From an uncultured Gammaproteobacteria bacterium (lineage in GTDB: Bacteria; Pseudomonadota; Gammaproteobacteria; UBA9214), in contig CALOCX010000017.1 of assembly GCA_942491995.1 (NCBI GenBank), forward strand, positions 309,919 through 373,918: a stretch of 64,000 nt of DNA, read 5' to 3'. Of the stretch, positions 1-64,000 are shown piece after piece. Within the stretch, counting starts at the first letter, position 1; every line of letters begins with the position of its first letter. The notes beneath the pieces are model-generated. The model saw nothing but the letters and a program-made list of their open reading frames with translations. It was not told the DNA's origin and did not search any database. Position numbers and translations under genes: made by a program.

Positions 1-4
1 TCAA

Positions 5-859
5 TCAGCTTGACCGGGGCCTTTCTTTTTCAGCCACTATCTGCTGGACCAGGTGCCAGTCATTCTCGCTGTCGACATCCACGGCAGCCTCGGCAAACGG
101 CAGGATGGCCACACCAATCTTCATCTCGAACCTCCCGGACAGGCGTGCAAGCGCTTCCTGCAACGAGAGACGTCCAAGCAGGTACTTGAACACCGGCCAC
201 CACCCCAGGATACCGACCACCCGCCAGGGTTGCTTGCGCTGGCGCTCCACCTTGCGCCAGAAGCCGGTAATTGCACGTGAGCGGGGTGTCATGAAGGCAA
301 ACAGGTTGCAGCTGCAATAGTCAGCGTCGCTGAAACGCAGCCGCGTCCTTTGCATGGTGGGATAGGCGGTTGCGACCAGCTCATGGGGGGCGAGTGCAAC
401 CATCAGGTCAACCCCGGCGGTGCGTGCCTGCCCGCAAAAATGATCGATAATCTGGCTGCTCAACAAGGCGTGATCGGCGGTTGTCAGCAATACCGGTTGT
501 GATTCCGGGATCTGCTCCATGGCGGCGGCGGCGCTGGCGCTCGGGCTCTCCCGACTGGCCATCCAGCCGTAGTCACCTGCGTCGACCCCGGACTTGAGCG
601 CTCCGGCCTGTTCGAGCAGCGGCCTGGGCGGGCCGCACAAAAACCGTGTTCCAACCTGCTGGCTCTGTTCCAGTGCAGTCAGTACCCGCAGCACCATGGG
701 CGTGCCGGCAACCGGGGCCAGTGCCTTGCAGGCAACACCGGCGGCCCTGCTGACAGGATCATCCGGGTTGCGGTCGGCCGCCATGACGATGGCGCTGAAG
801 GGCGTGACGGTCTCTGTGCTATGCATGCTTGCTGATTGTCGCCGCTGGCTACTGTTCAT
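5..859 (-). CDS. Nucleotidyltransferase (MobA/NTP_transf-like), resembling Caulobacter CpgD phosphoglycerate cytidylyltransferase
   Basis: N-terminal AIVMAADR...KALAPVAGTPMVLRV nucleotide-binding signature, LLTTADHALL, C-terminal VDVDSEND; co-oriented with and 25 bp downstream of bCerS. Start may be a few codons further in. Confidence 0.75.
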   Translation of the reverse strand: MNSSQRRQSASMHSTETVTPFSAIVMAADRNPDDPVSRAAGVACKALAPVAGTPMVLRVLTALEQSQQVGTRFLCGPPRPLLEQAGALKSGVDAGDYGWMASRESPSASAAAAMEQIPESQPVLLTTADHALLSSQIIDHFCGQARTAGVDLMVALAPHELVATAYPTMQRTRLRFSDADYCSCNLFAFMTPRSRAITGFWRKVERQRKQPWRVVGILGWWPVFKYLLGRLSLQEALARLSGRFEMKIGVAILPFAEAAVDVDSENDWHLVQQIVAEKERPRSS

Positions 860-884
860 GATTCAGGCCAACGCGGCTGGATGA

Positions 885-2039
885 TCAGAGTTCTTTTTGA
901 TAGATCCGGTAGCGCTTGTAGGGATCAGCGCCAAGTGATTCCAGAATATGCCGCATGTTGCGGTTGTTCTCAAGGATCCATGACATCTCCACTTCGCGAA
1001 TGCCCTGCGATGTGACCGGTAAGCGTATAGCCTCTATCAATGTATAGGCCAGCGCCATGCCGAGCGTGCTGTTGTGGTATTCCTGACGCACGCCCATCAG
1101 GGTGACGCGGGCTGTTTTAAGCTTGTGTCGCTTCAGGCGCCACAACAGCTTAATCCATCCCAGCGGCAGCAAGCGCCCGTCGAGGTCCCGGGCAGCCTCA
1201 TTCAGGTTGGGCAGTGCCACAATCATGGCTGCGGGTTTACCATCGACCGAGGCGATCTGGATGAAATCCTCATCCACCAGACGGGCCAGGTTACGCCCCA
1301 GCTCATCGAACTCTTCATGGGTAAAGGGTACGAATCCCCAGTTGTTTGCCCAGGCGTCATTGAACAGCTCACGTAAAACAGCCAGTTCCTCATGCAGGTG
1401 CTTGCGCCTCAAGGGCGAGACGGTTATCCGTGTGGAACTTTTTGAAATCAGTTTCCGCATCGCCCCGGGTACAACGAAATCGACAGACAGATGATAGGCC
1501 AGCAGATCCATGGCCTTGTGGTATCCAAGAGCCTCCAGGCTGCCGGCATAGTAAGTTCGGGCATGTCCCATCATGAAACAGGGCGGTGTATCAAAACCCT
1601 CCACCAGCAAGCCGCATTCATCATTAATCGAGAGATTGAAGGGGCCCTGCACCCGTTTCATCCCCTGTTCCCTGAGCCAGTTGCAGGCCGTATCAAGCAA
1701 CAACCGAAAGGTGGCGGGGTCATCATCCGCCTCGATAAAACCGAACAAGCCGGTTGCATCCTGATACCTTTCCAGGCGCAACCCGTCGACCTGGGCGCTG
1801 ATGCGACCGACCGGTTTGCCCTCTCGAAAGGCGACCCAGGCCTGCCAGCTGGCGTGCCTGAAATAGGGGTTTTTAGCGGACAGGTGTTGTTTACGCTCCA
1901 TCAACAGCGGCGGAATCCAGCAGGGATCGTCGTCATAGATGGACCATGGCACTCGAATGAAGCGTTGCAGGTCCTGCCGATTACTGACCGGAAGAATACT
2001 CAGATCACCGGGACGATCATGCTTTGCTGGGGAGGTCAT
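885..2039 (-). CDS. bcerS: Bacterial ceramide synthase (GNAT-fold N-acyltransferase)
   Basis: Motifs KPVGRISAQVD, GPFNLSINDECGLLVEGFDTPP, EMSWILENN; next to spt/acp/cerR. Start moved from the ORF-track 2276 to in-frame ATG 2039 (MTSPAKHD) to avoid overlap with the HIT gene. Confidence 0.8.
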   Translation of the reverse strand: MTSPAKHDRPGDLSILPVSNRQDLQRFIRVPWSIYDDDPCWIPPLLMERKQHLSAKNPYFRHASWQAWVAFREGKPVGRISAQVDGLRLERYQDATGLFGFIEADDDPATFRLLLDTACNWLREQGMKRVQGPFNLSINDECGLLVEGFDTPPCFMMGHARTYYAGSLEALGYHKAMDLLAYHLSVDFVVPGAMRKLISKSSTRITVSPLRRKHLHEELAVLRELFNDAWANNWGFVPFTHEEFDELGRNLARLVDEDFIQIASVDGKPAAMIVALPNLNEAARDLDGRLLPLGWIKLLWRLKRHKLKTARVTLMGVRQEYHNSTLGMALAYTLIEAIRLPVTSQGIREVEMSWILENNRNMRHILESLGADPYKRYRIYQKEL

Positions 2040-2216
2040 TCTCTGGGGCTCCGTGTCTGGCCTTACAGCGCCTGCCTGGCGGGGTCTGTTGCTGTGTTGT
2101 GCATGATACAAAATTTGTCTGCAATAAACAGACGCACGGATAATGCTGATTGCCGCGATGCCCGTGGCATGATTGAATAGCGCAAACCGGTGTTGATGAA
2201 ACAGGGAGCAATCGGC

Positions 2217-2645
2217 ATGAACGCAACCATGCAAAAATTCGGCGCGCCGGATACGCTCGTCAGTGATTATAATCACTGGGTGGTCTTGCTGCGCCCCGGG
2301 CAGGTAACGCTTGGATCCCTGGTATTGATATGTAAAGAACCCGCCACCGCGTTCTCCATGATCAGTGGCGCTGCCTTTGCCGAATTACAGTCGGTCACGC
2401 ATCACATTGAAGGCGTGCTTGGCCGGATGTTCAATTATGACAGGATCAACTACCTGATGCTGATGATGGTCGACCCGGATGTGCATTTTCACGTCATTCC
2501 GCGTTATGAAACCCGGCGAAACTTCTCCGCGCAGGTATTCACGGACCCTGGCTGGCCCGGCCCTCCCGACCTGACCAAACTCAACGCCACCAATACAGAA
2601 CAGAACCACAGGATCCTCGCTGCACTGAAGGCGGACTGGCCCTGA
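2217..2645 (+). CDS. HIT-family nucleotide hydrolase
   Basis: DPDVHFHVIPRY (HIT-like motif, first His replaced by Asp); AGGGAG RBS upstream of ATG 2217. Confidence 0.8.
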   Translation: MNATMQKFGAPDTLVSDYNHWVVLLRPGQVTLGSLVLICKEPATAFSMISGAAFAELQSVTHHIEGVLGRMFNYDRINYLMLMMVDPDVHFHVIPRYETRRNFSAQVFTDPGWPGPPDLTKLNATNTEQNHRILAALKADWP

Positions 2646-3234
2646 TAGCCGTCCGGCAAACCACTGCAAGCCCTGTGCTGATCGCCACGGATAAAAACTG
2701 GTGATGCGGGTATCAGACAGGCAGTAAAAATCAGCTGATAATGATGAAACTGACCAAATCTGAATGGCATACGATGACCAGTTAATGGCGCGAAATGGCG
2801 CGAAAGCTCTATCCCTCTAGCATAAGATGTAAGCGTGACCTGATTAGATGTTCGAGTTCGATAGCTGCTCGGAGGTGAACAGATTCAACGTTTCTCAGAT
2901 AGCTGAAGTTCGGTAGTCATCAGGAAATTTGCAGTATAACCGAAACCACCTGTTGGAAACCGGACATGCCATCATGGTTACCAGGTATAACTGTCGCTAG
3001 CAGGTTGCGATTTGAACGAAAATCTTGGAGAATGCATAAGTATTTGCCTATGTTGTGATTTTGAGATTGATTTCTTTTCGGGTCATAGACTTGTGATGGA
3101 TACCTTTACAGGGAGATGAATCTCATGTCTTCAAGATTATGGATTTCCGGGCCGGGTGCATTGTAGCGATGTTCACTACTGCCCTGCAGATGATTGAGGC
3201 TGTAATCATCTGCTAATTTAACAGGAGATTACTC

Positions 3235-5016
3235 TTGCGTTTGGAAGCAACAAAAACTGGTAACAACCTGCCGTTGAGGGCTGCGGATTTTCCGAATCTT
3301 GCAGCGGCCCTTGATTATGCAGCGTTGGGACGAACCGGTAGTAATTTCTACACCAGTCGCGGCGAACTTTACGCGGTACTGACCTATGCGGAACTGCGGG
3401 ATCAGGCACAGGCTCTGGCACGGCGTCTGCGTGGTCTGGGAACCGAACGCGGTGCACGCATGGTGATTATTGCGGACACCCATCCCGATTTTCTGCGCTT
3501 TTTCTTTGCCTGTCAGTACGCCGGCCTGGTTCCGGTACCGCTACCGATTCCCCACAACCCGGGCAGTCACAAGGCGTATGTCGCGCAGATACGGGCGATG
3601 ACGCAAGGCTGCCAGGCATCGCTGGCAATGGCGCCGGCAGATTATTCAGATCTGCTTGTGGATGCGAGCGCCGGGCTGGGGCTAATGCTGGTCGGCACAC
3701 CGCAAGACTATGACGCACTGCCTGAGCAGGCCGGCGAATTGCAGCCAATGCAGGCTGATGAACTGGCTTACCTGCAGTACACCTCGGGCAGCACCCGTTT
3801 TCCACGCGGTGTAATGATTACCCAGCGTGCAGTACTGAACAACCTGGCGGGGATCATAACCGAGGGAATGGACATGAGGACGACGGACCGTTGTGTCTCC
3901 TGGCTGCCCTTTTATCACGATATGGGTCTGGTGGGCCTGGTGCTTGCACCGGTGGCCTCGCAATTGTCGGTGGACTATCTTGGCACGCGTGAGTTTGCAA
4001 TGCGCCCCCGCCAGTGGCTGTCACTGATGTCACGCCACAAGGCGACCATATCGTTCAGCCCGCCTTTTGGTTATGAACTGTGTAACCGGCGACTGCGTGA
4101 AGGCGAGGCTGAAAAATTTGACCTGAGTGCCTGGCGTGTAGCAGGTGTGGGTGCGGAGACGATCCGGCCACAGGTTCTGTATGACTTTGCCGAGGCACTG
4201 GCTCCGAGTGGATTCAACCGCAACGCATTTCTTGCCTGTTACGGGATGGCGGAATGTTCACTGGCGGTGAGTTTTGCGCCGCTGGGTCGCGGACTGTCGG
4301 TAGACCGGGTGGATGCGGATCACCTGGCACTGCTCGATCATGCGCGCCCCGCAGAGAACGCTGTCGAGGAGCGTCTGAGTGAGTTCGTGAACTGTGGTGT
4401 GCCGCTGTCGTCGTTTCAAGTAGAGGTAAGGAGCGACACCGGCAAGGTCCTCCCGGAACGCCATATCGGAGTCATTCACGTGCGCGCACCGAGTGTCATG
4501 TCCGGTTACTTTAACGAGCCGGGAATCACTGCCAGAGTCCTCTCGCCGGATGGCTGGCTGGACACAGGCGACATTGGTTACCGGGTGGGCGACAGCATCA
4601 TGATCACGGGTCGCAGCAAGGATCTCATCATCATCAATGGCCGTAACATATGGCCGCAGGATCTGGAGCAGCTTGCGGAACAACAGCCGGATGTGCGTCC
4701 GGGAGACGCCCTGGCATTTGCGGTACCGGGTCCGGATGGCGCTGACGTCGCGGTGATGGTGGTGCAGTACCGCGACCGTGACAGTAACAAGCGAGCGGAG
4801 CTGATCAGGCAGCTGCAGGGACTGATCCATGCAGCGGTGGGTGTCGACTGCCATATTGAACTGGCGCCGCTGCACACACTGCCGCGCACATCGTCGGGCA
4901 AGCTGTCCCGCTCCAAGGCGCGGCAGAACTACATCGATGCGCACCCGCTGAACAAGATTGCTGTTCATGATGCGAGGGAAGCGACAGCCGTCCTGTCACA
5001 GAAACAGGCCGGCTGA
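3235..5016 (+). CDS. Fatty acyl-AMP ligase / acyl-ACP synthetase of the ceramide pathway
   Basis: YLQYTSGSTRFPRG AMP-binding loop, SWLPFYHDMGL, CYGMAEC, TGDIG, LPRTSSGK; TTG start with AGGAG RBS. Confidence 0.9.
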   Translation: MRLEATKTGNNLPLRAADFPNLAAALDYAALGRTGSNFYTSRGELYAVLTYAELRDQAQALARRLRGLGTERGARMVIIADTHPDFLRFFFACQYAGLVPVPLPIPHNPGSHKAYVAQIRAMTQGCQASLAMAPADYSDLLVDASAGLGLMLVGTPQDYDALPEQAGELQPMQADELAYLQYTSGSTRFPRGVMITQRAVLNNLAGIITEGMDMRTTDRCVSWLPFYHDMGLVGLVLAPVASQLSVDYLGTREFAMRPRQWLSLMSRHKATISFSPPFGYELCNRRLREGEAEKFDLSAWRVAGVGAETIRPQVLYDFAEALAPSGFNRNAFLACYGMAECSLAVSFAPLGRGLSVDRVDADHLALLDHARPAENAVEERLSEFVNCGVPLSSFQVEVRSDTGKVLPERHIGVIHVRAPSVMSGYFNEPGITARVLSPDGWLDTGDIGYRVGDSIMITGRSKDLIIINGRNIWPQDLEQLAEQQPDVRPGDALAFAVPGPDGADVAVMVVQYRDRDSNKRAELIRQLQGLIHAAVGVDCHIELAPLHTLPRTSSGKLSRSKARQNYIDAHPLNKIAVHDAREATAVLSQKQAG

Positions 5017-5042
5017 CAACCCGCAGACGCTGCAGGTTCTCC

Positions 5043-5972
5043 ATGTCACGAACCATTGCCGTAACCGGCGGCACCGGCTTCATCGGTGGTATGCTGATCC
5101 ATCACCTGGTGAACGCCGGGTACCATGTAAGAGCACTGACTCGTGACCGTTCCGCGCATAAACTCCCGAAGTTAGCTGGACTGGAAGCCGTTAGCGGTTC
5201 GCTCCAGGATAGTGAATCCCTGCGTCATCTGCTGCAGGATGCCAGCGCGGTAGTGCACTGTGCAGGCGCCGTTCGTGGCGTGACTGCCGCCGATTTCAAT
5301 GCCGTCAATGTCGATGGCCTGATGCAGCTGGTACGTGCGGCGCTCTCGCTCTCATCCAGACCCAGATTCCTGTCGCTCTCGTCGCTGGCGGCGCGTGCAC
5401 CACAACTCTCCCATTACGCCTCCAGCAAGCTCCGGGGGGAGCAGGCACTCGCCAGTATGGCAGCAGACATGGAATGGGTGGCGTTACGCCCTCCCGCCGT
5501 TTACGGACCCGGCGACAAGGAAATGCTGCCGCTCTTTCAGTGGATGGGACGTGGCATTGCACCGGTACTGGGCGCAGCGCATGCACGGGTATCATTACTG
5601 TATGTCGAAGACCTGTGTGCAGCAGTGCTCAGGTGGCTGGATGCAGGACAGTGCGAGAGCGGAATTTACGAACTCAATGATACCCAGTCCGGTGGTTATA
5701 GCTGGGATGAAATCATCGCGAATGTCTCGGCGCTGCGTGCCAGGCGCATCTTCAGACTGACCCTGCCGGCAACGCTGCTGCGCTCGCTTGCAGGCGTGAA
5801 TGTGACCGCTGCACGGCTGATCGGTTATGCTCCCATGCTGACACCGGGGAAGGTGCGTGAGCTGCGGCATCCCGACTGGGTAGCGGATAATACGGCATTG
5901 ACCGCCGCCATCGGTTGGCAGCCGGAAATTTCGCTGCAAGAGGGGCTGCGGCGAACCATGGGCTGGGGGTGA
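5043..5972 (+). CDS. cerR: NAD-dependent epimerase/dehydratase-fold reductase, ceramide reductase CerR-like
   Basis: VTGGTGFIG Rossmann motif, YASSK catalytic YxxxK, RPPAVYGPGD; lies between the acyl ligase and ACP as in the Caulobacter ceramide operon. Confidence 0.75.
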   Translation: MSRTIAVTGGTGFIGGMLIHHLVNAGYHVRALTRDRSAHKLPKLAGLEAVSGSLQDSESLRHLLQDASAVVHCAGAVRGVTAADFNAVNVDGLMQLVRAALSLSSRPRFLSLSSLAARAPQLSHYASSKLRGEQALASMAADMEWVALRPPAVYGPGDKEMLPLFQWMGRGIAPVLGAAHARVSLLYVEDLCAAVLRWLDAGQCESGIYELNDTQSGGYSWDEIIANVSALRARRIFRLTLPATLLRSLAGVNVTAARLIGYAPMLTPGKVRELRHPDWVADNTALTAAIGWQPEISLQEGLRRTMGWG

Positions 5973-6092
5973 ACTCGGCGTACAGCCTGTGACCGGTCTC
6001 GTTGGCAATGTTTCATTGCGTATCAGGCTGATGCCCGATAACGTCGATACCGGGCATCGACCAGCCGAACCGAATACGAGCATGGAGACTGT

Positions 6093-6347
6093 ATGAAGAT
6101 GCAGAGCAAAGAGGATATTCTTGATCAGCTGTACGAACTGGTTCAACCGTTCACCAAGGAACCGATTGAACTCGGTGCAGAGACCAGCCTCGTCAACGAG
6201 ATCGGTCTGGATTCAGTGAAGGTCATGGAGTTGATGACGCAGATCGAGGATCATTTCGATATCTCTATACCCCTGAATATCCTTTCCAGGGTGGACACCC
6301 TTGGAGATTTTGCAGAACAATTGCAACCATTGCTGCCAGACAGATGA
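6093..6347 (+). CDS. Acyl carrier protein dedicated to sphingolipid synthesis
   Basis: 84 aa acidic protein with GLDSVKVMEL phosphopantetheine Ser motif and EDHFDISIP; 3 bp upstream of spt. Confidence 0.92.
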   Translation: MKMQSKEDILDQLYELVQPFTKEPIELGAETSLVNEIGLDSVKVMELMTQIEDHFDISIPLNILSRVDTLGDFAEQLQPLLPDR

Positions 6348-6350
6348 TTC

Positions 6351-7553
6351 ATGACAAGCCTGTTCGATAAATTTCTGCCCCTTGAGAAAACCCGTACCGA
6401 GCTGGTCGCAGGCAGTGGTGTGGATCCCTTTCATGTCGTGGTAGAACGTGTGGTGTCGGCCACTGAAGCGATGATCAATGGACGCAAGGTGATCATGGCC
6501 GGCACTAACAACTATCTTGGACTCACCTTCGATCCCGAATGCATCGCAGCCGCCTGCACGGCAATCAGTGAGGAGGGTACAGGCACCACTGGCTCGCGCA
6601 TGGCAAATGGCAGCTACGCCGCTCACGTGGCACTCGAGAATGAACTGGCGGCCTTCTTCAATTGCCCCGCTGCCATTGTCTTTTCAACCGGTTACATCGC
6701 GAATCTGGCAGTTCTTTCGACACTGGCGGGTCCCGAGGATGTGATCCTGCTGGATGCCGACTGCCATGCCAGTATCTACGACGGCACCCGCCTTGGCAGC
6801 GCCCAGGTGATCCGCTTCCAGCACAACAACCCGGCAGACCTGGAAAAGCGTCTGCAGCGACTTGGTGACCGCGCCGGGAACACCCTGGTGGTGGTGGAAG
6901 GAATCTACAGCATGCTCGGTGACCGGGCGCCGTTGCGTGAGATTGCAGACGTCAAGAACCGCTTTGGCGCCTCCCTGCTGATAGATGAGGCCCATTCGCT
7001 GGGCGTTCTGGGCGAACGTGGCAGGGGGCTGGCGGAAGCCCTCGATGTCGAGGCCGAGGTGGATTTCATCACCGGCACCTTCAGTAAAAGCCTCGGGTCT
7101 ATTGGTGGCTTCTGTGTCAGCCGCTTGCCCGAGCTGGAATATGTACGCTATGCCATGCGTCCCTATATCTTCACCGCATCCTCTTCACCGTCCCTGATCG
7201 CCTCGACCCGCAAGGCACTCGAGATCCTCTGCCGTGGCAGCGCACTGCGGAAAAAACTCTGGGACAACGCAACACAGCTGTATCGGGGTCTCGCGGCCAT
7301 GGGATTTGAACTTGGCCCTGAAGTCAGCCCGGTGATCGCGGTGCGACTGCCTGCAAGCGTGGGTGAGACGACCGCACTATGGAATGAGTTACTGTCACAG
7401 GGCATCTATGTCAATCTGGTGCTCCCGCCTGCCACCCCGGGCGGTAAACCCCTGCTACGCTGCAGTCTCAGTGCAGCCCATAGCCCGGTGCAGATAAAAG
7501 CGATTCTGGACGCCTTTGCGCTGATCAGGGAAAAGTTGCAGCCTCACACCTGA
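6351..7553 (+). CDS. spt: Serine palmitoyltransferase (alpha-oxoamine synthase family)
   Basis: GTNNYLGL, GTTGSRMANG, DADCHASIYDG, EGIYSMLGD, DEAHSLG, GTFSKS (PLP Lys), YIFTAS: closer to Sphingomonas-type SPT than to BioF/Kbl; adjacent ACP. Confidence 0.88.
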   Translation: MTSLFDKFLPLEKTRTELVAGSGVDPFHVVVERVVSATEAMINGRKVIMAGTNNYLGLTFDPECIAAACTAISEEGTGTTGSRMANGSYAAHVALENELAAFFNCPAAIVFSTGYIANLAVLSTLAGPEDVILLDADCHASIYDGTRLGSAQVIRFQHNNPADLEKRLQRLGDRAGNTLVVVEGIYSMLGDRAPLREIADVKNRFGASLLIDEAHSLGVLGERGRGLAEALDVEAEVDFITGTFSKSLGSIGGFCVSRLPELEYVRYAMRPYIFTASSSPSLIASTRKALEILCRGSALRKKLWDNATQLYRGLAAMGFELGPEVSPVIAVRLPASVGETTALWNELLSQGIYVNLVLPPATPGGKPLLRCSLSAAHSPVQIKAILDAFALIREKLQPHT

Positions 7554-7619
7554 GCGCAGCCGGATAGCCTGAATCACTGGTTAACCTGCCCGCCTCCCTG
7601 CATATACGAAAGTACTGCC

Positions 7620-9353
7620 ATGCATCTATTGAAGACCTTTGCCCGCGCCTACCCGTTGCAGAGTGCCATCATGCTGGTTGCACTGCTGGTTGCCGGCCTG
7701 ATAGAGGGAATCAGCCTGACTGCCCTGTTGCCACTGTTGAACAAGGTGCTGGCCATACCCGATTCGACCGGGGCGGATGCAACAGCGCCAGAGCCTGACT
7801 CCAGCTCCGGCGTCGGCGATGCACTGCTCAGTGGTATCGAAGCCATTGGTTTAACACCCAGTGTCGAGCTGCTGCTGGTGGTCATCGTACTGGGCTCGAT
7901 CATCAAGGGCGGCCTGGTGCTGCTGGCGAAGAAAAAGGTTGGCTACATCGTTGCACAGGTTGCCACTGACCTGCGTCTGTCGATGTTGCGTGCCATGCTG
8001 GCCTCTCGCTGGGAATACTTTCTGCATCGACAGCTTGGACAGTTAACCAACTCCATGTCGATCGAGGCGGTCAGGGCGGCCAGCGCCTATCTGCATGGCG
8101 CGACGCTTATCTCACAGCTTATCCAGGCCTTTGTATACATCATTATCGCCACCATGCTGATGTGGCAGGCCGCCCTGTTTTCCATTCTGATGGGCACGCT
8201 TATCTATGTCGCACTGAACCGCCTGGTGAAGATGTCACGCAAGGCCGGCAAGCGCCAGACGACCTTTACCAAGCAGATGATCGCGCGTCTCGCCGACACC
8301 CTGCTGTCGGTCAAGCCGCTGAAGTCGATGGGACGGGAAGGCCTGGTAGATACCGTGCTGGTATCGGAGACGAAAAATATAAACCGGGCGCTGCGCCGCG
8401 AGGTGGTGAGCACAGAGTTTCTGGCGGCCGGACAGGAGATACTGTTCGCGCTGGTGCTGGTGATCGGTATCTATGTCACGCTGGTAAAGTGGGAACTACC
8501 TGTCGCGACGGTGATGATGCTGGGTTTTCTGCTCTCCAGGATATTGAAGAGGACCGGCCAGGTGCAACGCAGTTACCAGAAGATGGCTGTCAGCGAGTCT
8601 GCCTACTGGTCGATCCAGAAGACCATCAGCAAGGCCGAACAGGCACGCGAGGACCTTGGGGGCGATCGTGCACCAACCCTCGAACAGGGTATCGAGTTGC
8701 AGGATGTCAGTTTCTCCTACAAGGATAAAAAAATTCTTAAGGGGATAAATATCAGCATCCCTGCCGGTTCGTTTACCGCCATCATTGGACCTTCAGGATC
8801 GGGCAAGACCACCACCCTCGACCTGATCATCGGATTGCTGCAACCGGACAGTGGCACGCTGCTGGTCGATGCTATTCCGCTGAGCGAGCTCGACATGCAC
8901 CGCTGGCGGCGCACCATCGGTTATGTCCCGCAGGAAACCGTCCTGCTGCACGATTCAGTACTCAACAATGTGGCGCTGGGTGACACCGAAATCAGTGAAG
9001 CCGATGTCATTTCAGCCCTCCGGGAAGCGGGTGCCTGGGACTTCGTGGAGAAACTGCCGGAGGGCATCCATGACCACGTGGGTGAACGCGGCGGCAAACT
9101 GTCCGGTGGCCAGCGGCAGCGTATCATGATTGCACGTGCCCTGGTGCACCGTCCGCAGTTACTGATTATGGATGAGGCGACCTCGGCGCTCGATCCGCAG
9201 AGTGAAAGGGCCATTTGCGAGACACTGCGGAAGTTGCAGGGTGCGCATACGATCCTGGCGATCTCGCACCAACCCGCCCTGCTGGACGCCGCCGAGCGTG
9301 CCTACCGCTTGCAGGAAGGACGAGCGCTGCTGGTAAAGGATGATGCCGGCTAG
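7620..9353 (+). CDS. Fused ABC exporter (TMD + NBD), MsbA-like lipid/glycolipid flippase candidate
   Basis: Hydrophobic N-terminal helices; Walker A GPSGSGKT, Q-loop VPQE, signature LSGGQRQR, Walker B IMDEATSALD. Confidence 0.9.
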   Translation: MHLLKTFARAYPLQSAIMLVALLVAGLIEGISLTALLPLLNKVLAIPDSTGADATAPEPDSSSGVGDALLSGIEAIGLTPSVELLLVVIVLGSIIKGGLVLLAKKKVGYIVAQVATDLRLSMLRAMLASRWEYFLHRQLGQLTNSMSIEAVRAASAYLHGATLISQLIQAFVYIIIATMLMWQAALFSILMGTLIYVALNRLVKMSRKAGKRQTTFTKQMIARLADTLLSVKPLKSMGREGLVDTVLVSETKNINRALRREVVSTEFLAAGQEILFALVLVIGIYVTLVKWELPVATVMMLGFLLSRILKRTGQVQRSYQKMAVSESAYWSIQKTISKAEQAREDLGGDRAPTLEQGIELQDVSFSYKDKKILKGINISIPAGSFTAIIGPSGSGKTTTLDLIIGLLQPDSGTLLVDAIPLSELDMHRWRRTIGYVPQETVLLHDSVLNNVALGDTEISEADVISALREAGAWDFVEKLPEGIHDHVGERGGKLSGGQRQRIMIARALVHRPQLLIMDEATSALDPQSERAICETLRKLQGAHTILAISHQPALLDAAERAYRLQEGRALLVKDDAG

Positions 9354-9488
9354 CAGGCGAGCCTCTTCCTGTTCCCGTCACGTTCGGTTTTCTGGGAGCA
9401 CACTTTTCGACACCGCCGCCACCTGCTAGACTGCCCCCTCCTTCCCATGCAGCCATTGCCAGCAACTCTCCTGGCCGGGAACACTCCA

Positions 9489-10649
9489 GTGCGAATCGGA
9501 TTTCTTTTCAATCACTTTTTCCCCCACCAGGTACCGCACGCAGCGCCCTATGCGTACGAACTTTCGCGCCGCAACCCTGACTTCGAAGTCATTATCGCGT
9601 GTTCGTCGAGAGCCGAGATGGAACTGGCGAAGCGAATTGGCGCGCTCTACCCCGGTCACCGCTGTACGTTCAGGCACATTCGTCCGTCCTGGGCCTACCG
9701 CATGATCGATCCCCTGATCTCGCCGTATACTTTCACACGCAAGAAGATGGTACTGAAGAATAACCTGGCGTTCTTCCGCAGCCTGGATGCGCTGGTGGCG
9801 CCGGAGCGCCACTGCATGAAATTGAGAACGCTGTACAAGCTCGAGGGAGTGCGGATGATACACGCGCGCCACGGTGCCGGAGACCGCCAGGGCGGCTTCG
9901 ACGAGCGCTCCGGCGCATTCGATCTCACGCTGCTACCCGGGCAGAAATACATCGACCGCCTGCAGGAGATCGACGCCCTGCGCCCGGATGCCTATGCGGC
10001 TGTCGGCTGGCCCAAGTTCGAGGTCGTTCGCGGCCTCAACCCCGAACCCGTGCGCTTCTTCGACAACGACAATCCGGTTGTCGTCTACAACCCGCATTTC
10101 GACCAGCGCGTTTCGTCCTGGGAGAAGATGGGCCTGCAGGTGCTGGACTTCTTTGTAGACAACCCGAACTACAACCTGATCTTCGCGCCGCACGTGGTGC
10201 TGTTCAAACGACATGTCCGGCACAAGGGGTATCTGCCGGACAAGTACCGCAAGATCGCCAACATTCTGATCGACACCGGCAGCGCCGCCTCGACCGACAT
10301 GAGCTACATCCTGAATTCCGATATCTACCTGGGGGACGTCAGCAGCCAGGTCTACGAATTCCTGCTCGAGCCGCGGCCGGTTATCCACCTGAACGCACAT
10401 CACGTTGACTGGCAGGGCGACCCCTACTACCTGCATTTCACCCTGGGTCAGGTGGTCGACGATGTCGAACAGCAGCTGGGCCCCGCGCTTCAGCGGGCAT
10501 TCGACACCCACGCGCAGTACCTGGATGAGCAGCGACGTGTGTTTGCCTACACCTATTACAATGAAACCGACAGCACCGCGGCCCAGCGCGGCGCCGACGC
10601 CATTGCACGGTTTCTATCCAAACCCGCAGCGACAGATACCGCGCAGTAG
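9489..10649 (+). CDS. GT-B-fold protein, CDP-glycerol glycerophosphotransferase (TagF/TagB)-like
   Basis: VVYNPHF, IFAPH and SDIYLGDVSSQVYEFLLEPRPVIHL resemble the Glyphos_transf C-terminal motifs; GTG 9489 (MRIGFLFNH) preferred over ATG 9447. Confidence 0.55.
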   Translation: MRIGFLFNHFFPHQVPHAAPYAYELSRRNPDFEVIIACSSRAEMELAKRIGALYPGHRCTFRHIRPSWAYRMIDPLISPYTFTRKKMVLKNNLAFFRSLDALVAPERHCMKLRTLYKLEGVRMIHARHGAGDRQGGFDERSGAFDLTLLPGQKYIDRLQEIDALRPDAYAAVGWPKFEVVRGLNPEPVRFFDNDNPVVVYNPHFDQRVSSWEKMGLQVLDFFVDNPNYNLIFAPHVVLFKRHVRHKGYLPDKYRKIANILIDTGSAASTDMSYILNSDIYLGDVSSQVYEFLLEPRPVIHLNAHHVDWQGDPYYLHFTLGQVVDDVEQQLGPALQRAFDTHAQYLDEQRRVFAYTYYNETDSTAAQRGADAIARFLSKPAATDTAQ

Positions 10650-10682
10650 AACGTTTGGGATAACGACAGCTCAATGAGTCCA

Positions 10683-10712
10683 GCCTTCAGGAAAGGCGGT
10701 TTTTTATTTTTC
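10683..10712 (+). terminator. Probable Rho-independent terminator between convergent genes
   Basis: GCCTT-caggA-AAGGC stem followed by GG and a T-rich run. Confidence 0.45.
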
Positions 10713-11627
10713 CTCTACTCCCCGGGCCACAACATCATCCAGCAGCCTGGTCAGAAAGTGTTGCGGTGAGAATTGGTAAAGTGTTTCAGCCGCAATCGGT
10801 TCAGGCGCTGTCTTCAAAAACTTGGCGATTTCGTCCGTAGTGGTTGCATCGGTCAGCACCAGTACGTTGTTTGCATTGTAGAGCGCGGTCTTCCTGACGG
10901 CTGCATTGGTTGTAATTATTTTTTTCCCGTAGAGGGCCGCCTCAATAGGTCTTAACGACAGTCCGTTCTGGCCGTCCTGTGTTACATCCAGCAGGCACTT
11001 CGAATTTGCAACCAGTGCCAGATACTCCTGGTATGAAATCAGCTTGATCCCGTCACTGCCGGTAATTCTCGTGTATACCCTGAAACCCGCGGCTGACAGC
11101 GAGACGCCTAGCTTGTCAACCATCGCTTTTCTGCCTTTGTTGCGCCCGACAAAAAGCAAATCGATGGCGGGGTTCGGGATAGCATTCAGGGGAAATTTTC
11201 TGACAAACTGGGAATACTGTTTTAGTGCGTAAGTCTTGCAGTCCGCTTCATCAAAAGACCAGATTGCAATACCTTTTTCTTTCAGGCCAGCGATACTGTT
11301 TCTCAGGTTTTCATTCCTGGCGACAATGTTTCTGCAAATAATGGCCGCCTGAAAATCAACCGGTATCTCATTTAATATACGCGTCAAGTTGACCTTGCCC
11401 TGAAAAAAGAAGCTGCTTCCCGGGTTCTTTTCGATCAATTTCAGGATCAACTTCTTCAGCTGGTAGTGTCTCGCCCTTTTGAACCATCTGGCCAGAATGT
11501 TGCCGTGATATCTGCTTTCTTTTAAATTTATGACGTTTATGGCTATACTGCCGAGCTGGCCGATATCAAGAAACTGTACATCGTAATCCGGCCAGAAACC
11601 GATTAAAAAAACTTTTTTCTGTGGCAT
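10704..11627 (-). CDS. Putative glycosyltransferase (GT-B, CgeB/Glyco_trans_1_2-like; LPS/polysaccharide biosynthesis)
   Basis: LLFVGRNKGR, LLDVTQDGQNGLSLRPIEAALYGKKIITTN; start moved to MPQKKVFLIG to avoid overlap with the divergent gene; low GC. Confidence 0.55.
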   Translation of the reverse strand: MPQKKVFLIGFWPDYDVQFLDIGQLGSIAINVINLKESRYHGNILARWFKRARHYQLKKLILKLIEKNPGSSFFFQGKVNLTRILNEIPVDFQAAIICRNIVARNENLRNSIAGLKEKGIAIWSFDEADCKTYALKQYSQFVRKFPLNAIPNPAIDLLFVGRNKGRKAMVDKLGVSLSAAGFRVYTRITGSDGIKLISYQEYLALVANSKCLLDVTQDGQNGLSLRPIEAALYGKKIITTNAAVRKTALYNANNVLVLTDATTTDEIAKFLKTAPEPIAAETLYQFSPQHFLTRLLDDVVARGVEEK

Positions 11628-11706
11628 CTTTGAACTGTTTAGTGTCTTCATCAATGTAGATGTCCCCTTAATCATGCATTCAGCATCCACTGTGCGAATC
11701 CAGTCT

Positions 11707-12486
11707 ATGAATACTGAAATACAAGAACCTGTCAGAATCTTTGTCGGAACATCGCCCAACGGAGAGGATGCCGAAGCGGAAATGGTACTGGAATACTCAT
11801 TACGCAAACACAGTTCCCGGCCAATCGATATTACCTGGATGAGACTCTCCAGAGACCCCCGGTCGATCTGGTATAGCGGCAAATATGGCAGGAGTGGCTG
11901 GCGCACACACAAATGGACCACACCCTTTACCGGCTTTCGCTGGGCTATTCCGGAAGCCTGCAACTTTCAGGGAAAAGCCATTTACATGGATGTTGATATG
12001 GTCAACTTACACGATATCAGCGAATTATATAGCCTCGCCTTTGCGCACGACAAAGCCATCATGGCTCGACCTGGTCTTAAATCTAATTACAGATTTTGCG
12101 TCATGCTGATGGACTGCGAGAAACTGAAAACCATTTTACCGCCGGCAAAAAAACTGCAACGACTTAAACAGGGTCATCGCGAAATCACCGATATGTTGCT
12201 CAAATCCGATTATATCCAGACACTCGATCCACGCTGGAATTGTCTTGATGGCGAAGACCTGGCGATTGATGAGATCTGGCACCTGCACTACACAAAAATG
12301 GCCTCTCAGCCGTGGAAGCCTGCATGGTATCCAGGCGTAACAGAAGAACATGCCCGGCCTGAAATTGCCGATCTCTGGTTTCAATATAAAGAGGAAGCCA
12401 TGGCCAACAGCTGGTGGCCTAAAAAACCCGACCCTCCATTCGGCGCAGTTAAAATCCATCTCCGCAAGGGCAGGAAAAAAGCCTGA
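11707..12486 (+). CDS. GT-A nucleotide-diphospho-sugar transferase (GT8-like)
   Basis: RIFVG, TPFTGFRWAIPE, AIYMDVDM (DxD), WNCLD, HLHYT; start at MNTEIQEP. Confidence 0.7.
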   Translation: MNTEIQEPVRIFVGTSPNGEDAEAEMVLEYSLRKHSSRPIDITWMRLSRDPRSIWYSGKYGRSGWRTHKWTTPFTGFRWAIPEACNFQGKAIYMDVDMVNLHDISELYSLAFAHDKAIMARPGLKSNYRFCVMLMDCEKLKTILPPAKKLQRLKQGHREITDMLLKSDYIQTLDPRWNCLDGEDLAIDEIWHLHYTKMASQPWKPAWYPGVTEEHARPEIADLWFQYKEEAMANSWWPKKPDPPFGAVKIHLRKGRKKA

Positions 12487-12514
12487 ACCCCAGGCAATTC
12501 CCCGGTCGTTATCT

Positions 12515-13759
12515 TTAGGGGCTTGATATACTCTGCAGTATGCATGACGCCAGAATATCATTGCCCCGCGGAGAATAATGGGTTGCATCAACATAGCTTC
12601 CCTGTACGCCAGCCCCGGAAATTGCACGGGAGCAATCTTGCATTATTAAAAGCCCTGCACTGATCGCTTCCCTGATTCTTGAATCAACGCCGTTGTAAAC
12701 GGCAAAATAATCCGACGTGTAAAAGTCCTCAAGTAAAAATTCCTGGTTGCTTTCCAGCAATCCTATTGGTTGGTAGATGAAGTGAACAGTAAAACCAAAG
12801 GCATCCCCCAGTTGCCGGACAAACGAAATATTTTCCTTGTAATAGTGAATAATCTCGTCGGCAAGTTTGTCGATTCTGTTCTTGTGCAGGGTTGCCCAGT
12901 TGTAATGGAAATCCATTAACTCAAGCCAGTCGTCCAGCCCATTCACATTTGCGCTCTTGCGAATAAAGACATCGTTAATGTCATTTTTCCTGTGCAGATA
13001 ACGGTAGATTAAATGTGACACGGGAAAGCTGTATGCCAGAGCGAGCAGCCTGTTCTCTTTAACAGGCACACCAAAAACGAGTGGCACCTGCCCTCTGTCA
13101 AGGATCAGGCCCTGCGCACGCGGGCTATCGTGAAGCTCGTAGGGAGACCGGGCAAATGTCGTCACTTCATTCAGGCCATCGATAAAAATAACAGATGCGG
13201 GTCGATATCCCTTGCGCAGCAGATAAACAAGCTTGTCGACCTCTCTTATGGAATCGTATGCCTGAATCCCGAAATTGATATATGTCTTCTCTTCGTCAAT
13301 GGCGTTTAAACGGGCGACTACCGTACTGTTATCAGGTACGCCATCACCGAAAGTCGTTGAACCACCAAACACAAAAGTCTGCGTGTGCTGTTGCGACAAG
13401 ATATTACGCACAAAGTTATCCGACCAGTCGGGCAAGTACCTTATCCCCTCCAATCCTACCGTGTAATGTGGTCGTGCCGCCCCTTCTGTGAAATGCAACA
13501 CCGTATGTGGCCGGATTCCAGGTGCATCGACATAAGCTTCCAGGAGACGCTCGTCATTTGTATTGAAGATCCTTTTTCTGATTGCGATTCCTTCACTGGA
13601 CTCCTCATCCAGGAAGAAACGCGTGTCTGTTAGTGATAGCGGATGACGGTCAAGGTAGAGTTGTGCGCCTGTGTTGATCGCGATAAACAACAACAGGGTA
13701 ATGGCGACTATCACGCACGTCGTCTTGAAGAAAGCCGTTATCCCTGGTGTTGTAATCAT
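12515..13759 (-). CDS. Membrane-anchored SGNH/GDSL hydrolase (esterase or O-acyltransferase)
   Basis: Blocks FGGSTTFG, INFGIQAY, FIDGLNE, DATHYSPRGN; N-terminal transmembrane helix. Confidence 0.8.
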   Translation of the reverse strand: MITTPGITAFFKTTCVIVAITLLLFIAINTGAQLYLDRHPLSLTDTRFFLDEESSEGIAIRKRIFNTNDERLLEAYVDAPGIRPHTVLHFTEGAARPHYTVGLEGIRYLPDWSDNFVRNILSQQHTQTFVFGGSTTFGDGVPDNSTVVARLNAIDEEKTYINFGIQAYDSIREVDKLVYLLRKGYRPASVIFIDGLNEVTTFARSPYELHDSPRAQGLILDRGQVPLVFGVPVKENRLLALAYSFPVSHLIYRYLHRKNDINDVFIRKSANVNGLDDWLELMDFHYNWATLHKNRIDKLADEIIHYYKENISFVRQLGDAFGFTVHFIYQPIGLLESNQEFLLEDFYTSDYFAVYNGVDSRIREAISAGLLIMQDCSRAISGAGVQGSYVDATHYSPRGNDILASCILQSISSP

Positions 13760-14979
13760 TGAATCGTTAACCCGGGACTGCAGATGCCGCCCAGCAGCAC
13801 GTCAAGATAACGCTCGACGGCATGGTCAACATCAAACTCGCGCGCCCGTGTCCGCAAGGCTTCGCGATCAATTGTCGTGTCCAGCGTCGCGACAATCGCA
13901 TCCGCCAGTGCCGCATCATCGCCCACCGGCACCAGGCGCCCGTAGCGGCCTCCGGCCAGGATCTCGTCCGGCCCGCTGGGGCAGTCGGTGCTGACCACCG
14001 GGCAGCCGCACGCCATGGCCTCGACAAGCACCCCCGGCGAGCCCTCCCAGGCGGAAGACAGCACGAACAACGACGCCCGCGACATCCATGCGAACGGGTT
14101 GTCGACGAAGCCGTGCAGCTCGACATCCGCCTCAATCCCCAACTCGCGCAGTAGCTGTTCGAGAATGCGCCGTTGTCCGCCTTCCCCGAGAATCACGAGA
14201 CGCACCGGCCGGCGCGCACGCACGCGGGCAAAGGCACGCAGCAGCGTCGCGAAATCCTTTGCGGGCGCCAGCCGGCCGGCCGCAAGAAGCAGCGGCAGTG
14301 CACCCGCTGACAGCCAGGGGTGATCGAGCGGTGCCGCGGCCGCACTGTCGATTTCGGGGGTATAGGTCGGGTTGGTGACCGCGCACACCTGCTTGCGAGA
14401 CAGCGCGGTATGCTCGACGATATCATCCGCGATACCCTGCGAGACCGCGATCGCGGCATCGGCGCGGCCGTAGACGCGGCGCGCAAACTTCAGGCGATTC
14501 GGACGCGGCCGCTTGCTGTCGCCAAGGTGGGAGCCGGTGAGATGGTTGCTGACACGCAGCACCACGCGAACCGGTGCACGTGAAAGCCGCGCTGCAATCA
14601 CAGCAGTCAAATGCACGTGGTTGGCGGCCGACAGCAACACGTCCGGACGCTCGCGCCACAAGTAGCGCGCCAGCGCAAAACTGCTGGCCTTGATGCGGCG
14701 TCTGCGCTTCCGTCCCGCCAGGCGAATCAGCGCGGAGTCCAGCACCACCAGCCGCACCCCCTCCCGTAGCCCGCCGGCGAGTGGCCCTTCGGCATCGACG
14801 ACCACGAGATCGACGCGATGACCGCGTTTTGCGAAACCACCCGCCAGGGTCAGGGTGCGGCGTGTCGCGCCACCGCCCGATGGCCCGTAGATGTAGATCG
14901 CAATGTGCCGTTGGGCATCGTTCACGCCGCTCAGGGATTCATCACTACTGGTTGCCGTATGCGGCTTCACCGGGATCAT
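13756..14979 (-). CDS. GT4-family glycosyltransferase
   Basis: GGGATRRTLTLA, AAGRLAPAKDF, FVLSSAWEGSPGVLVEAMACGCPVVSTDC; ATGA overlap with the SGNH gene. Confidence 0.9.
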   Translation of the reverse strand: MIPVKPHTATSSDESLSGVNDAQRHIAIYIYGPSGGGATRRTLTLAGGFAKRGHRVDLVVVDAEGPLAGGLREGVRLVVLDSALIRLAGRKRRRRIKASSFALARYLWRERPDVLLSAANHVHLTAVIAARLSRAPVRVVLRVSNHLTGSHLGDSKRPRPNRLKFARRVYGRADAAIAVSQGIADDIVEHTALSRKQVCAVTNPTYTPEIDSAAAAPLDHPWLSAGALPLLLAAGRLAPAKDFATLLRAFARVRARRPVRLVILGEGGQRRILEQLLRELGIEADVELHGFVDNPFAWMSRASLFVLSSAWEGSPGVLVEAMACGCPVVSTDCPSGPDEILAGGRYGRLVPVGDDAALADAIVATLDTTIDREALRTRAREFDVDHAVERYLDVLLGGICSPGLTIQ

Positions 14980-14987
14980 GAACAGCG

Positions 14988-16106
14988 CTAGCTCCTGGAA
15001 AAAAACCGACGCTTGATCCTGTGAAAATAATAACCCGGGTTAAAATTCAGCGGTGATTCCAGCAATGAACGCAGGATGCTGTTCTCGAAGCGCAAGGTCT
15101 GAAGATTCTCCGTCGTCTTCTCTCTATCCGGCTGCTGTTTGACAACCCCGTCCAGGGCCGTGAAAAAATCCTGTTGCGAAATATTTTGCTCAAGGCAGTA
15201 AGTCTGAAAATCCATGCGCGTGTCTTCTCTCGAGAGCATGGCGGCCAGCGTTGCATCCAGATTGCATAGATCCCCTACCAGCCAGCCACTCTGATAGAAA
15301 AGCGGCGAATCACGGTAGATCAAGGTCCCGACAGGTTTGTCACTGGCCATGCTCTGTAACAGTACGCTACTGGGCGTACCAATCACGCATTCGACCTGTT
15401 GCAGGACCTCCTCGAAGCTGCCCTCCAGCAGGTTTTCCTTTGGCGACAACGCCTCTTGCAAGGCGTTATCAAAGATGCGGAAAACGTAGGAGTAACCACC
15501 TTGCTCGAGTGCTGCTGTCAACTGCGTGAGCAGATGAACCAGGTTGTTTTTCTCCGTGTCATCGAAATACGGCGTCTTCGCCGTCGTAATAAGGAATTGC
15601 CAGCGACCGGCGGATGACGCTGTTGACTTGACACTCGACAAACGCTTGTTGTTGTAAGTCATGAAGGTAATGCCTCTATCAGGATTCCTGAATGCCAGAT
15701 AGCCGGCCTGTGCAGCAGAAACAGCCAGTATGGCATCATGAATCAGCGGTTCCATCATGTAACCACGAAAATAAGCATTGGTTTTTCGCAGGCTCGGATT
15801 AAGGTAACTGTTGGACCACTCCAGGGGACCATCGACCAGCAACAGGGTCGGAATGCCCCGCGTCCTGGCCTGCAGTATGAAGTAATTCGCTCGTGGACTG
15901 AGATAGGAATGGGTGATCACCAGGCTCGCCTGACTGACGAGCGCTGCTGCCTGCAGGTATTCTTTCTTGCTGACGAATTCAATGACACCTTTGAACCTTG
16001 CAGGAATTTCTCCCACAAGGCCGACGAACTTCTGCCGCGGCATCACAACCAGAATTTTGCCTTCGTACCTGTTTTTATCAGGTCGCATCATGGCATAGTC
16101 AGGCAC
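14988..16106 (-). CDS. Hypothetical protein, possible GT-B/capsule-synthesis-like fold
   Basis: 372 aa ORF coupled to both neighbours; CVIGTPSSVLLQSMASDKPVG resembles the C-terminal SS/T..E..KP motif of GT-B capsule proteins. Confidence 0.45.
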   Translation of the reverse strand: MPDYAMMRPDKNRYEGKILVVMPRQKFVGLVGEIPARFKGVIEFVSKKEYLQAAALVSQASLVITHSYLSPRANYFILQARTRGIPTLLLVDGPLEWSNSYLNPSLRKTNAYFRGYMMEPLIHDAILAVSAAQAGYLAFRNPDRGITFMTYNNKRLSSVKSTASSAGRWQFLITTAKTPYFDDTEKNNLVHLLTQLTAALEQGGYSYVFRIFDNALQEALSPKENLLEGSFEEVLQQVECVIGTPSSVLLQSMASDKPVGTLIYRDSPLFYQSGWLVGDLCNLDATLAAMLSREDTRMDFQTYCLEQNISQQDFFTALDGVVKQQPDREKTTENLQTLRFENSILRSLLESPLNFNPGYYFHRIKRRFFSRS

Positions 16107-17062
16107 TACCGGGTCAGCTCCACAAGCTCGAGCTCAATTATACCGAAGCCCGGTACCTGGCCACGGACACGCAGCGGTATCCGCCCGGGATCGGAAAGCA
16201 GCAATTGAATATCACCCTGCAGACCAAGAAACGAAAACGGCTGCCCGTCTGCCGGTGCGCCGTCGAGTGGACGGCCGCTCAGTGTGACGTGTAAAGCCTC
16301 CATGTTACCCTTCACCCGGGTCTCCTGGCTGGCATCGAGCTGCAGGTAATTGACATCATGCGGCTCCCGCCCCAGGACCCGGAATTCCACCCGGTAGACA
16401 CGCTGTCGGTCGAACACACACAACTCCACCGGTTGCTCGCTGAACACCTGGTTCGGCCCGGATAACAGATAAAACAGTTGTGATGATTCCAGGATGACCG
16501 GGCACGTATCATCCCCCTCCGGCAAGGGATAGAAAGATTCACTGACCTCGCTCCAGCGCTCAGCAGGCTGCTCCTTCTCCGCCCTGTCAGCCGGTTGCCT
16601 GCGCAGCCGGTAAACCTGGCGGTTGCCAAAGCGGTACAGCTTCTGTGATGGTTTGCTCCCCCGACGCACCCGCATCAGCTGCAGTGGCAAGCCGTCACCC
16701 TCGTTGAACCAGAGACGCGACTGGCTCTCGATCCCGGTACCCAGTAACAGACGAATCGAGTTGGCAACTTCAAGCTCCAGTATACGGGTGCCCGCCAGCC
16801 GTGGTGATATCATGTCCGGCGCATGAAGCAGTGCGGCTTGCAGCTCTGCAGCTGTGAGTGTCCTCAGCTCGATTCGGGTTGTCAGCGAACCGGTTACCCC
16901 GGAATCACGCAACTCCAGTGTTCGCCAGTTCAGTGATGGTAGTGCAACCATGTGCGTACTGTCAGCCGCGACGCACAACAGGCTGTGTGCTGTAATGGCC
17001 AGCATCAGCACAAGCTTCAGGGCGGTTCCCCTGAAAACCAGTCTGTTGACAGTGACGAACAC
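16106..17062 (-). CDS. Exported hypothetical protein, DUF3108-like
   Basis: GTG 17062 preceded by GAGAGGGG; signal-like hydrophobic N-terminus; beta-rich sequence with CVFDRQRVY and RIPLRVRGQVPGFGIIELEL; TAGTG coupling to the next gene. Confidence 0.5.
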   Translation of the reverse strand: MFVTVNRLVFRGTALKLVLMLAITAHSLLCVAADSTHMVALPSLNWRTLELRDSGVTGSLTTRIELRTLTAAELQAALLHAPDMISPRLAGTRILELEVANSIRLLLGTGIESQSRLWFNEGDGLPLQLMRVRRGSKPSQKLYRFGNRQVYRLRRQPADRAEKEQPAERWSEVSESFYPLPEGDDTCPVILESSQLFYLLSGPNQVFSEQPVELCVFDRQRVYRVEFRVLGREPHDVNYLQLDASQETRVKGNMEALHVTLSGRPLDGAPADGQPFSFLGLQGDIQLLLSDPGRIPLRVRGQVPGFGIIELELVELTR

Positions 17063-17105
17063 GCTCTTCCCCTCTCGCGGCCGAATGCTTTGGCAGCACA
17101 CGGCG

Positions 17106-19277
17106 TCAGGCGCCGACGTTTTCCAGATTCGCGTAGGCCAGCACCAGCCACTTGCTGCCGGCGGTTGAGAAATTGACCTGCACGCGGGCATGGCTGCCCT
17201 GCCCTTCGCAGTTAGTGACCACGCCGTCACCAAACTTCTGATGGCGAACATGCTGTCCGAGGCGCAGGCCGCCCGCGGACGTTGCGTGTCTACCCGTTGA
17301 CACAGGCGGCCGTGACTCGCGCGGCATGCTGATTCCGGGACGTGGCCGGATTTCCTCAATCAGCGCCTTGGGAATTTCATCAATAAAACGGGACGGCATG
17401 CAGTAGGTCTCCGAACCGAACAGGCGTCGCCGTTCAGCACAACTCAACACCAGCTGCTGTCGTGCGCGGGTAATACCGACATAGCAAAGCCGGCGCTCTT
17501 CCTCCAGCTTCCCCGGCTCGGCGACGGAACGCTGGTGCGGAAACAGACCCTCTTCCATACCACATAGAAATACCAGCGGAAACTCCAGCCCCTTGGCGGA
17601 ATGCAGCGTCATTAACTGCACACAGTCTTCCCAGGCATCTGCCTGCCCCTCGCCCGCTTCCAGCGATGCATGCGCAAGAAACTCGGACAAGGGCTCCATG
17701 TCGCTGTCCGGGTCTGCCTCGTACTCCTGTGCAGCATTCACCAGTTCCTGCAGGTTTTCCAGACGTGTCTGACCCTTCTCGCCTTTTTCTCGTGCAAAGT
17801 GATCAAGCAGACCGCTGGGGTGCATGACGTGTTCGACCTGCTCACCCAGTGGCAGCTTGCCCATTCCTGCCGACAGTTCATCTATGAGTTGCAGGAATAC
17901 CAGTACGGCATTGCAGGCGCGCGCCGCGAGCAGTTTCTCGTTGACCACGGTAATGGCGGCCTGCCACAGGGAACTGCTGTCATCCCTGGCACGTTGCCGG
18001 ATGGCCTCCACGGTACGTCCGCCAATGCCACGCGGTGGCTGATTGACGACGCGCTCAAAGGACGCATCATCATCACGATTGCGTGTCAGCCGCAGGTAGG
18101 CGAGTGCATCCTTGATTTCCGCGCGCTCGAAAAAGCGCAGACCGCCATACACACGGTAGGGCATACCGCATTGCATGAGGCGTTCCTCAAACACGCGTGA
18201 TTGCGCATTGGAGCGATACAGGATCGCGATATCGCTGCGGGCACCGCCCTTGTCAACGCAATCCTCGATGCGGTCGACAACAAATCGCGCTTCATCCTGT
18301 TCGTTGTAGGCGGTGTAGAGCTGGATCGGCTCGCCGTCATGGCCGTCCGTCCACAATTGCTTGCCCATGCGATCGGCATTGTTCTCGATCACGGCATTGG
18401 CGGCATTAAGGATATTTGCCGTAGATCGGTAATTCTGTTCCAGCCTGACGACGCGCGTGTTCTTGAAGTCCTTCTGGTAACTGAGGATGTTTTCGACCCG
18501 TGCACCGCGCCAGCCATAGATGGACTGGTCATCATCGCCGACGACCGTGATATTCGCGTTCTCACCGGCCAGCATACGCAACCAGGCATACTGCACGGCA
18601 TTGGTGTCCTGAAACTCGTCCACCAGGATGTGATGAAAACGCTGCCGGTAGTGGTCCAGCAGCGCCGGGTACTTCAGCCACAGTTCGTGGGAGCGCAACA
18701 GCAACTCGGCAAAATCGACCAGCCCGGCACGCTGGCACAGCGCCTCGTAGGCAGCATAGATCTCCAGCTGCCGTTTCAAATAGGGATCATTGCGGTGTTC
18801 GATATGTTGCGGCCGGCGGCCTTCGTCCTTGCAGCTATTGATAAACCACTGCATCTGTTTCGGCGGCCACTTCGCCTCATCCAGTTCCATGGACTGCATG
18901 GCGCGTTTCACCAGCCGCAGTTGATCCTGTGAATCCAGTATCTGGAAACCCTGCGGCAGGCCGGCTTCCTGCCAGTGACTGCGCAACAGGCGGTGCGCAA
19001 GCCCGTGAAAGGTACCCACCCACATGCCGGATGCCGGCGCATTGATCATCGATTCAATACGGGCACGCATCTCACCGGCGGCCTTGTTGGTAAAGGTCAC
19101 CGCCAGTACCGCATACGGCGACAGACCCTCGACATCAATCAGCCAGGCAATGCGGTGCACCAGCACCCGTGTCTTGCCGCTACCGGCACCGGCCAGCACC
19201 AGCAACGGATCCGCCGGCGCGCACACCGCCTCGCGCTGGGCATCGTTCAGTGATTCAATAATTCGTGACACATCCAT
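17106..19277 (-). CDS. uvrD: DNA helicase II
   Basis: LAGAGSGKT, VDEFQDTN, VVGDDDQSIY, QNYRST, TLHSAKGLEF, EEERRLCYVGITRA, C-terminal Tudor-like domain. Confidence 0.95.
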   Translation of the reverse strand: MDVSRIIESLNDAQREAVCAPADPLLVLAGAGSGKTRVLVHRIAWLIDVEGLSPYAVLAVTFTNKAAGEMRARIESMINAPASGMWVGTFHGLAHRLLRSHWQEAGLPQGFQILDSQDQLRLVKRAMQSMELDEAKWPPKQMQWFINSCKDEGRRPQHIEHRNDPYLKRQLEIYAAYEALCQRAGLVDFAELLLRSHELWLKYPALLDHYRQRFHHILVDEFQDTNAVQYAWLRMLAGENANITVVGDDDQSIYGWRGARVENILSYQKDFKNTRVVRLEQNYRSTANILNAANAVIENNADRMGKQLWTDGHDGEPIQLYTAYNEQDEARFVVDRIEDCVDKGGARSDIAILYRSNAQSRVFEERLMQCGMPYRVYGGLRFFERAEIKDALAYLRLTRNRDDDASFERVVNQPPRGIGGRTVEAIRQRARDDSSSLWQAAITVVNEKLLAARACNAVLVFLQLIDELSAGMGKLPLGEQVEHVMHPSGLLDHFAREKGEKGQTRLENLQELVNAAQEYEADPDSDMEPLSEFLAHASLEAGEGQADAWEDCVQLMTLHSAKGLEFPLVFLCGMEEGLFPHQRSVAEPGKLEEERRLCYVGITRARQQLVLSCAERRRLFGSETYCMPSRFIDEIPKALIEEIRPRPGISMPRESRPPVSTGRHATSAGGLRLGQHVRHQKFGDGVVTNCEGQGSHARVQVNFSTAGSKWLVLAYANLENVGA

Positions 19278-19485
19278 GGCTGGTGATTCTAGCAAATCGC
19301 CCTTGTGACCGTATGCCGGTATTCTGTGGTCTGGTGTCCTACACTTGGGGTATTCCTTGCGATACAGGAATGATTCTGATACTTATTGTGCGCGTGGCCG
19401 TCGGGATTTTTCCAGTTCGATTGATTTTCTCTACAGTCCATTGCACATATTCTAATCGACAGGATGGATTGATGATGGAGCATCC

Positions 19486-19947
19486 ATGGCAACAATACTG
19501 ATTCTGCTGGTTATCGTCGTCATCATTGCCGGACTGCTATGGATGGCCCGGGGCAAACAGCCACCCACACGTCGCCGCGTCACCCGTATACAGAAATACG
19601 ACACGGTGGGTGCCAACGAGGATGCCAGGGCACAGCTCGGTGGCCTCGAAAAATTAAAAAATAACGAACAGTTCTGGGGGCTTGAAATGGGTCAACCGGG
19701 CTGCGAGGCGGCCCAGGCAATACTGGGCAGACAATATACCTTTGATGAAGCGCCACAGCTGCCACTGGAGGGCTGCACTTCCGCCATGTGTACCTGTCAG
19801 TTCAAGGGACTGAAAAACCAGCGCACACAGCATCGGCGCAAACTTGCAGAGCGTCGGGTTGAGGTACGTTTTGAGAAGGACAAGACTGACCGCCGGTCAC
19901 ACAAGAACCGGCGGCGCAGTGATAGTTGGAACGATCACACGCTCTGA
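19486..19947 (+). CDS. Membrane-anchored hypothetical protein with Cys cluster and Arg-rich tail
   Basis: N-terminal TM helix; GCEAAQ...LPLEGCTSAMCTC; RR/ERR/DRR repeats. Confidence 0.7.
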   Translation: MATILILLVIVVIIAGLLWMARGKQPPTRRRVTRIQKYDTVGANEDARAQLGGLEKLKNNEQFWGLEMGQPGCEAAQAILGRQYTFDEAPQLPLEGCTSAMCTCQFKGLKNQRTQHRRKLAERRVEVRFEKDKTDRRSHKNRRRSDSWNDHTL

Positions 19948-19955
19948 AGCGGTAA

Positions 19956-20225
19956 TCAGGCGACCTGTGCCAGTAATTTCCTGTTCTTCGGGGAGTTCAG
20001 ATTGACGGTTCTTGGCTTGGAGCCGCCGAGATAGGCCTCCAGCGATACCACCGGTATCTGGGCCATGTCGACCAGCGGGTGCATCTGGCACTTTTCGCAG
20101 GCAATCAGCTTTGGTGGTGCGCCTGCCGGAGCCTTGCCGACCGGCCGCTCGCGCAGGTTCTTGCAAGTGGTGACACTCAGGTAGGCCTGCTGGGGAATGC
20201 AGTAAAACATTGAATCCATGTCCAA
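19956..20225 (-). CDS. Small hypothetical protein with four Cys (possible Zn finger)
   Basis: AGGAG RBS 7 nt before TTG 20225; YC...TTC...CEKC. Confidence 0.6.
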   Translation of the reverse strand: MDMDSMFYCIPQQAYLSVTTCKNLRERPVGKAPAGAPPKLIACEKCQMHPLVDMAQIPVVSLEAYLGGSKPRTVNLNSPKNRKLLAQVA

Positions 20226-20333
20226 ATCTCTACTCCTTTGTTACCCGCCCACAAGAAACGGGTAACGGGTATCTGTGCAATAAAACGTGAAATTCTATCA
20301 CACCGTGCGCTTGCGCGCAAACTATACTTTATA

Positions 20334-20346
20334 TATCAAATGCTTA
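20334..20346 (+). promoter_or_regulatory. IHF-consensus site
   Basis: TATCAAATGCTTA matches WATCAANNNNTTR exactly, within an AT-rich stretch 40 bp from a REP doublet. Confidence 0.45.
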
Positions 20347-20385
20347 GTCTACGTAAGGCTTTTTGCCGTGCGCCGGAGCCCTGCA

Positions 20386-20461
20386 GCAGGAGCGCCGTCC
20401 CCGGCGCGATTGATCTTACATTTGCAGCATTCCCGAATCGCGCCGGGGATGGCGCTCCTGC
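20386..20461. repeat. REP doublet (REPIN-like inverted repeat)
   Basis: 26-bp arms GCAGGAGCGCC(G/A)TCCCCGGCGCGATT in inverted orientation with 24-nt spacer, downstream of glmS. Confidence 0.85.
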
Positions 20462-20483
20462 CGGAACGTCCTGATCTTCTTGC

Positions 20484-22319
20484 TTATTCGACAGTGACCG
20501 ACTTGGCGAGATTACGCGGCTGATCAATATCCGTGCCCTTGAGCACTGCCACATGATAGGCCAGCAGCTGCAGCGGTACGGTGAAGATAATGGGCGCAAT
20601 GCTGTCCTCGGTAGGCGCGACCGGCAACGCAGTCACTCCGGGTGAACTGATCATGCCGACATTTGCATCTGCAAACACTATCAGTTCACCATCGCGGGCA
20701 CGCACTTCCTGCAGGTTGGACTTGAGCTTTTCCAGCAACTCGTTGTTGGGTGCAACCACCACAACCGGCATCTTGTCGTCCACCAGGGCCAGTGGACCGT
20801 GTTTCAACTCACCCGCCGGGTACGCCTCGGCGTGGATATAGGAGATTTCCTTGAGCTTCAGCGCGCCTTCCATGGCCACCGGGAACTGCGCACCGCGGCC
20901 GAGAAACAGGGCATTCTGCTTGTTGCCAAAATGGTCTCTGGCGAGCGTCCGGATCTGTTCATTCAGCGTCAGCACATGCTCCACCTTGCCCGGCAAACTG
21001 CGCAATTCATTCACCAGCTGTGCCTCGATTTCGCTGGTAATGCGATAACGCCGACCGAGAACGATCGTCAATAACATCATCACCACCAGTTGGGTAGTAA
21101 AGGCCTTGGTGGAAGCGACACCGATTTCCGGACCGGCGTGGGTCATCAATACCAGGTCGGATTCCCGTACCAGTGAACTTTCCGGGACATTACAGATGGC
21201 CAGTGAATGGCCGTAGCCAAGCCGCTTGGCCTCGCGCAGGCCGGCGAGGGTATCCGCAGTTTCACCGGACTGGGACAGGGTGACAATCAGGGAGTTGTTG
21301 CGCACCACCGGATGGCGATAGCGAAATTCGCTGGCAACCTCGACGCTGCAGGGAATACCGGCGATGGATTCCAGCCAGTAACGCCCGATCATGCCGGCAT
21401 GGTAACTGGTACCACAGGCGATGATGTGTACGCCGGCAACCTGATCGAAGATGCGGCTGGCATCAGCACCAAAGGCCTCCTCCATCACACGGTTCGCCCC
21501 GATTCTGCCTTCGAGGGTATCGGCAATGGCGCGTGGCTGCTCATAGATTTCCTTGAGCATGTAATGGTCGAAGCTACCCTTGTCGGTGGCATCGGCCGTC
21601 ACCCTTGAGGTCCGTACCGGACGCTCCACCTCCATACCACTGCTGTCGTAGATGGTCATGCCCTGAAAACTGATATCGGCGACATCACCATCTTCAAGGA
21701 AAACAAATTGCTGTGTCTCGGATACCAGCGCCGCAATATCGGACGCAATCAGCATTTCGCCGTCCGCAATCCCGATCACCAGCGGGCTGCCGCGACGCGC
21801 GGCAATCAGGCGGCCCTGTTCCTCCTTGTTGATGACCCCCAGCGCAAAGGCGCCCTCAAGGTCGGCCACCGTTGAACTGACAGCCGCCAGCAAGTCCTGC
21901 CCCTGACCGAGATAATGATGAATCTGGTGCACGATAACTTCAGTATCGGTCTGCGAGGTAAAACGGTAGCCAGCCTGCTGCTGCTGCGTACGCAGGGCAT
22001 CATGATTCTCGATAATGCCGTTATGCACCACCGCCACCCGCTCATGACACACGTGCGGATGGGCATTCTTTTCACTGGGTTCACCGTGGGTTGCCCAACG
22101 GGTATGCGCAATACCGGTCCGGCCAGTGATCGGGTTCTGTTCCAGCGCCCGTGTCAACTCGGCAACCTTGCCGACCTTGCGCACCCGCTCCAGCAGTGAC
22201 TGCTCGGTTTGCACGGCAACACCCGCCGAATCATAACCGCGGTATTCAAGCCGTTTCAGACCGTTAATCAACAGCGGTATAACATTTCGCTGCGCTGCAA
22301 CTCCCACGATTCCACACAT
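20484..22319 (-). CDS. glmS: Glutamine--fructose-6-phosphate aminotransferase
   Basis: MCGIVG start, EYRGYDSAG, HTRWATHG, SQSGET, ELKHGP, PRNLAKSVTVE. Confidence 0.98.
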   Translation of the reverse strand: MCGIVGVAAQRNVIPLLINGLKRLEYRGYDSAGVAVQTEQSLLERVRKVGKVAELTRALEQNPITGRTGIAHTRWATHGEPSEKNAHPHVCHERVAVVHNGIIENHDALRTQQQQAGYRFTSQTDTEVIVHQIHHYLGQGQDLLAAVSSTVADLEGAFALGVINKEEQGRLIAARRGSPLVIGIADGEMLIASDIAALVSETQQFVFLEDGDVADISFQGMTIYDSSGMEVERPVRTSRVTADATDKGSFDHYMLKEIYEQPRAIADTLEGRIGANRVMEEAFGADASRIFDQVAGVHIIACGTSYHAGMIGRYWLESIAGIPCSVEVASEFRYRHPVVRNNSLIVTLSQSGETADTLAGLREAKRLGYGHSLAICNVPESSLVRESDLVLMTHAGPEIGVASTKAFTTQLVVMMLLTIVLGRRYRITSEIEAQLVNELRSLPGKVEHVLTLNEQIRTLARDHFGNKQNALFLGRGAQFPVAMEGALKLKEISYIHAEAYPAGELKHGPLALVDDKMPVVVVAPNNELLEKLKSNLQEVRARDGELIVFADANVGMISSPGVTALPVAPTEDSIAPIIFTVPLQLLAYHVAVLKGTDIDQPRNLAKSVTVE

Positions 22320-22323
22320 TAAG

Positions 22324-23694
22324 CTATCCTTTAGGTTGTTTCACCGGGCGTTTCCAGCCGGTACGGGTTTTCTGTGGCGCACGACTCAGGGTCAGCTCGT
22401 GTGCCGGTGCATCCTGTGTGATGGTTGAACCGGCACCGATGGTGGCGCCGTCCCTGATCTCGACCGGTGCGACCAGTTGGGTATCCGAGCCAATGAACAC
22501 ATCATCGCCTATGACGGTGCGGTGCTTGTTGGCTCCGTCGTAATTGCAGGTAATGGTGCCGGCTCCGATGTTCACACCGCGCCCGACGGTGGTATCACCA
22601 ACATAGCTGAGATGGTTGATCTTGGAACCTTCACCGATCTCGGATTTCTTGATCTCGACAAAGTTGCCAATGTGTGTGGCGGCCGCCAGTGAGGTCTCCG
22701 GGCGCAGCCTTGCAAACGGACCGATACGGCTGCCGGCACCGATGACCGCGTCCTCGATGACACAGTTTGCCAGGATGGTCACATCGTCGCCAACAGAGGC
22801 ATTACGCAGGGAAACATTGGGACCGATGCTGACACGGTCTCCCAGGGTAACCTGCCCTTCCAGTACTGCATTAATATCGATCACAACATCCTGGCCGGCC
22901 TCGAGACGCCCGCGCAGATCGAAGCGCGCCGGATCGATCAGGGTAACGCCGGCAAGCAGGCAGGCTTCGGCCTGACGCTGCTGGAAACAGCGCTCCTGTA
23001 CCGCCAGTTGCTTGCGGTCATTGATACCCATCACTTCATCGATATTGTCCGTCGTTATACCACGGACACTGGTGCCCTCGGTAACGGCACGCGCAATGAC
23101 ATCGGTCAGGTAAAACTCGCCCTGCGCATTGTTGTTATCCAGCGCAGCCAGCCAGCCTCGCAGGCGTGCGGCCGGCGCTGCCAGAAAACCGGTATTGATT
23201 TCATGTATGGCACGCTGTTTCCGGGAGGCATCCTTTTCTTCCACGATGCCGGAGATGCTGCCGTCGGCATGGTGCAGGATACGACCATAACCGGAGGGAT
23301 CATCCAGTTCAGCCGACAGCAAGGCCGCCATCCCCTGCGCTGCCATCAGGCAGAGCGGCTCCAGCGTCTGCTTGCTGATCAGCGGGACATCGCCGTACAT
23401 CACCAGCACCGTGTTTTCGTCCGGCACGGCCGGCATTGCCTGGGCCACGGCATGACCGGTACCGAGCTGCTGTTCCTGCAGCACCCACTGGATATCAGCC
23501 TCCGGCAGCACGGCACGCACCTGCTCGGCGCCATGACCGATGACGACATGAATATCCGTAGCGTGCAGCGAGCGTGCGGTATCCAGCACATGCGCCAGCA
23601 GCGGCCGCCCACCCAGCGGGTGCAGCACTTTTGGACGCGCGGAATTCATACGGGTTCCCTGGCCTGCAGCCAGAATGATGATGCTTAGTTTCAT
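22324..23694 (-). CDS. glmU: Bifunctional UDP-GlcNAc pyrophosphorylase / GlcN-1-P acetyltransferase
   Basis: LAAGQGTRM, QLGTGHAV, hexapeptide repeats, ITCNYDGANK. Confidence 0.98.
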   Translation of the reverse strand: MKLSIIILAAGQGTRMNSARPKVLHPLGGRPLLAHVLDTARSLHATDIHVVIGHGAEQVRAVLPEADIQWVLQEQQLGTGHAVAQAMPAVPDENTVLVMYGDVPLISKQTLEPLCLMAAQGMAALLSAELDDPSGYGRILHHADGSISGIVEEKDASRKQRAIHEINTGFLAAPAARLRGWLAALDNNNAQGEFYLTDVIARAVTEGTSVRGITTDNIDEVMGINDRKQLAVQERCFQQRQAEACLLAGVTLIDPARFDLRGRLEAGQDVVIDINAVLEGQVTLGDRVSIGPNVSLRNASVGDDVTILANCVIEDAVIGAGSRIGPFARLRPETSLAAATHIGNFVEIKKSEIGEGSKINHLSYVGDTTVGRGVNIGAGTITCNYDGANKHRTVIGDDVFIGSDTQLVAPVEIRDGATIGAGSTITQDAPAHELTLSRAPQKTRTGWKRPVKQPKG

Positions 23695-23790
23695 GCGGAA
23701 TAACTTATCAAATCAATACACGAAATTAACGGCATTAATTTGTCAATCTGGAATGCTGGCGATCATAGCATGACCACCGCACTGTCAGTG

Positions 23791-24279
23791 TCAGTGCAGA
23801 ACCGGTGTCTGCATGGCGGCAACACCGTTTTCCAGTTCATCCGGGGTGGCATCGCGGATATCGACGACCTTTATCCTGAAGGTAATGACCTTGCCGGCCA
23901 TCGGGTGGTTGCCATCGACAGTCAGCTTGCCGTCCTCGATATGGGTCACGGTAAATGTCCTGGACTCGCCCTTGTCATTCATCATTTCTACCTGGGCGCC
24001 AATGCGCTGAAATTCAGGCGGGACATTTTCAATATCATCCGTATAGGTCAGCTCCGGGTCATGCTGCCCGAAAGCCTCTTCCGGAGTCAACGACACTTCG
24101 ACAGAATCGTCAATGACGCTGCCATCGAGTTCATCGACGACCTTTTCAAACAGGTCATGTTTGCCGCCGTGGACATAACTGATCGGCAGATCGGACTGTT
24201 CCAGCAACTCGCCATCCTTGTCGACAATCGAGTAGGTGAATGATACCACCTTGTTTTTCTCGACGAACTGTTCGGTCAT
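23791..24279 (-). CDS. slyD: FKBP-type peptidyl-prolyl isomerase, SlyD-like without the His-rich tail
   Basis: VVSFTY, PEEAFG, VDGNHPMAGK, IRDATPDEL; TGATG overlap with atpC. Confidence 0.8.
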   Translation of the reverse strand: MTEQFVEKNKVVSFTYSIVDKDGELLEQSDLPISYVHGGKHDLFEKVVDELDGSVIDDSVEVSLTPEEAFGQHDPELTYTDDIENVPPEFQRIGAQVEMMNDKGESRTFTVTHIEDGKLTVDGNHPMAGKVITFRIKVVDIRDATPDELENGVAAMQTPVLH

Positions 24280-24698
24280 CAGCTTCTTTCGCGCAGCTTC
24301 TTGATTGCTGCCAGCTGTGCAATAGACTGCGCCAGTTCGGCCTGTGCCTTGGCATAATCGATGTCGGCACTCTTGTCGGAGAGCATTTTTTCCGCCCGCC
24401 CCTTGGCCTCCATGGCCTGTGCCTCATCAAGGTCATCTGCACGAATTGCAGTATCGGCCAGCACCGTGATGATATGCGGCTGCACTTCCAGCATGCCGCC
24501 AGAGACAAAGAATGACAGCTCATCGCCTTGCTGCGTTTGTACCCGCACTTCACCTGGCTTCAGGCGGGTCACCAGCGGCGCATGGCGCGGCGCGATACCG
24601 ACCTCGCCCATCTCTGCTGGTGCAAATACCATCGTCGCCGTGCCAGAGAAAATTTCTTCCTCGGCGCTGACGATGTCAACGTGCAGTGTCATGGCCAT
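24279..24698 (-). CDS. atpC: F1 ATP synthase epsilon subunit
   Basis: [30 protein letters not shown]. Confidence 0.97.
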
Positions 24699-24710
24699 TT
24701 ATGCTTTTCC

Positions 24711-26105
<1,395 letters not shown>

Positions 26106-26121
26106 TTAATCTTCTTTAACC

Positions 26122-26189
26122 GCAGGAGTGGATCACATCCACATTTCGCAACTGCTTGAATTACAAGCGCGTCTGCGAAGCGCTCCTGC
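26122..26189. repeat. Degenerate REP-like doublet in the atpG-atpD spacer
   Basis: Both outward ends read GCAGGAG followed by a short hairpin (GTGGAT-cac-ATCCAC on +; imperfect GCGCT-tcgc-AGACGC on -). Confidence 0.5.
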
Positions 26190-26212
26190 AGAAATAAATT
26201 TATATTCCTGTG

Positions 26213-27073
26213 CTAAACCGCCGCGGCACCACTGACAATTTCCGAGATTTCCTGGGTAATCGCCGCCTGGCGTGCCTTGTTGTAAATCAACTGCAGCTCG
26301 TCAATCAGGTCATCTGCATTATCCGTCGCCGACTTCATGGCCACCATGCGTGCGGCCTGTTCGCAGGCCACATTTTCAACCACGCCCTGGTACACCAGTG
26401 ACTCGATATAGCGAATCATCAGCGCATCCATCACCGGCCTGGAGTCCGGTTCGTAAATATAGTCCCAGTGATCCTTCAATGCCTCGTCGGGCTCGGCCGC
26501 CACCGGGATCAGCTGTTTCAGCACCGGATTCAGCGTCATGGTGTTTACAAACTGGTTATGCGCGAGGTAGAGGCGATCAATGCTGCCCGCTTCATACGCA
26601 TCGAGCATGACCTTGACGGTACCGATCAACTCGACGATCGACGGGGCATCACCCAGGTGAGTCGCGGTGGCGACGATATTGCCACCGAGGCGCTTGAAAA
26701 AGGACCCGGCCTTGGTGCCAAGCAGGGTCAGGTCAATCTCCAGTCCGGCGGCATCCCATTCCTTCATGGCACTAATGACGGATTTGAACAGGTTGATGTT
26801 CAAACCGCCGCAGAGACCCCGGTCAGTGGAAATAACGATCAGACCGATGCGTTTTGCATCCCGCTGTACCAGGTAAGGATGGTGGTATTCCGGATGCGCC
26901 TGTGAGAGGTGATCGACCACGTTCTGGATCTTGTCCGCATAGGGTCGCGTCGCCAGCATGCGATCCTGTGCCCTGCGCATCTTGCTCGCAGCCACCATTT
27001 CCATCGCCTTGGTGATCTTCTGCGTGCCCTTGATGCTCGCAACCTGTGTGCGGATTTCCTTCGAGCCTGCCAT
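26213..27073 (-). CDS. atpG: F1 ATP synthase gamma subunit
   Basis: [35 protein letters not shown]. Confidence 0.99.
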
Positions 27074-27121
27074 GTTCTATCCTGTCATCCTCTTTATCTG
27101 TTTGCCTGGTTTCTCTGCCCG

Positions 27122-28663
27122 CTACCAGGTACCGCTAGCCTTGAAATCCTCAATGGCAGCACGCAGGTCCGCCTCGATCTCGTCGTTCAAGTCGCCGGAC
27201 TCATTGATCTTGTCCATCAGCTCCGTCTGGCTGGCACGCATGTAACCGTGCATGGCATGTTCGAAGTCGAGCACCTTTTCAATCTCAACGTCATCAATGT
27301 ATCCCTGGTCCGCGGCAAACAGCGACACCGCCATTTCGGCAACCGACAGAGGCGAATACTGCTTCTGCTTCATCAGCTCGGTGACGCGTTGCCCGCGTTC
27401 CAGCTGCTTGCGGGTGGCCTCGTCAAGGTCCGAGGCAAACTGCGAAAACGCCGCCAGTTCGCGGTACTGTGCCAGAGCCATGCGCACACCGCCGCCGAGC
27501 TTCTTGATGATCTTGGTCTGGGCCGCGCCGCCGACACGCGACACCGACAGGCCGGCGTTGATGGCAGGGCGAATACCGGCGTTGAACAGGTCGGACTCGA
27601 GGAAGATCTGGCCATCGGTAATGGAAATCACGTTGGTGGGCACGAAGGCCGAGACGTCACCCGCCTGTGTCTCGATGATCGGCAACGCCGTCAGGGAACC
27701 GGTCTTGCCCTTTACCGCCCCGTTGGTGAGCTTTTCCACCTCGACGGCATTGATGCGCGCAGCACGCTCCAGCAGGCGCGAGTGCAGGTAGAAGACGTCG
27801 CCCGGATAGGCTTCACGGCCCGGTGGACGCCGCAGCAACAGGGAGACCTGGCGGTAGGCCCAGGCCTGCTTGGTGAGATCGTCATAGATAATCAGGGCAT
27901 CCTCGCCGCGATCGCGGAAGTACTCGCCCATGGAACAACCGGCATACGGGGCGATATACTGCATGGCCGCCGATGCGGCTGCCGCCGCAGCGACGACAAT
28001 GGTGTGCTCCATGGCACCATGCTCTTCCAGCTTGCGCACCAGGGTCGCAATCGAGGAATTCTTCTGGCCAACGGCGACGTAGATACACTTCACGCCGGTG
28101 CCCTTCTGGTTGATGATGGTGTCGATGGCCACAGCGGTCTTGCCGGTCTGACGGTCACCGATGATCAACTCGCGCTGACCGCGGCCAATCGGCACCATGG
28201 AGTCGATCGCCTTGAGTCCCGTTTGCACCGGCTCATCGACCGACTGGCGGGCAATCACGCCCGGCGCAATCTTTTCAATCGGCGCTGTCTCGGTGGCCTC
28301 GATCGGGCCCTTGCCGTCAATGGGATTACCCAGGGAATCCACCACCCTGCCCAGCAAGGCCTCACCCACCGGCACCTCGAGGATGCGACCGGTACACTTG
28401 ACACTCTCACCTTCGGTGAGTGTCTTGTAGTCGCCGAGAATCACCGCGCCAACGGAATCCCGCTCCAGGTTCAGCGCCATGCCGAATACATTGCCGGGGA
28501 ATTCCAGCATTTCACCCTGCATCACATCGGCGAGGCCGTGGATACGCGCGATACCGTCACTCAGACTGACCACCGTACCCTCCGTGCGTGCCTCGGACAC
28601 GACGTCGAATTGCTCGATGCGGCTCTTGATCAGTTCGCTGATTTCAGTCGGATTGAGTTGCAT
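27122..28663 (-). CDS. atpA: F1 ATP synthase alpha subunit
   Basis: [30 protein letters not shown]. Confidence 0.99.
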
Positions 28664-28718
28664 AGTGTTTACCTTGAATAAGCTTTTATCTTGAAAAAAT
28701 GAGGCATCAGTGCGCCTG

Positions 28719-29255
28719 TTAGTGGTTCAGCGCCGCGCCCAGCCGCTGCAGTTTGCCGCGCACGGAACCGTCGATAACCAGATCACCGGCACGAATAATG
28801 GCACCACCCAGCAACCCCGGATCAGTAGAACAGCTCAGTTCGACCTCGCGTCCGAGGCGCTTGCGCAGACTGGCGATTATCTCGGCCTGCTGGGATTCGC
28901 TGGCAGGATAGGCCGTCACCATCTGCGCCTGCACAATTCCCTCGGCATCGCGGCGCTGGATCTCGTACAACGCGGCGATTTCAGGCAATAACTTGAGGCG
29001 TCCGTTGGCCGCCAGTACACGGATAAAATTGGCACCTTGCTCGTTGATGTGATCGCCGGCCACCTCGATAATCAGGTCAGCCAGCTGGGATTCCGTCAGG
29101 TGTGGGCTGTCAATCACCTCGGACATCGTGGCATCTGCAGTGATCGCAGCCAGCAAGGAGAGCATCTCCGACCAGTCTTTCAACGTTTGATGCGCGTTGG
29201 CAAACAGGAACGCTGCCTGCGCATAGGGACGTGCCACGGTAATTGCTTCGGCCAT
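28719..29255 (-). CDS. atpH: ATP synthase delta subunit
   Basis: [29 protein letters not shown]. Confidence 0.97.
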
Positions 29256-29265
29256 GTGTGCTTAC

Positions 29266-29736
29266 CTAGATCTCGGCCGCCAGCTTGTTCAACAGCTCGG
29301 CATGGGTCGCTTCGTCCACTTCACGCTCCAGCACCTTGCCGGCGCCGGCCATCGCAATGGACACGACCTGTCCACGCAGGCCCTCCTTGACGCGGTTGAC
29401 CTCCTGCTCGATTTCCGCCCGGGCAGCCGTCAGCAGGCGCTGACCTTCCACCCTGGCATCATCCTTGGCCTCGTCAACGATCTCCGCAGCGCGTTTGTCA
29501 GCACGGGTGATGATCTCGCCCGCCTGTTCCTTGGCCTCACGTAGCAGCTCCTTGGCTCGTTCCTCGGCCAGTGCCTGCTCGCGCTTGCCATGTTCGCCTG
29601 CCGCCAGACCATCGGCTATCTTTTTCTTGCGCTCTTCCAGAGCATGCATGATCGGTGGCCATACATATTTCATGCAGAACACGACGAACAGGAAAAAGGC
29701 TATTGCCTGGCCAATCAGGGTGGCATTGATATTCAT
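29266..29736 (-). CDS. atpF: F0 subunit b
   Basis: [16 protein letters not shown]. Confidence 0.97.
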
Positions 29737-29772
29737 GTCAGAACCTCTGCGTCTCGATCAGCTGCGTGTATA

Positions 29773-30024
<252 letters not shown>

Positions 30025-30055
30025 CTAAAAAATAACGAGCTGTTTAAATAAAAAT

Positions 30056-31272
<1,217 letters not shown>

Positions 31273-31463
31273 AATCAGTCAATAATTCAGTAAGTTACGT
31301 GCAATCCATCTATCAACAGCGACGCCTTGTCCCACTATTGAACTGACAAGGAACAGCCAGCAGGGAGCCGGGGATTATAAAGAGCGCCAGTAGCAGGGGT
31401 CAATAAAAGTCGCTTAAAAAATGGCCGCCCGCCTTCGCAGCGCAGGCGCCGCACGATGCACGC

Positions 31464-31625
31464 TTAATACGTGCCCATGGGCACCACTTCTGTTTTTTCT
31501 TCTTCCACCTCATAGGGGACACCGGCAGTCTTCTTGATTGTCACCTTGGTGCCATCATCCTTGATATAGCTGTCAGTAGTGCAGGCACTCGCCGCCAGAC
31601 ACAAAACCAGTAATAATGTTTTCAT
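31464..31625 (-). CDS. Small putative lipoprotein (53 aa)
   Basis: MKTLLLVLCLAASAC lipobox-type signal. Confidence 0.6.
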   Translation of the reverse strand: MKTLLLVLCLAASACTTDSYIKDDGTKVTIKKTAGVPYEVEEEKTEVVPMGTY

Positions 31626-31711
31626 CGTCATCCTCGCTGTCAGTCGTCTCCCGCTGGAAGACCGCATTATGGTGCTTGCTGCCGGCTGGTGTAAACCGGC
31701 ATCCTGCCTCA

Positions 31712-33283
31712 TCAAATCTGTGATTCAATGGGCATCAGCCGCATGAATCCAATGCCAAAACGCCGCCAGAAACTGGTGTGGGGATCGCTGCTGAATGTTG
31801 TCGTCTTGCCATCCACCAGGCCATGCCAGCGCAGTTGCTCAACCCCCTGCCCATCGTCTTCCAGTGTCAGGCGAAACCCGACCTCATCGATGTGCTCGTC
31901 AAAATTGCTCGCCATGCGGTCCGCTATTTCAGGTGATTCAATAACCACGCCGATCTCGGTATTCTGCACCACGGAGCGCGCATCCAGGTTCAGCGAACCT
32001 ATAAAGATGGTCTCGCGGTCGACCACAAATGATTTTGCGTGCAGGCTGGACTTGGCACGACCGATTTTACCCTTTGACCAGTCGCGGCGATCCTCCTTGC
32101 TGGTAACCTTGTTTAACTCATAGAGTTCCACGCCCGCACGCAGCAAGTCCCTGCGATAACGGGAATACCCCGCGTGCACAATGCCGACATCCGTAGAGGC
32201 CAGCGAGTTGGTCAGGATACGCACCCGTACACCGCGTTCGCGCAGCTCTTTGAGAAATTCCACCCCGGACTTGCCCGGGACAAAATAGGGCGACAGGATG
32301 ATCACCTCCTGCTGTGCAGCGGCCATGTACGGTTTAACCTCGGTCCACATCCGGTAGTCGCTGTCAGCGGTGCTTTCACTGAGTTTCTCGGGCGGGTCCG
32401 CATACACCTTGCCGTCAGCCCATAAAAACTCAACGCTATTATTTCTCAAGCTGTTCGACAGGTCCGAGTCAGCCAGGCGCTGCAGGTAGACGGAATCCCT
32501 CTCCCCAGCAGTAAAATCCGCCATGCGCTGCTGTCCCTGCTGCAGGTCCGCATCGGTGAGCGGTGTATCCAGCAACGTGGCAATCGGGTAACTCAGAGGA
32601 CTGTTCCAGTATTCATCGAACGAGCGTGATACCTCATCAGCAACCGGCCCGATAGCCAGCACATCCAGGTCGGCAAACGCCAGGTCAGGATCGGCACTGA
32701 AATATTCATCACCGATGTTACGTCCACCGAGAATGGTGGCCTGGCTATCAACAGTAAATGACTTGTTGTGTGCCCGCCGCGTCTGCTTGCCAAAGCCGGT
32801 GACATACTGCAGGGTGCGGCCGGTGTTGCGTCCGAAGGGGTTGAAGAGTCGAATGTCGATATTCGGATGTCTGTCAAATAGCGCGATATTGATATCGCGC
32901 CCGCCTTCATCAATATCGTCAAGCAACAACCGTACCCGCACACCGCGATCGGCGGCCTTCAGCAACTGGTAGGCCAGCAGATTGCCGACTTCGTCACCAT
33001 GCCACATGTAATACTGGGTATCGATACTGCGCTCTGCCAGCTGTGCCAGCACGGCGCGTGCCACAAAGGCATCCAGACCGTCGGGCAGCAGCAGATAACC
33101 GGACTGCCCTTCGGCATGCGCGGGCAGTCTTTTCTCAACCAGTTTGCCAAGCGGCGTGTCATCCGTGTCGGTATAGTGCAGGGATTGAGTACGGTCACTG
33201 TTATCCGGCAGCGAGGCACAGCCGCCAAGCGCAAGCAGACCCAGCAATACAAGGGCGCGAGAAAAGGGATTGGTTGCGAACAT
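31712..33283 (-). CDS. Phospholipase D family lipoprotein (ClsC/YmdC-like)
   Basis: Two HKD motifs (HNKSFTVD, HAKSFVVD), GGRNIGDEY, GSLNLDARS; lipobox LGGC. Confidence 0.9.
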   Translation of the reverse strand: MFATNPFSRALVLLGLLALGGCASLPDNSDRTQSLHYTDTDDTPLGKLVEKRLPAHAEGQSGYLLLPDGLDAFVARAVLAQLAERSIDTQYYMWHGDEVGNLLAYQLLKAADRGVRVRLLLDDIDEGGRDINIALFDRHPNIDIRLFNPFGRNTGRTLQYVTGFGKQTRRAHNKSFTVDSQATILGGRNIGDEYFSADPDLAFADLDVLAIGPVADEVSRSFDEYWNSPLSYPIATLLDTPLTDADLQQGQQRMADFTAGERDSVYLQRLADSDLSNSLRNNSVEFLWADGKVYADPPEKLSESTADSDYRMWTEVKPYMAAAQQEVIILSPYFVPGKSGVEFLKELRERGVRVRILTNSLASTDVGIVHAGYSRYRRDLLRAGVELYELNKVTSKEDRRDWSKGKIGRAKSSLHAKSFVVDRETIFIGSLNLDARSVVQNTEIGVVIESPEIADRMASNFDEHIDEVGFRLTLEDDGQGVEQLRWHGLVDGKTTTFSSDPHTSFWRRFGIGFMRLMPIESQI

Positions 33284-33350
33284 GATCTTTGTCCTTGAAA
33301 ACTGACTGACGTTGAAAGCCGGCAGTATATAGCGATTGCTGTTGTAAAAT

Positions 33351-33389
33351 AAAAAAACAGGCCGGGCACTAATGATGGTGCCCGGCCTG
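33351..33389 (-). terminator. Rho-independent terminator after the sulfatase
   Basis: 12-bp stem CAGGCCGGGCAC/GTGCCCGGCCTG with a T7 tail on the - strand. Confidence 0.85.
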
Positions 33390-33414
33390 CTTTGTCGATG
33401 CCGATTATTCTTGA

Positions 33415-34968
33415 CTAGCTGCCCGGCGGCGCCAATTTTTCCATTACCTGGTCAAGGCTGAAACTGGCCGCCTTCTGACGTGGCGGAAATTCCTGGAAGG
33501 TCTCCAGGAAATCGGCCACATAGGCCTGCGCAGGCATCAACAGGTAGACGCGGTCCAGGAACCAGTCATCATAGGTATTTGAGGTGACCATGCCACGCTC
33601 ATAGGGGTCACGGCGCAGATTCACCAGCAGCGGGACACGCAGCGGCACAAACGGTTCACGCCATGCCTGGAAGGTAGCTTCGGCACGTTGCTCCATGAAG
33701 ATCGCTTTCCAGTCCTTGTAACGCAACGCGGTCAGGTCACCATCGTCGGAGAAGTAAAAGATCTCATCACGCGGGCCCTTGTCTTCCTTGCCGGTCAAAT
33801 AGGGCAGAAAATTATATCCATCGAGGTGCACCTTGTAATCGCGCCCAATGGCGCTGTAACCGGTGAGCAGTTTTTCCGTCACATTCGGCTCACCCGCTAT
33901 CGCCAGGAAGGTTGGTAACCAGTCCATGTGGTGCATGATCTCGTTGGACCAGACACCGGCCTTGATGTGACCGGGCCAGCGCACCGCGGCCGGCACGCGC
34001 CAGCCACCTTCCCAGTTGGTGTTCTTCTCGCCGCGGAACGGGGTCATGGCGGCATCCGGCCAGGTATTCATGTGCGGGCCGTTGTCGGTGGAATAAAACA
34101 CGATGGTGTTATCGGCAATGCCCAGTTCATCGAGCTTGTCGAGGAACTTGCCGATGTGCATGTCGTGCTCGACCATGCCGTCGGAATATTCATCCTGGCC
34201 GGAGATGCCACGCAATTCTTTCTTTACGTGGGTACGGAAATGCATGCGAGTACCGCTCCACCACACAAACCACGGCTTGCCCGCCTTGTGCTGTTCCTCG
34301 ATGAACTTGAGGGCATGATCGGAGGTATCGTCATCCACGGTCTCCATGCGCTTTTTGGTCAGCGGCCCGGTGTCCTCGATCTTCTGGGTACCGTCCGGCA
34401 GTGCCCAGGAGTGGATCACACCGCGCGGACCAAAGCGTTTGCGGAATGCAGCGTCTTGCGGGTAGTCCTCGTTCTCCGGCTCTTCCTCGGCATTCAGGTG
34501 ATAGAGGTTGCCGTAGAATTCATCGAAGCCGTGATTGGTAGGCAGGTGCCTGTCCTTGTCGCCCAGGTGGTTCTTGCCAAACTGGCCGGTGGCATAGCCT
34601 TGCTGCTTGAGCAGTCCCGCGATGGTCGGCTCTTCCTCGCGCATACCCAGCTCGACACCGGGCAGACCCACCTTGGAGAGGCCGGTACGAAACACGCTCT
34701 GCCCCATGATGAAGGAGGAACGGCCCGCCGTGCAGCTCTGTTCACCGTAATAATCGGTAAAGGTGATGCCTTCACGGGCGATGCGATCGATGTTGGGTGT
34801 CTCGTAACCCATCAGGCCGTGAGTGTAGGCCGATATATTCGACTGGCCGATATCATCGCCCCAGACAACAAGAATGTTGGGTTTATCCTTGGCTGCCTGT
34901 GCAGCAGAGGCGGCAAGCGCCAGTACCAGCCCGCAACAGACGCGGGTAAATTGACTCATTTTCTGCAT
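33415..34968 (-). CDS. Exported arylsulfatase (S1, formylglycine-dependent)
   Basis: KPNILVVWGDD, SCTAGR, GKNHLG, YSTDNG, GEKNTNWEGG; signal peptide. Confidence 0.93.
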   Translation of the reverse strand: MQKMSQFTRVCCGLVLALAASAAQAAKDKPNILVVWGDDIGQSNISAYTHGLMGYETPNIDRIAREGITFTDYYGEQSCTAGRSSFIMGQSVFRTGLSKVGLPGVELGMREEEPTIAGLLKQQGYATGQFGKNHLGDKDRHLPTNHGFDEFYGNLYHLNAEEEPENEDYPQDAAFRKRFGPRGVIHSWALPDGTQKIEDTGPLTKKRMETVDDDTSDHALKFIEEQHKAGKPWFVWWSGTRMHFRTHVKKELRGISGQDEYSDGMVEHDMHIGKFLDKLDELGIADNTIVFYSTDNGPHMNTWPDAAMTPFRGEKNTNWEGGWRVPAAVRWPGHIKAGVWSNEIMHHMDWLPTFLAIAGEPNVTEKLLTGYSAIGRDYKVHLDGYNFLPYLTGKEDKGPRDEIFYFSDDGDLTALRYKDWKAIFMEQRAEATFQAWREPFVPLRVPLLVNLRRDPYERGMVTSNTYDDWFLDRVYLLMPAQAYVADFLETFQEFPPRQKAASFSLDQVMEKLAPPGS

Positions 34969-35002
34969 GGGTAATTCCTCCTCGGATTAGTATTATTGGT
35001 TT

Positions 35003-35248
35003 TTACTTCATCAAGGCATCGATTGCCTTGTCGGTATCGACGGACCCGGCGGCCTCTGGCTTGTCGACCGCGTCGTAACCCTTTTTCACGTCCTGCTCCT
35101 TGACTGCCTCGGTGGCCTGTTGCTTGTCCACCGACTCCATGGCCTTTTGGGTATCAACAGACTCACCCAGTTTCTGATAGTCGACAGCATGGGCTATCCC
35201 TGATACACACAACAAGGCAAGGCTGGATACAACGATAAAGTGGCGCAT
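35003..35248 (-). CDS. Small secreted protein with internal (E/D/G)SVDxxKA-like repeats
   Basis: Signal peptide ending AHA; repeats ESVDTQKA, ESVDKQQA, DAVDKPEA, GSVDTDKA. Confidence 0.7.
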   Translation of the reverse strand: MRHFIVVSSLALLCVSGIAHAVDYQKLGESVDTQKAMESVDKQQATEAVKEQDVKKGYDAVDKPEAAGSVDTDKAIDALMK

Positions 35249-35500
35249 GATTGAGACTCCTTTGTTATTCGACACTCAACTCCCGAAACCGGATCACTCC
35301 GGTCCACGTGTATGCTTTTACATTTCTCACCGCCGGCCGTCAATGGGGCCTCACGGGACAGGTTAGCATTGAGCCTGTCGTGGTCACTCGTGATAAAGGG
35401 GGGGAAATAATAACCCGGGACGGCTGCGAGACGGTGAATGAGAGTGATGTTCCCTGCCCTGCTACCCGTGTTGGCAGTCTCGCTCGAGGCAAACGGTCAG

Positions 35501-36439
35501 TTAGCGAAGATGCGCCAGCACGCCGTCCAGTTCGTCAAGGCTGTTATAGCTGATTTCCAGTTTGCCCTTGCCACCACGGCCCTGGCGTATCGCCACCCGG
35601 GCACCGAGCTTGTCAGACAGATCGGTTTCAAGGCGCTGGATATTGACATCTTTCCTGGCCTTCTCCGGCTTCGCGGGCGCCGGGCGCTGCAGCGACTTCA
35701 CCAGCCCTTCGGTGGCACGCACCGTCAGCCCGCGGTTGATGACCTGGCGTGCGGCTTCAATCTGTTTATTACCACTGAGCGCCAGCAGTGCACGCGCGTG
35801 GCCCATCTCCAGTTCGCCATGCTCCACCAGCTGCTTGACGGCATCCTCCAGATCCAGCAGGCGCAACAGGTTGGAGACGGCCGCACGCGATCGACCGACG
35901 GCCTCCGCCGCCTGTTCATGCGTCAGCTCGAACTCCTTGATCAGGCGTTCCAGCGCACGCGCCTCTTCCAGCGGATTCAGGTCCTCGCGCTGGATGTTTT
36001 CAATCAAGGCAATAGCAATCGCGGCTCGGTCCTCAACTTCCCGCACCACCGCCGGGATCTCGTGCAAGCCGGCCAGCTGAGCGGCGCGCCAGCGACGTTC
36101 ACCGGCGATGATTTCGTAACGGCCTTCGGCAATTGCACGTACCACGATGGGCTGCACCACACCCTGCGCAGCGATGGAATCAGCAAGGTCCTGCAGTGAT
36201 TCCTGGTGCATATCCATACGCGGCTGGTATTTGCCACGCTGAATCACATCCACCGGCAGCATGCACAGTGCGCCGTCCGCCAACCCCGGCTGCACCGTTG
36301 CTGGTGACTCCGGCGTCGGCACCGATCTGAGCTCCGGCACGGCAGCCACTGCCGAATTGTCCGCTGCAGGCACGGTCCGTGCGGCCGAACCCAGCAATGC
36401 ATCCAGTCCACGACCCAATCCACGTTTCTTTGCTGCCAT
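35501..36439 (-). CDS. parB: Chromosome partitioning protein ParB
   Basis: KRGLGRGLDALL, YQPR, GVVQPI, IIAGERRWRAA, ENIQREDLN. Confidence 0.97.
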   Translation of the reverse strand: MAAKKRGLGRGLDALLGSAARTVPAADNSAVAAVPELRSVPTPESPATVQPGLADGALCMLPVDVIQRGKYQPRMDMHQESLQDLADSIAAQGVVQPIVVRAIAEGRYEIIAGERRWRAAQLAGLHEIPAVVREVEDRAAIAIALIENIQREDLNPLEEARALERLIKEFELTHEQAAEAVGRSRAAVSNLLRLLDLEDAVKQLVEHGELEMGHARALLALSGNKQIEAARQVINRGLTVRATEGLVKSLQRPAPAKPEKARKDVNIQRLETDLSDKLGARVAIRQGRGGKGKLEISYNSLDELDGVLAHLR

Positions 36440-36470
36440 GTCAGTTACCGTTTTTGCCTGTGACTATATT

Positions 36471-37310
36471 TTAAAGATGTGAGCGTTGTGGCGCCGGTTG
36501 CTCCGTCCGGTCCACGTCCGCTTCGCTGGCTTCAGCAGGCACCGCCGGCGCATGCCGCCGCAGGTACTCACCGGCCAGTGCGAGGTAAGAAATAGAGCCA
36601 CGTGAACTCTTGTCATAGCGCAATACCGGCAGTCCATGACTGGGTGCCTCGGCCAGGCGCACGTTGCGCGGGATAATGGTGCGGTAGAGCTTTTCACCAA
36701 AATGCTCCTGCAGCTGTGCCGACACGTCATTCGAGAGGTTGTTGCGCGCATCGTACATGGTGCGCAGCAGACCCTCGATATCCAGCTCCGGATTGATGCT
36801 GGCGCGCACTTGCTCGATGGTGTCCAGCAAGGCGGACAGGCCTTCCAGCGCATAATACTCACACTGTATGGGAATCAGAACACTGTGTGCGGCGGCCAGT
36901 GCATTCACCGTGAGCATGCTCAGGGATGGCGGGCAATCGATCACGATCAGGTCATAGTCATTCTGTACATAACTCAAGGCTGATCGCAGTCGGCGTTCGC
37001 GATCGCCCTTCTCCAGCAGCTCGACTTCCGCCGCTGTCAGGTCACTGTTGCCCGGTAACAGGTCATAGCCGGCAGCCTCGGCATAAATAATCACATCGCG
37101 AATATTGGCGTGTCCCATCAGCAGGTCATAGCCGGTCCGTTCCACATCGTGCTTGTCGATACCACTGCCCATGGTGGCATTACCCTGGGCATCAAGGTCA
37201 ATCAGCAAGACCTTGCGGCCGGTTTCGGTCAGTGATGCCGCCAGGTTGACACTGGTCGTGGTCTTGCCAACGCCACCCTTCTGGTTGGTCACTGCGAGTA
37301 TATGTCCCAT
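36471..37310 (-). CDS. parA: Chromosome partitioning ATPase ParA/Soj
   Basis: NQKGGVGKTT, DLDAQGNAT, IDCPP, IPRNVRLAEAPS. Confidence 0.97.
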   Translation of the reverse strand: MGHILAVTNQKGGVGKTTTSVNLAASLTETGRKVLLIDLDAQGNATMGSGIDKHDVERTGYDLLMGHANIRDVIIYAEAAGYDLLPGNSDLTAAEVELLEKGDRERRLRSALSYVQNDYDLIVIDCPPSLSMLTVNALAAAHSVLIPIQCEYYALEGLSALLDTIEQVRASINPELDIEGLLRTMYDARNNLSNDVSAQLQEHFGEKLYRTIIPRNVRLAEAPSHGLPVLRYDKSSRGSISYLALAGEYLRRHAPAVPAEASEADVDRTEQPAPQRSHL

Positions 37311-37312
37311 GA

Positions 37313-38005
37313 TCAGCTACCCTGTGAACTCTCTGCCGCGTGCATAATGACCAGGTGCCGCTCGGCATCCAGTCCCGGTACTTTCAGTGACACCACATCA
37401 TCGATCACCGACTTGTCATCAAGGCATTCCACCTCGGTCATCGGGTACACGCCCTTCATGGCCAGCATCCGGCCACCTTCGTTGCAGAGCCGCGCGGCAT
37501 AACGGTAAAAATCCGGCAAATCAGAAAAGGCGCGGCAGATAACGGTATCAAACAACGCCTCGGGCTCGAATTCCTCAACCCGGCTGTCTTCCAGCGTGAC
37601 ATTGTCAAGGTTCAGGATACCGAGGGTCTGCTGCACAAAGCGCAGTTTTTTACTGCTGCTGTCGAGCAATACGAAGTCGCGCTCCGGACAGGCGATGGCC
37701 AGTGGGATACCGGGTAATCCGGCACCGGTACCGATGTCGAGTATGCGCTCGCCGTGCAGGTACGGAAGAATGGTGAGGCTATCGAGAATATGGCGGGTTA
37801 CAATGTCGGTGGGCTTGCGAACCGATGTCAGGTTGTAGACACGGTTCCAGTTCATCAGCTCGGTGACATACTCCATCAGCAGTTCATCACCGCCAAGACG
37901 CTCCTCCAGTTCAAGCTCATAGATGCCGTCTTCCAGCAACTCGGTCGGGTCAACAAAGTTGTTACTGCGACCCTTGCGATTACGGTTATAGAGTCCGGTA
38001 TGCAT
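37313..38005 (-). CDS. rsmG: 16S rRNA m7G527 methyltransferase (GidB)
   Basis: WNRVYNLT, RHILDSL, DIGTGAGLPGIPL. Confidence 0.95.
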   Translation of the reverse strand: MHTGLYNRNRKGRSNNFVDPTELLEDGIYELELEERLGGDELLMEYVTELMNWNRVYNLTSVRKPTDIVTRHILDSLTILPYLHGERILDIGTGAGLPGIPLAIACPERDFVLLDSSSKKLRFVQQTLGILNLDNVTLEDSRVEEFEPEALFDTVICRAFSDLPDFYRYAARLCNEGGRMLAMKGVYPMTEVECLDDKSVIDDVVSLKVPGLDAERHLVIMHAAESSQGS

Positions 38006-38031
38006 GACTTGTCATATAGTAGGTACCCGCA

Positions 38032-39924
38032 TCAGGCACTCTTGCGTGCCGTCTTGAACTTTTTTATGTGTACCAGCAACAACGACACGGCTGCCGGTGT
38101 AATTCCCGGTATGCGTGCGGCCTGACCAATCGTTTCCGGCCTGACGACTTGCAGCTTTTCACACGCTTCATTGGAAAGTCCCCGCACCATAGTGTAATCG
38201 AAATCCACTGGCAATGGTTGATCCTGTTGTCGTTGCTGGCGAACAATCTCCGCGTGCTGTCGATCGAGGTAGCCGGCGTACTTGGCCTGGATCTCGACCT
38301 GCTCGGCCACGTCTGCAGCATCCACCCCGGGGCCAATACCCTCAATGGCTGTCAGTGAGCGGTAATCCAGTTCCGGCCGACGCAATAACTCGCTGGCACG
38401 CAACTCGCGCTGCAGTGGCTTCTCCAGTACCTGCGACAGCGCCTCGGCCTGTGCCGACTTCGGCTGCACACACAGGGACTGCAAGCGCTGCTGCTCCCGC
38501 TCGATGGCCTCGCGCCGCTCGCAAAAGCGCCGCCAGCGTGGCTCATCAATCAGGCCCAGCTCGCGGCCGGTGGCTGTCAGGCGCAGATCGGCATTATCCT
38601 GGCGCAACAGCAAGCGGTATTCCGCGCGACTGGTGAACATGCGATAGGGTTCGCTGGTGCCACAGGTCACCAGGTCATCGACCAGCACACCGAGATAGGC
38701 CTCGTCACGGCGCGGCAGCCACGGTGGCTGACCCTTTGACTGGCGTGCAGCATTCAGTCCGGCCAGCAGGCCCTGTGCGGCAGCCTCCTCGTAACCGGTG
38801 GTACCGTTAATCTGCCCGGCAAAATACAGCCCCCTGATGACCTTGGTTTCCAGCGAGTGACGCAAATCACGCGGGTCGAAAAAATCATATTCGATGGCAT
38901 AACCGGGCCGTGTGATGTGTGCGTTTTCAAAACCGGCGATGGAATGCACCAGCGCTTGCTGTACGCCATAGGACAGGCTGGTGGAGATGCCGTTCGGATA
39001 CACCTCATGGGTATCCAGACCCTCGGGCTCGACAAATATCTGGTGCGAGGACTTGTCGGCAAAACGCACCACCTTGTCTTCAATCGATGGACAGTAGCGC
39101 GGCCCGGTGCCTGCAATCGCGCCACTGTACAAAGGCGAGTCGTGCAGGCCATTGGCAATAATCTCGTGGGTGCGTGCGTTGGTGCGGGTGATATGGCAAT
39201 CCACCTGGCGCGGATGATCGGCGACACTGCCCAGAAACGACATGACCGGTAGCGGCTGGTCGCCCGGCTGCGCCTGCAGCTGGCTGTAATCGATACTGCG
39301 CCCGTCCAGCCGCGGCGGTGTACCGGTCTTCAGGCGTTCAACACGCAACGGCAACTCGCGCAGACGCGCTGCCAGTGCATTGGCAGGCGGATCACCGGCA
39401 CGCCCCCCGGCATAGTTGCTCGACCCGACGTGTATGCGGCCGCCCAGAAAGGTGCCCACGGTCAACACTACCGTCGATGCATGAAACCTCAGACCCATGC
39501 CCGTGACCACACCCGACACCTGTTCACCGTTAACCATCAGGTCGGCGACTTCCTGCTGAAACAATTGCAGGCCAGGCTGGTTTTCCAGCACGCGCCGCAC
39601 CGCCCGTCGGTAGAGCACGCGGTCGGCCTGGGCACGCGTTGCTCGGACGGCCGGGCCCTTGCTGGCATTCAAAACCCGCAACTGAATGGCGGCCTGGTCC
39701 GCGGCCCGTGCCATGAGGCCGCCAAGGGCATCGATTTCCTTCACCAGGTGGCTTTTACCTATGCCCCCGATCGCCGGGTTGCAGCTCATTTGCCCCAGCG
39801 TTTCCAGGTTGTGCGTCAACAGCAGTGTGCGCGCCCCTGCCCTCGCCGCAGCCAGTGCGGCCTCGGTACCGGCATGGCCGCCACCGACGACGATGACATC
39901 AAATTCTCTAGCGTTGTCCGACAT
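38032..39924 (-). CDS. mnmG: tRNA uridine 5-carboxymethylaminomethyl modification enzyme (GidA)
   Basis: [48 protein letters not shown]. Confidence 0.98.
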
Positions 39925-40078
39925 CCTGCTTCACCCGATAAAAATTACGCAAATTTTACGCTGCAGCCCAAATAGGGGGCAATGACCACCCAAATACCTG
40001 AATTATCTGCTGTTCATACCTATGCATTAGAACATATTGTGTTAGAATCCGCCGATACACACAATATAAGGTATCTGT

Positions 40079-40690
40079 ATGAGACTTCTTGAGTTTGGTC
40101 TTGATGATGGTGGTGCCAATCCTGTCCCGAGCAGGCAGCAATCACGACCGGAAGCCGCAAAACCCTTCAAGGTACCCACAACCGCCAAGGCGCCCTCCCC
40201 GGCCACTGACAAGCCAGCCCGGAACAGCAGCATGCCTGCCAAAAAGGCCACGGTCTACCCGCTGAAATCGGCGCAGACACCGTCAACACCGCGCAAACCG
40301 ATCGACCTGGAGCAGTTGCAGAATCGCATTGAAGTGCTTGAGCAGCGCATCAAGGCACGCACCGAGGCACTCGGTGATGAAGTAGCTGCCAGGGACCTCG
40401 AAAAACTGAAACAGCGCATGAAACTGCTGGAACATAACATCAACAATGAACTGTGGGCCGCGAAACAACGTGAATACAACATGTTGCAGATGATGGCGAA
40501 ACCCACCTTGAAAACCGCCCTCAGGCAAGGCTATGCGAAATTAAAATCAAAAACGGCACCCGCGATGCTGGCGGCACTCCGTGAATCGTACCGGCATTGG
40601 TGGCTGAACAGCCAGCCCGGCTGGTGGCAAGCCTTTATGACGGCCTGGCATGAATCACTCGACAAGGCACGCGGCCAGAACCACCATTAA
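40079..40690 (+). CDS. Hypothetical protein with coiled coil and Trp-rich amphipathic C-terminus
   Basis: 203 aa ORF; Pro-rich low-complexity N-terminal region, heptad region LEQLQNRIEVLEQRI, WWLNSQPGWWQAF. Confidence 0.55.
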   Translation: MRLLEFGLDDGGANPVPSRQQSRPEAAKPFKVPTTAKAPSPATDKPARNSSMPAKKATVYPLKSAQTPSTPRKPIDLEQLQNRIEVLEQRIKARTEALGDEVAARDLEKLKQRMKLLEHNINNELWAAKQREYNMLQMMAKPTLKTALRQGYAKLKSKTAPAMLAALRESYRHWWLNSQPGWWQAFMTAWHESLDKARGQNHH

Positions 40691-40726
40691 AACTGCGCAC
40701 CTGCCTGGATGATCGCGACAGTCACC

Positions 40727-41392
40727 CTACCCTGCAGCCGCCCGCAACCCTTTCCATAACAGTTCCAGTTGTTGCCGGTACATGGCGGCTATCGCCGCCG
40801 GGTTGCTGTGCTGCAGCGCCAGGGGTACGCCGTAAAATATCGAAACCAGTCCCACCATGGCTGCCGGCATGGTGATATTTTCGGGCAATTCACCCTGTTC
40901 TATGGCCGTCTGCAGTGATCCACGCAACAAACCCTCGAGACTGTCATCCGGCGTGTCGACAATGCCGTCCAGATCCGAAAATGCAAGCATGCGTTCCGCA
41001 ACCGTTATTTCAGGGCCCCGGTGGCGTGTACGGCTACGCGCTTCGTGGGCAATGATCTCACCCATCAAGCCGGGTTTCTTTTGTACTTGAATCGAAGTGT
41101 AGCGAAACAGTGCGTCGATGACAGCCAGCCCCTGGTGCTGTTGCATCGCCTGATGACCGTACCAGTTAAGCTCGAGCGTCCATAAGCGGTCGAGGTAGAC
41201 AATAAGGTCTTCTTTTTTCGGAAAATAATTGAAGAAGGTTGCTTCTGAAATTTGCACACGCTCGCACAGTGATTTGACCGACAATGTCTCATAGGATGCT
41301 GCCTCAAGATGGTGCGAGGCTGCCTCGGCCAGCGCCAGACGGGTCTTGGCAAACTTGCGCTCGCGTAATGAAGGCCGTGCGTGAGTCGTCAT
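40727..41392 (-). CDS. TetR/AcrR-family transcriptional regulator
   Basis: LRERKFAKTR...LSVKSLCERVQISEATFFNYFPKKEDL HTH. Confidence 0.92.
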   Translation of the reverse strand: MTTHARPSLRERKFAKTRLALAEAASHHLEAASYETLSVKSLCERVQISEATFFNYFPKKEDLIVYLDRLWTLELNWYGHQAMQQHQGLAVIDALFRYTSIQVQKKPGLMGEIIAHEARSRTRHRGPEITVAERMLAFSDLDGIVDTPDDSLEGLLRGSLQTAIEQGELPENITMPAAMVGLVSIFYGVPLALQHSNPAAIAAMYRQQLELLWKGLRAAAG

Positions 41393-41399
41393 TGATGTA

Positions 41400-41714
41400 G
41401 TTTACCCTAAATATATATCCGGCAGCACAAATTAAAAATTAGTTTAAACAATAAGTTACATTTTTCCAGGACAACCATCTAATAACCCATAATAAATACA
41501 TAGTTTTTATAGGGAATCACGGCTGAACACGTGATATTTGCAGTTTCCTGCCTAAAGCCGGCACCCTGTAATCAATAATTATGTTAAAAATGAATTAGTT
41601 ATATATTTTAAGGTAATATCTAATTATAGGTAGTACTTGTATATAATCATTAAAACAGCACTATTTGTGCTTTTTGTTAGTTATGTATTAGCTAAATATA
41701 ATGTTTACCCTAAA
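41400..41714. repeat. AT-rich spacer bounded by a 12-bp direct repeat
   Basis: GTTTACCCTAAA at 41400-41411 and 41703-41714. Confidence 0.6.
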
Positions 41715-42657
41715 AAGTATCATCGCGTTTCTGCCTGCTGTGCTGTTTCTGCGATTCGAGTTGCAACACCAGCAGCCGGTAGCTTTTGTATTTTTCGAAA
41801 ACGGCCTGGCTGCGGTGACCGGATAAATACTTGTAGCGCAGGCGTTCCAGCTTGTGACGTGCCAGCCACTTGGTGAGCCGCGTCAGCCGCGGATAGCGGC
41901 CACGCAGAAATGTATCGATCGACCGGGATGCCGGCAGCAGCCGTTGCGTCAACCACTCGTCCAACAGGGCGATATTCGGACTGATTCGCGGGGTAATGTC
42001 CTCATCATGCAGCAGGGTAAACGGTGCGCCCGACACGCCATCATAAAACAGGCCGAGGAGGTGACCGCCACTGAAACTGCGGTCACCCTCGGCACCATCA
42101 CAATGCGCGTCGGTCTTGAAAAAGTCACAAATCAGTAATTGACCACCCGGTTTCAACAACAGCGGACTCTTCGCGAAGATCTCTGGCAAGGGGATGTACT
42201 GGAAGCTCTCGCTGAATAACAGCAGATCGTAGCGCTGCCGGCAGGTTGACAGGGGCAGGGACTCGAAATCGGATTCGAACAGCATACTGTCGGTGTGCGG
42301 CATGGCTGCCAGGCGTGCGCGCACTTGCTGGTTCAACTGGGCAGACGGGTTGACGGCATCGACGCCATAACCGCGCTCGATCATCAACTGCAGCATATGG
42401 CCGGTGCCGCAGCCGACATCGAGAATGCGTGGGGCAGGGCGGTCGGCCAGCAGCGCATCAATCTGCTGCAGAATCATCTCGGTGTAACGCTGCTGGGCGA
42501 GGGCAATATTGCCAAGCGACAGCTCCAGATCCGTATCCCAGAGGCCATAGTGCAGATCCTGCACATCCAGTATCTGCTGCGCCAGTACCAGCCCAAGTTC
42601 CCGCGAAGACATTTTTTGCTTGTCTGGCATGGCTCGTCCAGCCCCCATAAATGACAA
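41710..42657 (-). CDS. Class I SAM-dependent methyltransferase (sterol/tocopherol-MT-like N-terminus)
   Basis: DLHYGLW, ILDVGCGTG, FSESFQY, LKPGG; alternative start 42630. Confidence 0.85.
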   Translation of the reverse strand: MSFMGAGRAMPDKQKMSSRELGLVLAQQILDVQDLHYGLWDTDLELSLGNIALAQQRYTEMILQQIDALLADRPAPRILDVGCGTGHMLQLMIERGYGVDAVNPSAQLNQQVRARLAAMPHTDSMLFESDFESLPLSTCRQRYDLLLFSESFQYIPLPEIFAKSPLLLKPGGQLLICDFFKTDAHCDGAEGDRSFSGGHLLGLFYDGVSGAPFTLLHDEDITPRISPNIALLDEWLTQRLLPASRSIDTFLRGRYPRLTRLTKWLARHKLERLRYKYLSGHRSQAVFEKYKSYRLLVLQLESQKQHSRQKRDDTF

Positions 42658-42802
42658 ATAAAATATATTAATTACAATAACTAATAATATTTAATAGGGC
42701 AAAATACATATTTACATGGCCATTTAAATTACAGCGTGTTCACGCTGCAGGGAAGGGCACAGCGACATCCCGGAGCACCAGCGCCCTGTGCAACCTGTCT
42801 GA

Positions 42803-44158
42803 TCACTTGCCAATACAAAAACTGCTGAAGATGCGGCCCAGCAATTCATCGCTGCTGACCTCGCCGGTGATTTCACCCAGCACCTGCTGCGCCTGGCGCA
42901 GTTCCTCGGCAAGCAATTCGCCGGCACGCTGTTGTTCCAGTTGCCGCTGCCCGGTTTCAACATGCTCGTAGGCGCGTCGCAAGGCATCGACATGGCGACG
43001 GCGTGCAGTAAAGCCACCTTCATTGTGCGCGGTGTAGCCGACGCTCTGCTTCAGGTGCAGTCGCAGTACGTCCAGTCCGGCGCCACTCTGCACGGAGAGG
43101 GCAACCGAAGGCTGCCCGTTATCCTCACTGATGCCCGCGGCATGACCGCTTAAATCGATCTTGTTGAATATCAGCGTATGCGGAACACCTGCCGGTAACT
43201 CATCGAGTATGGCGGCATCGGCAGGCGTGAAGCCCGACTGGTCATCAATGACCAGCAACACCCGGTCGGCCTGTTCCAGTGCCAGGCGTGCACGCTGCAT
43301 GCCGGCCTGTTCCACCGGGTCGTCACTGACATGCAGGCCGGCGGTGTCGATGATATGCAGCGGCAGGCCGTCGATCTGGATGTATTCACGCAACACGTCA
43401 CGGGTGGTACCGGGGATCTCGGTGACAATAGCGGCATCACGGCCAGAGAGGGCATTCAGCAAACTGGATTTACCGGCATTCGGGCGGCCGGCAATCACCA
43501 GCGTCATGCCATCGCGTAACAGTTGACCCTGCTGGGCACGTGCACGCATATCGTCGAACTCCGCGCGTAACTCCGCCAGCATCTGTGTAATGGTATCGTC
43601 CGAGAGAAAATCGATTTCCTCTTCCGGAAAATCAATTGCGGCCTCCACATACATACGCAACCGCGTCACCCGGTCGACCAGGGCATGCACACGGCTGGAA
43701 AATTCACCCTGCAGGGACTGTGCGGCCGCACGCGCGGCCGCGGTGGTGGAGCTCTCGATCAGGTCGGCAATGGCCTCCGCCTGCGCCAGGTCCAGCTTGT
43801 CATTGAGGAAGGCGCGCTCGGAAAATTCACCGGGACGGGCAGGGCGCGCGCCCAGCGATAACACCCGGCGCAGCAGGCTGTCCATGACGACCGGGCCACC
43901 GTGACCATGCAGTTCGAGCACGTGTTCGCCGGTGAAGGAGGCCGGCGCCTGAAAGTACAGTACCAGACCTTCATCAATCAGGGTGCCATCGGCCTCTGTG
44001 AATCGCTGTATTTCAGCACGCCGTGGCCGCGGCAGTCGTCCCAGCAGTTGTTGCGCAATGGCCGGGGTATCTGCACCGGAGAGGCGCACGATACCCACCC
44101 CGCCATGACCGGCCGGGGTCGCAATCGCTGCTATGGTATCAGTGGTCGGGCTGACCAC
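42803..44158 (-). CDS. mnmE: tRNA modification GTPase TrmE
   Basis: [36 protein letters not shown]. Confidence 0.98.
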
Positions 44159-44173
44159 ACGCGTTGGCCCGTG

Positions 44174-45838
44174 TTATTTCCCGCCGCGCTCGATGCGCCG
44201 CGTAATGACCCACTGCTGCGCAATGGAGAGGGTGTTGTTGACCACCCAGTAAAGCACCAGTCCGGACGGGAAAAACGCAAAAAACACCGTAAACACGACG
44301 GGCAGGGCCATCATCACCTTGGCCTGGATGGGATCCAGCGGTGCCGGGTTCAGCTTCTGCTGAATCAGCATGGTGGCACCCATCAGCAACGGCAGGATGT
44401 AGTAGGGGTCCGGGGAGGACATATCGGTAATCCAGAGGATAAACGGCGCCTGTCGCAGCTCCACACTTTCCAGCAATACCCAGTAGAGGGAAATAAACAC
44501 CGGTATCTGTACCACGATCGGCAGGCAGCCGCCGAGTGGATTGATCTTTTCCTTCTTGTACATATCCATCATCGCCTGGTTGAGCTTCTGGCGATCATCG
44601 CCGTAACGCTCCTTCAGGGTTTTCAGGCGCGGGGCCAGCTTGCGCATATTGGCCATGGATTTATAGCTGGTCTCCGACAGCTTGTAGAACGCCAGCTTGA
44701 TGATCACCGTCACCAGTACAATTGCCCAGCCCCAGTTGCCGACCAGTCCATGGATGGTCTTCAGCAGCCAGAACAGTGGTTGTGCCAGTACTGTCAGCAG
44801 GCCGTAGTCGACGGTCAATTCCAGTCCGGGTGCCACCTGCTTCATCTCATCCTGCAGTTTTGGCCCGATGAAAATCTGTGTTTCATAGAGGGCGGAATCA
44901 CCCGCCGCAACCGTCTGGCCCGGGGAGATCAAGCCGATGACATAGCGGCTGTTGCTGAGGGTCTTGGTGTAATAGCGATTGGCCTCACCGTTCTCCGGTA
45001 TCAGGGCACCGAGAAAATAGTGCTGCAGCATGGCGGCCCAGCCATCGGTAATGGTGCGGTCAAGATCGCTGTCGACCATGTCATCAAATTTTATCTTTTC
45101 GTACTTTTCTTCCGGGCTGTAGATCACGCCACCCATGTAGGTATAGATAAACGTGCTCTGACCGGTCTCCGCCACCTGGGTGCGTTGCAACTGGCGGTAC
45201 TGCCGACCATGCCAGTCGGCGCCACTTTGATTGCGTACCTCGTGCTGCAGGTCGACGGCGTAACTGCCGCGATGGAAGACGTAGCGCTTGGTTACCTCGA
45301 CACCTTCCGGGCTGCGCCAGGTCATGGGAACGACCAGTTCGCCGTCCGACTCACCCATGCGGTAACTCGTTTGTTCCGGAGTGTAGACGATATGATGCGT
45401 GGGCTCGGTACCGACACTGGCGCGCAACCCCGACTGGATAACAAACAGATTCGGCATCTCGTCATTGAGGAGACGGAACGGGGGGGAACCCGGATCAGTG
45501 GTTGCCGGATAGGCCAGCAGGTCAGCCTGTCGTAAATCACCGCCGGTGGTATCGATCCTGACTTTAAAGAGGTCCGTTTCAACCTCAATATACTGGGCAG
45601 TCTTCAGTAATTCGGTTTCCGGCAGCGCACTCACCTGTGTAGCGGGATCACTGGATGCACTCGGGATGTCGTCGCTGCGAGCCGGCATGTCGCCAGGCAC
45701 CGGTTCAGTCGCCGTGCCGGCCTGCGGAGCAACTGCCTCAGGCGTGGCAACAGGTCCATAGTCTTCCACCCAGGCCTGCCACAGCAGCAGCATGACAAAC
45801 GACAGGGCAACGAACAAAAACAGGCGTTGATTATCCAT
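44174..45838 (-). CDS. yidC: Membrane protein insertase YidC
   Basis: Start MDNQRL; VDYG, GNWGWAI, KINPLGGCLP, PSGLVLYW. Confidence 0.97.
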   Translation of the reverse strand: MDNQRLFLFVALSFVMLLLWQAWVEDYGPVATPEAVAPQAGTATEPVPGDMPARSDDIPSASSDPATQVSALPETELLKTAQYIEVETDLFKVRIDTTGGDLRQADLLAYPATTDPGSPPFRLLNDEMPNLFVIQSGLRASVGTEPTHHIVYTPEQTSYRMGESDGELVVPMTWRSPEGVEVTKRYVFHRGSYAVDLQHEVRNQSGADWHGRQYRQLQRTQVAETGQSTFIYTYMGGVIYSPEEKYEKIKFDDMVDSDLDRTITDGWAAMLQHYFLGALIPENGEANRYYTKTLSNSRYVIGLISPGQTVAAGDSALYETQIFIGPKLQDEMKQVAPGLELTVDYGLLTVLAQPLFWLLKTIHGLVGNWGWAIVLVTVIIKLAFYKLSETSYKSMANMRKLAPRLKTLKERYGDDRQKLNQAMMDMYKKEKINPLGGCLPIVVQIPVFISLYWVLLESVELRQAPFILWITDMSSPDPYYILPLLMGATMLIQQKLNPAPLDPIQAKVMMALPVVFTVFFAFFPSGLVLYWVVNNTLSIAQQWVITRRIERGGK

Positions 45839-46067
45839 GCGGGTGTGTGCACTCCTTTTCCGGTACCGGGTCAACACCACCCGGGTGCCAGGGATGGCAA
45901 CGCAGCAGGCGCGCGACACTCATTGCGCTACCGCGCAGTGCGCCATGGCGTTCCACGGCAGTGATCGCATAACTGGAACAGCTGGGATAAAAACGGCAGT
46001 GATTGCCAAGCCACGGACTTAACAGCAATCGATAGCCGCGTATTAGTTGGATGATGAGCCAGCGCAT
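45831..46067 (-). CDS. yidD: Membrane protein insertion efficiency factor
   Basis: CRFYPSCSSYA, RCHPWHPGGVDPVP. Confidence 0.95.
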   Translation of the reverse strand: MRWLIIQLIRGYRLLLSPWLGNHCRFYPSCSSYAITAVERHGALRGSAMSVARLLRCHPWHPGGVDPVPEKECTHPHG

Positions 46068-46420
46068 TTTTTGTCCAATTCTTTCCAGAGCAGTTCCAGT
46101 GCGGCGTGCAAGGTCTTCTTTGACCGGGTCGCCACTCCGGCCCTGCCGAGGACCACGATATCCAGTGCACCCAGACGGGTCTGCCAGTGACGAAAACTCT
46201 CCCGGATGACCCGCTTGATCCGATTGCGTGCTACCGCCGTGCGTGCCACCTTGCGTGAAATCGCCAGGCCCAGGCGAGGGTGTTGCAGCTGGTTGGGAGT
46301 GGCGAGTACTGTCATCCAGCGATTATTCAACCTGTGACGACAGTGCTTGAAGACCCGCTGGTAGTCATCCGGCCCTGACAGTCGTACCCGCCTCGGGAAA
46401 CGCGTCGAACCGCTACACAA
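46043..46420 (-). CDS. rnpA: RNase P protein component
   Basis: PRLGLAISRK, AVARNRIKRVIRESFR. Confidence 0.95.
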   Translation of the reverse strand: MCSGSTRFPRRVRLSGPDDYQRVFKHCRHRLNNRWMTVLATPNQLQHPRLGLAISRKVARTAVARNRIKRVIRESFRHWQTRLGALDIVVLGRAGVATRSKKTLHAALELLWKELDKKCAGSSSN

Positions 46421-46429
46421 GGTGATGGT

Positions 46430-46564
46430 TCAGACAGACAGCGACGCCCGGCCCTTCGCACGACGGGCATTAATTACACGACGGCCATTCTTGGTGCTCA
46501 TACGGGCACGAAAACCGTGAGTCCGCTTGCGCTTCAGGTTACTGGGTTGATAGGTTCTCTTCAT
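46430..46564 (-). CDS. rpmH: 50S ribosomal protein L34 (not in the ORF track)
   Basis: Hand translation: [44 protein letters not shown]. Confidence 0.98.
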
Positions 46565-46689
46565 GGCACGTCACTTTCAGCAGGTTATACACTCGGGTCA
46601 CGCCAGGGCAGGCGCGAAAGGGCGCAAAGATTACAGTTCCCGGGCCCTTAATGTCAACATCAATACGACTGAATCGTTTCGCAACAGGG

Positions 46690-46698
46690 TGTGGATAA
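46690..46698 (-). promoter_or_regulatory. DnaA box in the dnaA promoter region (autoregulation)
   Basis: TGTGGATAA = reverse complement of TTATCCACA; a 1-mismatch box TTATACACT lies at 46585-46593. Confidence 0.8.
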
Positions 46699-46769
46699 CT
46701 TTTTTCGACAGGTATAGACTCCCCCTCCTGCGGTCAAGGTTAAACAAAAAATTCTAGGGGAGATAAACG

Positions 46770-48122
46770 GTGGAAGCTTCACTCTGGCAACAGTGTCTGG
46801 TTCGTCTTGAAAACGAACTGCCAGAGCAACAATTCAACACCTGGATTCGCCCGCTGCACGCCATTGAAAACGGTGACAACCTGCGGCTGCTGGCTCCCAA
46901 CCAGTTTGTTCTCGAATGGGTTCGCAAACATCACTTCGAGACGATATCGCAAACACTGCATGACCTTGGTCCGCAAACGACCACCCGTGTGCAGCTCGAT
47001 ATAGGCAGTAGCAAGAGTACCTCGCAGCCGGCAACCGGCAACGGCCAGCAGGTACCGGTCACCACGGCCTTTTCCACACCGCAGCAGCAGCCGGTCACGC
47101 ATAAAAGCAATATCAACCCCGAATTTACTTTCGAAACCTTTGTCGCCGGTAAATCCAACCAGCTGGCGCGTGCCGCATCCATGCAGGTGGGCGAGAATCC
47201 CGGCGGTGCCTACAACCCGTTATTCATATACGGTGGCGTCGGCCTCGGCAAAACACATCTCATGCATGCCATTGGGAACATGATTCTTGACAACAAGCCC
47301 GGTGCGCGGGTGGTCTATTTACATTCCGAACGCTTTGTCGCCGACATGGTCAGGGCGCTGCAGCATAACGCCATCAATGCCTTCAAGAACTTTTACCGCA
47401 CGGCAGATGCACTGCTGATTGACGATATCCAGTTTTTCGCCAAAAAGGAACGCTCTCAGGAAGAATTCTTTCATACTTTCAATGCCTTACTTGAAGGCCA
47501 GCAACAGGTCATACTGACCTGCGATCGCTACCCCAAGGAGGTCGAGGGCCTCGAGGACCGGCTTAAATCCCGTTTCGGCTGGGGTCTGACCGCCGCGATC
47601 GAGCCGGCCGAACTGGAGACGCGCGTTGCCATCCTGATGAGCAAGGCCAGCCAGAGTGAAGTCGAATTACCCAGCGATGTTGCCTTTTTCATAGCCCAGC
47701 ACATCCAGTCGAATATTCGTGAACTGGAAGGCGCCTTGCGTCGCGTCATGGCCAGTGCACGTTTTACCGGGCAGGCCATCAGTCTCGACCTGGCTAAAGA
47801 GGCATTGCGTGATTTGCTGGTCTTGCAGGACAAACTGGTCACCATCAGCAATATTCAAAAAGTCGTTGCCGAGTATTTCAAGATACGCGTGGCAGATCTG
47901 CTATCACCGCGTCGCAGTCGTTCAATTACCCGACCGCGACAAATAGCCATGGCGCTGGCAAAAGAACTGACGACCCACAGCCTGCCGGAGATCGGTGATG
48001 CCTTCGGCGGACGTGACCACACCACGGTACTGCATGCGACCCGCAAGGTGGTGGAACTGCGTGACAGTGACATACGCATCAACGAGGATTACAACAACCT
48101 GTTGAGAACACTGACAACATAG
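46770..48122 (+). CDS. dnaA: Chromosomal replication initiator
   Basis: [42 protein letters not shown]. Confidence 0.99.
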
Positions 48123-48330
48123 CGTGGATAAGCTGTGGATAATTTTCAGGGCTAAACTTATCCCTACTTATCCACAGTTTGCCAACATGACATCAGACCG
48201 CCAGGCGATCACTTATCATTGATGCAGGATATTGAATATTAAAACGTTTATTAGGTTATACACAGTAATCGGGGCTGCTTAATAAACACAATAACCAAAG
48301 TTATTAACTTAAAAACATTATTTATTAATT
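48123..48330. other. Probable replication origin oriC
   Basis: DnaA boxes at 48123-31 (1 mismatch), 48134-42 (perfect), 48158-66 (2 mismatches), 48168-76 (perfect) and 48256-64 (TTATACACA), followed by an AT-rich tract at about 48278-48330. Confidence 0.8.
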
Positions 48331-49431
48331 ATGAAATTCAGCATACAGAGAGAAGCGTTATTAAAACCTCTTCAACATGTCATCGGCGTTGTAGAACGTC
48401 GTCAGACGCTACCTGTATTAGGCAATGTGTTAATAAATGCCGGCAAGAAAAATGTCTGCCTGACGGCGACAGACCTCGAGGTTGAACTGCAGGCACAGGT
48501 GGCGGTTTCCGTCACCGAGGTCGGTGACATCACCTTGCCCGCGCGCAAGTTGCTTGATATTTGCCGAACCTTGCCCGACGAAGCACAACTCGATATTTCT
48601 GTGAAGAAAGACCGTGCCCTGATCACGTCTGGTAAAAGCCGTTTCACGCTGTCGACCTTGCCAGCCACGGAATTTCCCGTCATTGATAAAATCAAAAGCG
48701 CGCGAAAATTTTCGCTCCCCGAAAAAGAGCTGCATCGCCTGATTGAAAGTACCGGCTTCGCCATGGCACAACAGGATGTACGTTATTACCTCAACGGACT
48801 GATGCTGGAACCCGGTGCAGGTCTGCTACGCGCGGTCGCGACCGACGGTCACCGGCTTGCACTCTGTGACCTGGCAGCGGATGTCGGTGAAGGGGAGAGT
48901 CAGCAGGTCATCGTACCGCGTAAGGGGGTACAGGAATTACAGCGCTTGCTGGAACAGAATGATGCCGAGCTGGCAATCGAAATTGGCAGCAATCATATTC
49001 GGGTGACCACGAATGAACTGCGTTTTACATCCAAACTGATTGACGGACGCTTTCCTGATTATTCACGGGTCATCCCCAAGTCGCTCGATAAACGCCTGTT
49101 GATCAAACGTGATTCATTACGCCAGGCACTCACCCGCACCTCGATTCTTTCCAATGAGAAATACCGCGGTATACGTATGGATATATCAAAAAATAACATT
49201 AAGATTCAAGCACATAACCCAGAACAGGAAGAGGCCGTTGAGGAAATTGATGCCACCTATGACAACGATAATATCGTCATCGGTTTCAATGTGACTTACC
49301 TGCTGGAGGTGCTCAACGTCATTGACACGGACGAGGTGGAAGTCTCTCTGGGTGATGCCAATAGCAGTGCGCTGGTCAGACGGCCCGGCAATGACAACTG
49401 TCGCTACGTGGTCATGCCCATGCGGTTGTAG
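48331..49431 (+). CDS. dnaN: DNA polymerase III beta clamp
   Basis: RRQTLPVL, ATDGHRLA, KLIDGRFPDY, VVMPMRL. Confidence 0.98.
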   Translation: MKFSIQREALLKPLQHVIGVVERRQTLPVLGNVLINAGKKNVCLTATDLEVELQAQVAVSVTEVGDITLPARKLLDICRTLPDEAQLDISVKKDRALITSGKSRFTLSTLPATEFPVIDKIKSARKFSLPEKELHRLIESTGFAMAQQDVRYYLNGLMLEPGAGLLRAVATDGHRLALCDLAADVGEGESQQVIVPRKGVQELQRLLEQNDAELAIEIGSNHIRVTTNELRFTSKLIDGRFPDYSRVIPKSLDKRLLIKRDSLRQALTRTSILSNEKYRGIRMDISKNNIKIQAHNPEQEEAVEEIDATYDNDNIVIGFNVTYLLEVLNVIDTDEVEVSLGDANSSALVRRPGNDNCRYVVMPMRL

Positions 49432-49678
49432 AGCGTTGCATAATCAATCAACGAGCGCTCAATCACTTTCAGACCCATCATTCAGCCGCTACGCACTTTG
49501 TGCTACAGCAGCGCCCAGCGGTAACGCCACTTTGGAAATTGGCCAGGATGTATTCAGGGTGCATGAAGCCGGCCCGCCGTACTCACATACCCCTGTACCC
49601 GATCCTGCCCGGTCATGCCATGCGCTAACGCAACGACCCGTATCCACAATTCGGATGCAGACAACGGCTTGCTGATCC

Positions 49679-50758
49679 ATGGGTTTACAGTCGCTCGAAA
49701 TCCGAGATTTTCGCAATATCCAGCATGCCTCCCTGACGTTCTCTCCAGGACTGAACCTGGTCACCGGCGAAAATGCCGCTGGTAAAACCAGCCTGCTGGA
49801 AGCCATCTATCACCTTGGACGGGTACGTTCTTTCCGCACGCATCACGTCAACCAGCCGATTCGCGATGGACAGGTTGCGTTTCGCCTGGTTGGCCGACTG
49901 CTGCGCGAGAAGGGCCGGGTTGTACCTATCGGCATCGAAAGACAGACCACCGGTTTACAGGTGCACCTGGATGGCCGCGTAGTACGACGCCTCTCGGATT
50001 TGGCCGGTAGTTTTCCGGTGCAGGTATTAAGTGGCGATACCGCCACCATCCTCAGTGGCGGGCCACGTTACCGGCGGCAAACGCTCGACTGGGCGTTGTT
50101 TCACGTGGAACAGGCCTACCGCGATGTATGGCAGCGTTACACACGTGCGCTACGCCAGCGTAATGCGGCGTTGCGTGCCGGGATGCCGGCCAATCAAATT
50201 TCAACGTGGGATGCAGAGATGTTGATGGCGGCAGAGCAGATCCACAATTTACGCCAGCTTTACTTTGAAAATCTCATCCCCCACCTGCAAGCTGAGGTGG
50301 GTCGCTTGTTACCGGCTGTGACACTCAACTTGAGTTACCAGGCGGGGTGGCCGGCTGACTCGACCCTGGCCGAACGGTTGGAAAGGGCGCTTGAAAAAGA
50401 CCGTGCCCTGGGTAGTACACAATACGGGCCGCATCGCGCGGATTTTAAACTCACCGTAAACGGTCAGTCGCTACAATCGCATTTTTCCCGTGGCCAGCAA
50501 AAGGCCGCTGTGGTGGGTTTCATGCTGGCACAGGTTAAATGCCAGCAAGATCGATCGGCGCCTATGGGGGCCTTTTTACTGGATGACCTGGGTAGTGAAC
50601 TCGATGCGACGCACCAGTTCCGGGTGCTGGAATCGCTGCGGGAACTTGATATCCAGGTGTTTGTGTCCGCCATTGACTCGGGGCGCAGCGAACTGCCGGA
50701 CTGGCCAGACATGAGAAGGTTTCACGTGGAACGTGGCGAGATACAGGAAGTGGTATAA
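49679..50758 (+). CDS. recF: DNA replication/repair protein RecF
   Basis: GENAAGKTSLLEAI, GPHRADF, SRGQQK, LLDDLGSELD. Confidence 0.96.
   Translation: MGLQSLEIRDFRNIQHASLTFSPGLNLVTGENAAGKTSLLEAIYHLGRVRSFRTHHVNQPIRDGQVAFRLVGRLLREKGRVVPIGIERQTTGLQVHLDGRVVRRLSDLAGSFPVQVLSGDTATILSGGPRYRRQTLDWALFHVEQAYRDVWQRYTRALRQRNAALRAGMPANQISTWDAEMLMAAEQIHNLRQLYFENLIPHLQAEVGRLLPAVTLNLSYQAGWPADSTLAERLERALEKDRALGSTQYGPHRADFKLTVNGQSLQSHFSRGQQKAAVVGFMLAQVKCQQDRSAPMGAFLLDDLGSELDATHQFRVLESLRELDIQVFVSAIDSGRSELPDWPDMRRFHVERGEIQEVV
50097..50112. promoter_or_regulatory. parS site 1 (inside recF)
   Basis: TGTTTCACGTGGAACA matches the bacterial parS consensus. Confidence 0.9.
50718..50733. promoter_or_regulatory. parS site 2 (inside the recF 3' end)
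   Basis: GGTTTCACGTGGAACG. Confidence 0.85.
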
Positions 50759-53239
<2,481 letters not shown>

Positions 53240-53350
53240 GGCGAGTAAAATACGCTATGGCGCAAAGCATGATAATTTTTATGTAATTGAATTTATTAAT
53301 ATAAATAATTGTGCGCGCTATAATTATAGCGAATAATAAAATTATATATA

Positions 53351-53424
53351 TGTAGGTGCGGCGTCCTCGCCGCGATTAGGGGTAGGTATTGCATAACAAT
53401 CGCGGCGAGGACGCCGCTCCTACA
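53351..53424. repeat. REP doublet (REPIN-like inverted repeat), GTAG family
   Basis: 27-bp arms TGTAGG(T/A)GCGGCGTCCTCGCCGCGATT inverted, 20-nt spacer, between convergent gyrB and plsC. Confidence 0.9.
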
Positions 53425-54157
53425 AGGTCGTGATTTCCTGCATGCGGTCTTCAATCCAGTCGGAGGCTTCGGTCAGTAGTTGCTGGGCGGTCTTACCGGC
53501 CGGATCAATCGGTGCACCGATGCGGACCTGTATGACTCCCGGCCACTTGATAAAGCTGCGACGTGGCCAGTATTCGCCCGCATTGTGAGCGACCGGAACG
53601 ATGGGATAACCGGTTTGTTCCGCCAGCACGGCACCACCGATACGGTAGCGCCCGCGTTGACCGGCCGGTATGCGGGTACCTTCAGGAAAGATGACCACCC
53701 AGATGCCTTCATTGAGACGTGCGCGTCCCTGGGTGACCAGCTGCTTGACGGCTGCCCTGCCGCTGCCGCGTTTGATGTGAATGCATTTCATCATTGCGAG
53801 GCCCCAGCCGAAGAACGGTAGCCACATTAATTCCCGCTTGGCTACCCAGACCTGAACAGGAAAGATTTGCTGCAGGGCAATCGTTTCCCAGGTGGACTGG
53901 TGCTTGGAAAAGACAATGCCGGCTTCCGGGGTGATATGTTCACTGCCCTGTACCTCGTGTGTCAGCTTGCAGGTAACCTTCAGCCACCAGAGGATAAAGT
54001 TCACCCATACCTGAAGCAGTCGCCAGCGTGTTTCCAGGGAAAAGAACACGGTAAACAGCAGCAGGGTAGCAAAGATCACCAGAGTGACGGGAAAGACGAT
54101 CCAGAAGGCCAGGGAGCGAAACCAGATGACCAGGTAGGGTGTGTTGTCAGTCGACAT
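53420..54157 (-). CDS. plsC: 1-acyl-sn-glycerol-3-phosphate acyltransferase
   Basis: KHQSTWE (HxxxxD/E), FPEGTR; glyQS-gmhB-plsC context. Confidence 0.88.
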   Translation of the reverse strand: MSTDNTPYLVIWFRSLAFWIVFPVTLVIFATLLLFTVFFSLETRWRLLQVWVNFILWWLKVTCKLTHEVQGSEHITPEAGIVFSKHQSTWETIALQQIFPVQVWVAKRELMWLPFFGWGLAMMKCIHIKRGSGRAAVKQLVTQGRARLNEGIWVVIFPEGTRIPAGQRGRYRIGGAVLAEQTGYPIVPVAHNAGEYWPRRSFIKWPGVIQVRIGAPIDPAGKTAQQLLTEASDWIEDRMQEITTL

Positions 54158-54165
54158 GGGATTTG

Positions 54166-54717
54166 TCAGTGTGTATTTGTGTCAGTGTTCAATAAATGAT
54201 TGACGACACTGTAGAGATCGTCAAATACGGCAACCTCCGGATCCAGTTCCGGACTGCTCACGGTACCGAACCCTTTACCTGTTTTGACCAGCACAGGGGT
54301 TGCGCCTGCGGCTTTGGCAGCCTCGATATCACGCAGTGAATCTCCAACGGCTGGTACGCCCTGCAAGCCAGTGCGCAGCCTGGCTGCGATATCGAGAAAC
54401 ATGCCCGGTTTCGGTTTGCGGCAGTTGCAGCCGTCATCCGGTCCATGCGGACAGAAGAACACGGCCTCGATCATGCCGCCGTTTTCGATGACGCGGTGCA
54501 GCATGGTCTCATGTATGCGGGCAAGGGTATCCAGGTCGAACAACCTGCGTGCAATGCCTGACTGGTTGGTTGCCACCACCACGTGCCAGCCTGCGCGATG
54601 CAGGCGGGCAATGGCCTCGAGACTGCCGCGAATGGGCTGCCATTCCGATGGCGACTTGATGAATTCATCGGAGTCTTCATTGATGACGCCATCACGGTCG
54701 AGGATGATCAGTTGCAT
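54166..54717 (-). CDS. gmhB: D,D-heptose 1,7-bisphosphate phosphatase
   Basis: LDRDGVIN, TNQSG, CPH...CNCRKPKPG, VGDSLRD. Confidence 0.93.
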   Translation of the reverse strand: MQLIILDRDGVINEDSDEFIKSPSEWQPIRGSLEAIARLHRAGWHVVVATNQSGIARRLFDLDTLARIHETMLHRVIENGGMIEAVFFCPHGPDDGCNCRKPKPGMFLDIAARLRTGLQGVPAVGDSLRDIEAAKAAGATPVLVKTGKGFGTVSSPELDPEVAVFDDLYSVVNHLLNTDTNTH

Positions 54718-55052
54718 CAGGTATTCCTGAATTCAGACACCCGTATACGACCATTGATCATGCGCGAGTTACGCTGCTCGAGCTTTTTCATCTTTGCCCA
54801 GAAGGCATCGTCAAGTCTGAAGTCGGCCGCAATGGCGGTGCCAAGCAACAGGATCATCAGGTCTGCACATTCCTCGGCGAGACTGTCGCGGTCCTTGCCC
54901 TTGGTGACACAGGCGGAAATTTCACCAAGTTCCTCGGTCATCAGGGCGATGCGGTAGGCCAGCTCTTCGCCACCGGTATTTTTAAAGTCGTGCTTGTCGT
55001 GGAACGCCTGTACGGCTGCAAGCATATTCCTGTATGAGTCTTTGTTAGGCAT
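54717..55052 (-). CDS. MazG-like nucleotide pyrophosphohydrolase
   Basis: TEELGEI...LAEECADL acidic metal-binding motif; TGATG coupling with gmhB. Confidence 0.85.
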   Translation of the reverse strand: MPNKDSYRNMLAAVQAFHDKHDFKNTGGEELAYRIALMTEELGEISACVTKGKDRDSLAEECADLMILLLGTAIAADFRLDDAFWAKMKKLEQRNSRMINGRIRVSEFRNT

Positions 55053-55122
55053 TATTTAAATTGTGTATCTATTCAGCTGGCCACAGAAACAAAAAGGCGA
55101 AAAACATTTATTAGAACATTTT

Positions 55123-55192
55123 GCCACGGAATCCACGGAAAACACGAAAAAATAACAGCCTTGGAAGTAATATTTCCGTGTTCTTCCGTGGC
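55123..55192. repeat. Inverted repeat built from CACGGAA units
   Basis: GCCACGGAAtcCACGGAAAACACGAAA ... TTTCCGTGttcTTCCGTGGC, 8 bp downstream of the glyS stop. Confidence 0.75.
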
Positions 55193-55200
55193 TAATGGGG

Positions 55201-57276
55201 TTATCCCTGCAGCAGGGAAATGTCAGCAACCTGCAGAAACAGTTCAGACAGTGACTGCAGCAGGGCGAGGCGATTGTCACGCAAGGCAACATCATCCGCC
55301 ATCACCATAACGTCATCGAAAAATGTATCCACCGGTGCTTGCAGGGCTGCCAGCTGACACAGGGCGTTGGTGTAGTCACGCTGTTCGAACAAGGGTCGAG
55401 TCTGCCTGTCGAGGTCCTGCAGTGCCACTGCCAGTGCCTTTTCCGCAGGCTCCAGCAGCAGCGTGGCATCGTAACTCGCCGGAATCGCCGTAGCAGACTT
55501 GCGCAGAATATTGCGAATGCGTTTGTTCGCCGCCGCCAGGCTGTCTGCTTCAGGCAGTGCACGAAAGGCCCGGACAGCGCGCATGCGTTGATCAAAGTCC
55601 AGCGGTCGCCGCGGTTGTCTGGCAAGCACGGCCTCGAATACGTGAACATCATAGCCTGCATCAAGATACCAGGCACGCAGGCGATCCATCATGAAACTGA
55701 ACAAGGGGTCACCGATGCTGGCGGCATCAAGAGCGGCGGGAAAATTGCTCGCCGCGGTGTCAATGAACGCGCGCAGATCGAGATCGAGTTGCTTTTCAAT
55801 CAATATACGCAGCAGTCCGAGTGCCGAACGACGCAGGCCGAACGGATCCTTGTCACCCGTCGGTGTCTGTCCAATGGCGAAGATGCCAACCAGCGTATCG
55901 AGTCGTTCGGCGATCGCCAGTAGCTGCCCGGTGTCGGAGGCCGGCAGGGTGTCGCCGGCAAAGCGTGGCTGGTACTGTTCATCCAGTGCCCTGGCGACGG
56001 CTTCGTCCTCGCCATCGTGCAATGCATAGTAACGCCCCATGATGCCCTGCAAGTCGGGGAACTCGAACACCATGCTGGTGACCAGGTCGCATTTGCACAG
56101 GGATGCCGCACGCTGTACCTGCTCGACGTTGAAGCCCAGTTGACCGGCGAGGGCAGTGGCAATCGCGGCAATGCGGGTTTGCTTGTCTCCCAGCGAGCCG
56201 AGCCTTTTCTGGAAAGTCATGTCGTCGAGCTGCACGGCGCGACTGTGCAATGTTTGCTTGCGGTCCTGGTTCCAGAAGAATACCGCATCCTCGAGACGGG
56301 CCCGGATGACGCGCTCGTTGCCGGCCTTGATCTGCTGCGGATCCTTGCTGGCAATGTTGGCGACGGTGATGAAGTGCGGCAGCAGTTTGCCGTGTTCATC
56401 GACGACAGGAAAATATTTCTGGTGGTCCTGCATGCTGGAGATCAGGGCTTCTGCCGGCACCTCGAGAAAGTGCGGGTCATAACTGCCGCTGATGGCCACC
56501 GGCCATTCCACCAGTGCGGTGACCTCGTCGAGCAGGGCTGCATCGATCAGTGCCTGGCCGCCGAGAGCAGCGCCGGCTTCCATGACCTGTGTGCGGATGG
56601 AATCCCGCCGCCGTTCCATGTCCACCTCGACCATGCCGTCCTGTTGCAGCGTCTGCACATAGGCATCCGCCGTTGCGATTGCAATGGCTTCGTTGCGATG
56701 GAAGCGGTGGCCGCGTGAATAGCGGCCGCTGTCGATACCCAGTACGTTCGCTGATATGGCTTCATTACCGAACAGCAGCACCATCCAGTGGAGTGGCCGT
56801 ACGAATTCGATTTCCGAATTGCCCCAGCGCATGCGTTTCGGCATCGGCAGGGTTTTTAGTGCCTTTTCAACCAGCCCGGGTAATACCTCGCTGCTGGCCT
56901 GGCCGCTCTCCGTGGAGTGATACACCAGCCAGCTACCCTTGTCGGTCTGCAGCTCCTCGAGTTCGCTCACCGTTACCCCACAGGAACGCGCGAAGCCCTC
57001 GGCCGGTTTGGTCGGATTGCCATCGGCATCAAAGGCGGCTTTCAGTGCCGGACCGCGTTTCGTGACCTCACGGTCAGGTTGTGCCACGGGTACATCCCTG
57101 ATGAGCAGCGCCAGCCGCCGCGGTGTGGCATAGGCATGGCTACTGCCATGTGCCAGCCGGTTTTCATCCAGCAAGGTATCCAGTGAAGTCCGCAGTGCAT
57201 CGCGCATGCGCCGCAGTGCCTTCGGCGGTAACTCCTCGGTACCGATCTCGATGAGCAAATCACGGCTTGGTGTCAT
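55201..57276 (-). CDS. glyS: Glycyl-tRNA synthetase beta subunit
   Basis: [46 protein letters not shown]. Confidence 0.98.
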
Positions 57277-58184
57277 GCGTCACCCCCGTTGTCGGTGAGC
57301 ATGGGGAAGCCAAGTGCCTCGCGGGCTGCATAATAGGCCTCTGCCACCTGCCGGGAGAGGGTGCGTACGCGCAGGATGTAGCGTTGCCGTTCCGTCACCG
57401 AAATGGCATTACGCGCGTCCAGCAGGTTGAAGGTATGCGAGGCCTTGAGCACCATTTCGTAGGCTGGCAGTGGTAGTTGCGCCTCGATCAGGCGGTTGCT
57501 CTCGCGTTCGCAGGTATCGAACCAGTCGAGTAATGAAGCCACATCGGCATGTTCGAAATTGTAGGCCGACATCTCGACTTCGTTCTGATGATAGACATCA
57601 CCGTAGCTGACCGGGCCATCGGGTCCTTCGGTCCACACCAGGTCAAAGACGCTTTCGGCTTCCTGCAGGTACATGGCAATGCGTTCCAGGCCGTAGGTCA
57701 ACTCGCCGCTGACCGGGCGACACTCGAGGCCGCCGACCTGCTGAAAATAGGTGAATTGCGAAACCTCCATGCCATTCAGCCAGATCTCCCAGCCGAGGCC
57801 CCAGGCCCCCAGCGTTGGTGATTCCCAGTTATCCTCGACAAAGCGGATGTCATGCACCAGTGGATCGATTCCCAGTTCATGCAGCGAACCCAGGTACAGA
57901 TCCTGTATGTCCAGGGGCGATGGTTTCAGTAGCACCTGGTACTGGTAATAATGCTGCAGGCGGTTCGGGTTTTCGCCATAGCGGCCATCGGTAGGACGGC
58001 GCGAGGGCTGTACATAGGCTGCACGCCAGGGCTCCGGACCGATGGCGCGCAGGAAGGTGGCCGGGTGAAAGGTGCCGGCGCCGACCTCCATGTCATACGG
58101 TTGTAGCAAGGCGCAGCCCTGCCGGCTCCAGTAGTCCTGCAGCGCAAGAATCAGGCCCTGAAATGTTTTAGGTGTTTCTGCCAC
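57273..58184 (-). CDS. glyQ: Glycyl-tRNA synthetase alpha subunit
   Basis: [38 protein letters not shown]. Confidence 0.99.
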
Positions 58185-58405
58185 GGTTTTTTCAGATGAT
58201 TGTTATGCAGTTTGCAAGCCACACAGTATAGCGTGCAGTGCCTCAAATTTCGCTACAGCTGCCACCGCGATGTCAACTATATGTGTCTTTCGTGACAATC
58301 TGCGTGTCTCTATGGTAAATGTGACAGGTCGATGTGCGCAGCAGGCGCCTTCAGCAGCCGTCACGGCGGGTCGACACATTATCAGTACCCAGGTGGAGGA
58401 AAAGC

Positions 58406-58972
58406 ATGTCCAGGCTAATTCTCGAACCCACACCCCAGGCCCAGTGGCAGGCCCTGGTGCACGAGGCGCAGGCAGCCTGCCACCGGCACCTGGATGAATC
58501 ACTGGAAAGTTACCTGGTATTCTTGCTAATGCGTTTTGCCGACAGGCCGTACTGTACGGCGCGCGTTATGGCTGAAGACTATCTCAAGTCACAAGCGCTT
58601 CATGGAGAACAGCGTGCCGGGCGGTTGCGCGAGGTAGGGGACCACTGCCTGTTGTTCTCCGGCCTGTTCCCGCAGCTGGCTGAACGCCGCCTGGTACCCG
58701 TCAGTTATTTCGTCAACATCGGACGGGGTTCCTACCGGCAATTGTCCACGGTGCTGGATCGGGGCTGGAGTTCGGTCTACAGCCATCTGTCCGAGGCCTT
58801 TGTGGTACTGATGGATATACTGCACGCCATGCGCGGCCTCGGCGGTGAGACCGTGCTGACACCTATCCAGGCCATGGACCTGTGGCAGGATACCGGCAGC
58901 CGCCGCTGCTATGAGCAGATGTGTGCTGACGGTCATATCAGTCCGGCCCCTGCGTCCACTGAAAGGCACTGA
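58406..58972 (+). CDS. Conserved-looking hypothetical protein
   Basis: GGAGG RBS before ATG 58406; LESYLVFLL and LREVGDHCLLFSGLFP...YFVNIGRGSY. Confidence 0.7.
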   Translation: MSRLILEPTPQAQWQALVHEAQAACHRHLDESLESYLVFLLMRFADRPYCTARVMAEDYLKSQALHGEQRAGRLREVGDHCLLFSGLFPQLAERRLVPVSYFVNIGRGSYRQLSTVLDRGWSSVYSHLSEAFVVLMDILHAMRGLGGETVLTPIQAMDLWQDTGSRRCYEQMCADGHISPAPASTERH

Positions 58973-59073
58973 ATCTCCGGGTCATCTAACAGGTTTTCTG
59001 CCGCGTGCGCTGCGCATGCGGTAGAATGGCGCGATAGTTTTCTCCACACCTCAATCACGCCTGTTCATTCACC

Positions 59074-60117
59074 ATGCCCAGAGAAGTAAAAGCCGTTGCA
59101 CTGATTTCCGGTGGTCTCGATTCTTTGCTTGCGGCACGCGTCGTGATGCAGCAGGGCGTCCACGTTGAAGGCATCAATTTCTACACCGGCTTTTGTGTCG
59201 AAGGCCACACCCACGCCATCCGCAAGAAGGACCGGCAACGGCCAAAGCGCAACAATGCCCTGTGGTCCGCGGAACAGCTTGGCATCAAGCTGCACATCGT
59301 CGACATTATCGAAGAATACAAGGATGTTGTGATCAACCCGAAACACGGTTATGGCAGCAACCTCAATCCGTGCCTTGATTGCAAGGTCTTCATGGTCAAC
59401 AAGGCACGTGAATGGATAGACGCGAACGGTTTCGATTTCATTATTACCGGTGAAGTCATCGGCCAGCGACCCATGTCACAGCGCAAGGATACGATGCCGG
59501 TCATCGCGCGGGACTCGGGTGCCGGTGAACGACTGGTGCGGCCGCTGTGCGCAAGGAATTTGCCTGCAACGTTGCCCGAGAAAGAGGGCTGGCTGGATCG
59601 TGAACGCCTGTATGGTTTCAATGGTCGTTCACGCAAGCCGCAAATGGCGCTGGCAAAACAATTCGGTTTCGAGGATTACGCACAGCCGGCCGGTGGCTGC
59701 TGTTTCCTTACCGACAAGCAATATTCGGTGAAGCTGGCAGACCTCTGGAAGGCCCGCGGCACCCGTGAATACGACCTCGACGATATCATGCTGCTGAAGG
59801 TCGGGCGGCACTTGCGGCCTCGCGCACATTTCAAAATCATCGTCGGCCGCGAAGAAGGCGAAAACCGCTTTCTCGAAGGCTATAGAAAGCGTTTTATCAG
59901 CATGATCCCGACCAGTCATACGGGTCCTCTGGTACTGATCGATGGCGAGGTCGGAGCTGATGATATTGAGCTGGCGGCTCGCCTGGCGGTACGCTTCAGC
60001 CAGGGACGTGATGCAGAGCGTGTCACGGTTGAGATCAGGCAGACAGATGGCATGACACATTCACTGCAGGTCATTCCCATGGCGAGCGAAGCGATACCCG
60101 GGGACTGGTATGTCTGA
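59074..60117 (+). CDS. PP-loop tRNA thiolase, ThiI-like catalytic domain without THUMP, with C-terminal NFACT-R/DUF814-like region
   Basis: SGGLDS, PCLDCK, TGEVIGQRPMSQ, GGCCF; C-terminal GRHLR...IVGREEGEN...GPLVLI. Confidence 0.75.
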   Translation: MPREVKAVALISGGLDSLLAARVVMQQGVHVEGINFYTGFCVEGHTHAIRKKDRQRPKRNNALWSAEQLGIKLHIVDIIEEYKDVVINPKHGYGSNLNPCLDCKVFMVNKAREWIDANGFDFIITGEVIGQRPMSQRKDTMPVIARDSGAGERLVRPLCARNLPATLPEKEGWLDRERLYGFNGRSRKPQMALAKQFGFEDYAQPAGGCCFLTDKQYSVKLADLWKARGTREYDLDDIMLLKVGRHLRPRAHFKIIVGREEGENRFLEGYRKRFISMIPTSHTGPLVLIDGEVGADDIELAARLAVRFSQGRDAERVTVEIRQTDGMTHSLQVIPMASEAIPGDWYV

Positions 60118-60167
60118 GTGTGGCCTGACAGTGAAGAGTAGCCCCGTGTGCCAGGCGCTTGCCTAGC

Positions 60168-60401
60168 ATGGTTGCCATCACTGTCGATGCCCGTAACCTG
60201 CTGTGTCCGATGCCGGTGATTCGCACCCAGGACGCGGTGTTAAAATTGCAGCCGGGTGATTCAATCAGGGTACTGTGTACCGACCCGGGGGTGTTGCATG
60301 ACATTCCCGCCTGGTGCCGGGTACACGGTCACGAAATCTGCAACATCGAAGAGCAAGAACATGAAATTACCATTACCCTTCGGGTGGGCCAGTCCGGCTA
60401 G
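60168..60401 (+). CDS. tusA: TusA-family sulfur carrier
   Basis: VDARNLLCPMP, TDPG...DIPAWC. Confidence 0.85.
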   Translation: MVAITVDARNLLCPMPVIRTQDAVLKLQPGDSIRVLCTDPGVLHDIPAWCRVHGHEICNIEEQEHEITITLRVGQSG

Positions 60402-60407
60402 TCTGTC

Positions 60408-61574
60408 ATGAGTCACACGCACCTTCCCGATCCGCTGGATGCACGCTACCAGGACATCCGCAAGGTGACACTGGTTGGTGCTGTCGTCGACCTGGTGCTG
60501 GGTGTTGCCAAGATCATTGTCGGTGTCATTGCCAGTTCACAGGCATTGATTGCCGACGGCATCCATTCACTGTCTGACCTGGCAACGGATTTCCTGGTGC
60601 TGTTTGCCGCCAAGCATGCGCATCGCGAGGCCGACGACGAACACCCATATGGCCATGGCCGCATTGAGACCGTGGCGACGGTGGTGCTGGGCGTGTCACT
60701 GGTCGTTGTTGCCATCGGCATCAGCTACGACGCGGTACGGCGCCTGATGGCGCCGGAATTACTGCTGCATCCGGGCTGGATGGCATTGCTGGTCGCGGTG
60801 ATCTCGGTGCTGTCGAAGGAACTGATCTACCAGTACACTGCTCGTGCGGCACGCCGTCTGCGATCAAAGATGCTGCATGCCAATGCCTGGCACAGCCGCA
60901 GCGATGCCATTTCCTCGATCATCGTCGTCATTGGTGTTGTCGCAACCATGCTGGGCTACCCCTCTTTTGATGCACTGGCCGCCGTAGCGGTTGCACTGAT
61001 GGTTGCCAAGATCGGCTGGGATCTGCTGTGGCAAAGCCTGCAGGAATTGATTGATACTGCGCTGGACCCGGAGAGGGTCGAGGCGATCCGTGAAACCATC
61101 ATGGCGGTGGATGGTGTGCGTACCTGTCATATGCTGCGTACGCGCCACAGTGGCAGTGATGCCCTGGTGGATGTGCATATCCAGGTGGATCCGGCATTGA
61201 GTGTCTCGGAGGGCCACCAGATTGGCGAGGCGGTTCGCTGGCGCCTGATCAAAACCATTGACGATGTCTCGGACGTCACGGTGCATATTGACCCCGAGGA
61301 TGATGAACTGGCCTCGTCCTGTAAGGGGTTGCCGTTGCGCGATGAAGTCCTGCGGCGGCTTGAACAGCAATGGCAGCACCTGGATATCGGCGAGCGTCTC
61401 GACAAGGTGGTGGTGCACTACCTCAATGGCAAGGTGCATGTGGAAGTGTTTCTGAACAGCACTGGTGAGGATTCACAGCAGCTTGCCGATTTGTCCGCGG
61501 CGATCCGAGAGGCGGCGCAAAAGGCGCAGGACATCGGTGATGTGAGTGTCTATATCCAACATGAAATGCACTAA
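60408..61574 (+). CDS. Cation diffusion facilitator transporter (FieF-like) with extra C-terminal domain
   Basis: HSLSD and HSRSD metal-site motifs, HPYGHGR, VHIDPE, then about 90 additional residues. Confidence 0.9.
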   Translation: MSHTHLPDPLDARYQDIRKVTLVGAVVDLVLGVAKIIVGVIASSQALIADGIHSLSDLATDFLVLFAAKHAHREADDEHPYGHGRIETVATVVLGVSLVVVAIGISYDAVRRLMAPELLLHPGWMALLVAVISVLSKELIYQYTARAARRLRSKMLHANAWHSRSDAISSIIVVIGVVATMLGYPSFDALAAVAVALMVAKIGWDLLWQSLQELIDTALDPERVEAIRETIMAVDGVRTCHMLRTRHSGSDALVDVHIQVDPALSVSEGHQIGEAVRWRLIKTIDDVSDVTVHIDPEDDELASSCKGLPLRDEVLRRLEQQWQHLDIGERLDKVVVHYLNGKVHVEVFLNSTGEDSQQLADLSAAIREAAQKAQDIGDVSVYIQHEMH

Positions 61575-61614
61575 AATAGTGCGTTCTGATAACGGATTGC
61601 ACATAAATGGTGCG
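61567..61614. promoter_or_regulatory. Tandem NtrC enhancer sites
   Basis: TGCACTAAAATAGTGCG (61567-83) and TGCACATAAATGGTGCG (61598-614), 31 bp apart, matching the NtrC consensus TGCAC-N7-GTGCA with one terminal mismatch each. Confidence 0.88.
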
Positions 61615-61677
61615 CCTGCGGGTGGTGCAGGGTTGCTAACTGCGTGAATTACCGGTAGTTGCCCGCCACCACGACCA

Positions 61678-61693
61678 TGGCATAATTCCTGCT
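61678..61693 (+). promoter_or_regulatory. sigma54 -24/-12 promoter of glnA
   Basis: TGGCATAATTCCTGCT = GG-N10-GC, about 65 bp downstream of the NtrC sites. Confidence 0.88.
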
Positions 61694-61792
61694 TCAAGAA
61701 GAAGCAGGATTGTAGAGATTTGTATGTGTCCACCGTTGTCGCCTGATAGCGGCGTGTTATTTTTTAGTGCAAGTTGAATTGGAGGAGTTGTA

Positions 61793-63202
61793 ATGTCTGT
61801 AGCAAAAGTTACGAAAATGATGAAGGACAACGAGGTTAAATACGTTGACCTGCGGTTCACCGATACCATTGGCAAGGAGCAGCACGTGACCATGCCCGTG
61901 AGCCAGGCAGGCAGCAGCCTGTTCAAGGATGGCAAGATGTTTGACGGTTCCAGTATCGCCGGCTGGAAGGGCATTAATGAATCAGACATGGTACTGATGC
62001 CGGATACGACCACCGCCGTGATGGACCTGTTCAGTGACGAGCCGACCATCAATATCCGCTGCGACATTCTTGAACCGATGACCATGCAGGGTTACGAACG
62101 TGATCCGCGGTCCATCGCCAGACGTGCCGAGGACTACCTTAAATCCACCAAGATTGCCGATACGGCTTTCTTTGGCCCGGAGCCGGAATTCTTCGTGCTC
62201 GACGATGTGCGCTGGGGTGCCGACATGAGCGGTTCCTTCTGCAAGGTGGATTCAGAGGAAGCCTCGTGGAACTCCGAGCGTGTCTTTGAAGATGGCAACA
62301 TCGGTCACCGTCCGACGGTCAAGGGTGGTTATTTCCCGGTTCCGCCGGTGGACTCGTTGCATGACCTGCGTGGTGCCATGTGTCTGGCTCTTGAGGAGAT
62401 GGGCGTTGCCGTCGAGGTGCATCACCATGAGGTGGCGACCGCCGGGCAGTGCGAAATCGGTACCCGCTTCGATACCCTGGTCGCACGCGCTGATCAGAAC
62501 CAGATTCTCAAGTACGTGGTGCATAATGTCGCACACGGCTATGGCAAGACGGCTACCTTCATGCCCAAGCCGATTGTCGGTGACAATGGCAGTGGTATGC
62601 ACGTGCACCAGTCACTGGCAAAGGACGGCAAGAACATCTTCACCGGCAACAAGTACGGTGGTCTGTCCCAGCAGGCACTGTATTACATCGGTGGCATCTT
62701 CAAGCATGCACGCGCCCTGAATGCTTTTACCAATGCCAGCACCAACAGCTACAAGCGCCTGGTGCCGGGATTCGAGGCACCGGTGATGCTGGCCTATTCG
62801 GCACGAAACCGTTCCGCCTCGGTGCGTATCCCGTTTGAATCCAACCCGAAAGGCCGCCGTGTCGAGGTGCGTTTCCCGGATTCAGCCGGTAACCCCTACC
62901 TGTGCTTCTCTGCCATGCTGATGGCCGGTCTTGACGGTATCAAGAACAAGATCGATCCGGGCGATGCCATGGACAAGGACCTGTACGACCTGCCACCGGA
63001 GGAAGGGAGAATGATCCCGACCGTGTGCAGTTCGCTGGATCAGGCACTGGATGCGCTGGATGCAGACCGCGCCTTCCTGACTGCCGGTGGCGTGTTTACT
63101 GACGACATGATTGACGGCTACATCGATCTGAAGATGGAAGAAGTCACGCGCCTGCGCATGACCACCCATCCGGTCGAGTTTGATATGTACTATAGCCTCT
63201 AA
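61793..63202 (+). CDS. glnA: Glutamine synthetase type I
   Basis: [46 protein letters not shown] (adenylylation site), EFDMYYSL. Confidence 0.99.
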
Positions 63203-63224
63203 CGGGTTCGCAGTGTTGTACCAT

Positions 63225-63260
63225 AAAGCCCCGCTCAGGTAGCGGGGCTTTTTGTTGTTT
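63225..63260 (+). terminator. Rho-independent terminator after glnA
   Basis: AAAGCCCCGCT-caggt-AGCGGGGCTTT followed by TTGTTGTTT. Confidence 0.92.
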
Positions 63261-63278
63261 ACAGGCAGGGGTGAAGTG

Positions 63279-64000
63279 ATGCGCGTGACAGGAATACTGC
63301 TATTGGTTGTTGCGATGGCGGCGCATGCGGAAGTCTACAAGTCCATCAATGCTGATGGCGAGGTCGTTTATTCCGACCGGCCAACGCAGGGTGCCGAGCG
63401 CGTGAAGATGCCACCGCTGCCGTCATACACGCCACAGCCGGTAAGGACACTCAGTCGATCTGCAGCGACGGTTGAACAGCAAGTGCGGTATGAAAGTTTT
63501 ATTATCTCCAGTCCTGCCAGCGACGCCACCATCAGGAACAATCTCGGTACGGTCGAGGTAGACACGCGACTGGCGCCGGCGCTGATGACATCGCTGGGCC
63601 ACAGAATACAGTTTTACCTGGATGGTGTGGCACACGGTAACCAGCTTGACAACACCACGCTGACGCTGAGCAATGTCGAGCGCGGCGAGCACCGACTCTC
63701 GGCCAGTGTCGTTGATACGGCAGGAAATGTTTTGATAACAACGGCAGAGACAACGGTGTATGTGAAGCGTGCGTCCAAGTTGCTCACTGACAAGCAGGGA
63801 TCAGTGACAGATAACCCGGGTTACATCACGGACAATCCAAACATTGTCGGCGATGAAACCTTTCAACCCTATCGGCGCAAGGACATCGCTGATTACAGTG
63901 GCCAGGCAGCAGACAACGATGACCCTGATGAGGCAGAACTACCGGCAAACCCCGGTTTCCGCAATCGCAACCCAAATATTCTCAGCCCAAATCCGAATAT
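63279..64000 (+). CDS. DUF4124-domain exported protein with Ig-like domain (truncated by window end; not in the ORF track)
   Basis: Hand translation MRVTGILLLVVAMAAHAEVYKSINADGEVVYSDRP...FYLDG...NVERGEHRLSASVVD; no stop codon before 64000. Confidence 0.8.
   Translation, partial: MRVTGILLLVVAMAAHAEVYKSINADGEVVYSDRPTQGAERVKMPPLPSYTPQPVRTLSRSAATVEQQVRYESFIISSPASDATIRNNLGTVEVDTRLAPALMTSLGHRIQFYLDGVAHGNQLDNTTLTLSNVERGEHRLSASVVDTAGNVLITTAETTVYVKRASKLLTDKQGSVTDNPGYITDNPNIVGDETFQPYRRKDIADYSGQAADNDDPDEAELPANPGFRNRNPNILSPNPN

Follow-up and report, generated by a model that had tools for sequence, protein, structure and literature searches.

Positions 5–10,649 of the 64-kb stretch of DNA analysed here (the window), extended to a GT4 glycosyltransferase gene ending at nt 14,979, are probably the right half of an anionic sphingolipid locus of the Caulobacter type, in which a TagF-like protein and the GT4 would add to the lipid head group and an ABC exporter would export the product. 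Judging from its gene content, the locus is of a known type with an ABC exporter replacing the Wzx-like flippase, and not a separate new pathway. A preliminary description, which had read the region as a candidate undescribed head-group and export system, is partly supported; the novelty claim does not hold, since both a Glyphos_transf gene (CC_1167) and a flippase (CC_1166) have been listed for the 17-gene Caulobacter cluster, besides the HIT protein CC_1157 (PMC11324152, S1 Text).

Ceramide genes and comparison with the Caulobacter cluster

Pfam, NCBIfam and ORF checks of the window confirmed all gene coordinates of the preliminary description (Table 1), including the co-orientation of the fused ABC exporter and the GT-B protein downstream of spt, and the position of a nucleotidyltransferase after bcerS. 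The plus strand codes for an acyl-ACP synthetase, CerR, an ACP, Spt, the fused ABC exporter and a 386-aa GT-B protein, the minus strand for bCerS and the nucleotidyltransferase.

Table 1. Features of the locus in the window and, where indicated, in the near-identical contig L086
Feature	Position	Strand	Family match or remark
MobA/CofC-like nucleotidyltransferase, directly after bcerS	5..859	-	NTP_transf_3, Pfam PF12804, 48 bits
Bacterial ceramide synthase, bCerS-like GNAT acyltransferase	885..2039	-	Acetyltransf_1, 27 bits
HIT-family protein, HxHxH motif (HFHVIPR)	2190..2645	+	Pfam HIT, 21.3 bits (cut-off 21.5)
Fatty acyl-AMP ligase/acyl-ACP synthetase (AasR-like)	3235..5016	+	NF006624, 788 bits; AMP-binding
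SDR/epimerase-family reductase (CerR-like)	5043..5972	+	Pfam Epimerase, 94 bits; position conserved
Dedicated acyl carrier protein (AcpR-like)	6093..6347	+	84-aa ORF, DSV motif
Serine palmitoyltransferase, Spt	6351..7553	+	NCBIfam NF047599, 617 bits (cut-off 500)
Fused TMD-NBD ABC exporter, MsbA/HepA-like half-transporter	7620..9353	+	ABC_membrane and ABC_tran
TagF/TagB-like GT-B protein, CC_1167-type Glyphos_transf family	9447/9489-10649	+	PF04464
Terminator-like hairpin then T-run, just 3' of the TagF-like gene	10683..10697	+	
Lineage-specific insertion: WaaS/CpsH-family glycosyltransferase and 414-aa protein	10704..13759	-	NF053598, 148 bits
GT4 glycosyltransferase, conserved partner of the TagF-like gene	13756..14979	-	Glycos_transf_1/Glyco_transf_4
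CpgD-like NTP_transferase, LicC/IMPCT-like	L086 10893-11648		PF00483; outside window, adjoins gene 5-859
LptF/LptG paralogues	L086 12009-14146		PF03739 twice; outside window

All five ceramide genes of the Caulobacter-type locus are present, and the assignment of AasR, AcpR, Spt, bCerS and CerR as a ceramide synthesis set is shown by homology and synteny. The bCerS counterpart in contig L086 is called as a 384-aa protein, and homologues 48–58% identical occur in the sphingolipid loci of other phyla; the genes equivalent to the AcpR-like ORF in L001, L003 and L086 carry PP-binding, and the HIT protein has homologues 49–59% identical in 11 other loci. The Spt-ABC-TagF-like gene order recurs in Desulfobacterota, NC10 and Gammaproteobacteria, thus placing the arrangement far from chance. 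The hairpin downstream of the TagF-like gene might mark the end of the operon, a weak assignment coming from a scan that overall did no better than chance.

The reference system is the CPG/CPG2 phosphosphingolipid cluster of Caulobacter crescentus, CC_1152–CC_1168 (CCNA_01210–01226; Olea-Ozuna et al. 2024, PMC11324152; Zik et al. 2022, PMC9393093; Dhakephalkar et al. 2025, PMC12275187). By Pfam and NCBIfam, gene content maps one-to-one onto the 17 genes as described in PMC11324152 S1 Text, with the CC_1167 and CC_1157 counterparts assigned through family and published description and, for CC_1167, a Litorimonas (Caulobacterales) locus member as sequence comparison. Common to cluster and window are AasR, CerR, AcpR, Spt, bCerS, and the CC_1153-type NTP_transf_3, CC_1157-type HIT and CC_1167-type Glyphos_transf proteins, whereas the CpgD-like, CpgA-like and CpgC-like proteins, a CC_1158-like metallophosphoesterase and LptF2/G2 are shared outside the window, in L086. 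Departures from Caulobacter are a fused ABC exporter in place of the Wzx-like CC_1166, a conserved GT4 as companion of the TagF-like gene, the failure to find the ceramide kinase CpgB in 74 kb, the presence next to the locus of a sulfotransferase and an Asp/Arg-hydroxylase-family protein, and another gene order.

To the right, the insertion that lies between the TagF-like gene and the GT4 with which it is usually paired has a lower G+C (0.50–0.51) and homologues only in the closest relative, L007; its 414-aa protein (nt 12515–13759) matched no Pfam family. The GT4 itself is 57% identical to the one directly after spt in Methylomirabilis L003.

Head-group genes to the left of the window

Searches by tblastn with queries from related loci found no CDP-OH_P_transf, DAGK, Tam41-like, metallophosphoesterase or LptF/G paralogue in the 64-kb window. 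Contig L086, however, is 98–99% identical to nt 1–11,095 and carries, directly left of base 1, an NTP_transferase, two LptF/LptG genes, and Metallophos, CDP-OH_P_transf and Tam41-like genes, the left flank being read from this near-identical contig and not from the window's own record. The absence of cpgA/B/C from the window is thus an edge effect, since most such genes lie just beyond it. The earlier remark that ceramide kinase and CDP-alcohol phosphotransferase are missing is therefore correct for the window, but as to the phosphotransferase it does not extend to the locus as read from L086. The inspection left of base 1 that had been proposed did retrieve CpgA-like and CpgC-like genes and two LptF/G paralogues, but not CpgB. 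Indeed, L086 holds all four members of the head-group set (CpgA-like CDP-OH_P_transf, CpgC-like Tam41-like, CpgD-like and CC_1158-like metallophosphoesterase), and the match of its left-flank genes with the published set for ceramide phosphoglycerate synthesis and transport is shown by homology and synteny. For CpgB (DAGK_cat), six DAGK queries from related loci found nothing by tblastn in the window, L086, L087 and L007; a ceramide kinase gene may lie elsewhere in the genome.

The nucleotidyltransferase at the left end, previously called CpgD-like, requires a correction. PF12804 is its only Pfam family, its best match among PDB sequences is TTHA0179 (2dpw, E 2.3e-15), with neither IMPCT (4jd0) nor LicC (1jyk) matched, and it is 33% identical (E 7e-40) to the bcerS-adjacent NTP_transf_3 protein of Litorimonas L089 (Caulobacterales). 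The homologue by family of CpgD (CCNA_01210), a CTP:phosphoglycerate cytidylyltransferase, is instead the neighbouring PF00483 protein of L086, which among PDB sequences matches LicC (E 4.5e-14) and IMPCT (E 1.2e-10); CpgD is reported to have IMPCT as its best structural match (PMC12275187), and a LicC-type similarity has been stated for CC_1152 (PMC11324152). BLASTP between the two neighbours detected no similarity (E 5.2). The identification of gene 5–859 as CpgD was therefore rejected; by family and position, it is in the place of Caulobacter CC_1153 and belongs to a nucleotidyltransferase family other than that of CpgD.

These left-flank genes bear on the proposal that the region encodes a self-contained pathway replacing CpgA/B/C, in which the TagF-like enzyme would use ceramide as the direct acceptor of a CDP-activated polyol or acid phosphate and polymerise the latter to a ceramide-anchored teichoic-acid-like lipid, flipped by the ABC exporter. 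We regard this as improbable. The TagF-like fold and motifs and the nucleotidyltransferases of the locus would fit it, the lack of a ceramide kinase within 74 kb leaves direct transfer to the ceramide 1-OH possible, and a Zymomonas mutant accumulates ceramide phosphoglycerol, Zymomonas having a CC_1167 homologue and no CpgA (PMC11324152 and S1 Text). On the contrary, CpgA-, CpgC- and CpgD-like genes and LptF2/G2 lie just outside the window, and the same three Cpg-like genes occur together with the TagF-like gene in Desulfobacterota, NC10, Thermodesulfobacteria and Gammaproteobacteria, a full Cpg set being found beside it in other phyla, which argues that the enzyme supplements the Cpg pathway and does not replace it. 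The tight pairing with GT4, moreover, suggests that a sugar is involved, and the protein consists of the GT-B core only. Its 386 aa are about the size of the TagB primase, whereas the TagF polymerase has about 720 aa.

The TagF-like GT-B protein and its neighbourhoods

The start of the TagF-like protein is likely the GTG at nt 9489, according to an alignment of relatives (A1) and the L086 gene call. Its single Pfam match is Glyphos_transf, at residues 247–386 and 21.7 bits, just under the gathering score of 22.1; the same family is the sole one matched in 20 of 22 relatives, for which neither Epimerase_2 nor any glycosyltransferase family was detected at E <= 1. Many alphaproteobacterial relatives carry a precomputed PF04464 match passing the threshold, and so does the family member in the sphingolipid locus of Litorimonas (Caulobacterales), 39% identical to our protein (E 2e-92). 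In the AF2 model (pLDDT 86.9, pTM 0.87) Foldseek recognised the GT-B fold predicted by the preliminary description, with TagF (3l7m) at E 2.4e-10 and a query TM of 0.58; UDP-GlcNAc 2-epimerases (E 1.6e-12) and MshA ranked ahead, so that the superposition is not specific to TagF and leaves the phosphotransferase chemistry putative. Run against PDB sequences, a family profile did not find TagF. Four invariant, colinear motifs stand out in the family alignment, IHxRHGAGDR (HG), NPHF, FAPHVVLF (APH) and GDVSSQVYEF (DVSSQVYEF), which by eye we take to resemble those of the TagF family.

With TagF/TagB/TarF, the CDP-glycerol glycerophosphotransferases of wall teichoic acid synthesis (PF04464; TagF 3L7I–3L7M), the protein shares the two-domain GT-B fold, the vicinity of cytidylyltransferase genes and, over the nucleotide-binding half, a PF04464 match that is weak but exclusive. 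It differs in that structural alignments with TagF give 11–14% identity only, with the window protein below the Pfam threshold, and in its setting, a Gram-negative sphingolipid locus and not a teichoic acid one. The Foldseek ranking, the sub-threshold match confined to the C-terminal half and the adjoining GT4 could also point to a sugar-nucleotide enzyme (a glycosyltransferase or 2-epimerase-like protein) supplying or attaching a sugar for a glycosphingolipid, and not to a phosphotransferase. We consider this very improbable, given the exclusive Glyphos_transf matches of the relatives, the threshold-passing alphaproteobacterial members, the lack of Epimerase_2 or glycosyltransferase matches at E <= 1, the presumed TagF-type motifs and the cytidylyltransferase-like genes recurrently adjoining the TagF-like gene.

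At least 582 relatives occur in species-representative genomes, and 80 species-level loci were fetched, 44 of them with full flanks. Within 10 kb, a sphingolipid-locus marker was found in 36 of the 80 (23 of the 44 with full flanks), Spt in 21, in line with the predicted co-occurrence of family and spt across phyla, and a nucleotidyltransferase in 35; in 28/80 a GT4 was no more than 300 bp from the TagF-like gene. Desulfococcus, Methylomirabilis and Thermodesulfobacteria have compact operons including the TagF-like gene, Erythrobacteraceae one of the order NTP_transf_3-HAD-TagF-like-GT4, and in Kordiimonas, too, the NTP_transf_3, HAD and TagF-like genes adjoin. Loci without nearby spt come largely from taxa with scattered sphingolipid genes, such as the Sphingomonadales, so described in PMC11324152. 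Altogether, neighbourhood data argue for the CC_1167-type TagF-like enzyme, which usually has a GT4 as partner, as a true component of sphingolipid loci and a widely conserved one.

The TagF-like, GT and ABC combination is also the layout of ABC-dependent glycopolymer systems. Hence it might be supposed that exporter, TagF-like enzyme and GT4 make and export a separate polyprenyl-carried surface polymer (a capsule or teichoic-acid-like glycopolymer), being close to sphingolipid genes only through the clustering of envelope genes; this we hold to be unlikely. It would agree with the published view of CC_1167 as a protein of unknown function "probably unrelated" to sphingolipids (PMC11324152), with the polysaccharide-type glycosyltransferases at the right of the window, and with the 44/80 family loci having no sphingolipid marker within 10 kb, Sphingomonas pairing the TagF-like gene with Wzx-like, GT and AsnB-like genes. 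However, in several phyla the TagF-like, ABC and GT4 genes form part of the spt operon, separated by 8–100 bp, and the Pfam assignments of the loci whose gene lists were read include no polyprenyl-phosphate priming transferase and no KpsM/T-type or TagG/H-type transporter. The spt-less loci, as said, belong largely to taxa where the genes are scattered, and Caulobacter CC_1167 mutants show cofitness with spt (0.57) and with cpg genes (cpgA, 0.54) (PMC11324152).

The ABC exporter and a putative route for the finished lipid

The ABC exporter remained below all NCBIfam equivalog cut-offs, scoring 299 bits against 725 for HepA, and its identification as MsbA was rejected on the same ground (TIGR02203, 244 bits against 602; NF008381, 189 against 867). 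Like MsbA and the HepA-family exporters, it fuses a six-helix transmembrane domain to a nucleotide-binding domain, and the role proposed here resembles that of the lipid A flippase MsbA, namely that an anionic lipid of the outer membrane is flipped before an LptFG-type extractor takes it over; unlike them, it is encoded beside spt. Orthologues 46–52% identical adjoin spt in other phyla and form their own orthologous group, which bears out the exporter as a conserved spt neighbour. Among the 80 TagF-like loci, a nearby flippase was of ABC type in 19, Wzx-like in 13 and of both types in none (15 and 5, respectively, in loci with sphingolipid markers), and no Wzx-like flippase (CC_1166, Polysacc_synt) was found in the present locus, as read from the window and L086. 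Since it never co-occurs with the Wzx-like flippase of Caulobacter-type loci, this mutual exclusion fits a flippase role, making the exporter a candidate inner-membrane sphingolipid flippase.

In the preferred reading of a Caulobacter-type locus, head-group elaboration and export by the TagF-like and ABC genes are plausible. At the cytoplasmic face, the TagF-like GT-B enzyme and the conserved GT4 would extend the sphingolipid head group by another unit. One of the two nucleotidyltransferases of the locus would supply the donor, a polyol or acid phosphate in nucleotide-activated form, of CDP-glycerate or CDP-glycerol type; polymerisation seems less likely than a single TagB-like addition. Once finished, the lipid would be flipped across the inner membrane by the fused ABC exporter, in the role that has been proposed for Caulobacter's Wzx-like CC_1166, and LptF2/G2 would then extract it for transport to the outer membrane. 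Counting against this reading are the sub-threshold Pfam score, the family profile and Foldseek results on TagF, the reading of the left flank from L086, the ceramide kinase missing from 74 kb, the roughly one half without markers within 10 kb of the family loci and the opinion of the Caulobacter cluster authors on CC_1167 (PMC11324152).

It is possible, albeit doubtful, that the TagF-like enzyme and GT4 make a sphingolipid not yet seen in any bacterium, such as a glycosyl-ceramide or a ceramide phosphoglycerate with extra glycerol- or glycerate-phosphate units, perhaps oligomeric, and that the spt-linked ABC exporter, or the Wzx-like protein replacing it, is the long-sought inner-membrane sphingolipid flippase, in a module spread across at least five phyla.

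The finishing and export of anionic sphingolipids in bacteria are understood only in part: CpgA and CpgC still await the assignment of an enzymatic activity, demonstrated flippases are lacking, and CC_1167 was put aside as probably unrelated. Besides the corrected identity of the bcerS-adjacent nucleotidyltransferase, the interchangeability of ABC exporter and Wzx-like protein at TagF-like/sphingolipid loci provides two concrete flippase candidates. What results is a set of ordinary, testable leads for Caulobacter research groups and not a new class of system, with the TagF-like enzyme and the ABC exporter as conserved, uncharacterised parts of sphingolipid clusters in many phyla.

Gene content and correspondence with the Caulobacter cluster

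The inventory of the window, obtained by ORF listing and profile searches (see table), agreed with the genes named in the preliminary description, and tblastn with queries from related loci found no CDP-alcohol phosphotransferase, DAG-kinase-like, Tam41-like, metallophosphoesterase or LptF/G gene in the 64 kb. For the window Spt, the best NCBIfam match was the SerpalmtaseBetaP model. The window edge cuts through the locus. The exact protein of 5-859 is also encoded on L086, a 393-kb ENA metagenome contig (ERZ25039600 contig_5886) with 98-99% identity to window positions 1-11095, and inspection of this contig to the left of base 1, a check already proposed, retrieved cpgA/C/D-like genes together with LptF/LptG paralogues.

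Nearly all genes of the Caulobacter cluster CC_1152-CC_1168 (PMC11324152, S1 Text) have a counterpart in the window or on L086, orthology being judged by shared domains, by place in the locus and through an intermediate from the Caulobacterales (Litorimonas), with CC_1167, CC_1153 and CpgD compared by description. The locus type is already known, contrary to the undescribed system initially proposed: the Caulobacter cluster is listed with a gene for a flippase and with a Glyphos_transf gene, the latter as "probably unrelated" and with no assigned function (PMC11324152). In place of the Wzx-like flippase CC_1166 of Caulobacter, the window locus carries an ABC exporter. The betaproteobacterium Nitrosomonas eutropha is devoid of CC_1166-1168 orthologues (PMC11324152), while the window's lineage has the CC_1167 type plus the ABC exporter.

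Genes of the sphingolipid locus and its right flank, with their Caulobacter counterparts
Feature	Position	Strand	Evidence	Caulobacter counterpart
MobA-like nucleotidyltransferase	5-859	-	PF12804	CC_1153, MobA/CofC-like transferase
bCerS-like GNAT acyltransferase	885-2039	-	Acetyltransf_1	CC_1154, bCerS
HIT-family protein	2190-2645	+	HFHVIPR motif	CC_1157, HIT protein
Fatty acyl-AMP ligase	3235-5016	+	NF006624, 788 bits	within CC_1162-65 (Spt, ACP, CerR, AasR; 3235-7553)
SDR reductase (CerR-like)	5043-5972	+	Epimerase	within CC_1162-65
Acyl carrier protein	6093-6347	+	84-aa ORF	within CC_1162-65
Serine palmitoyltransferase	6351-7553	+	NF047599, 617 bits (cut-off 500)	within CC_1162-65
Fused ABC exporter	7620-9353	+	under all named equivalogs; MsbA 244 vs 602	
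TagF-like protein	9447/9489-10649	+	PF04464 only, 21.7 bits (cut-off 22.1), C-terminal half	CC_1167, Glyphos_transf (9489-10649)
GT4 glycosyltransferase	13756-14979			
UvrD-type helicase	17106-19295		Pfam	
GlmS	20484-22319		Pfam	
GlmU	22324-23694		Pfam	
NTP_transferase, 251 aa	L086, leftward of window base 1		PF00483	CC_1152 (CpgD), PF00483 NTP_transferase
LptF/LptG paralogues (two)	L086, beyond the NTP_transferase			CC_1155/56, LptF2/G2
Metallophosphoesterase	L086, beyond the LptF/LptG pair			CC_1158, metallophosphoesterase
CDP-OH_P_transf protein, 426 aa	L086, beyond the metallophosphoesterase			CC_1159 (CpgA), CDP-alcohol phosphotransferase
Tam41/Mmp37-like protein, 320 aa	L086, beyond the CDP-OH_P_transf gene			CC_1161 (CpgC), Tam41-like
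Sulfotransferase, then Asp/Arg-hydroxylase-family protein	L086 17447-19254, leftmost of the set			

No ceramide kinase of the CC_1160 type was retrieved with six DAGK queries in 74 kb (window plus L086 flank). The Desulfococcus multivorans locus likewise has no DAG-kinase-like gene, and there two CDP-alcohol phosphotransferases lie either side of a Tam41-like gene (L001 11157-14606); some lineages may bypass the ceramide kinase step or encode it at another site. A DUF2141 protein is common to the Methylomirabilis (L003 17642-18139) and Litorimonas (L089 5223-5798) sphingolipid loci.

The sulfotransferase and the Asp/Arg beta-hydroxylase-family protein adjoin the Cpg-like genes, and in Litorimonas an Asp_Arg_Hydrox gene follows the TagF-like gene (L089 11321-12136). 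LpxO is a member of the same hydroxylase family, and the two proteins may act on the sphingolipid, through hydroxylation of its acyl chain or through sulfation. The HIT gene is whole in the window (within 2190-2690) and cut to its last 44 codons in L086 (8410-8670), L087 and L088, three near-identical metagenome contigs, by a 5' deletion of about 300 bp that removes HxHxH; it may be dispensable in this lineage.

To the right, housekeeping genes occupy positions 17106-29736, the sphingolipid-related region being thus over by about 16-17 kb; the sizes of the ORFs after GlmU, judged by length only, suggest an ATP synthase operon. A promoter and terminator scan of positions 1-16500 gave sites no more numerous than in shuffled sequence, and a hairpin at 10683-10697 was the sole site worth noting in a scan at chance level overall.

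Two nucleotidyltransferases

The NTP_transferase encoded on L086 matched LicC (1jyk, E 4.5e-14) and, over its full length, the inositol-phosphate cytidylyltransferase 4jd0 (E 1.2e-10). The top reported structural match of CpgD is IMPCT (PMC12275187), and LicC-type similarity has been noted for CC_1152 (PMC11324152). The product of 5-859, labelled CpgD-like in the preliminary description, matched neither IMPCT nor LicC in a search of PDB sequences, its closest solved relative being the uncharacterised TTHA0179 (2dpw), and had no detectable BLASTP similarity to the adjoining CpgD-like gene (E 5.2). The CpgD-like reading of 5-859 was ruled out because a separate LicC/IMPCT-like gene adjoins it and the two show no mutual similarity. 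Gene 5-859 aligned over its full length (33% identity, E 7e-40) with the NTP_transf_3 that follows bcerS in the Litorimonas taeanensis sphingolipid locus, a gene pair also found in the Desulfococcus and Methylomirabilis loci, and it is the gene of the CC_1153 slot. Caulobacter CC_1153 mutants lose CPG2 and accumulate ceramide (PMC11324152).

The TagF-like family and its genomic partners

The TagF-like protein probably starts at the GTG at 9489, as indicated by alignment and by the L086 gene call, and counts 386 aa. Its homologues are numerous and unusually conserved, with 60-70% identity across Desulfobacterota, NC10, Alpha- and Gammaproteobacteria and invariant alignment blocks IHxRHGAGDR, NPHF, FAPHVVLF and GDVSSQVYEF. 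PF04464 was the sole Pfam family matched in 20 of 22 members, with many alphaproteobacterial ones above its threshold; the window protein matched no named NCBIfam family. Neither phmmer nor hmmsearch with a profile of 22 relatives gave anything significant against PDB sequences, so that the protein is not tied to TagF by sequence alone. Its AlphaFold2 model is confident (pLDDT 86.9, pTM 0.87) and displays the two-Rossmann-domain GT-B fold. Searched against the PDB with Foldseek, the model retrieved UDP-GlcNAc 2-epimerases at the top (E 1.6e-12, TM 0.5-0.6) and TagF structures from rank 19 (E 2.4e-10, TM 0.58), which bears out the GT-B fold first proposed for 9489-10649. The epimerase matches would suit an enzyme acting on nucleotide sugars, not a phosphotransferase; the TagF matches and PF04464 point instead to a likely, remote kinship with TagF/TagB, from which we infer its chemistry.

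The size of the protein corresponds to the GT-B core alone. TagB is a single-addition primase and TagF a larger polymerase; the GT-B-core size is presumably closer to TagB, thus making a teichoic-acid-like polymer unlikely.

A species-level scan, with one genome for each, brought up at least 582 relatives; 80 loci were retrieved together with flanks of at most 10 kb per side, and proteins of the locus served as a panel of tblastn queries against them. Spt was present within 10 kb of the TagF-like gene in 21/80 loci and any sphingolipid-locus marker in 36/80 (23/44 among those with full flanks), in keeping with the co-occurrence expected at the outset. A nucleotidyltransferase lay within 10 kb in 35/80, a flippase within 3 kb in 28/80 and a GT4 glycosyltransferase within 300 bp in 28/80, GT4 being the tightest partner. 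A separate polyprenol-linked glycopolymer pathway, a mere neighbour of the sphingolipid genes, would be compatible with loci where such markers were not found, and the recurrent linkage to Spt and other markers argues against it.

The window GT4 shares 57% identity with the one following spt in Methylomirabilis. Between it and the TagF-like gene lies a two-gene insertion of lower G+C (0.50-0.51 at 10001-14000, about 0.58 in the flanks). Both inserted genes are on the minus strand, one coding for a WaaS/CpsH-family glycosyltransferase and the other for a 414-aa protein without family match, and both have homologues only in the closest relative (L007); the insertion looks lineage-specific.

Thermodesulfobacteria have Spt-GT4-TagF-like in that order and then, on the other strand, the Cpg-like set with LptF2/G2. 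The TagF-like gene of Erythrobacteraceae belongs to a compact NTP_transf_3-HAD-TagF-like-GT4 operon, in Kordiimonas the first three adjoin in another order, and in Litorimonas a HAD gene is directly 5' of the TagF-like gene (L072 8349-12240, L084 8512-12234, L071 10013-12662 and L089 9205-11209 for these HAD contexts). Such NTP_transf_3-HAD-TagF-like(-GT4) clusters suggest a minimal module of donor synthesis and transfer. The preliminary description proposed a self-contained route with ceramide itself as the acceptor; across many phyla, these contexts indicate that the TagF-like gene goes along with the Cpg genes and is no substitute for them.

In 11/80 loci, mainly betaproteobacterial and Methylomirabilis (among them L026-L031, L003, L006, L012 and L032), the TagF-like gene has, some 2 kb away, a gene for a glutamine-dependent asparagine-synthase-like amidotransferase, which may amidate a head-group carboxylate; the window has no homologue of it.

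Export and proposed route

Orthologues of the ABC exporter (46-52% identity) adjoin spt or the TagF-like gene in 19/80 loci. Loci without it often have a multi-pass membrane protein in its place, and all four of these tested by Pfam were Polysacc_synt/MatE (Wzx-like). Wzx-like genes occurred in 13/80 loci, none of which had the ABC exporter as well; where sphingolipid markers were present, 15 loci had the ABC, 5 the Wzx-like gene, none both and 16 neither. This non-orthologous displacement fits both in the role proposed for CC_1166, a candidate inner-membrane sphingolipid flippase.

Gene identities and linkage are shown by homology and synteny; donor, acceptor, number of units and flipping are inferred. 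In the most likely mechanism, ceramide comes from the five core enzymes, and its phosphoglycerate-type head group from the Cpg-like enzymes encoded outside the window. A further unit would then be added by the TagF-like enzyme, probably with GT4, from a nucleotide-activated donor supplied by the CpgD-like or the CC_1153-like transferase. The ABC exporter would flip the product, and LptF2/G2 would hand it on toward the outer membrane.

A full-text literature search for spt with ABC transporter or flippase returned PMC11324152 alone, and nothing beyond that paper was found on CCNA_01225, CC_1167 or ceramide phosphoglycerol. To judge by the literature that could be searched, three points are new: how widely and how tightly the TagF-like family is linked to sphingolipid loci, the GT4 that partners it, and the ABC/Wzx alternation. 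The findings on this locus provide useful, testable leads.

Follow-up and report, generated by a model that had tools for sequence, protein, structure and literature searches.

The window, the whole 64-kb stretch of DNA that was analysed, carries all five ceramide genes at 885-7553 with intact reading frames. Four are co-oriented on the forward strand, in the order aasR-type ligase (3235-5016), cerR-type reductase (5043-5972), ACP (6093-6347) and spt (6351-7553), and the bCerS-type gene diverges from them on the reverse strand. A preliminary description of this DNA had read the region as a run of ligase, CerR-like reductase, ACP and Spt with a divergent bCerS-like GNAT; profile searches, PDB searches and comparison with E. 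coli uphold both the identities and the order. The gammaproteobacterial host and the separate transcription unit for bCerS, on the strand opposite to the spt operon, were confirmed as well.

The 400-residue product of 6351-7553 is assigned as the serine palmitoyltransferase, Spt. It scores 616.9 bits with NCBIfam model NF047599 (cut-off 500). The same assignment had been proposed earlier and was set against the BioF, Kbl and HemA models, none of which was passed (322 bits against a cut-off of 426, 307 against 460 and 222 against 338, respectively); the nearest solved structures are also Spt, the best being 2x8u (5.5e-126) with Kbl (4e-70) and BioF (3e-52) far behind. Compared with the S. paucimobilis enzyme, the catalytic residues His159, Asp231, His234 and Arg390 and the PLP-binding Lys265 are all kept, as H139, D212, H215, R370 and K246, respectively. 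The equivalent of S. paucimobilis Arg378 is Leu358, and leucine is also found in all 34 related loci and in the Spt of the E. coli locus. The E. coli B enzyme has been assayed; it is active and makes 3-oxo-sphinganine (PMC9386255).

The bCerS reading frame is open over 885-2276, and alignment with 17 homologues places its start at the ATG at 2036, giving an N-acyltransferase of the YghO type, the putative bacterial ceramide synthase, with 383 residues (885-2036, reverse strand). Its GNAT match is weak (Pfam PF00583, 28.3 bits). The match to E. coli YghO (52% identity over 373 aa, E 7e-145) is unique in both directions, and dN/dS against a relative with 82% identity is 0.12. YghO is listed as the counterpart of Caulobacter CC_1154 (PMC9386255 Fig 9), and in published tables YghO, Avin_44290 and FOB45_16305 are paired with CC_1154, with identities of 45-47% (PMC9386255, PMC11324152). 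These tables, taken together with the comparison with E. coli, are the basis for the proposed orthology to CC_1154 and CC_1164.

The first gene of the forward run (3235-5016) encodes a fatty acyl-AMP ligase of the AasR type, an acyl-ACP synthetase for the dedicated ACP. It follows a 590-bp AT-rich leader, starts at a TTG codon 8 nt after an AGGAG ribosome-binding site, reaches 788 bits with NF006624 (cut-off 600) and shares 46% identity over 562 aa with the ligase of the E. coli cluster; AasR of BL21 has been shown to acylate AcpR (PMC9386255). The product of 5043-5972 is a CerR-type NAD(P)H-dependent reductase, an extended, NDUFA9-like SDR with the GxxGxxG and YxxxK motifs (GGTGFIGG and YASSK). 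It matches Pfam Epimerase (94 bits) together with NmrA and 3Beta_HSD domains, and is 47% identical over 303 aa to the epimerase-family gene of the E. coli cluster. Its top PDB match is an unnamed NAD-dependent epimerase/dehydratase (9g83), below which stand mostly NDUFA9 subunits of complex I; CerR is described as homologous to NDUFA9 (PMC11087976). The 84-residue ACP encoded at 6093-6347 (Pfam PP-binding, 47.9 bits) has its attachment serine in LDSV and falls under every housekeeping-ACP cut-off in NCBIfam. Its gene ends 3 bp before spt, and clusters of this kind are described as having, as a rule, the gene for the dedicated ACP directly before spt within a single operon (PMC9386255).

Extent of the locus and the adjoining exporter

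The boundaries first given, 885-7553, enclose the five-gene core, but the locus is larger and runs off the left edge and rightwards into an ABC exporter. These positions cover the right-hand portion of a cluster about 20 kb long, which crosses the left edge of the window. The part beyond the edge is seen in contig L087, which is 98-99% identical in DNA to window positions 1-11095 and was treated as the same species. It encodes two nucleotidyltransferases, an NTP transferase among them, LptF and LptG (both above their NCBIfam cut-offs), a Metallophos protein, a CDP-OH_P_transf protein and a Tam41-like protein.

Just downstream of bCerS and on the same strand lies a gene for a MobA-like nucleotidyltransferase (5-859, reverse; Pfam PF12804, 48.3 bits), the counterpart of CC_1153. 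In Caulobacter, CC_1153 is needed for the conversion of ceramide phosphoglycerate (CPG) to CPG2. The window protein is 100% identical to that of L087, and a gene of this kind comes next after bCerS in 59 of the 80 other loci among the matches listed; CC_1153 itself is described as MobA/CobY-like (PMC11324152 S1 Text). Between bCerS and aasR, a HIT-family gene (2217-2645, forward), the counterpart of CC_1157, scores 21.3 bits with Pfam PF01230, just below the cut-off of 21.5. Its reading frame opens at GTG 2190; the ATG at 2217 agrees with a 142-residue homologue in L003, a locus with 82% bCerS identity. A HIT gene accompanies bCerS in 17 of 80 loci among the matches listed. In four 98%-identical contigs it has lost its 5' two-thirds, and it is probably dispensable; CC_1157 is likewise regarded as probably unrelated to the pathway (PMC11324152).

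On the other side, 66 bp after spt and on the same strand, is a gene for an ABC half-transporter of the ABCB/PglK type (7620-9353; Pfam ABC_membrane and ABC_tran). It belongs to a subfamily separate from the lipid A flippase MsbA, whose models it fails (TIGR02203, 244 bits against 602; NF008381, 189 against 867); assignment to the HepA family was also rejected (299 against 725). Among bacterial half-transporters of known structure, the closest PDB match is PglK, a flippase for lipid-linked oligosaccharides. The exporter gene adjoins spt repeatedly and across phyla: it is directly 3' of spt in L003, L087 and nine loci of other taxa, and in two further loci (L089 and L090) it stands between spt and lptA-like and lptB-like genes. 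The protein is a plausible candidate for the sphingolipid flippase and most likely moves lipid across the inner membrane. This neighbouring gene is a more useful lead than the ceramide core itself.

Next in the same orientation is a TagF-like gene (CDP-glycerol glycerophosphotransferase-like; 9447-10649, forward), which scores 21.7 bits with Pfam PF04464 (cut-off 22.1) and belongs to the same InterPro family as Caulobacter CC_1167. It is present in L087 but in 0 of 80 other loci among the matches listed, and its membership of the cluster is uncertain. A terminator-like hairpin with a T-run (10683-10697, forward), found by consensus scan only, possibly ends the co-oriented run 3235-10649; terminator-like sites in the region are in total no more numerous than in shuffled sequence, so the site is weak evidence.

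Proposed pathway and competing explanations

We consider it likely, on gene content and conservation, that the locus gives this uncultured gammaproteobacterium a working version of the dihydroceramide pathway already known from proteobacteria ('Rhodobacteria-type'). Linkage of these five genes recurs in dozens of unrelated genomes, which discounts chance. All eight genes compared with the 82% relative have dN/dS of 0.11-0.20, and the cluster genes are intact in several contigs 98-99% identical to the window; purifying selection of this kind implies use under at least some conditions.

From the gene identities, integrity, synteny and purifying selection observed here we infer the enzymatic steps, the product and the role in transport. 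AasR would activate a free fatty acid with ATP and load it on the dedicated carrier AcpR, and Spt would condense acyl-AcpR with L-serine to 3-ketosphinganine. The separately transcribed bCerS would then N-acylate this intermediate and CerR would reduce the 3-keto group to give dihydroceramide; N-acylation before reduction is the order favoured for Caulobacter. Ceramide is probably not the end product, as the left extension encodes homologues of CC_1153, CC_1152, CC_1158, CC_1159 and CC_1161. These head-group homologues and the second copies of LptF and LptG point to a phosphosphingolipid that is anionic and is exported to the outer membrane. The putative head-group genes of L087 include the Tam41-like and CDP-OH_P_transf genes, and tblastn found no DAGK-type ceramide kinase (DAGK_cat) in the 64-kb window or the 21 kb of L087; the head-group chemistry may therefore differ from that of Caulobacter.

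The preliminary description had placed the cluster next to oriC and had seen in it a stable chromosomal resident. The cluster is near the origin but not adjacent to it. The window contains dnaA (46770-48122), dnaN, recF and gyrB; a cluster of DnaA boxes occupies 48123-48264 and cumulative GC skew is lowest at about 48-50 kb, which puts the origin about 40 kb from spt. The LPS heptose gene gmhB is present as described (54166-54717), and ceramide may be made alongside LPS.

That the cluster is instead a recently transferred island appears unlikely. A scan of genomes for bCerS loci yielded at least 600 stretches, and bCerS-linked clusters occur in at least 80 species of several phyla. Among the matches listed, at 50-60% bCerS identity, relatives turn up in Gammaproteobacteria, Betaproteobacteria, Desulfobacterota, Nitrospirota, Geobacterales and Gemmatimonadota, and this scattered distribution would suit an island, as would the horizontal acquisition proposed for gammaproteobacterial clusters (PMC11324152). 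A 66% relative (L001) has his and murA-type neighbours, unlike the window, and a glycosyltransferase block of low GC (50-51%) adjoins the cluster at 10-14 kb. The cluster itself, however, has the GC content of the rest of the window (57-60%), and no tRNA gene lies within the window. Moreover, its left-hand neighbours (sulfotransferase, Asp/Arg hydroxylase and PAS-GGDEF-EAL genes) are common to L087 and L003, so the cluster took up this position no later than the split of those lineages.

Purifying selection also bears on a reading that we regard as distinctly improbable, in which the genes are intact but cryptic or conditionally silent, little or no sphingolipid is ordinarily made and the outer leaflet is built from LPS alone. 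The same cluster is found in the majority of complete E. coli genomes (spt of the window is matched in 4102 of 5426), and in the literature found on the E. coli cluster there is no report of native sphingolipids; the presence of the genes is thus no proof of production. Such clusters can decay, since spt in the E. coli locus L086 is annotated as a truncated pseudogene, and in sister strains decay of the HIT gene is under way. The long leader before aasR would allow regulation. Against silence stand the low dN/dS of all eight genes and their integrity in several nearly identical contigs.

It is very improbable that this alpha-oxoamine synthase takes a different amino acid or acyl donor and that the cluster yields a related, non-ceramide aminolipid (a 1-deoxy analogue, a sulfono analogue or a signal of the alpha-hydroxyketone type): cysteate acyltransferase (2e-62) and CqsA (3e-36) are weaker family matches in the PDB, the Arg378-equivalent contact to the serine carboxylate is leucine and a sulfotransferase adjoins the cluster in L087 and L003, but only the Spt model was passed (CqsA-type NF005526, 214 bits against a cut-off of 428), leucine also occupies this position in E. 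coli Spt, the E. coli B enzyme makes 3-oxo-sphinganine (PMC9386255), and the accompanying bCerS and CerR would be ceramide-specific partners.

Relation to known ceramide clusters

The novelty implied for a gammaproteobacterium does not hold, since published clusters of E. coli B/BL21, Azotobacter vinelandii and Pseudomonas luteola have the same layout. For E. coli BL21(DE3) the five-gene cluster has been depicted, with assays of its Spt, AcpR and AasR (PMC9386255); A. vinelandii and P. luteola are described as having contiguous ceramide and phosphosphingolipid clusters (PMC11324152).

The E. coli B/BL21(DE3) cluster yghO-aasR-epi-acpR-spt (ECD_02850-02854; PMC9386255), also from a gammaproteobacterium, has the same genes in the same order with a divergent N-acyltransferase. 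It was compared through the annotated locus of strain PAR (L086), which is collinear with the window and gives full-length best matches throughout (YghO 52, ligase 46, epimerase 47, ACP 39 and Spt 57% identity). Second copies of lptF and lptG are common to the E. coli cluster and the window lineage, where they lie in L087. The E. coli cluster differs in having genes for a MOP/Wzx-type 'polysaccharide biosynthesis' membrane protein, YtfJ and a dTMP-kinase-like protein; it has neither an ABC exporter 3' of spt nor genes of the CC_1152, CC_1153, CC_1159 and CC_1161 types, whereas the window lineage has both.

The clusters of P. luteola and A. vinelandii were compared by their published description. 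The P. luteola order, MobA-like, cerS, HIT, aasR, cerR, acpR and spt, is the layout of the window (PMC11324152). In both species the order spt, acpR, cerR, aasR, HIT, cerS and CC_1153-like (PMC11324152 Fig 7, S2 Table) continues with CC_1152-like, lptF/G-like and CC_1159-like genes onwards, as it does in the window and L087 taken together. The two clusters include a CC_1160-type ceramide kinase, of which neither L087 nor the window has a counterpart, and are reported without an orthologue of the phosphoesterase CC_1158, whereas L087 has a Metallophos gene. Orthologues of CC_1166-1168 are reported absent from P. luteola and A. vinelandii, and the paper makes no mention of an ABC exporter by spt (PMC11324152).

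Caulobacter crescentus CC_1152-CC_1168 (Olea-Ozuna 2021, 2024; Stankeviciute 2022) has the same five-gene core with cerS in a separate unit. The rule for Caulobacter and its relatives, aasR-cerR-acpR-spt together and cerS transcribed separately (PMC11324152), fits the window exactly. Accessory genes found in both Caulobacter and the window with L087 are those for HIT, MobA-like, NTP-transferase, LptF/G, Metallophos, CDP-alcohol transferase and Tam41-like proteins. What sets Caulobacter apart in the published description is CC_1166, a putative flippase of the MOP type, together with CC_1168, a copy of LptC, and the ceramide kinase CC_1160; among the called genes of the window and L087, none is MOP-type or LptC-like.

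The label 'Caulobacter-type' thus holds for gene set and order but not for sequence clade. Caulobacter is an alphaproteobacterium with an alpha-type Spt, whereas the window Spt scores 617 bits on the 'Beta' model and 465 on the 'Alpha' model, below its cut-off of 670. By profile score it goes with the beta/gamma-type Spt model, apart from the alphaproteobacterial one. No Caulobacter loci are among the matches listed from the genome scan (loci at 50-60% identity). Since gammaproteobacterial examples of this cluster are on record and E. coli commonly carries it, the cluster of the window is an ordinary new member of the known ceramide clusters.

Core genes and the identity of the serine palmitoyltransferase

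All the genes named in the preliminary description are present, as judged from an ORF map together with Pfam and NCBIfam scans. The plus-strand run opens with a fatty acyl-AMP ligase (aasR, 3235-5016; NF006624, 788 bits, cut-off 600), followed by an extended short-chain dehydrogenase (cerR, 5043-5972) and an 84-residue acyl carrier protein (acpR, 6093-6347), both placed by the same map and scans, and by an alpha-oxoamine synthase (spt, 6351-7553); successive genes are separated by 26, 120 and 3 bp. Divergent from this run, on the minus strand, lies a weakly GNAT-like bCerS gene (885-2036, 383 aa), whose start was set at the ATG at 2036 by alignment with 17 homologues. Directly to its left and on the same strand is a MobA-like nucleotidyltransferase gene (5-859). 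Promoter and terminator consensus scans did no better than on shuffled sequence, thus the operon boundaries are drawn from spacing and strand only. Neither Rfam families nor tRNA genes were found when the window was scanned for them. The 590-bp AT-rich spacer that precedes aasR (2646-3234), long for an intergenic region, contains no ORF of 60 aa or more, no Rfam match and no detected structured element; it may be a regulatory leader.

Between the two divergent units is a small HIT-family gene (from 2190 or 2217 to 2645), which is intact in the window (2190-2690 region) and in L003, an 82%-identical relative. Four contigs with 98%-identical flanks (L087, L088, L004 and L005) have lost the 5' two-thirds of the gene; the remnant (8410-8670 in L087) is clearly more diverged than its flanks and about 77 bp have been inserted downstream. 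Within the species, the HIT gene seems to be undergoing decay.

Assignment of 6351-7553 to Spt, as opposed to BioF or Kbl, had been singled out as a point on which the preliminary description could fall, and it is upheld by both family models and solved structures. The protein scores 616.9 bits against the serine palmitoyltransferase equivalog NF047599 (cut-off 500) and falls under the NCBIfam cut-offs for BioF (322 vs 426), Kbl (307 vs 460), HemA (222 vs 338) and the CqsA-type autoinducer synthase (214 vs 428). Sphingomonas Spt structures match at 1e-120 to 1e-126, compared with 4e-70 for Kbl and 3e-52 for BioF. Among the Spt models themselves the best score is with the 'Beta' form, the 'Alpha' model giving 465, under its cut-off of 670. 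Alignment shows that His159, Asp231, His234, Lys265 and Arg390 of S. paucimobilis Spt are all conserved. The equivalent of Arg378, a serine-carboxylate contact in that enzyme, is Leu358. This replacement might be thought to disqualify the enzyme, an objection ruled out by the rest of the clade: each of the 34 related loci has Leu, Ile, Phe or Val at this position, and the residue is hydrophobic also in the Spt of an annotated E. coli strain PAR locus (L086). Activity has been reported for the E. coli B enzyme (PMC9386255), so Leu358 marks the clade and is no sign of a defective enzyme.

The E. coli locus also provides the route to the other core genes. In strain PAR, yghO on the minus strand is followed on the plus strand by a fatty acyl-AMP ligase, an NAD-dependent epimerase, an ACP and spt, then by an additional lptG and lptF. 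Each of the five window proteins aligns over its full length with its counterpart in this locus (bCerS 52, ligase 46, reductase 47, ACP 39 and Spt 57% identity), each match being unique in both directions. The PAR spt is annotated as a C-terminally truncated pseudogene. The same cluster was drawn for E. coli BL21(DE3) (ECD_02850-02854) by Padilla-Gomez et al. 2022, who took yghO and the epimerase to be the counterparts of Caulobacter CC_1154 and CC_1164, respectively; the accompanying biochemistry established the loading of AcpR by E. coli AasR and the preference of Spt for acyl-AcpR (PMC9386255). The link from the window to the genetically characterised Caulobacter bCerS and CerR is, at the level of sequence, transitive through E. 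coli. Window CerR carries GGTGFIGG and YASSK motifs; its closest solved relative is 9g83, an unnamed NAD-dependent epimerase/dehydratase, below which come mostly NDUFA9 subunits of complex I, and CerR has been described as NDUFA9-like (PMC11087976).

Host, distribution and conservation

The gammaproteobacterial setting near the replication origin, with gmhB, is borne out: dnaA, dnaN, recF, gyrB, mnmG, yidC and gmhB are all in the window. The proteins of the window are found on an NCBI contig of 520 kb; an exact search with window Spt matched no gene record, and window CerR pointed to nothing beyond a 5-kb contig. Three perfect and two near-perfect DnaA boxes occupy the dnaA-dnaN spacer (48123-48264), a further perfect box sits upstream of dnaA at 46690, and the cumulative GC skew reaches its minimum at about 48-50 kb. 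The boxes and the turn in skew place the ceramide cluster about 40 kb from the origin; the clustering of boxes in the spacer, taken with the skew minimum, also suggests that the origin may be on the downstream side of dnaA, not the upstream one. Among GyrB relatives of 82% identity or more, no cultured or named genus appears. Nearly all those that bear a name are labelled 'MAG: Gammaproteobacteria bacterium', the exceptions being one 'Pseudomonadota bacterium' and one 'Halobacteria archaeon', the latter presumably mis-binned. The closest bCerS relatives are likewise all uncultured 'Gammaproteobacteria bacterium' MAGs. Pseudomonas luteola, whose gene order as tabulated by Olea-Ozuna et al. is identical to that of the window, is ruled out as the host by these GyrB and bCerS relatives.

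The implied view of the ceramide cluster as something unusual for a gammaproteobacterium does not hold: its gene set, order and spread are published and the cluster is common in E. coli. By blastn, the acp-spt DNA of the window matches a gene annotated 'spt: serine palmitoyltransferase' in 4102 of 5426 complete E. coli genomes. Among gammaproteobacteria, Olea-Ozuna et al. (PMC11324152) described contiguous clusters for A. vinelandii and P. luteola. Spt-like genes have been reported in MAGs of 38 bacterial phyla, which raises the number of phyla known to have them to 40 (Ding et al. 2024, PMC11334938). Scanning species-representative genomes with a bCerS alignment gave at least 600 stretches, the best 80 of which were analysed as loci. 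These include Gammaproteobacteria (Competibacteraceae, Sedimenticola, Thiogranum, Rhodanobacter, Salinisphaera and others) and, beyond them, Nitrosomonas, Nitrosospira, Desulfobacterota, Nitrospirota, Geobacter and Gemmatimonadota; the loci listed are 50-60% identical and none among them is alphaproteobacterial. Within 10 kb of bCerS in these best 80 of at least 600, aasR is found in 44, cerR in 39, acpR in 36 and spt in 34, mostly in the same divergent layout. The window cluster is a further case of a well-described kind, unsurprising where it was found; it is very ordinary and adds little as a gammaproteobacterial occurrence.

The copy is nonetheless well preserved. Compared with the 82%-identical L003, dN/dS is 0.11-0.20 for each of the eight genes that run from the MobA-like gene to the ABC exporter, and all of them except the HIT gene have full-length uninterrupted matches on contigs 98-99% identical. 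Low dN/dS and uninterrupted copies argue for function, the timing of expression lying outside their reach. The reading as a functional ceramide pathway is, overall, most probably right. Kept under selection in an uncultured, abundant lineage of gammaproteobacteria, the copy helps to tie environmental sphingolipids to their producers.

Extent of the cluster and its flanks

The core genes of the locus stand as described, but its extent (885-7553) does not: the 393-kb contig L087, which comes from the same species and is 98-99% identical to window positions 1-11095, carries the cluster leftward past the window edge. There it contains a second nucleotidyltransferase (CC_1152-like), copies of LptF and LptG (above NCBIfam cut-offs), a metallophosphoesterase (CC_1158-like), a CDP-alcohol phosphotransferase (CC_1159-like) and a Tam41-like protein (CC_1161-like). 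Caulobacter homologues of these genes convert ceramide to ceramide phosphoglycerates (PMC11324152). After the Tam41-like gene come genes for a sulfotransferase and then an Asp/Arg beta-hydroxylase, which L003 has as well. A DAGK-type ceramide kinase occurs in 39 of the 80 other loci (the best 80 of at least 600) and was found neither in the 21 kb of L087 (including 10893-19254) nor in the 64-kb window. With no ceramide kinase nearby and a sulfotransferase and lipid-type hydroxylase adjoining, the final lipid may differ from that of Caulobacter, and its head group may be other than ceramide phosphoglycerate.

On the right, the next co-oriented gene after the ABC gene resembles TagF (CDP-glycerol glycerophosphotransferase-like, 9447-10649; just under the Pfam cut-off), and a terminator-like hairpin lies at 10683-10697. 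The TagF-like product shares an InterPro family with Caulobacter CC_1167, an orthologue of which has been reported missing from gammaproteobacterial clusters (PMC11324152); a TagF-like gene is linked to bCerS in none of the 80 other loci (the best 80 of at least 600). Between the sphingolipid operon and uvrD (about 10700-17360) are glycosyltransferase genes (WaaS/CpsH family, GT8-like and GT4) and unassigned ORFs, with a GC content of 50-51% against about 57% elsewhere. L003 and L091, a relative's contig retrieved through the exporter, have NeuB/NeuC genes instead of this block, which is probably a variable surface-polysaccharide island.

An ABC exporter downstream of spt

The part of the locus worth an experiment is, rather than the ceramide cluster itself, the gene that follows spt by 66 bp on the same strand (7620-9353), encoding an ABCB-type half-transporter of 577 aa. 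It falls under the NCBIfam cut-offs for MsbA and HepA, and the nearest solved bacterial half-transporter in a PDB search is PglK, a lipid-linked-oligosaccharide flippase. The pairing recurs in several phyla. In nine bCerS-anchored loci (beta-, delta- or unclassified proteobacterial labels, Desulfosarcinaceae, Desulfobulbaceae and Geobacter), spt has a homologue of 47-55% identity no more than 250 bp downstream. The same holds for the 84%-identical copy in L003, a closer relative; four further bCerS-anchored loci have a homologue nearby. The reverse test consisted of three targeted look-ups anchored on the ABC gene, since conserved ABC motifs by themselves would bring up generic transporters. 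Two of the resulting relatives' contigs, L089 and L090, whose exporters are 72-75% identical to that of the window, have aasR-cerR-acpR-spt-ABC followed in one run by genes for an LptA-like protein (TIGR03002, 138 bits, cut-off 72), LptB (TIGR04406, 370 bits, cut-off 240) and a divergent bCerS homologue; in L091 the C-terminus of spt lies 67 bp upstream of the ABC gene. The added segment (L089 8944-11362, L090 4699-7267) comprises lptA-like, lptB, a 51-aa sigma-54-domain fragment and a GNAT gene 29% identical to window bCerS, and looks like a duplicated lptA-lptB-rpoN stretch recruited into the sphingolipid cluster.

To meet CerR in the periplasm, oxidised ceramide has to pass through the inner membrane, and as of 2024 no sphingolipid flippase or transporter had been identified (PMC11087976). 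The product of 7620-9353 is, from gene linkage only, the best candidate for this crossing. Wired into the spt operon, and joined in relatives by LptA/LptB copies, the exporter is a concrete and testable candidate for sphingolipid translocation.

We tentatively propose that it could be an inner-membrane flippase dedicated to the ceramide intermediate or to the completed sphingolipid. The exporter would play for sphingolipids the role that MsbA plays for lipid A, handing the lipid to the LptF/LptG copies of the cluster and, in relatives, also to LptA/LptB. Two loci have a MOP/Wzx-type gene in the slot after spt, resembling those of E. coli and Caulobacter (CC_1166), and among the loci compared the ABC and MOP genes never occur together. 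In such lineages a MOP/Wzx-type protein of the CC_1166/YghQ type, in the same gene position, would do the same job.
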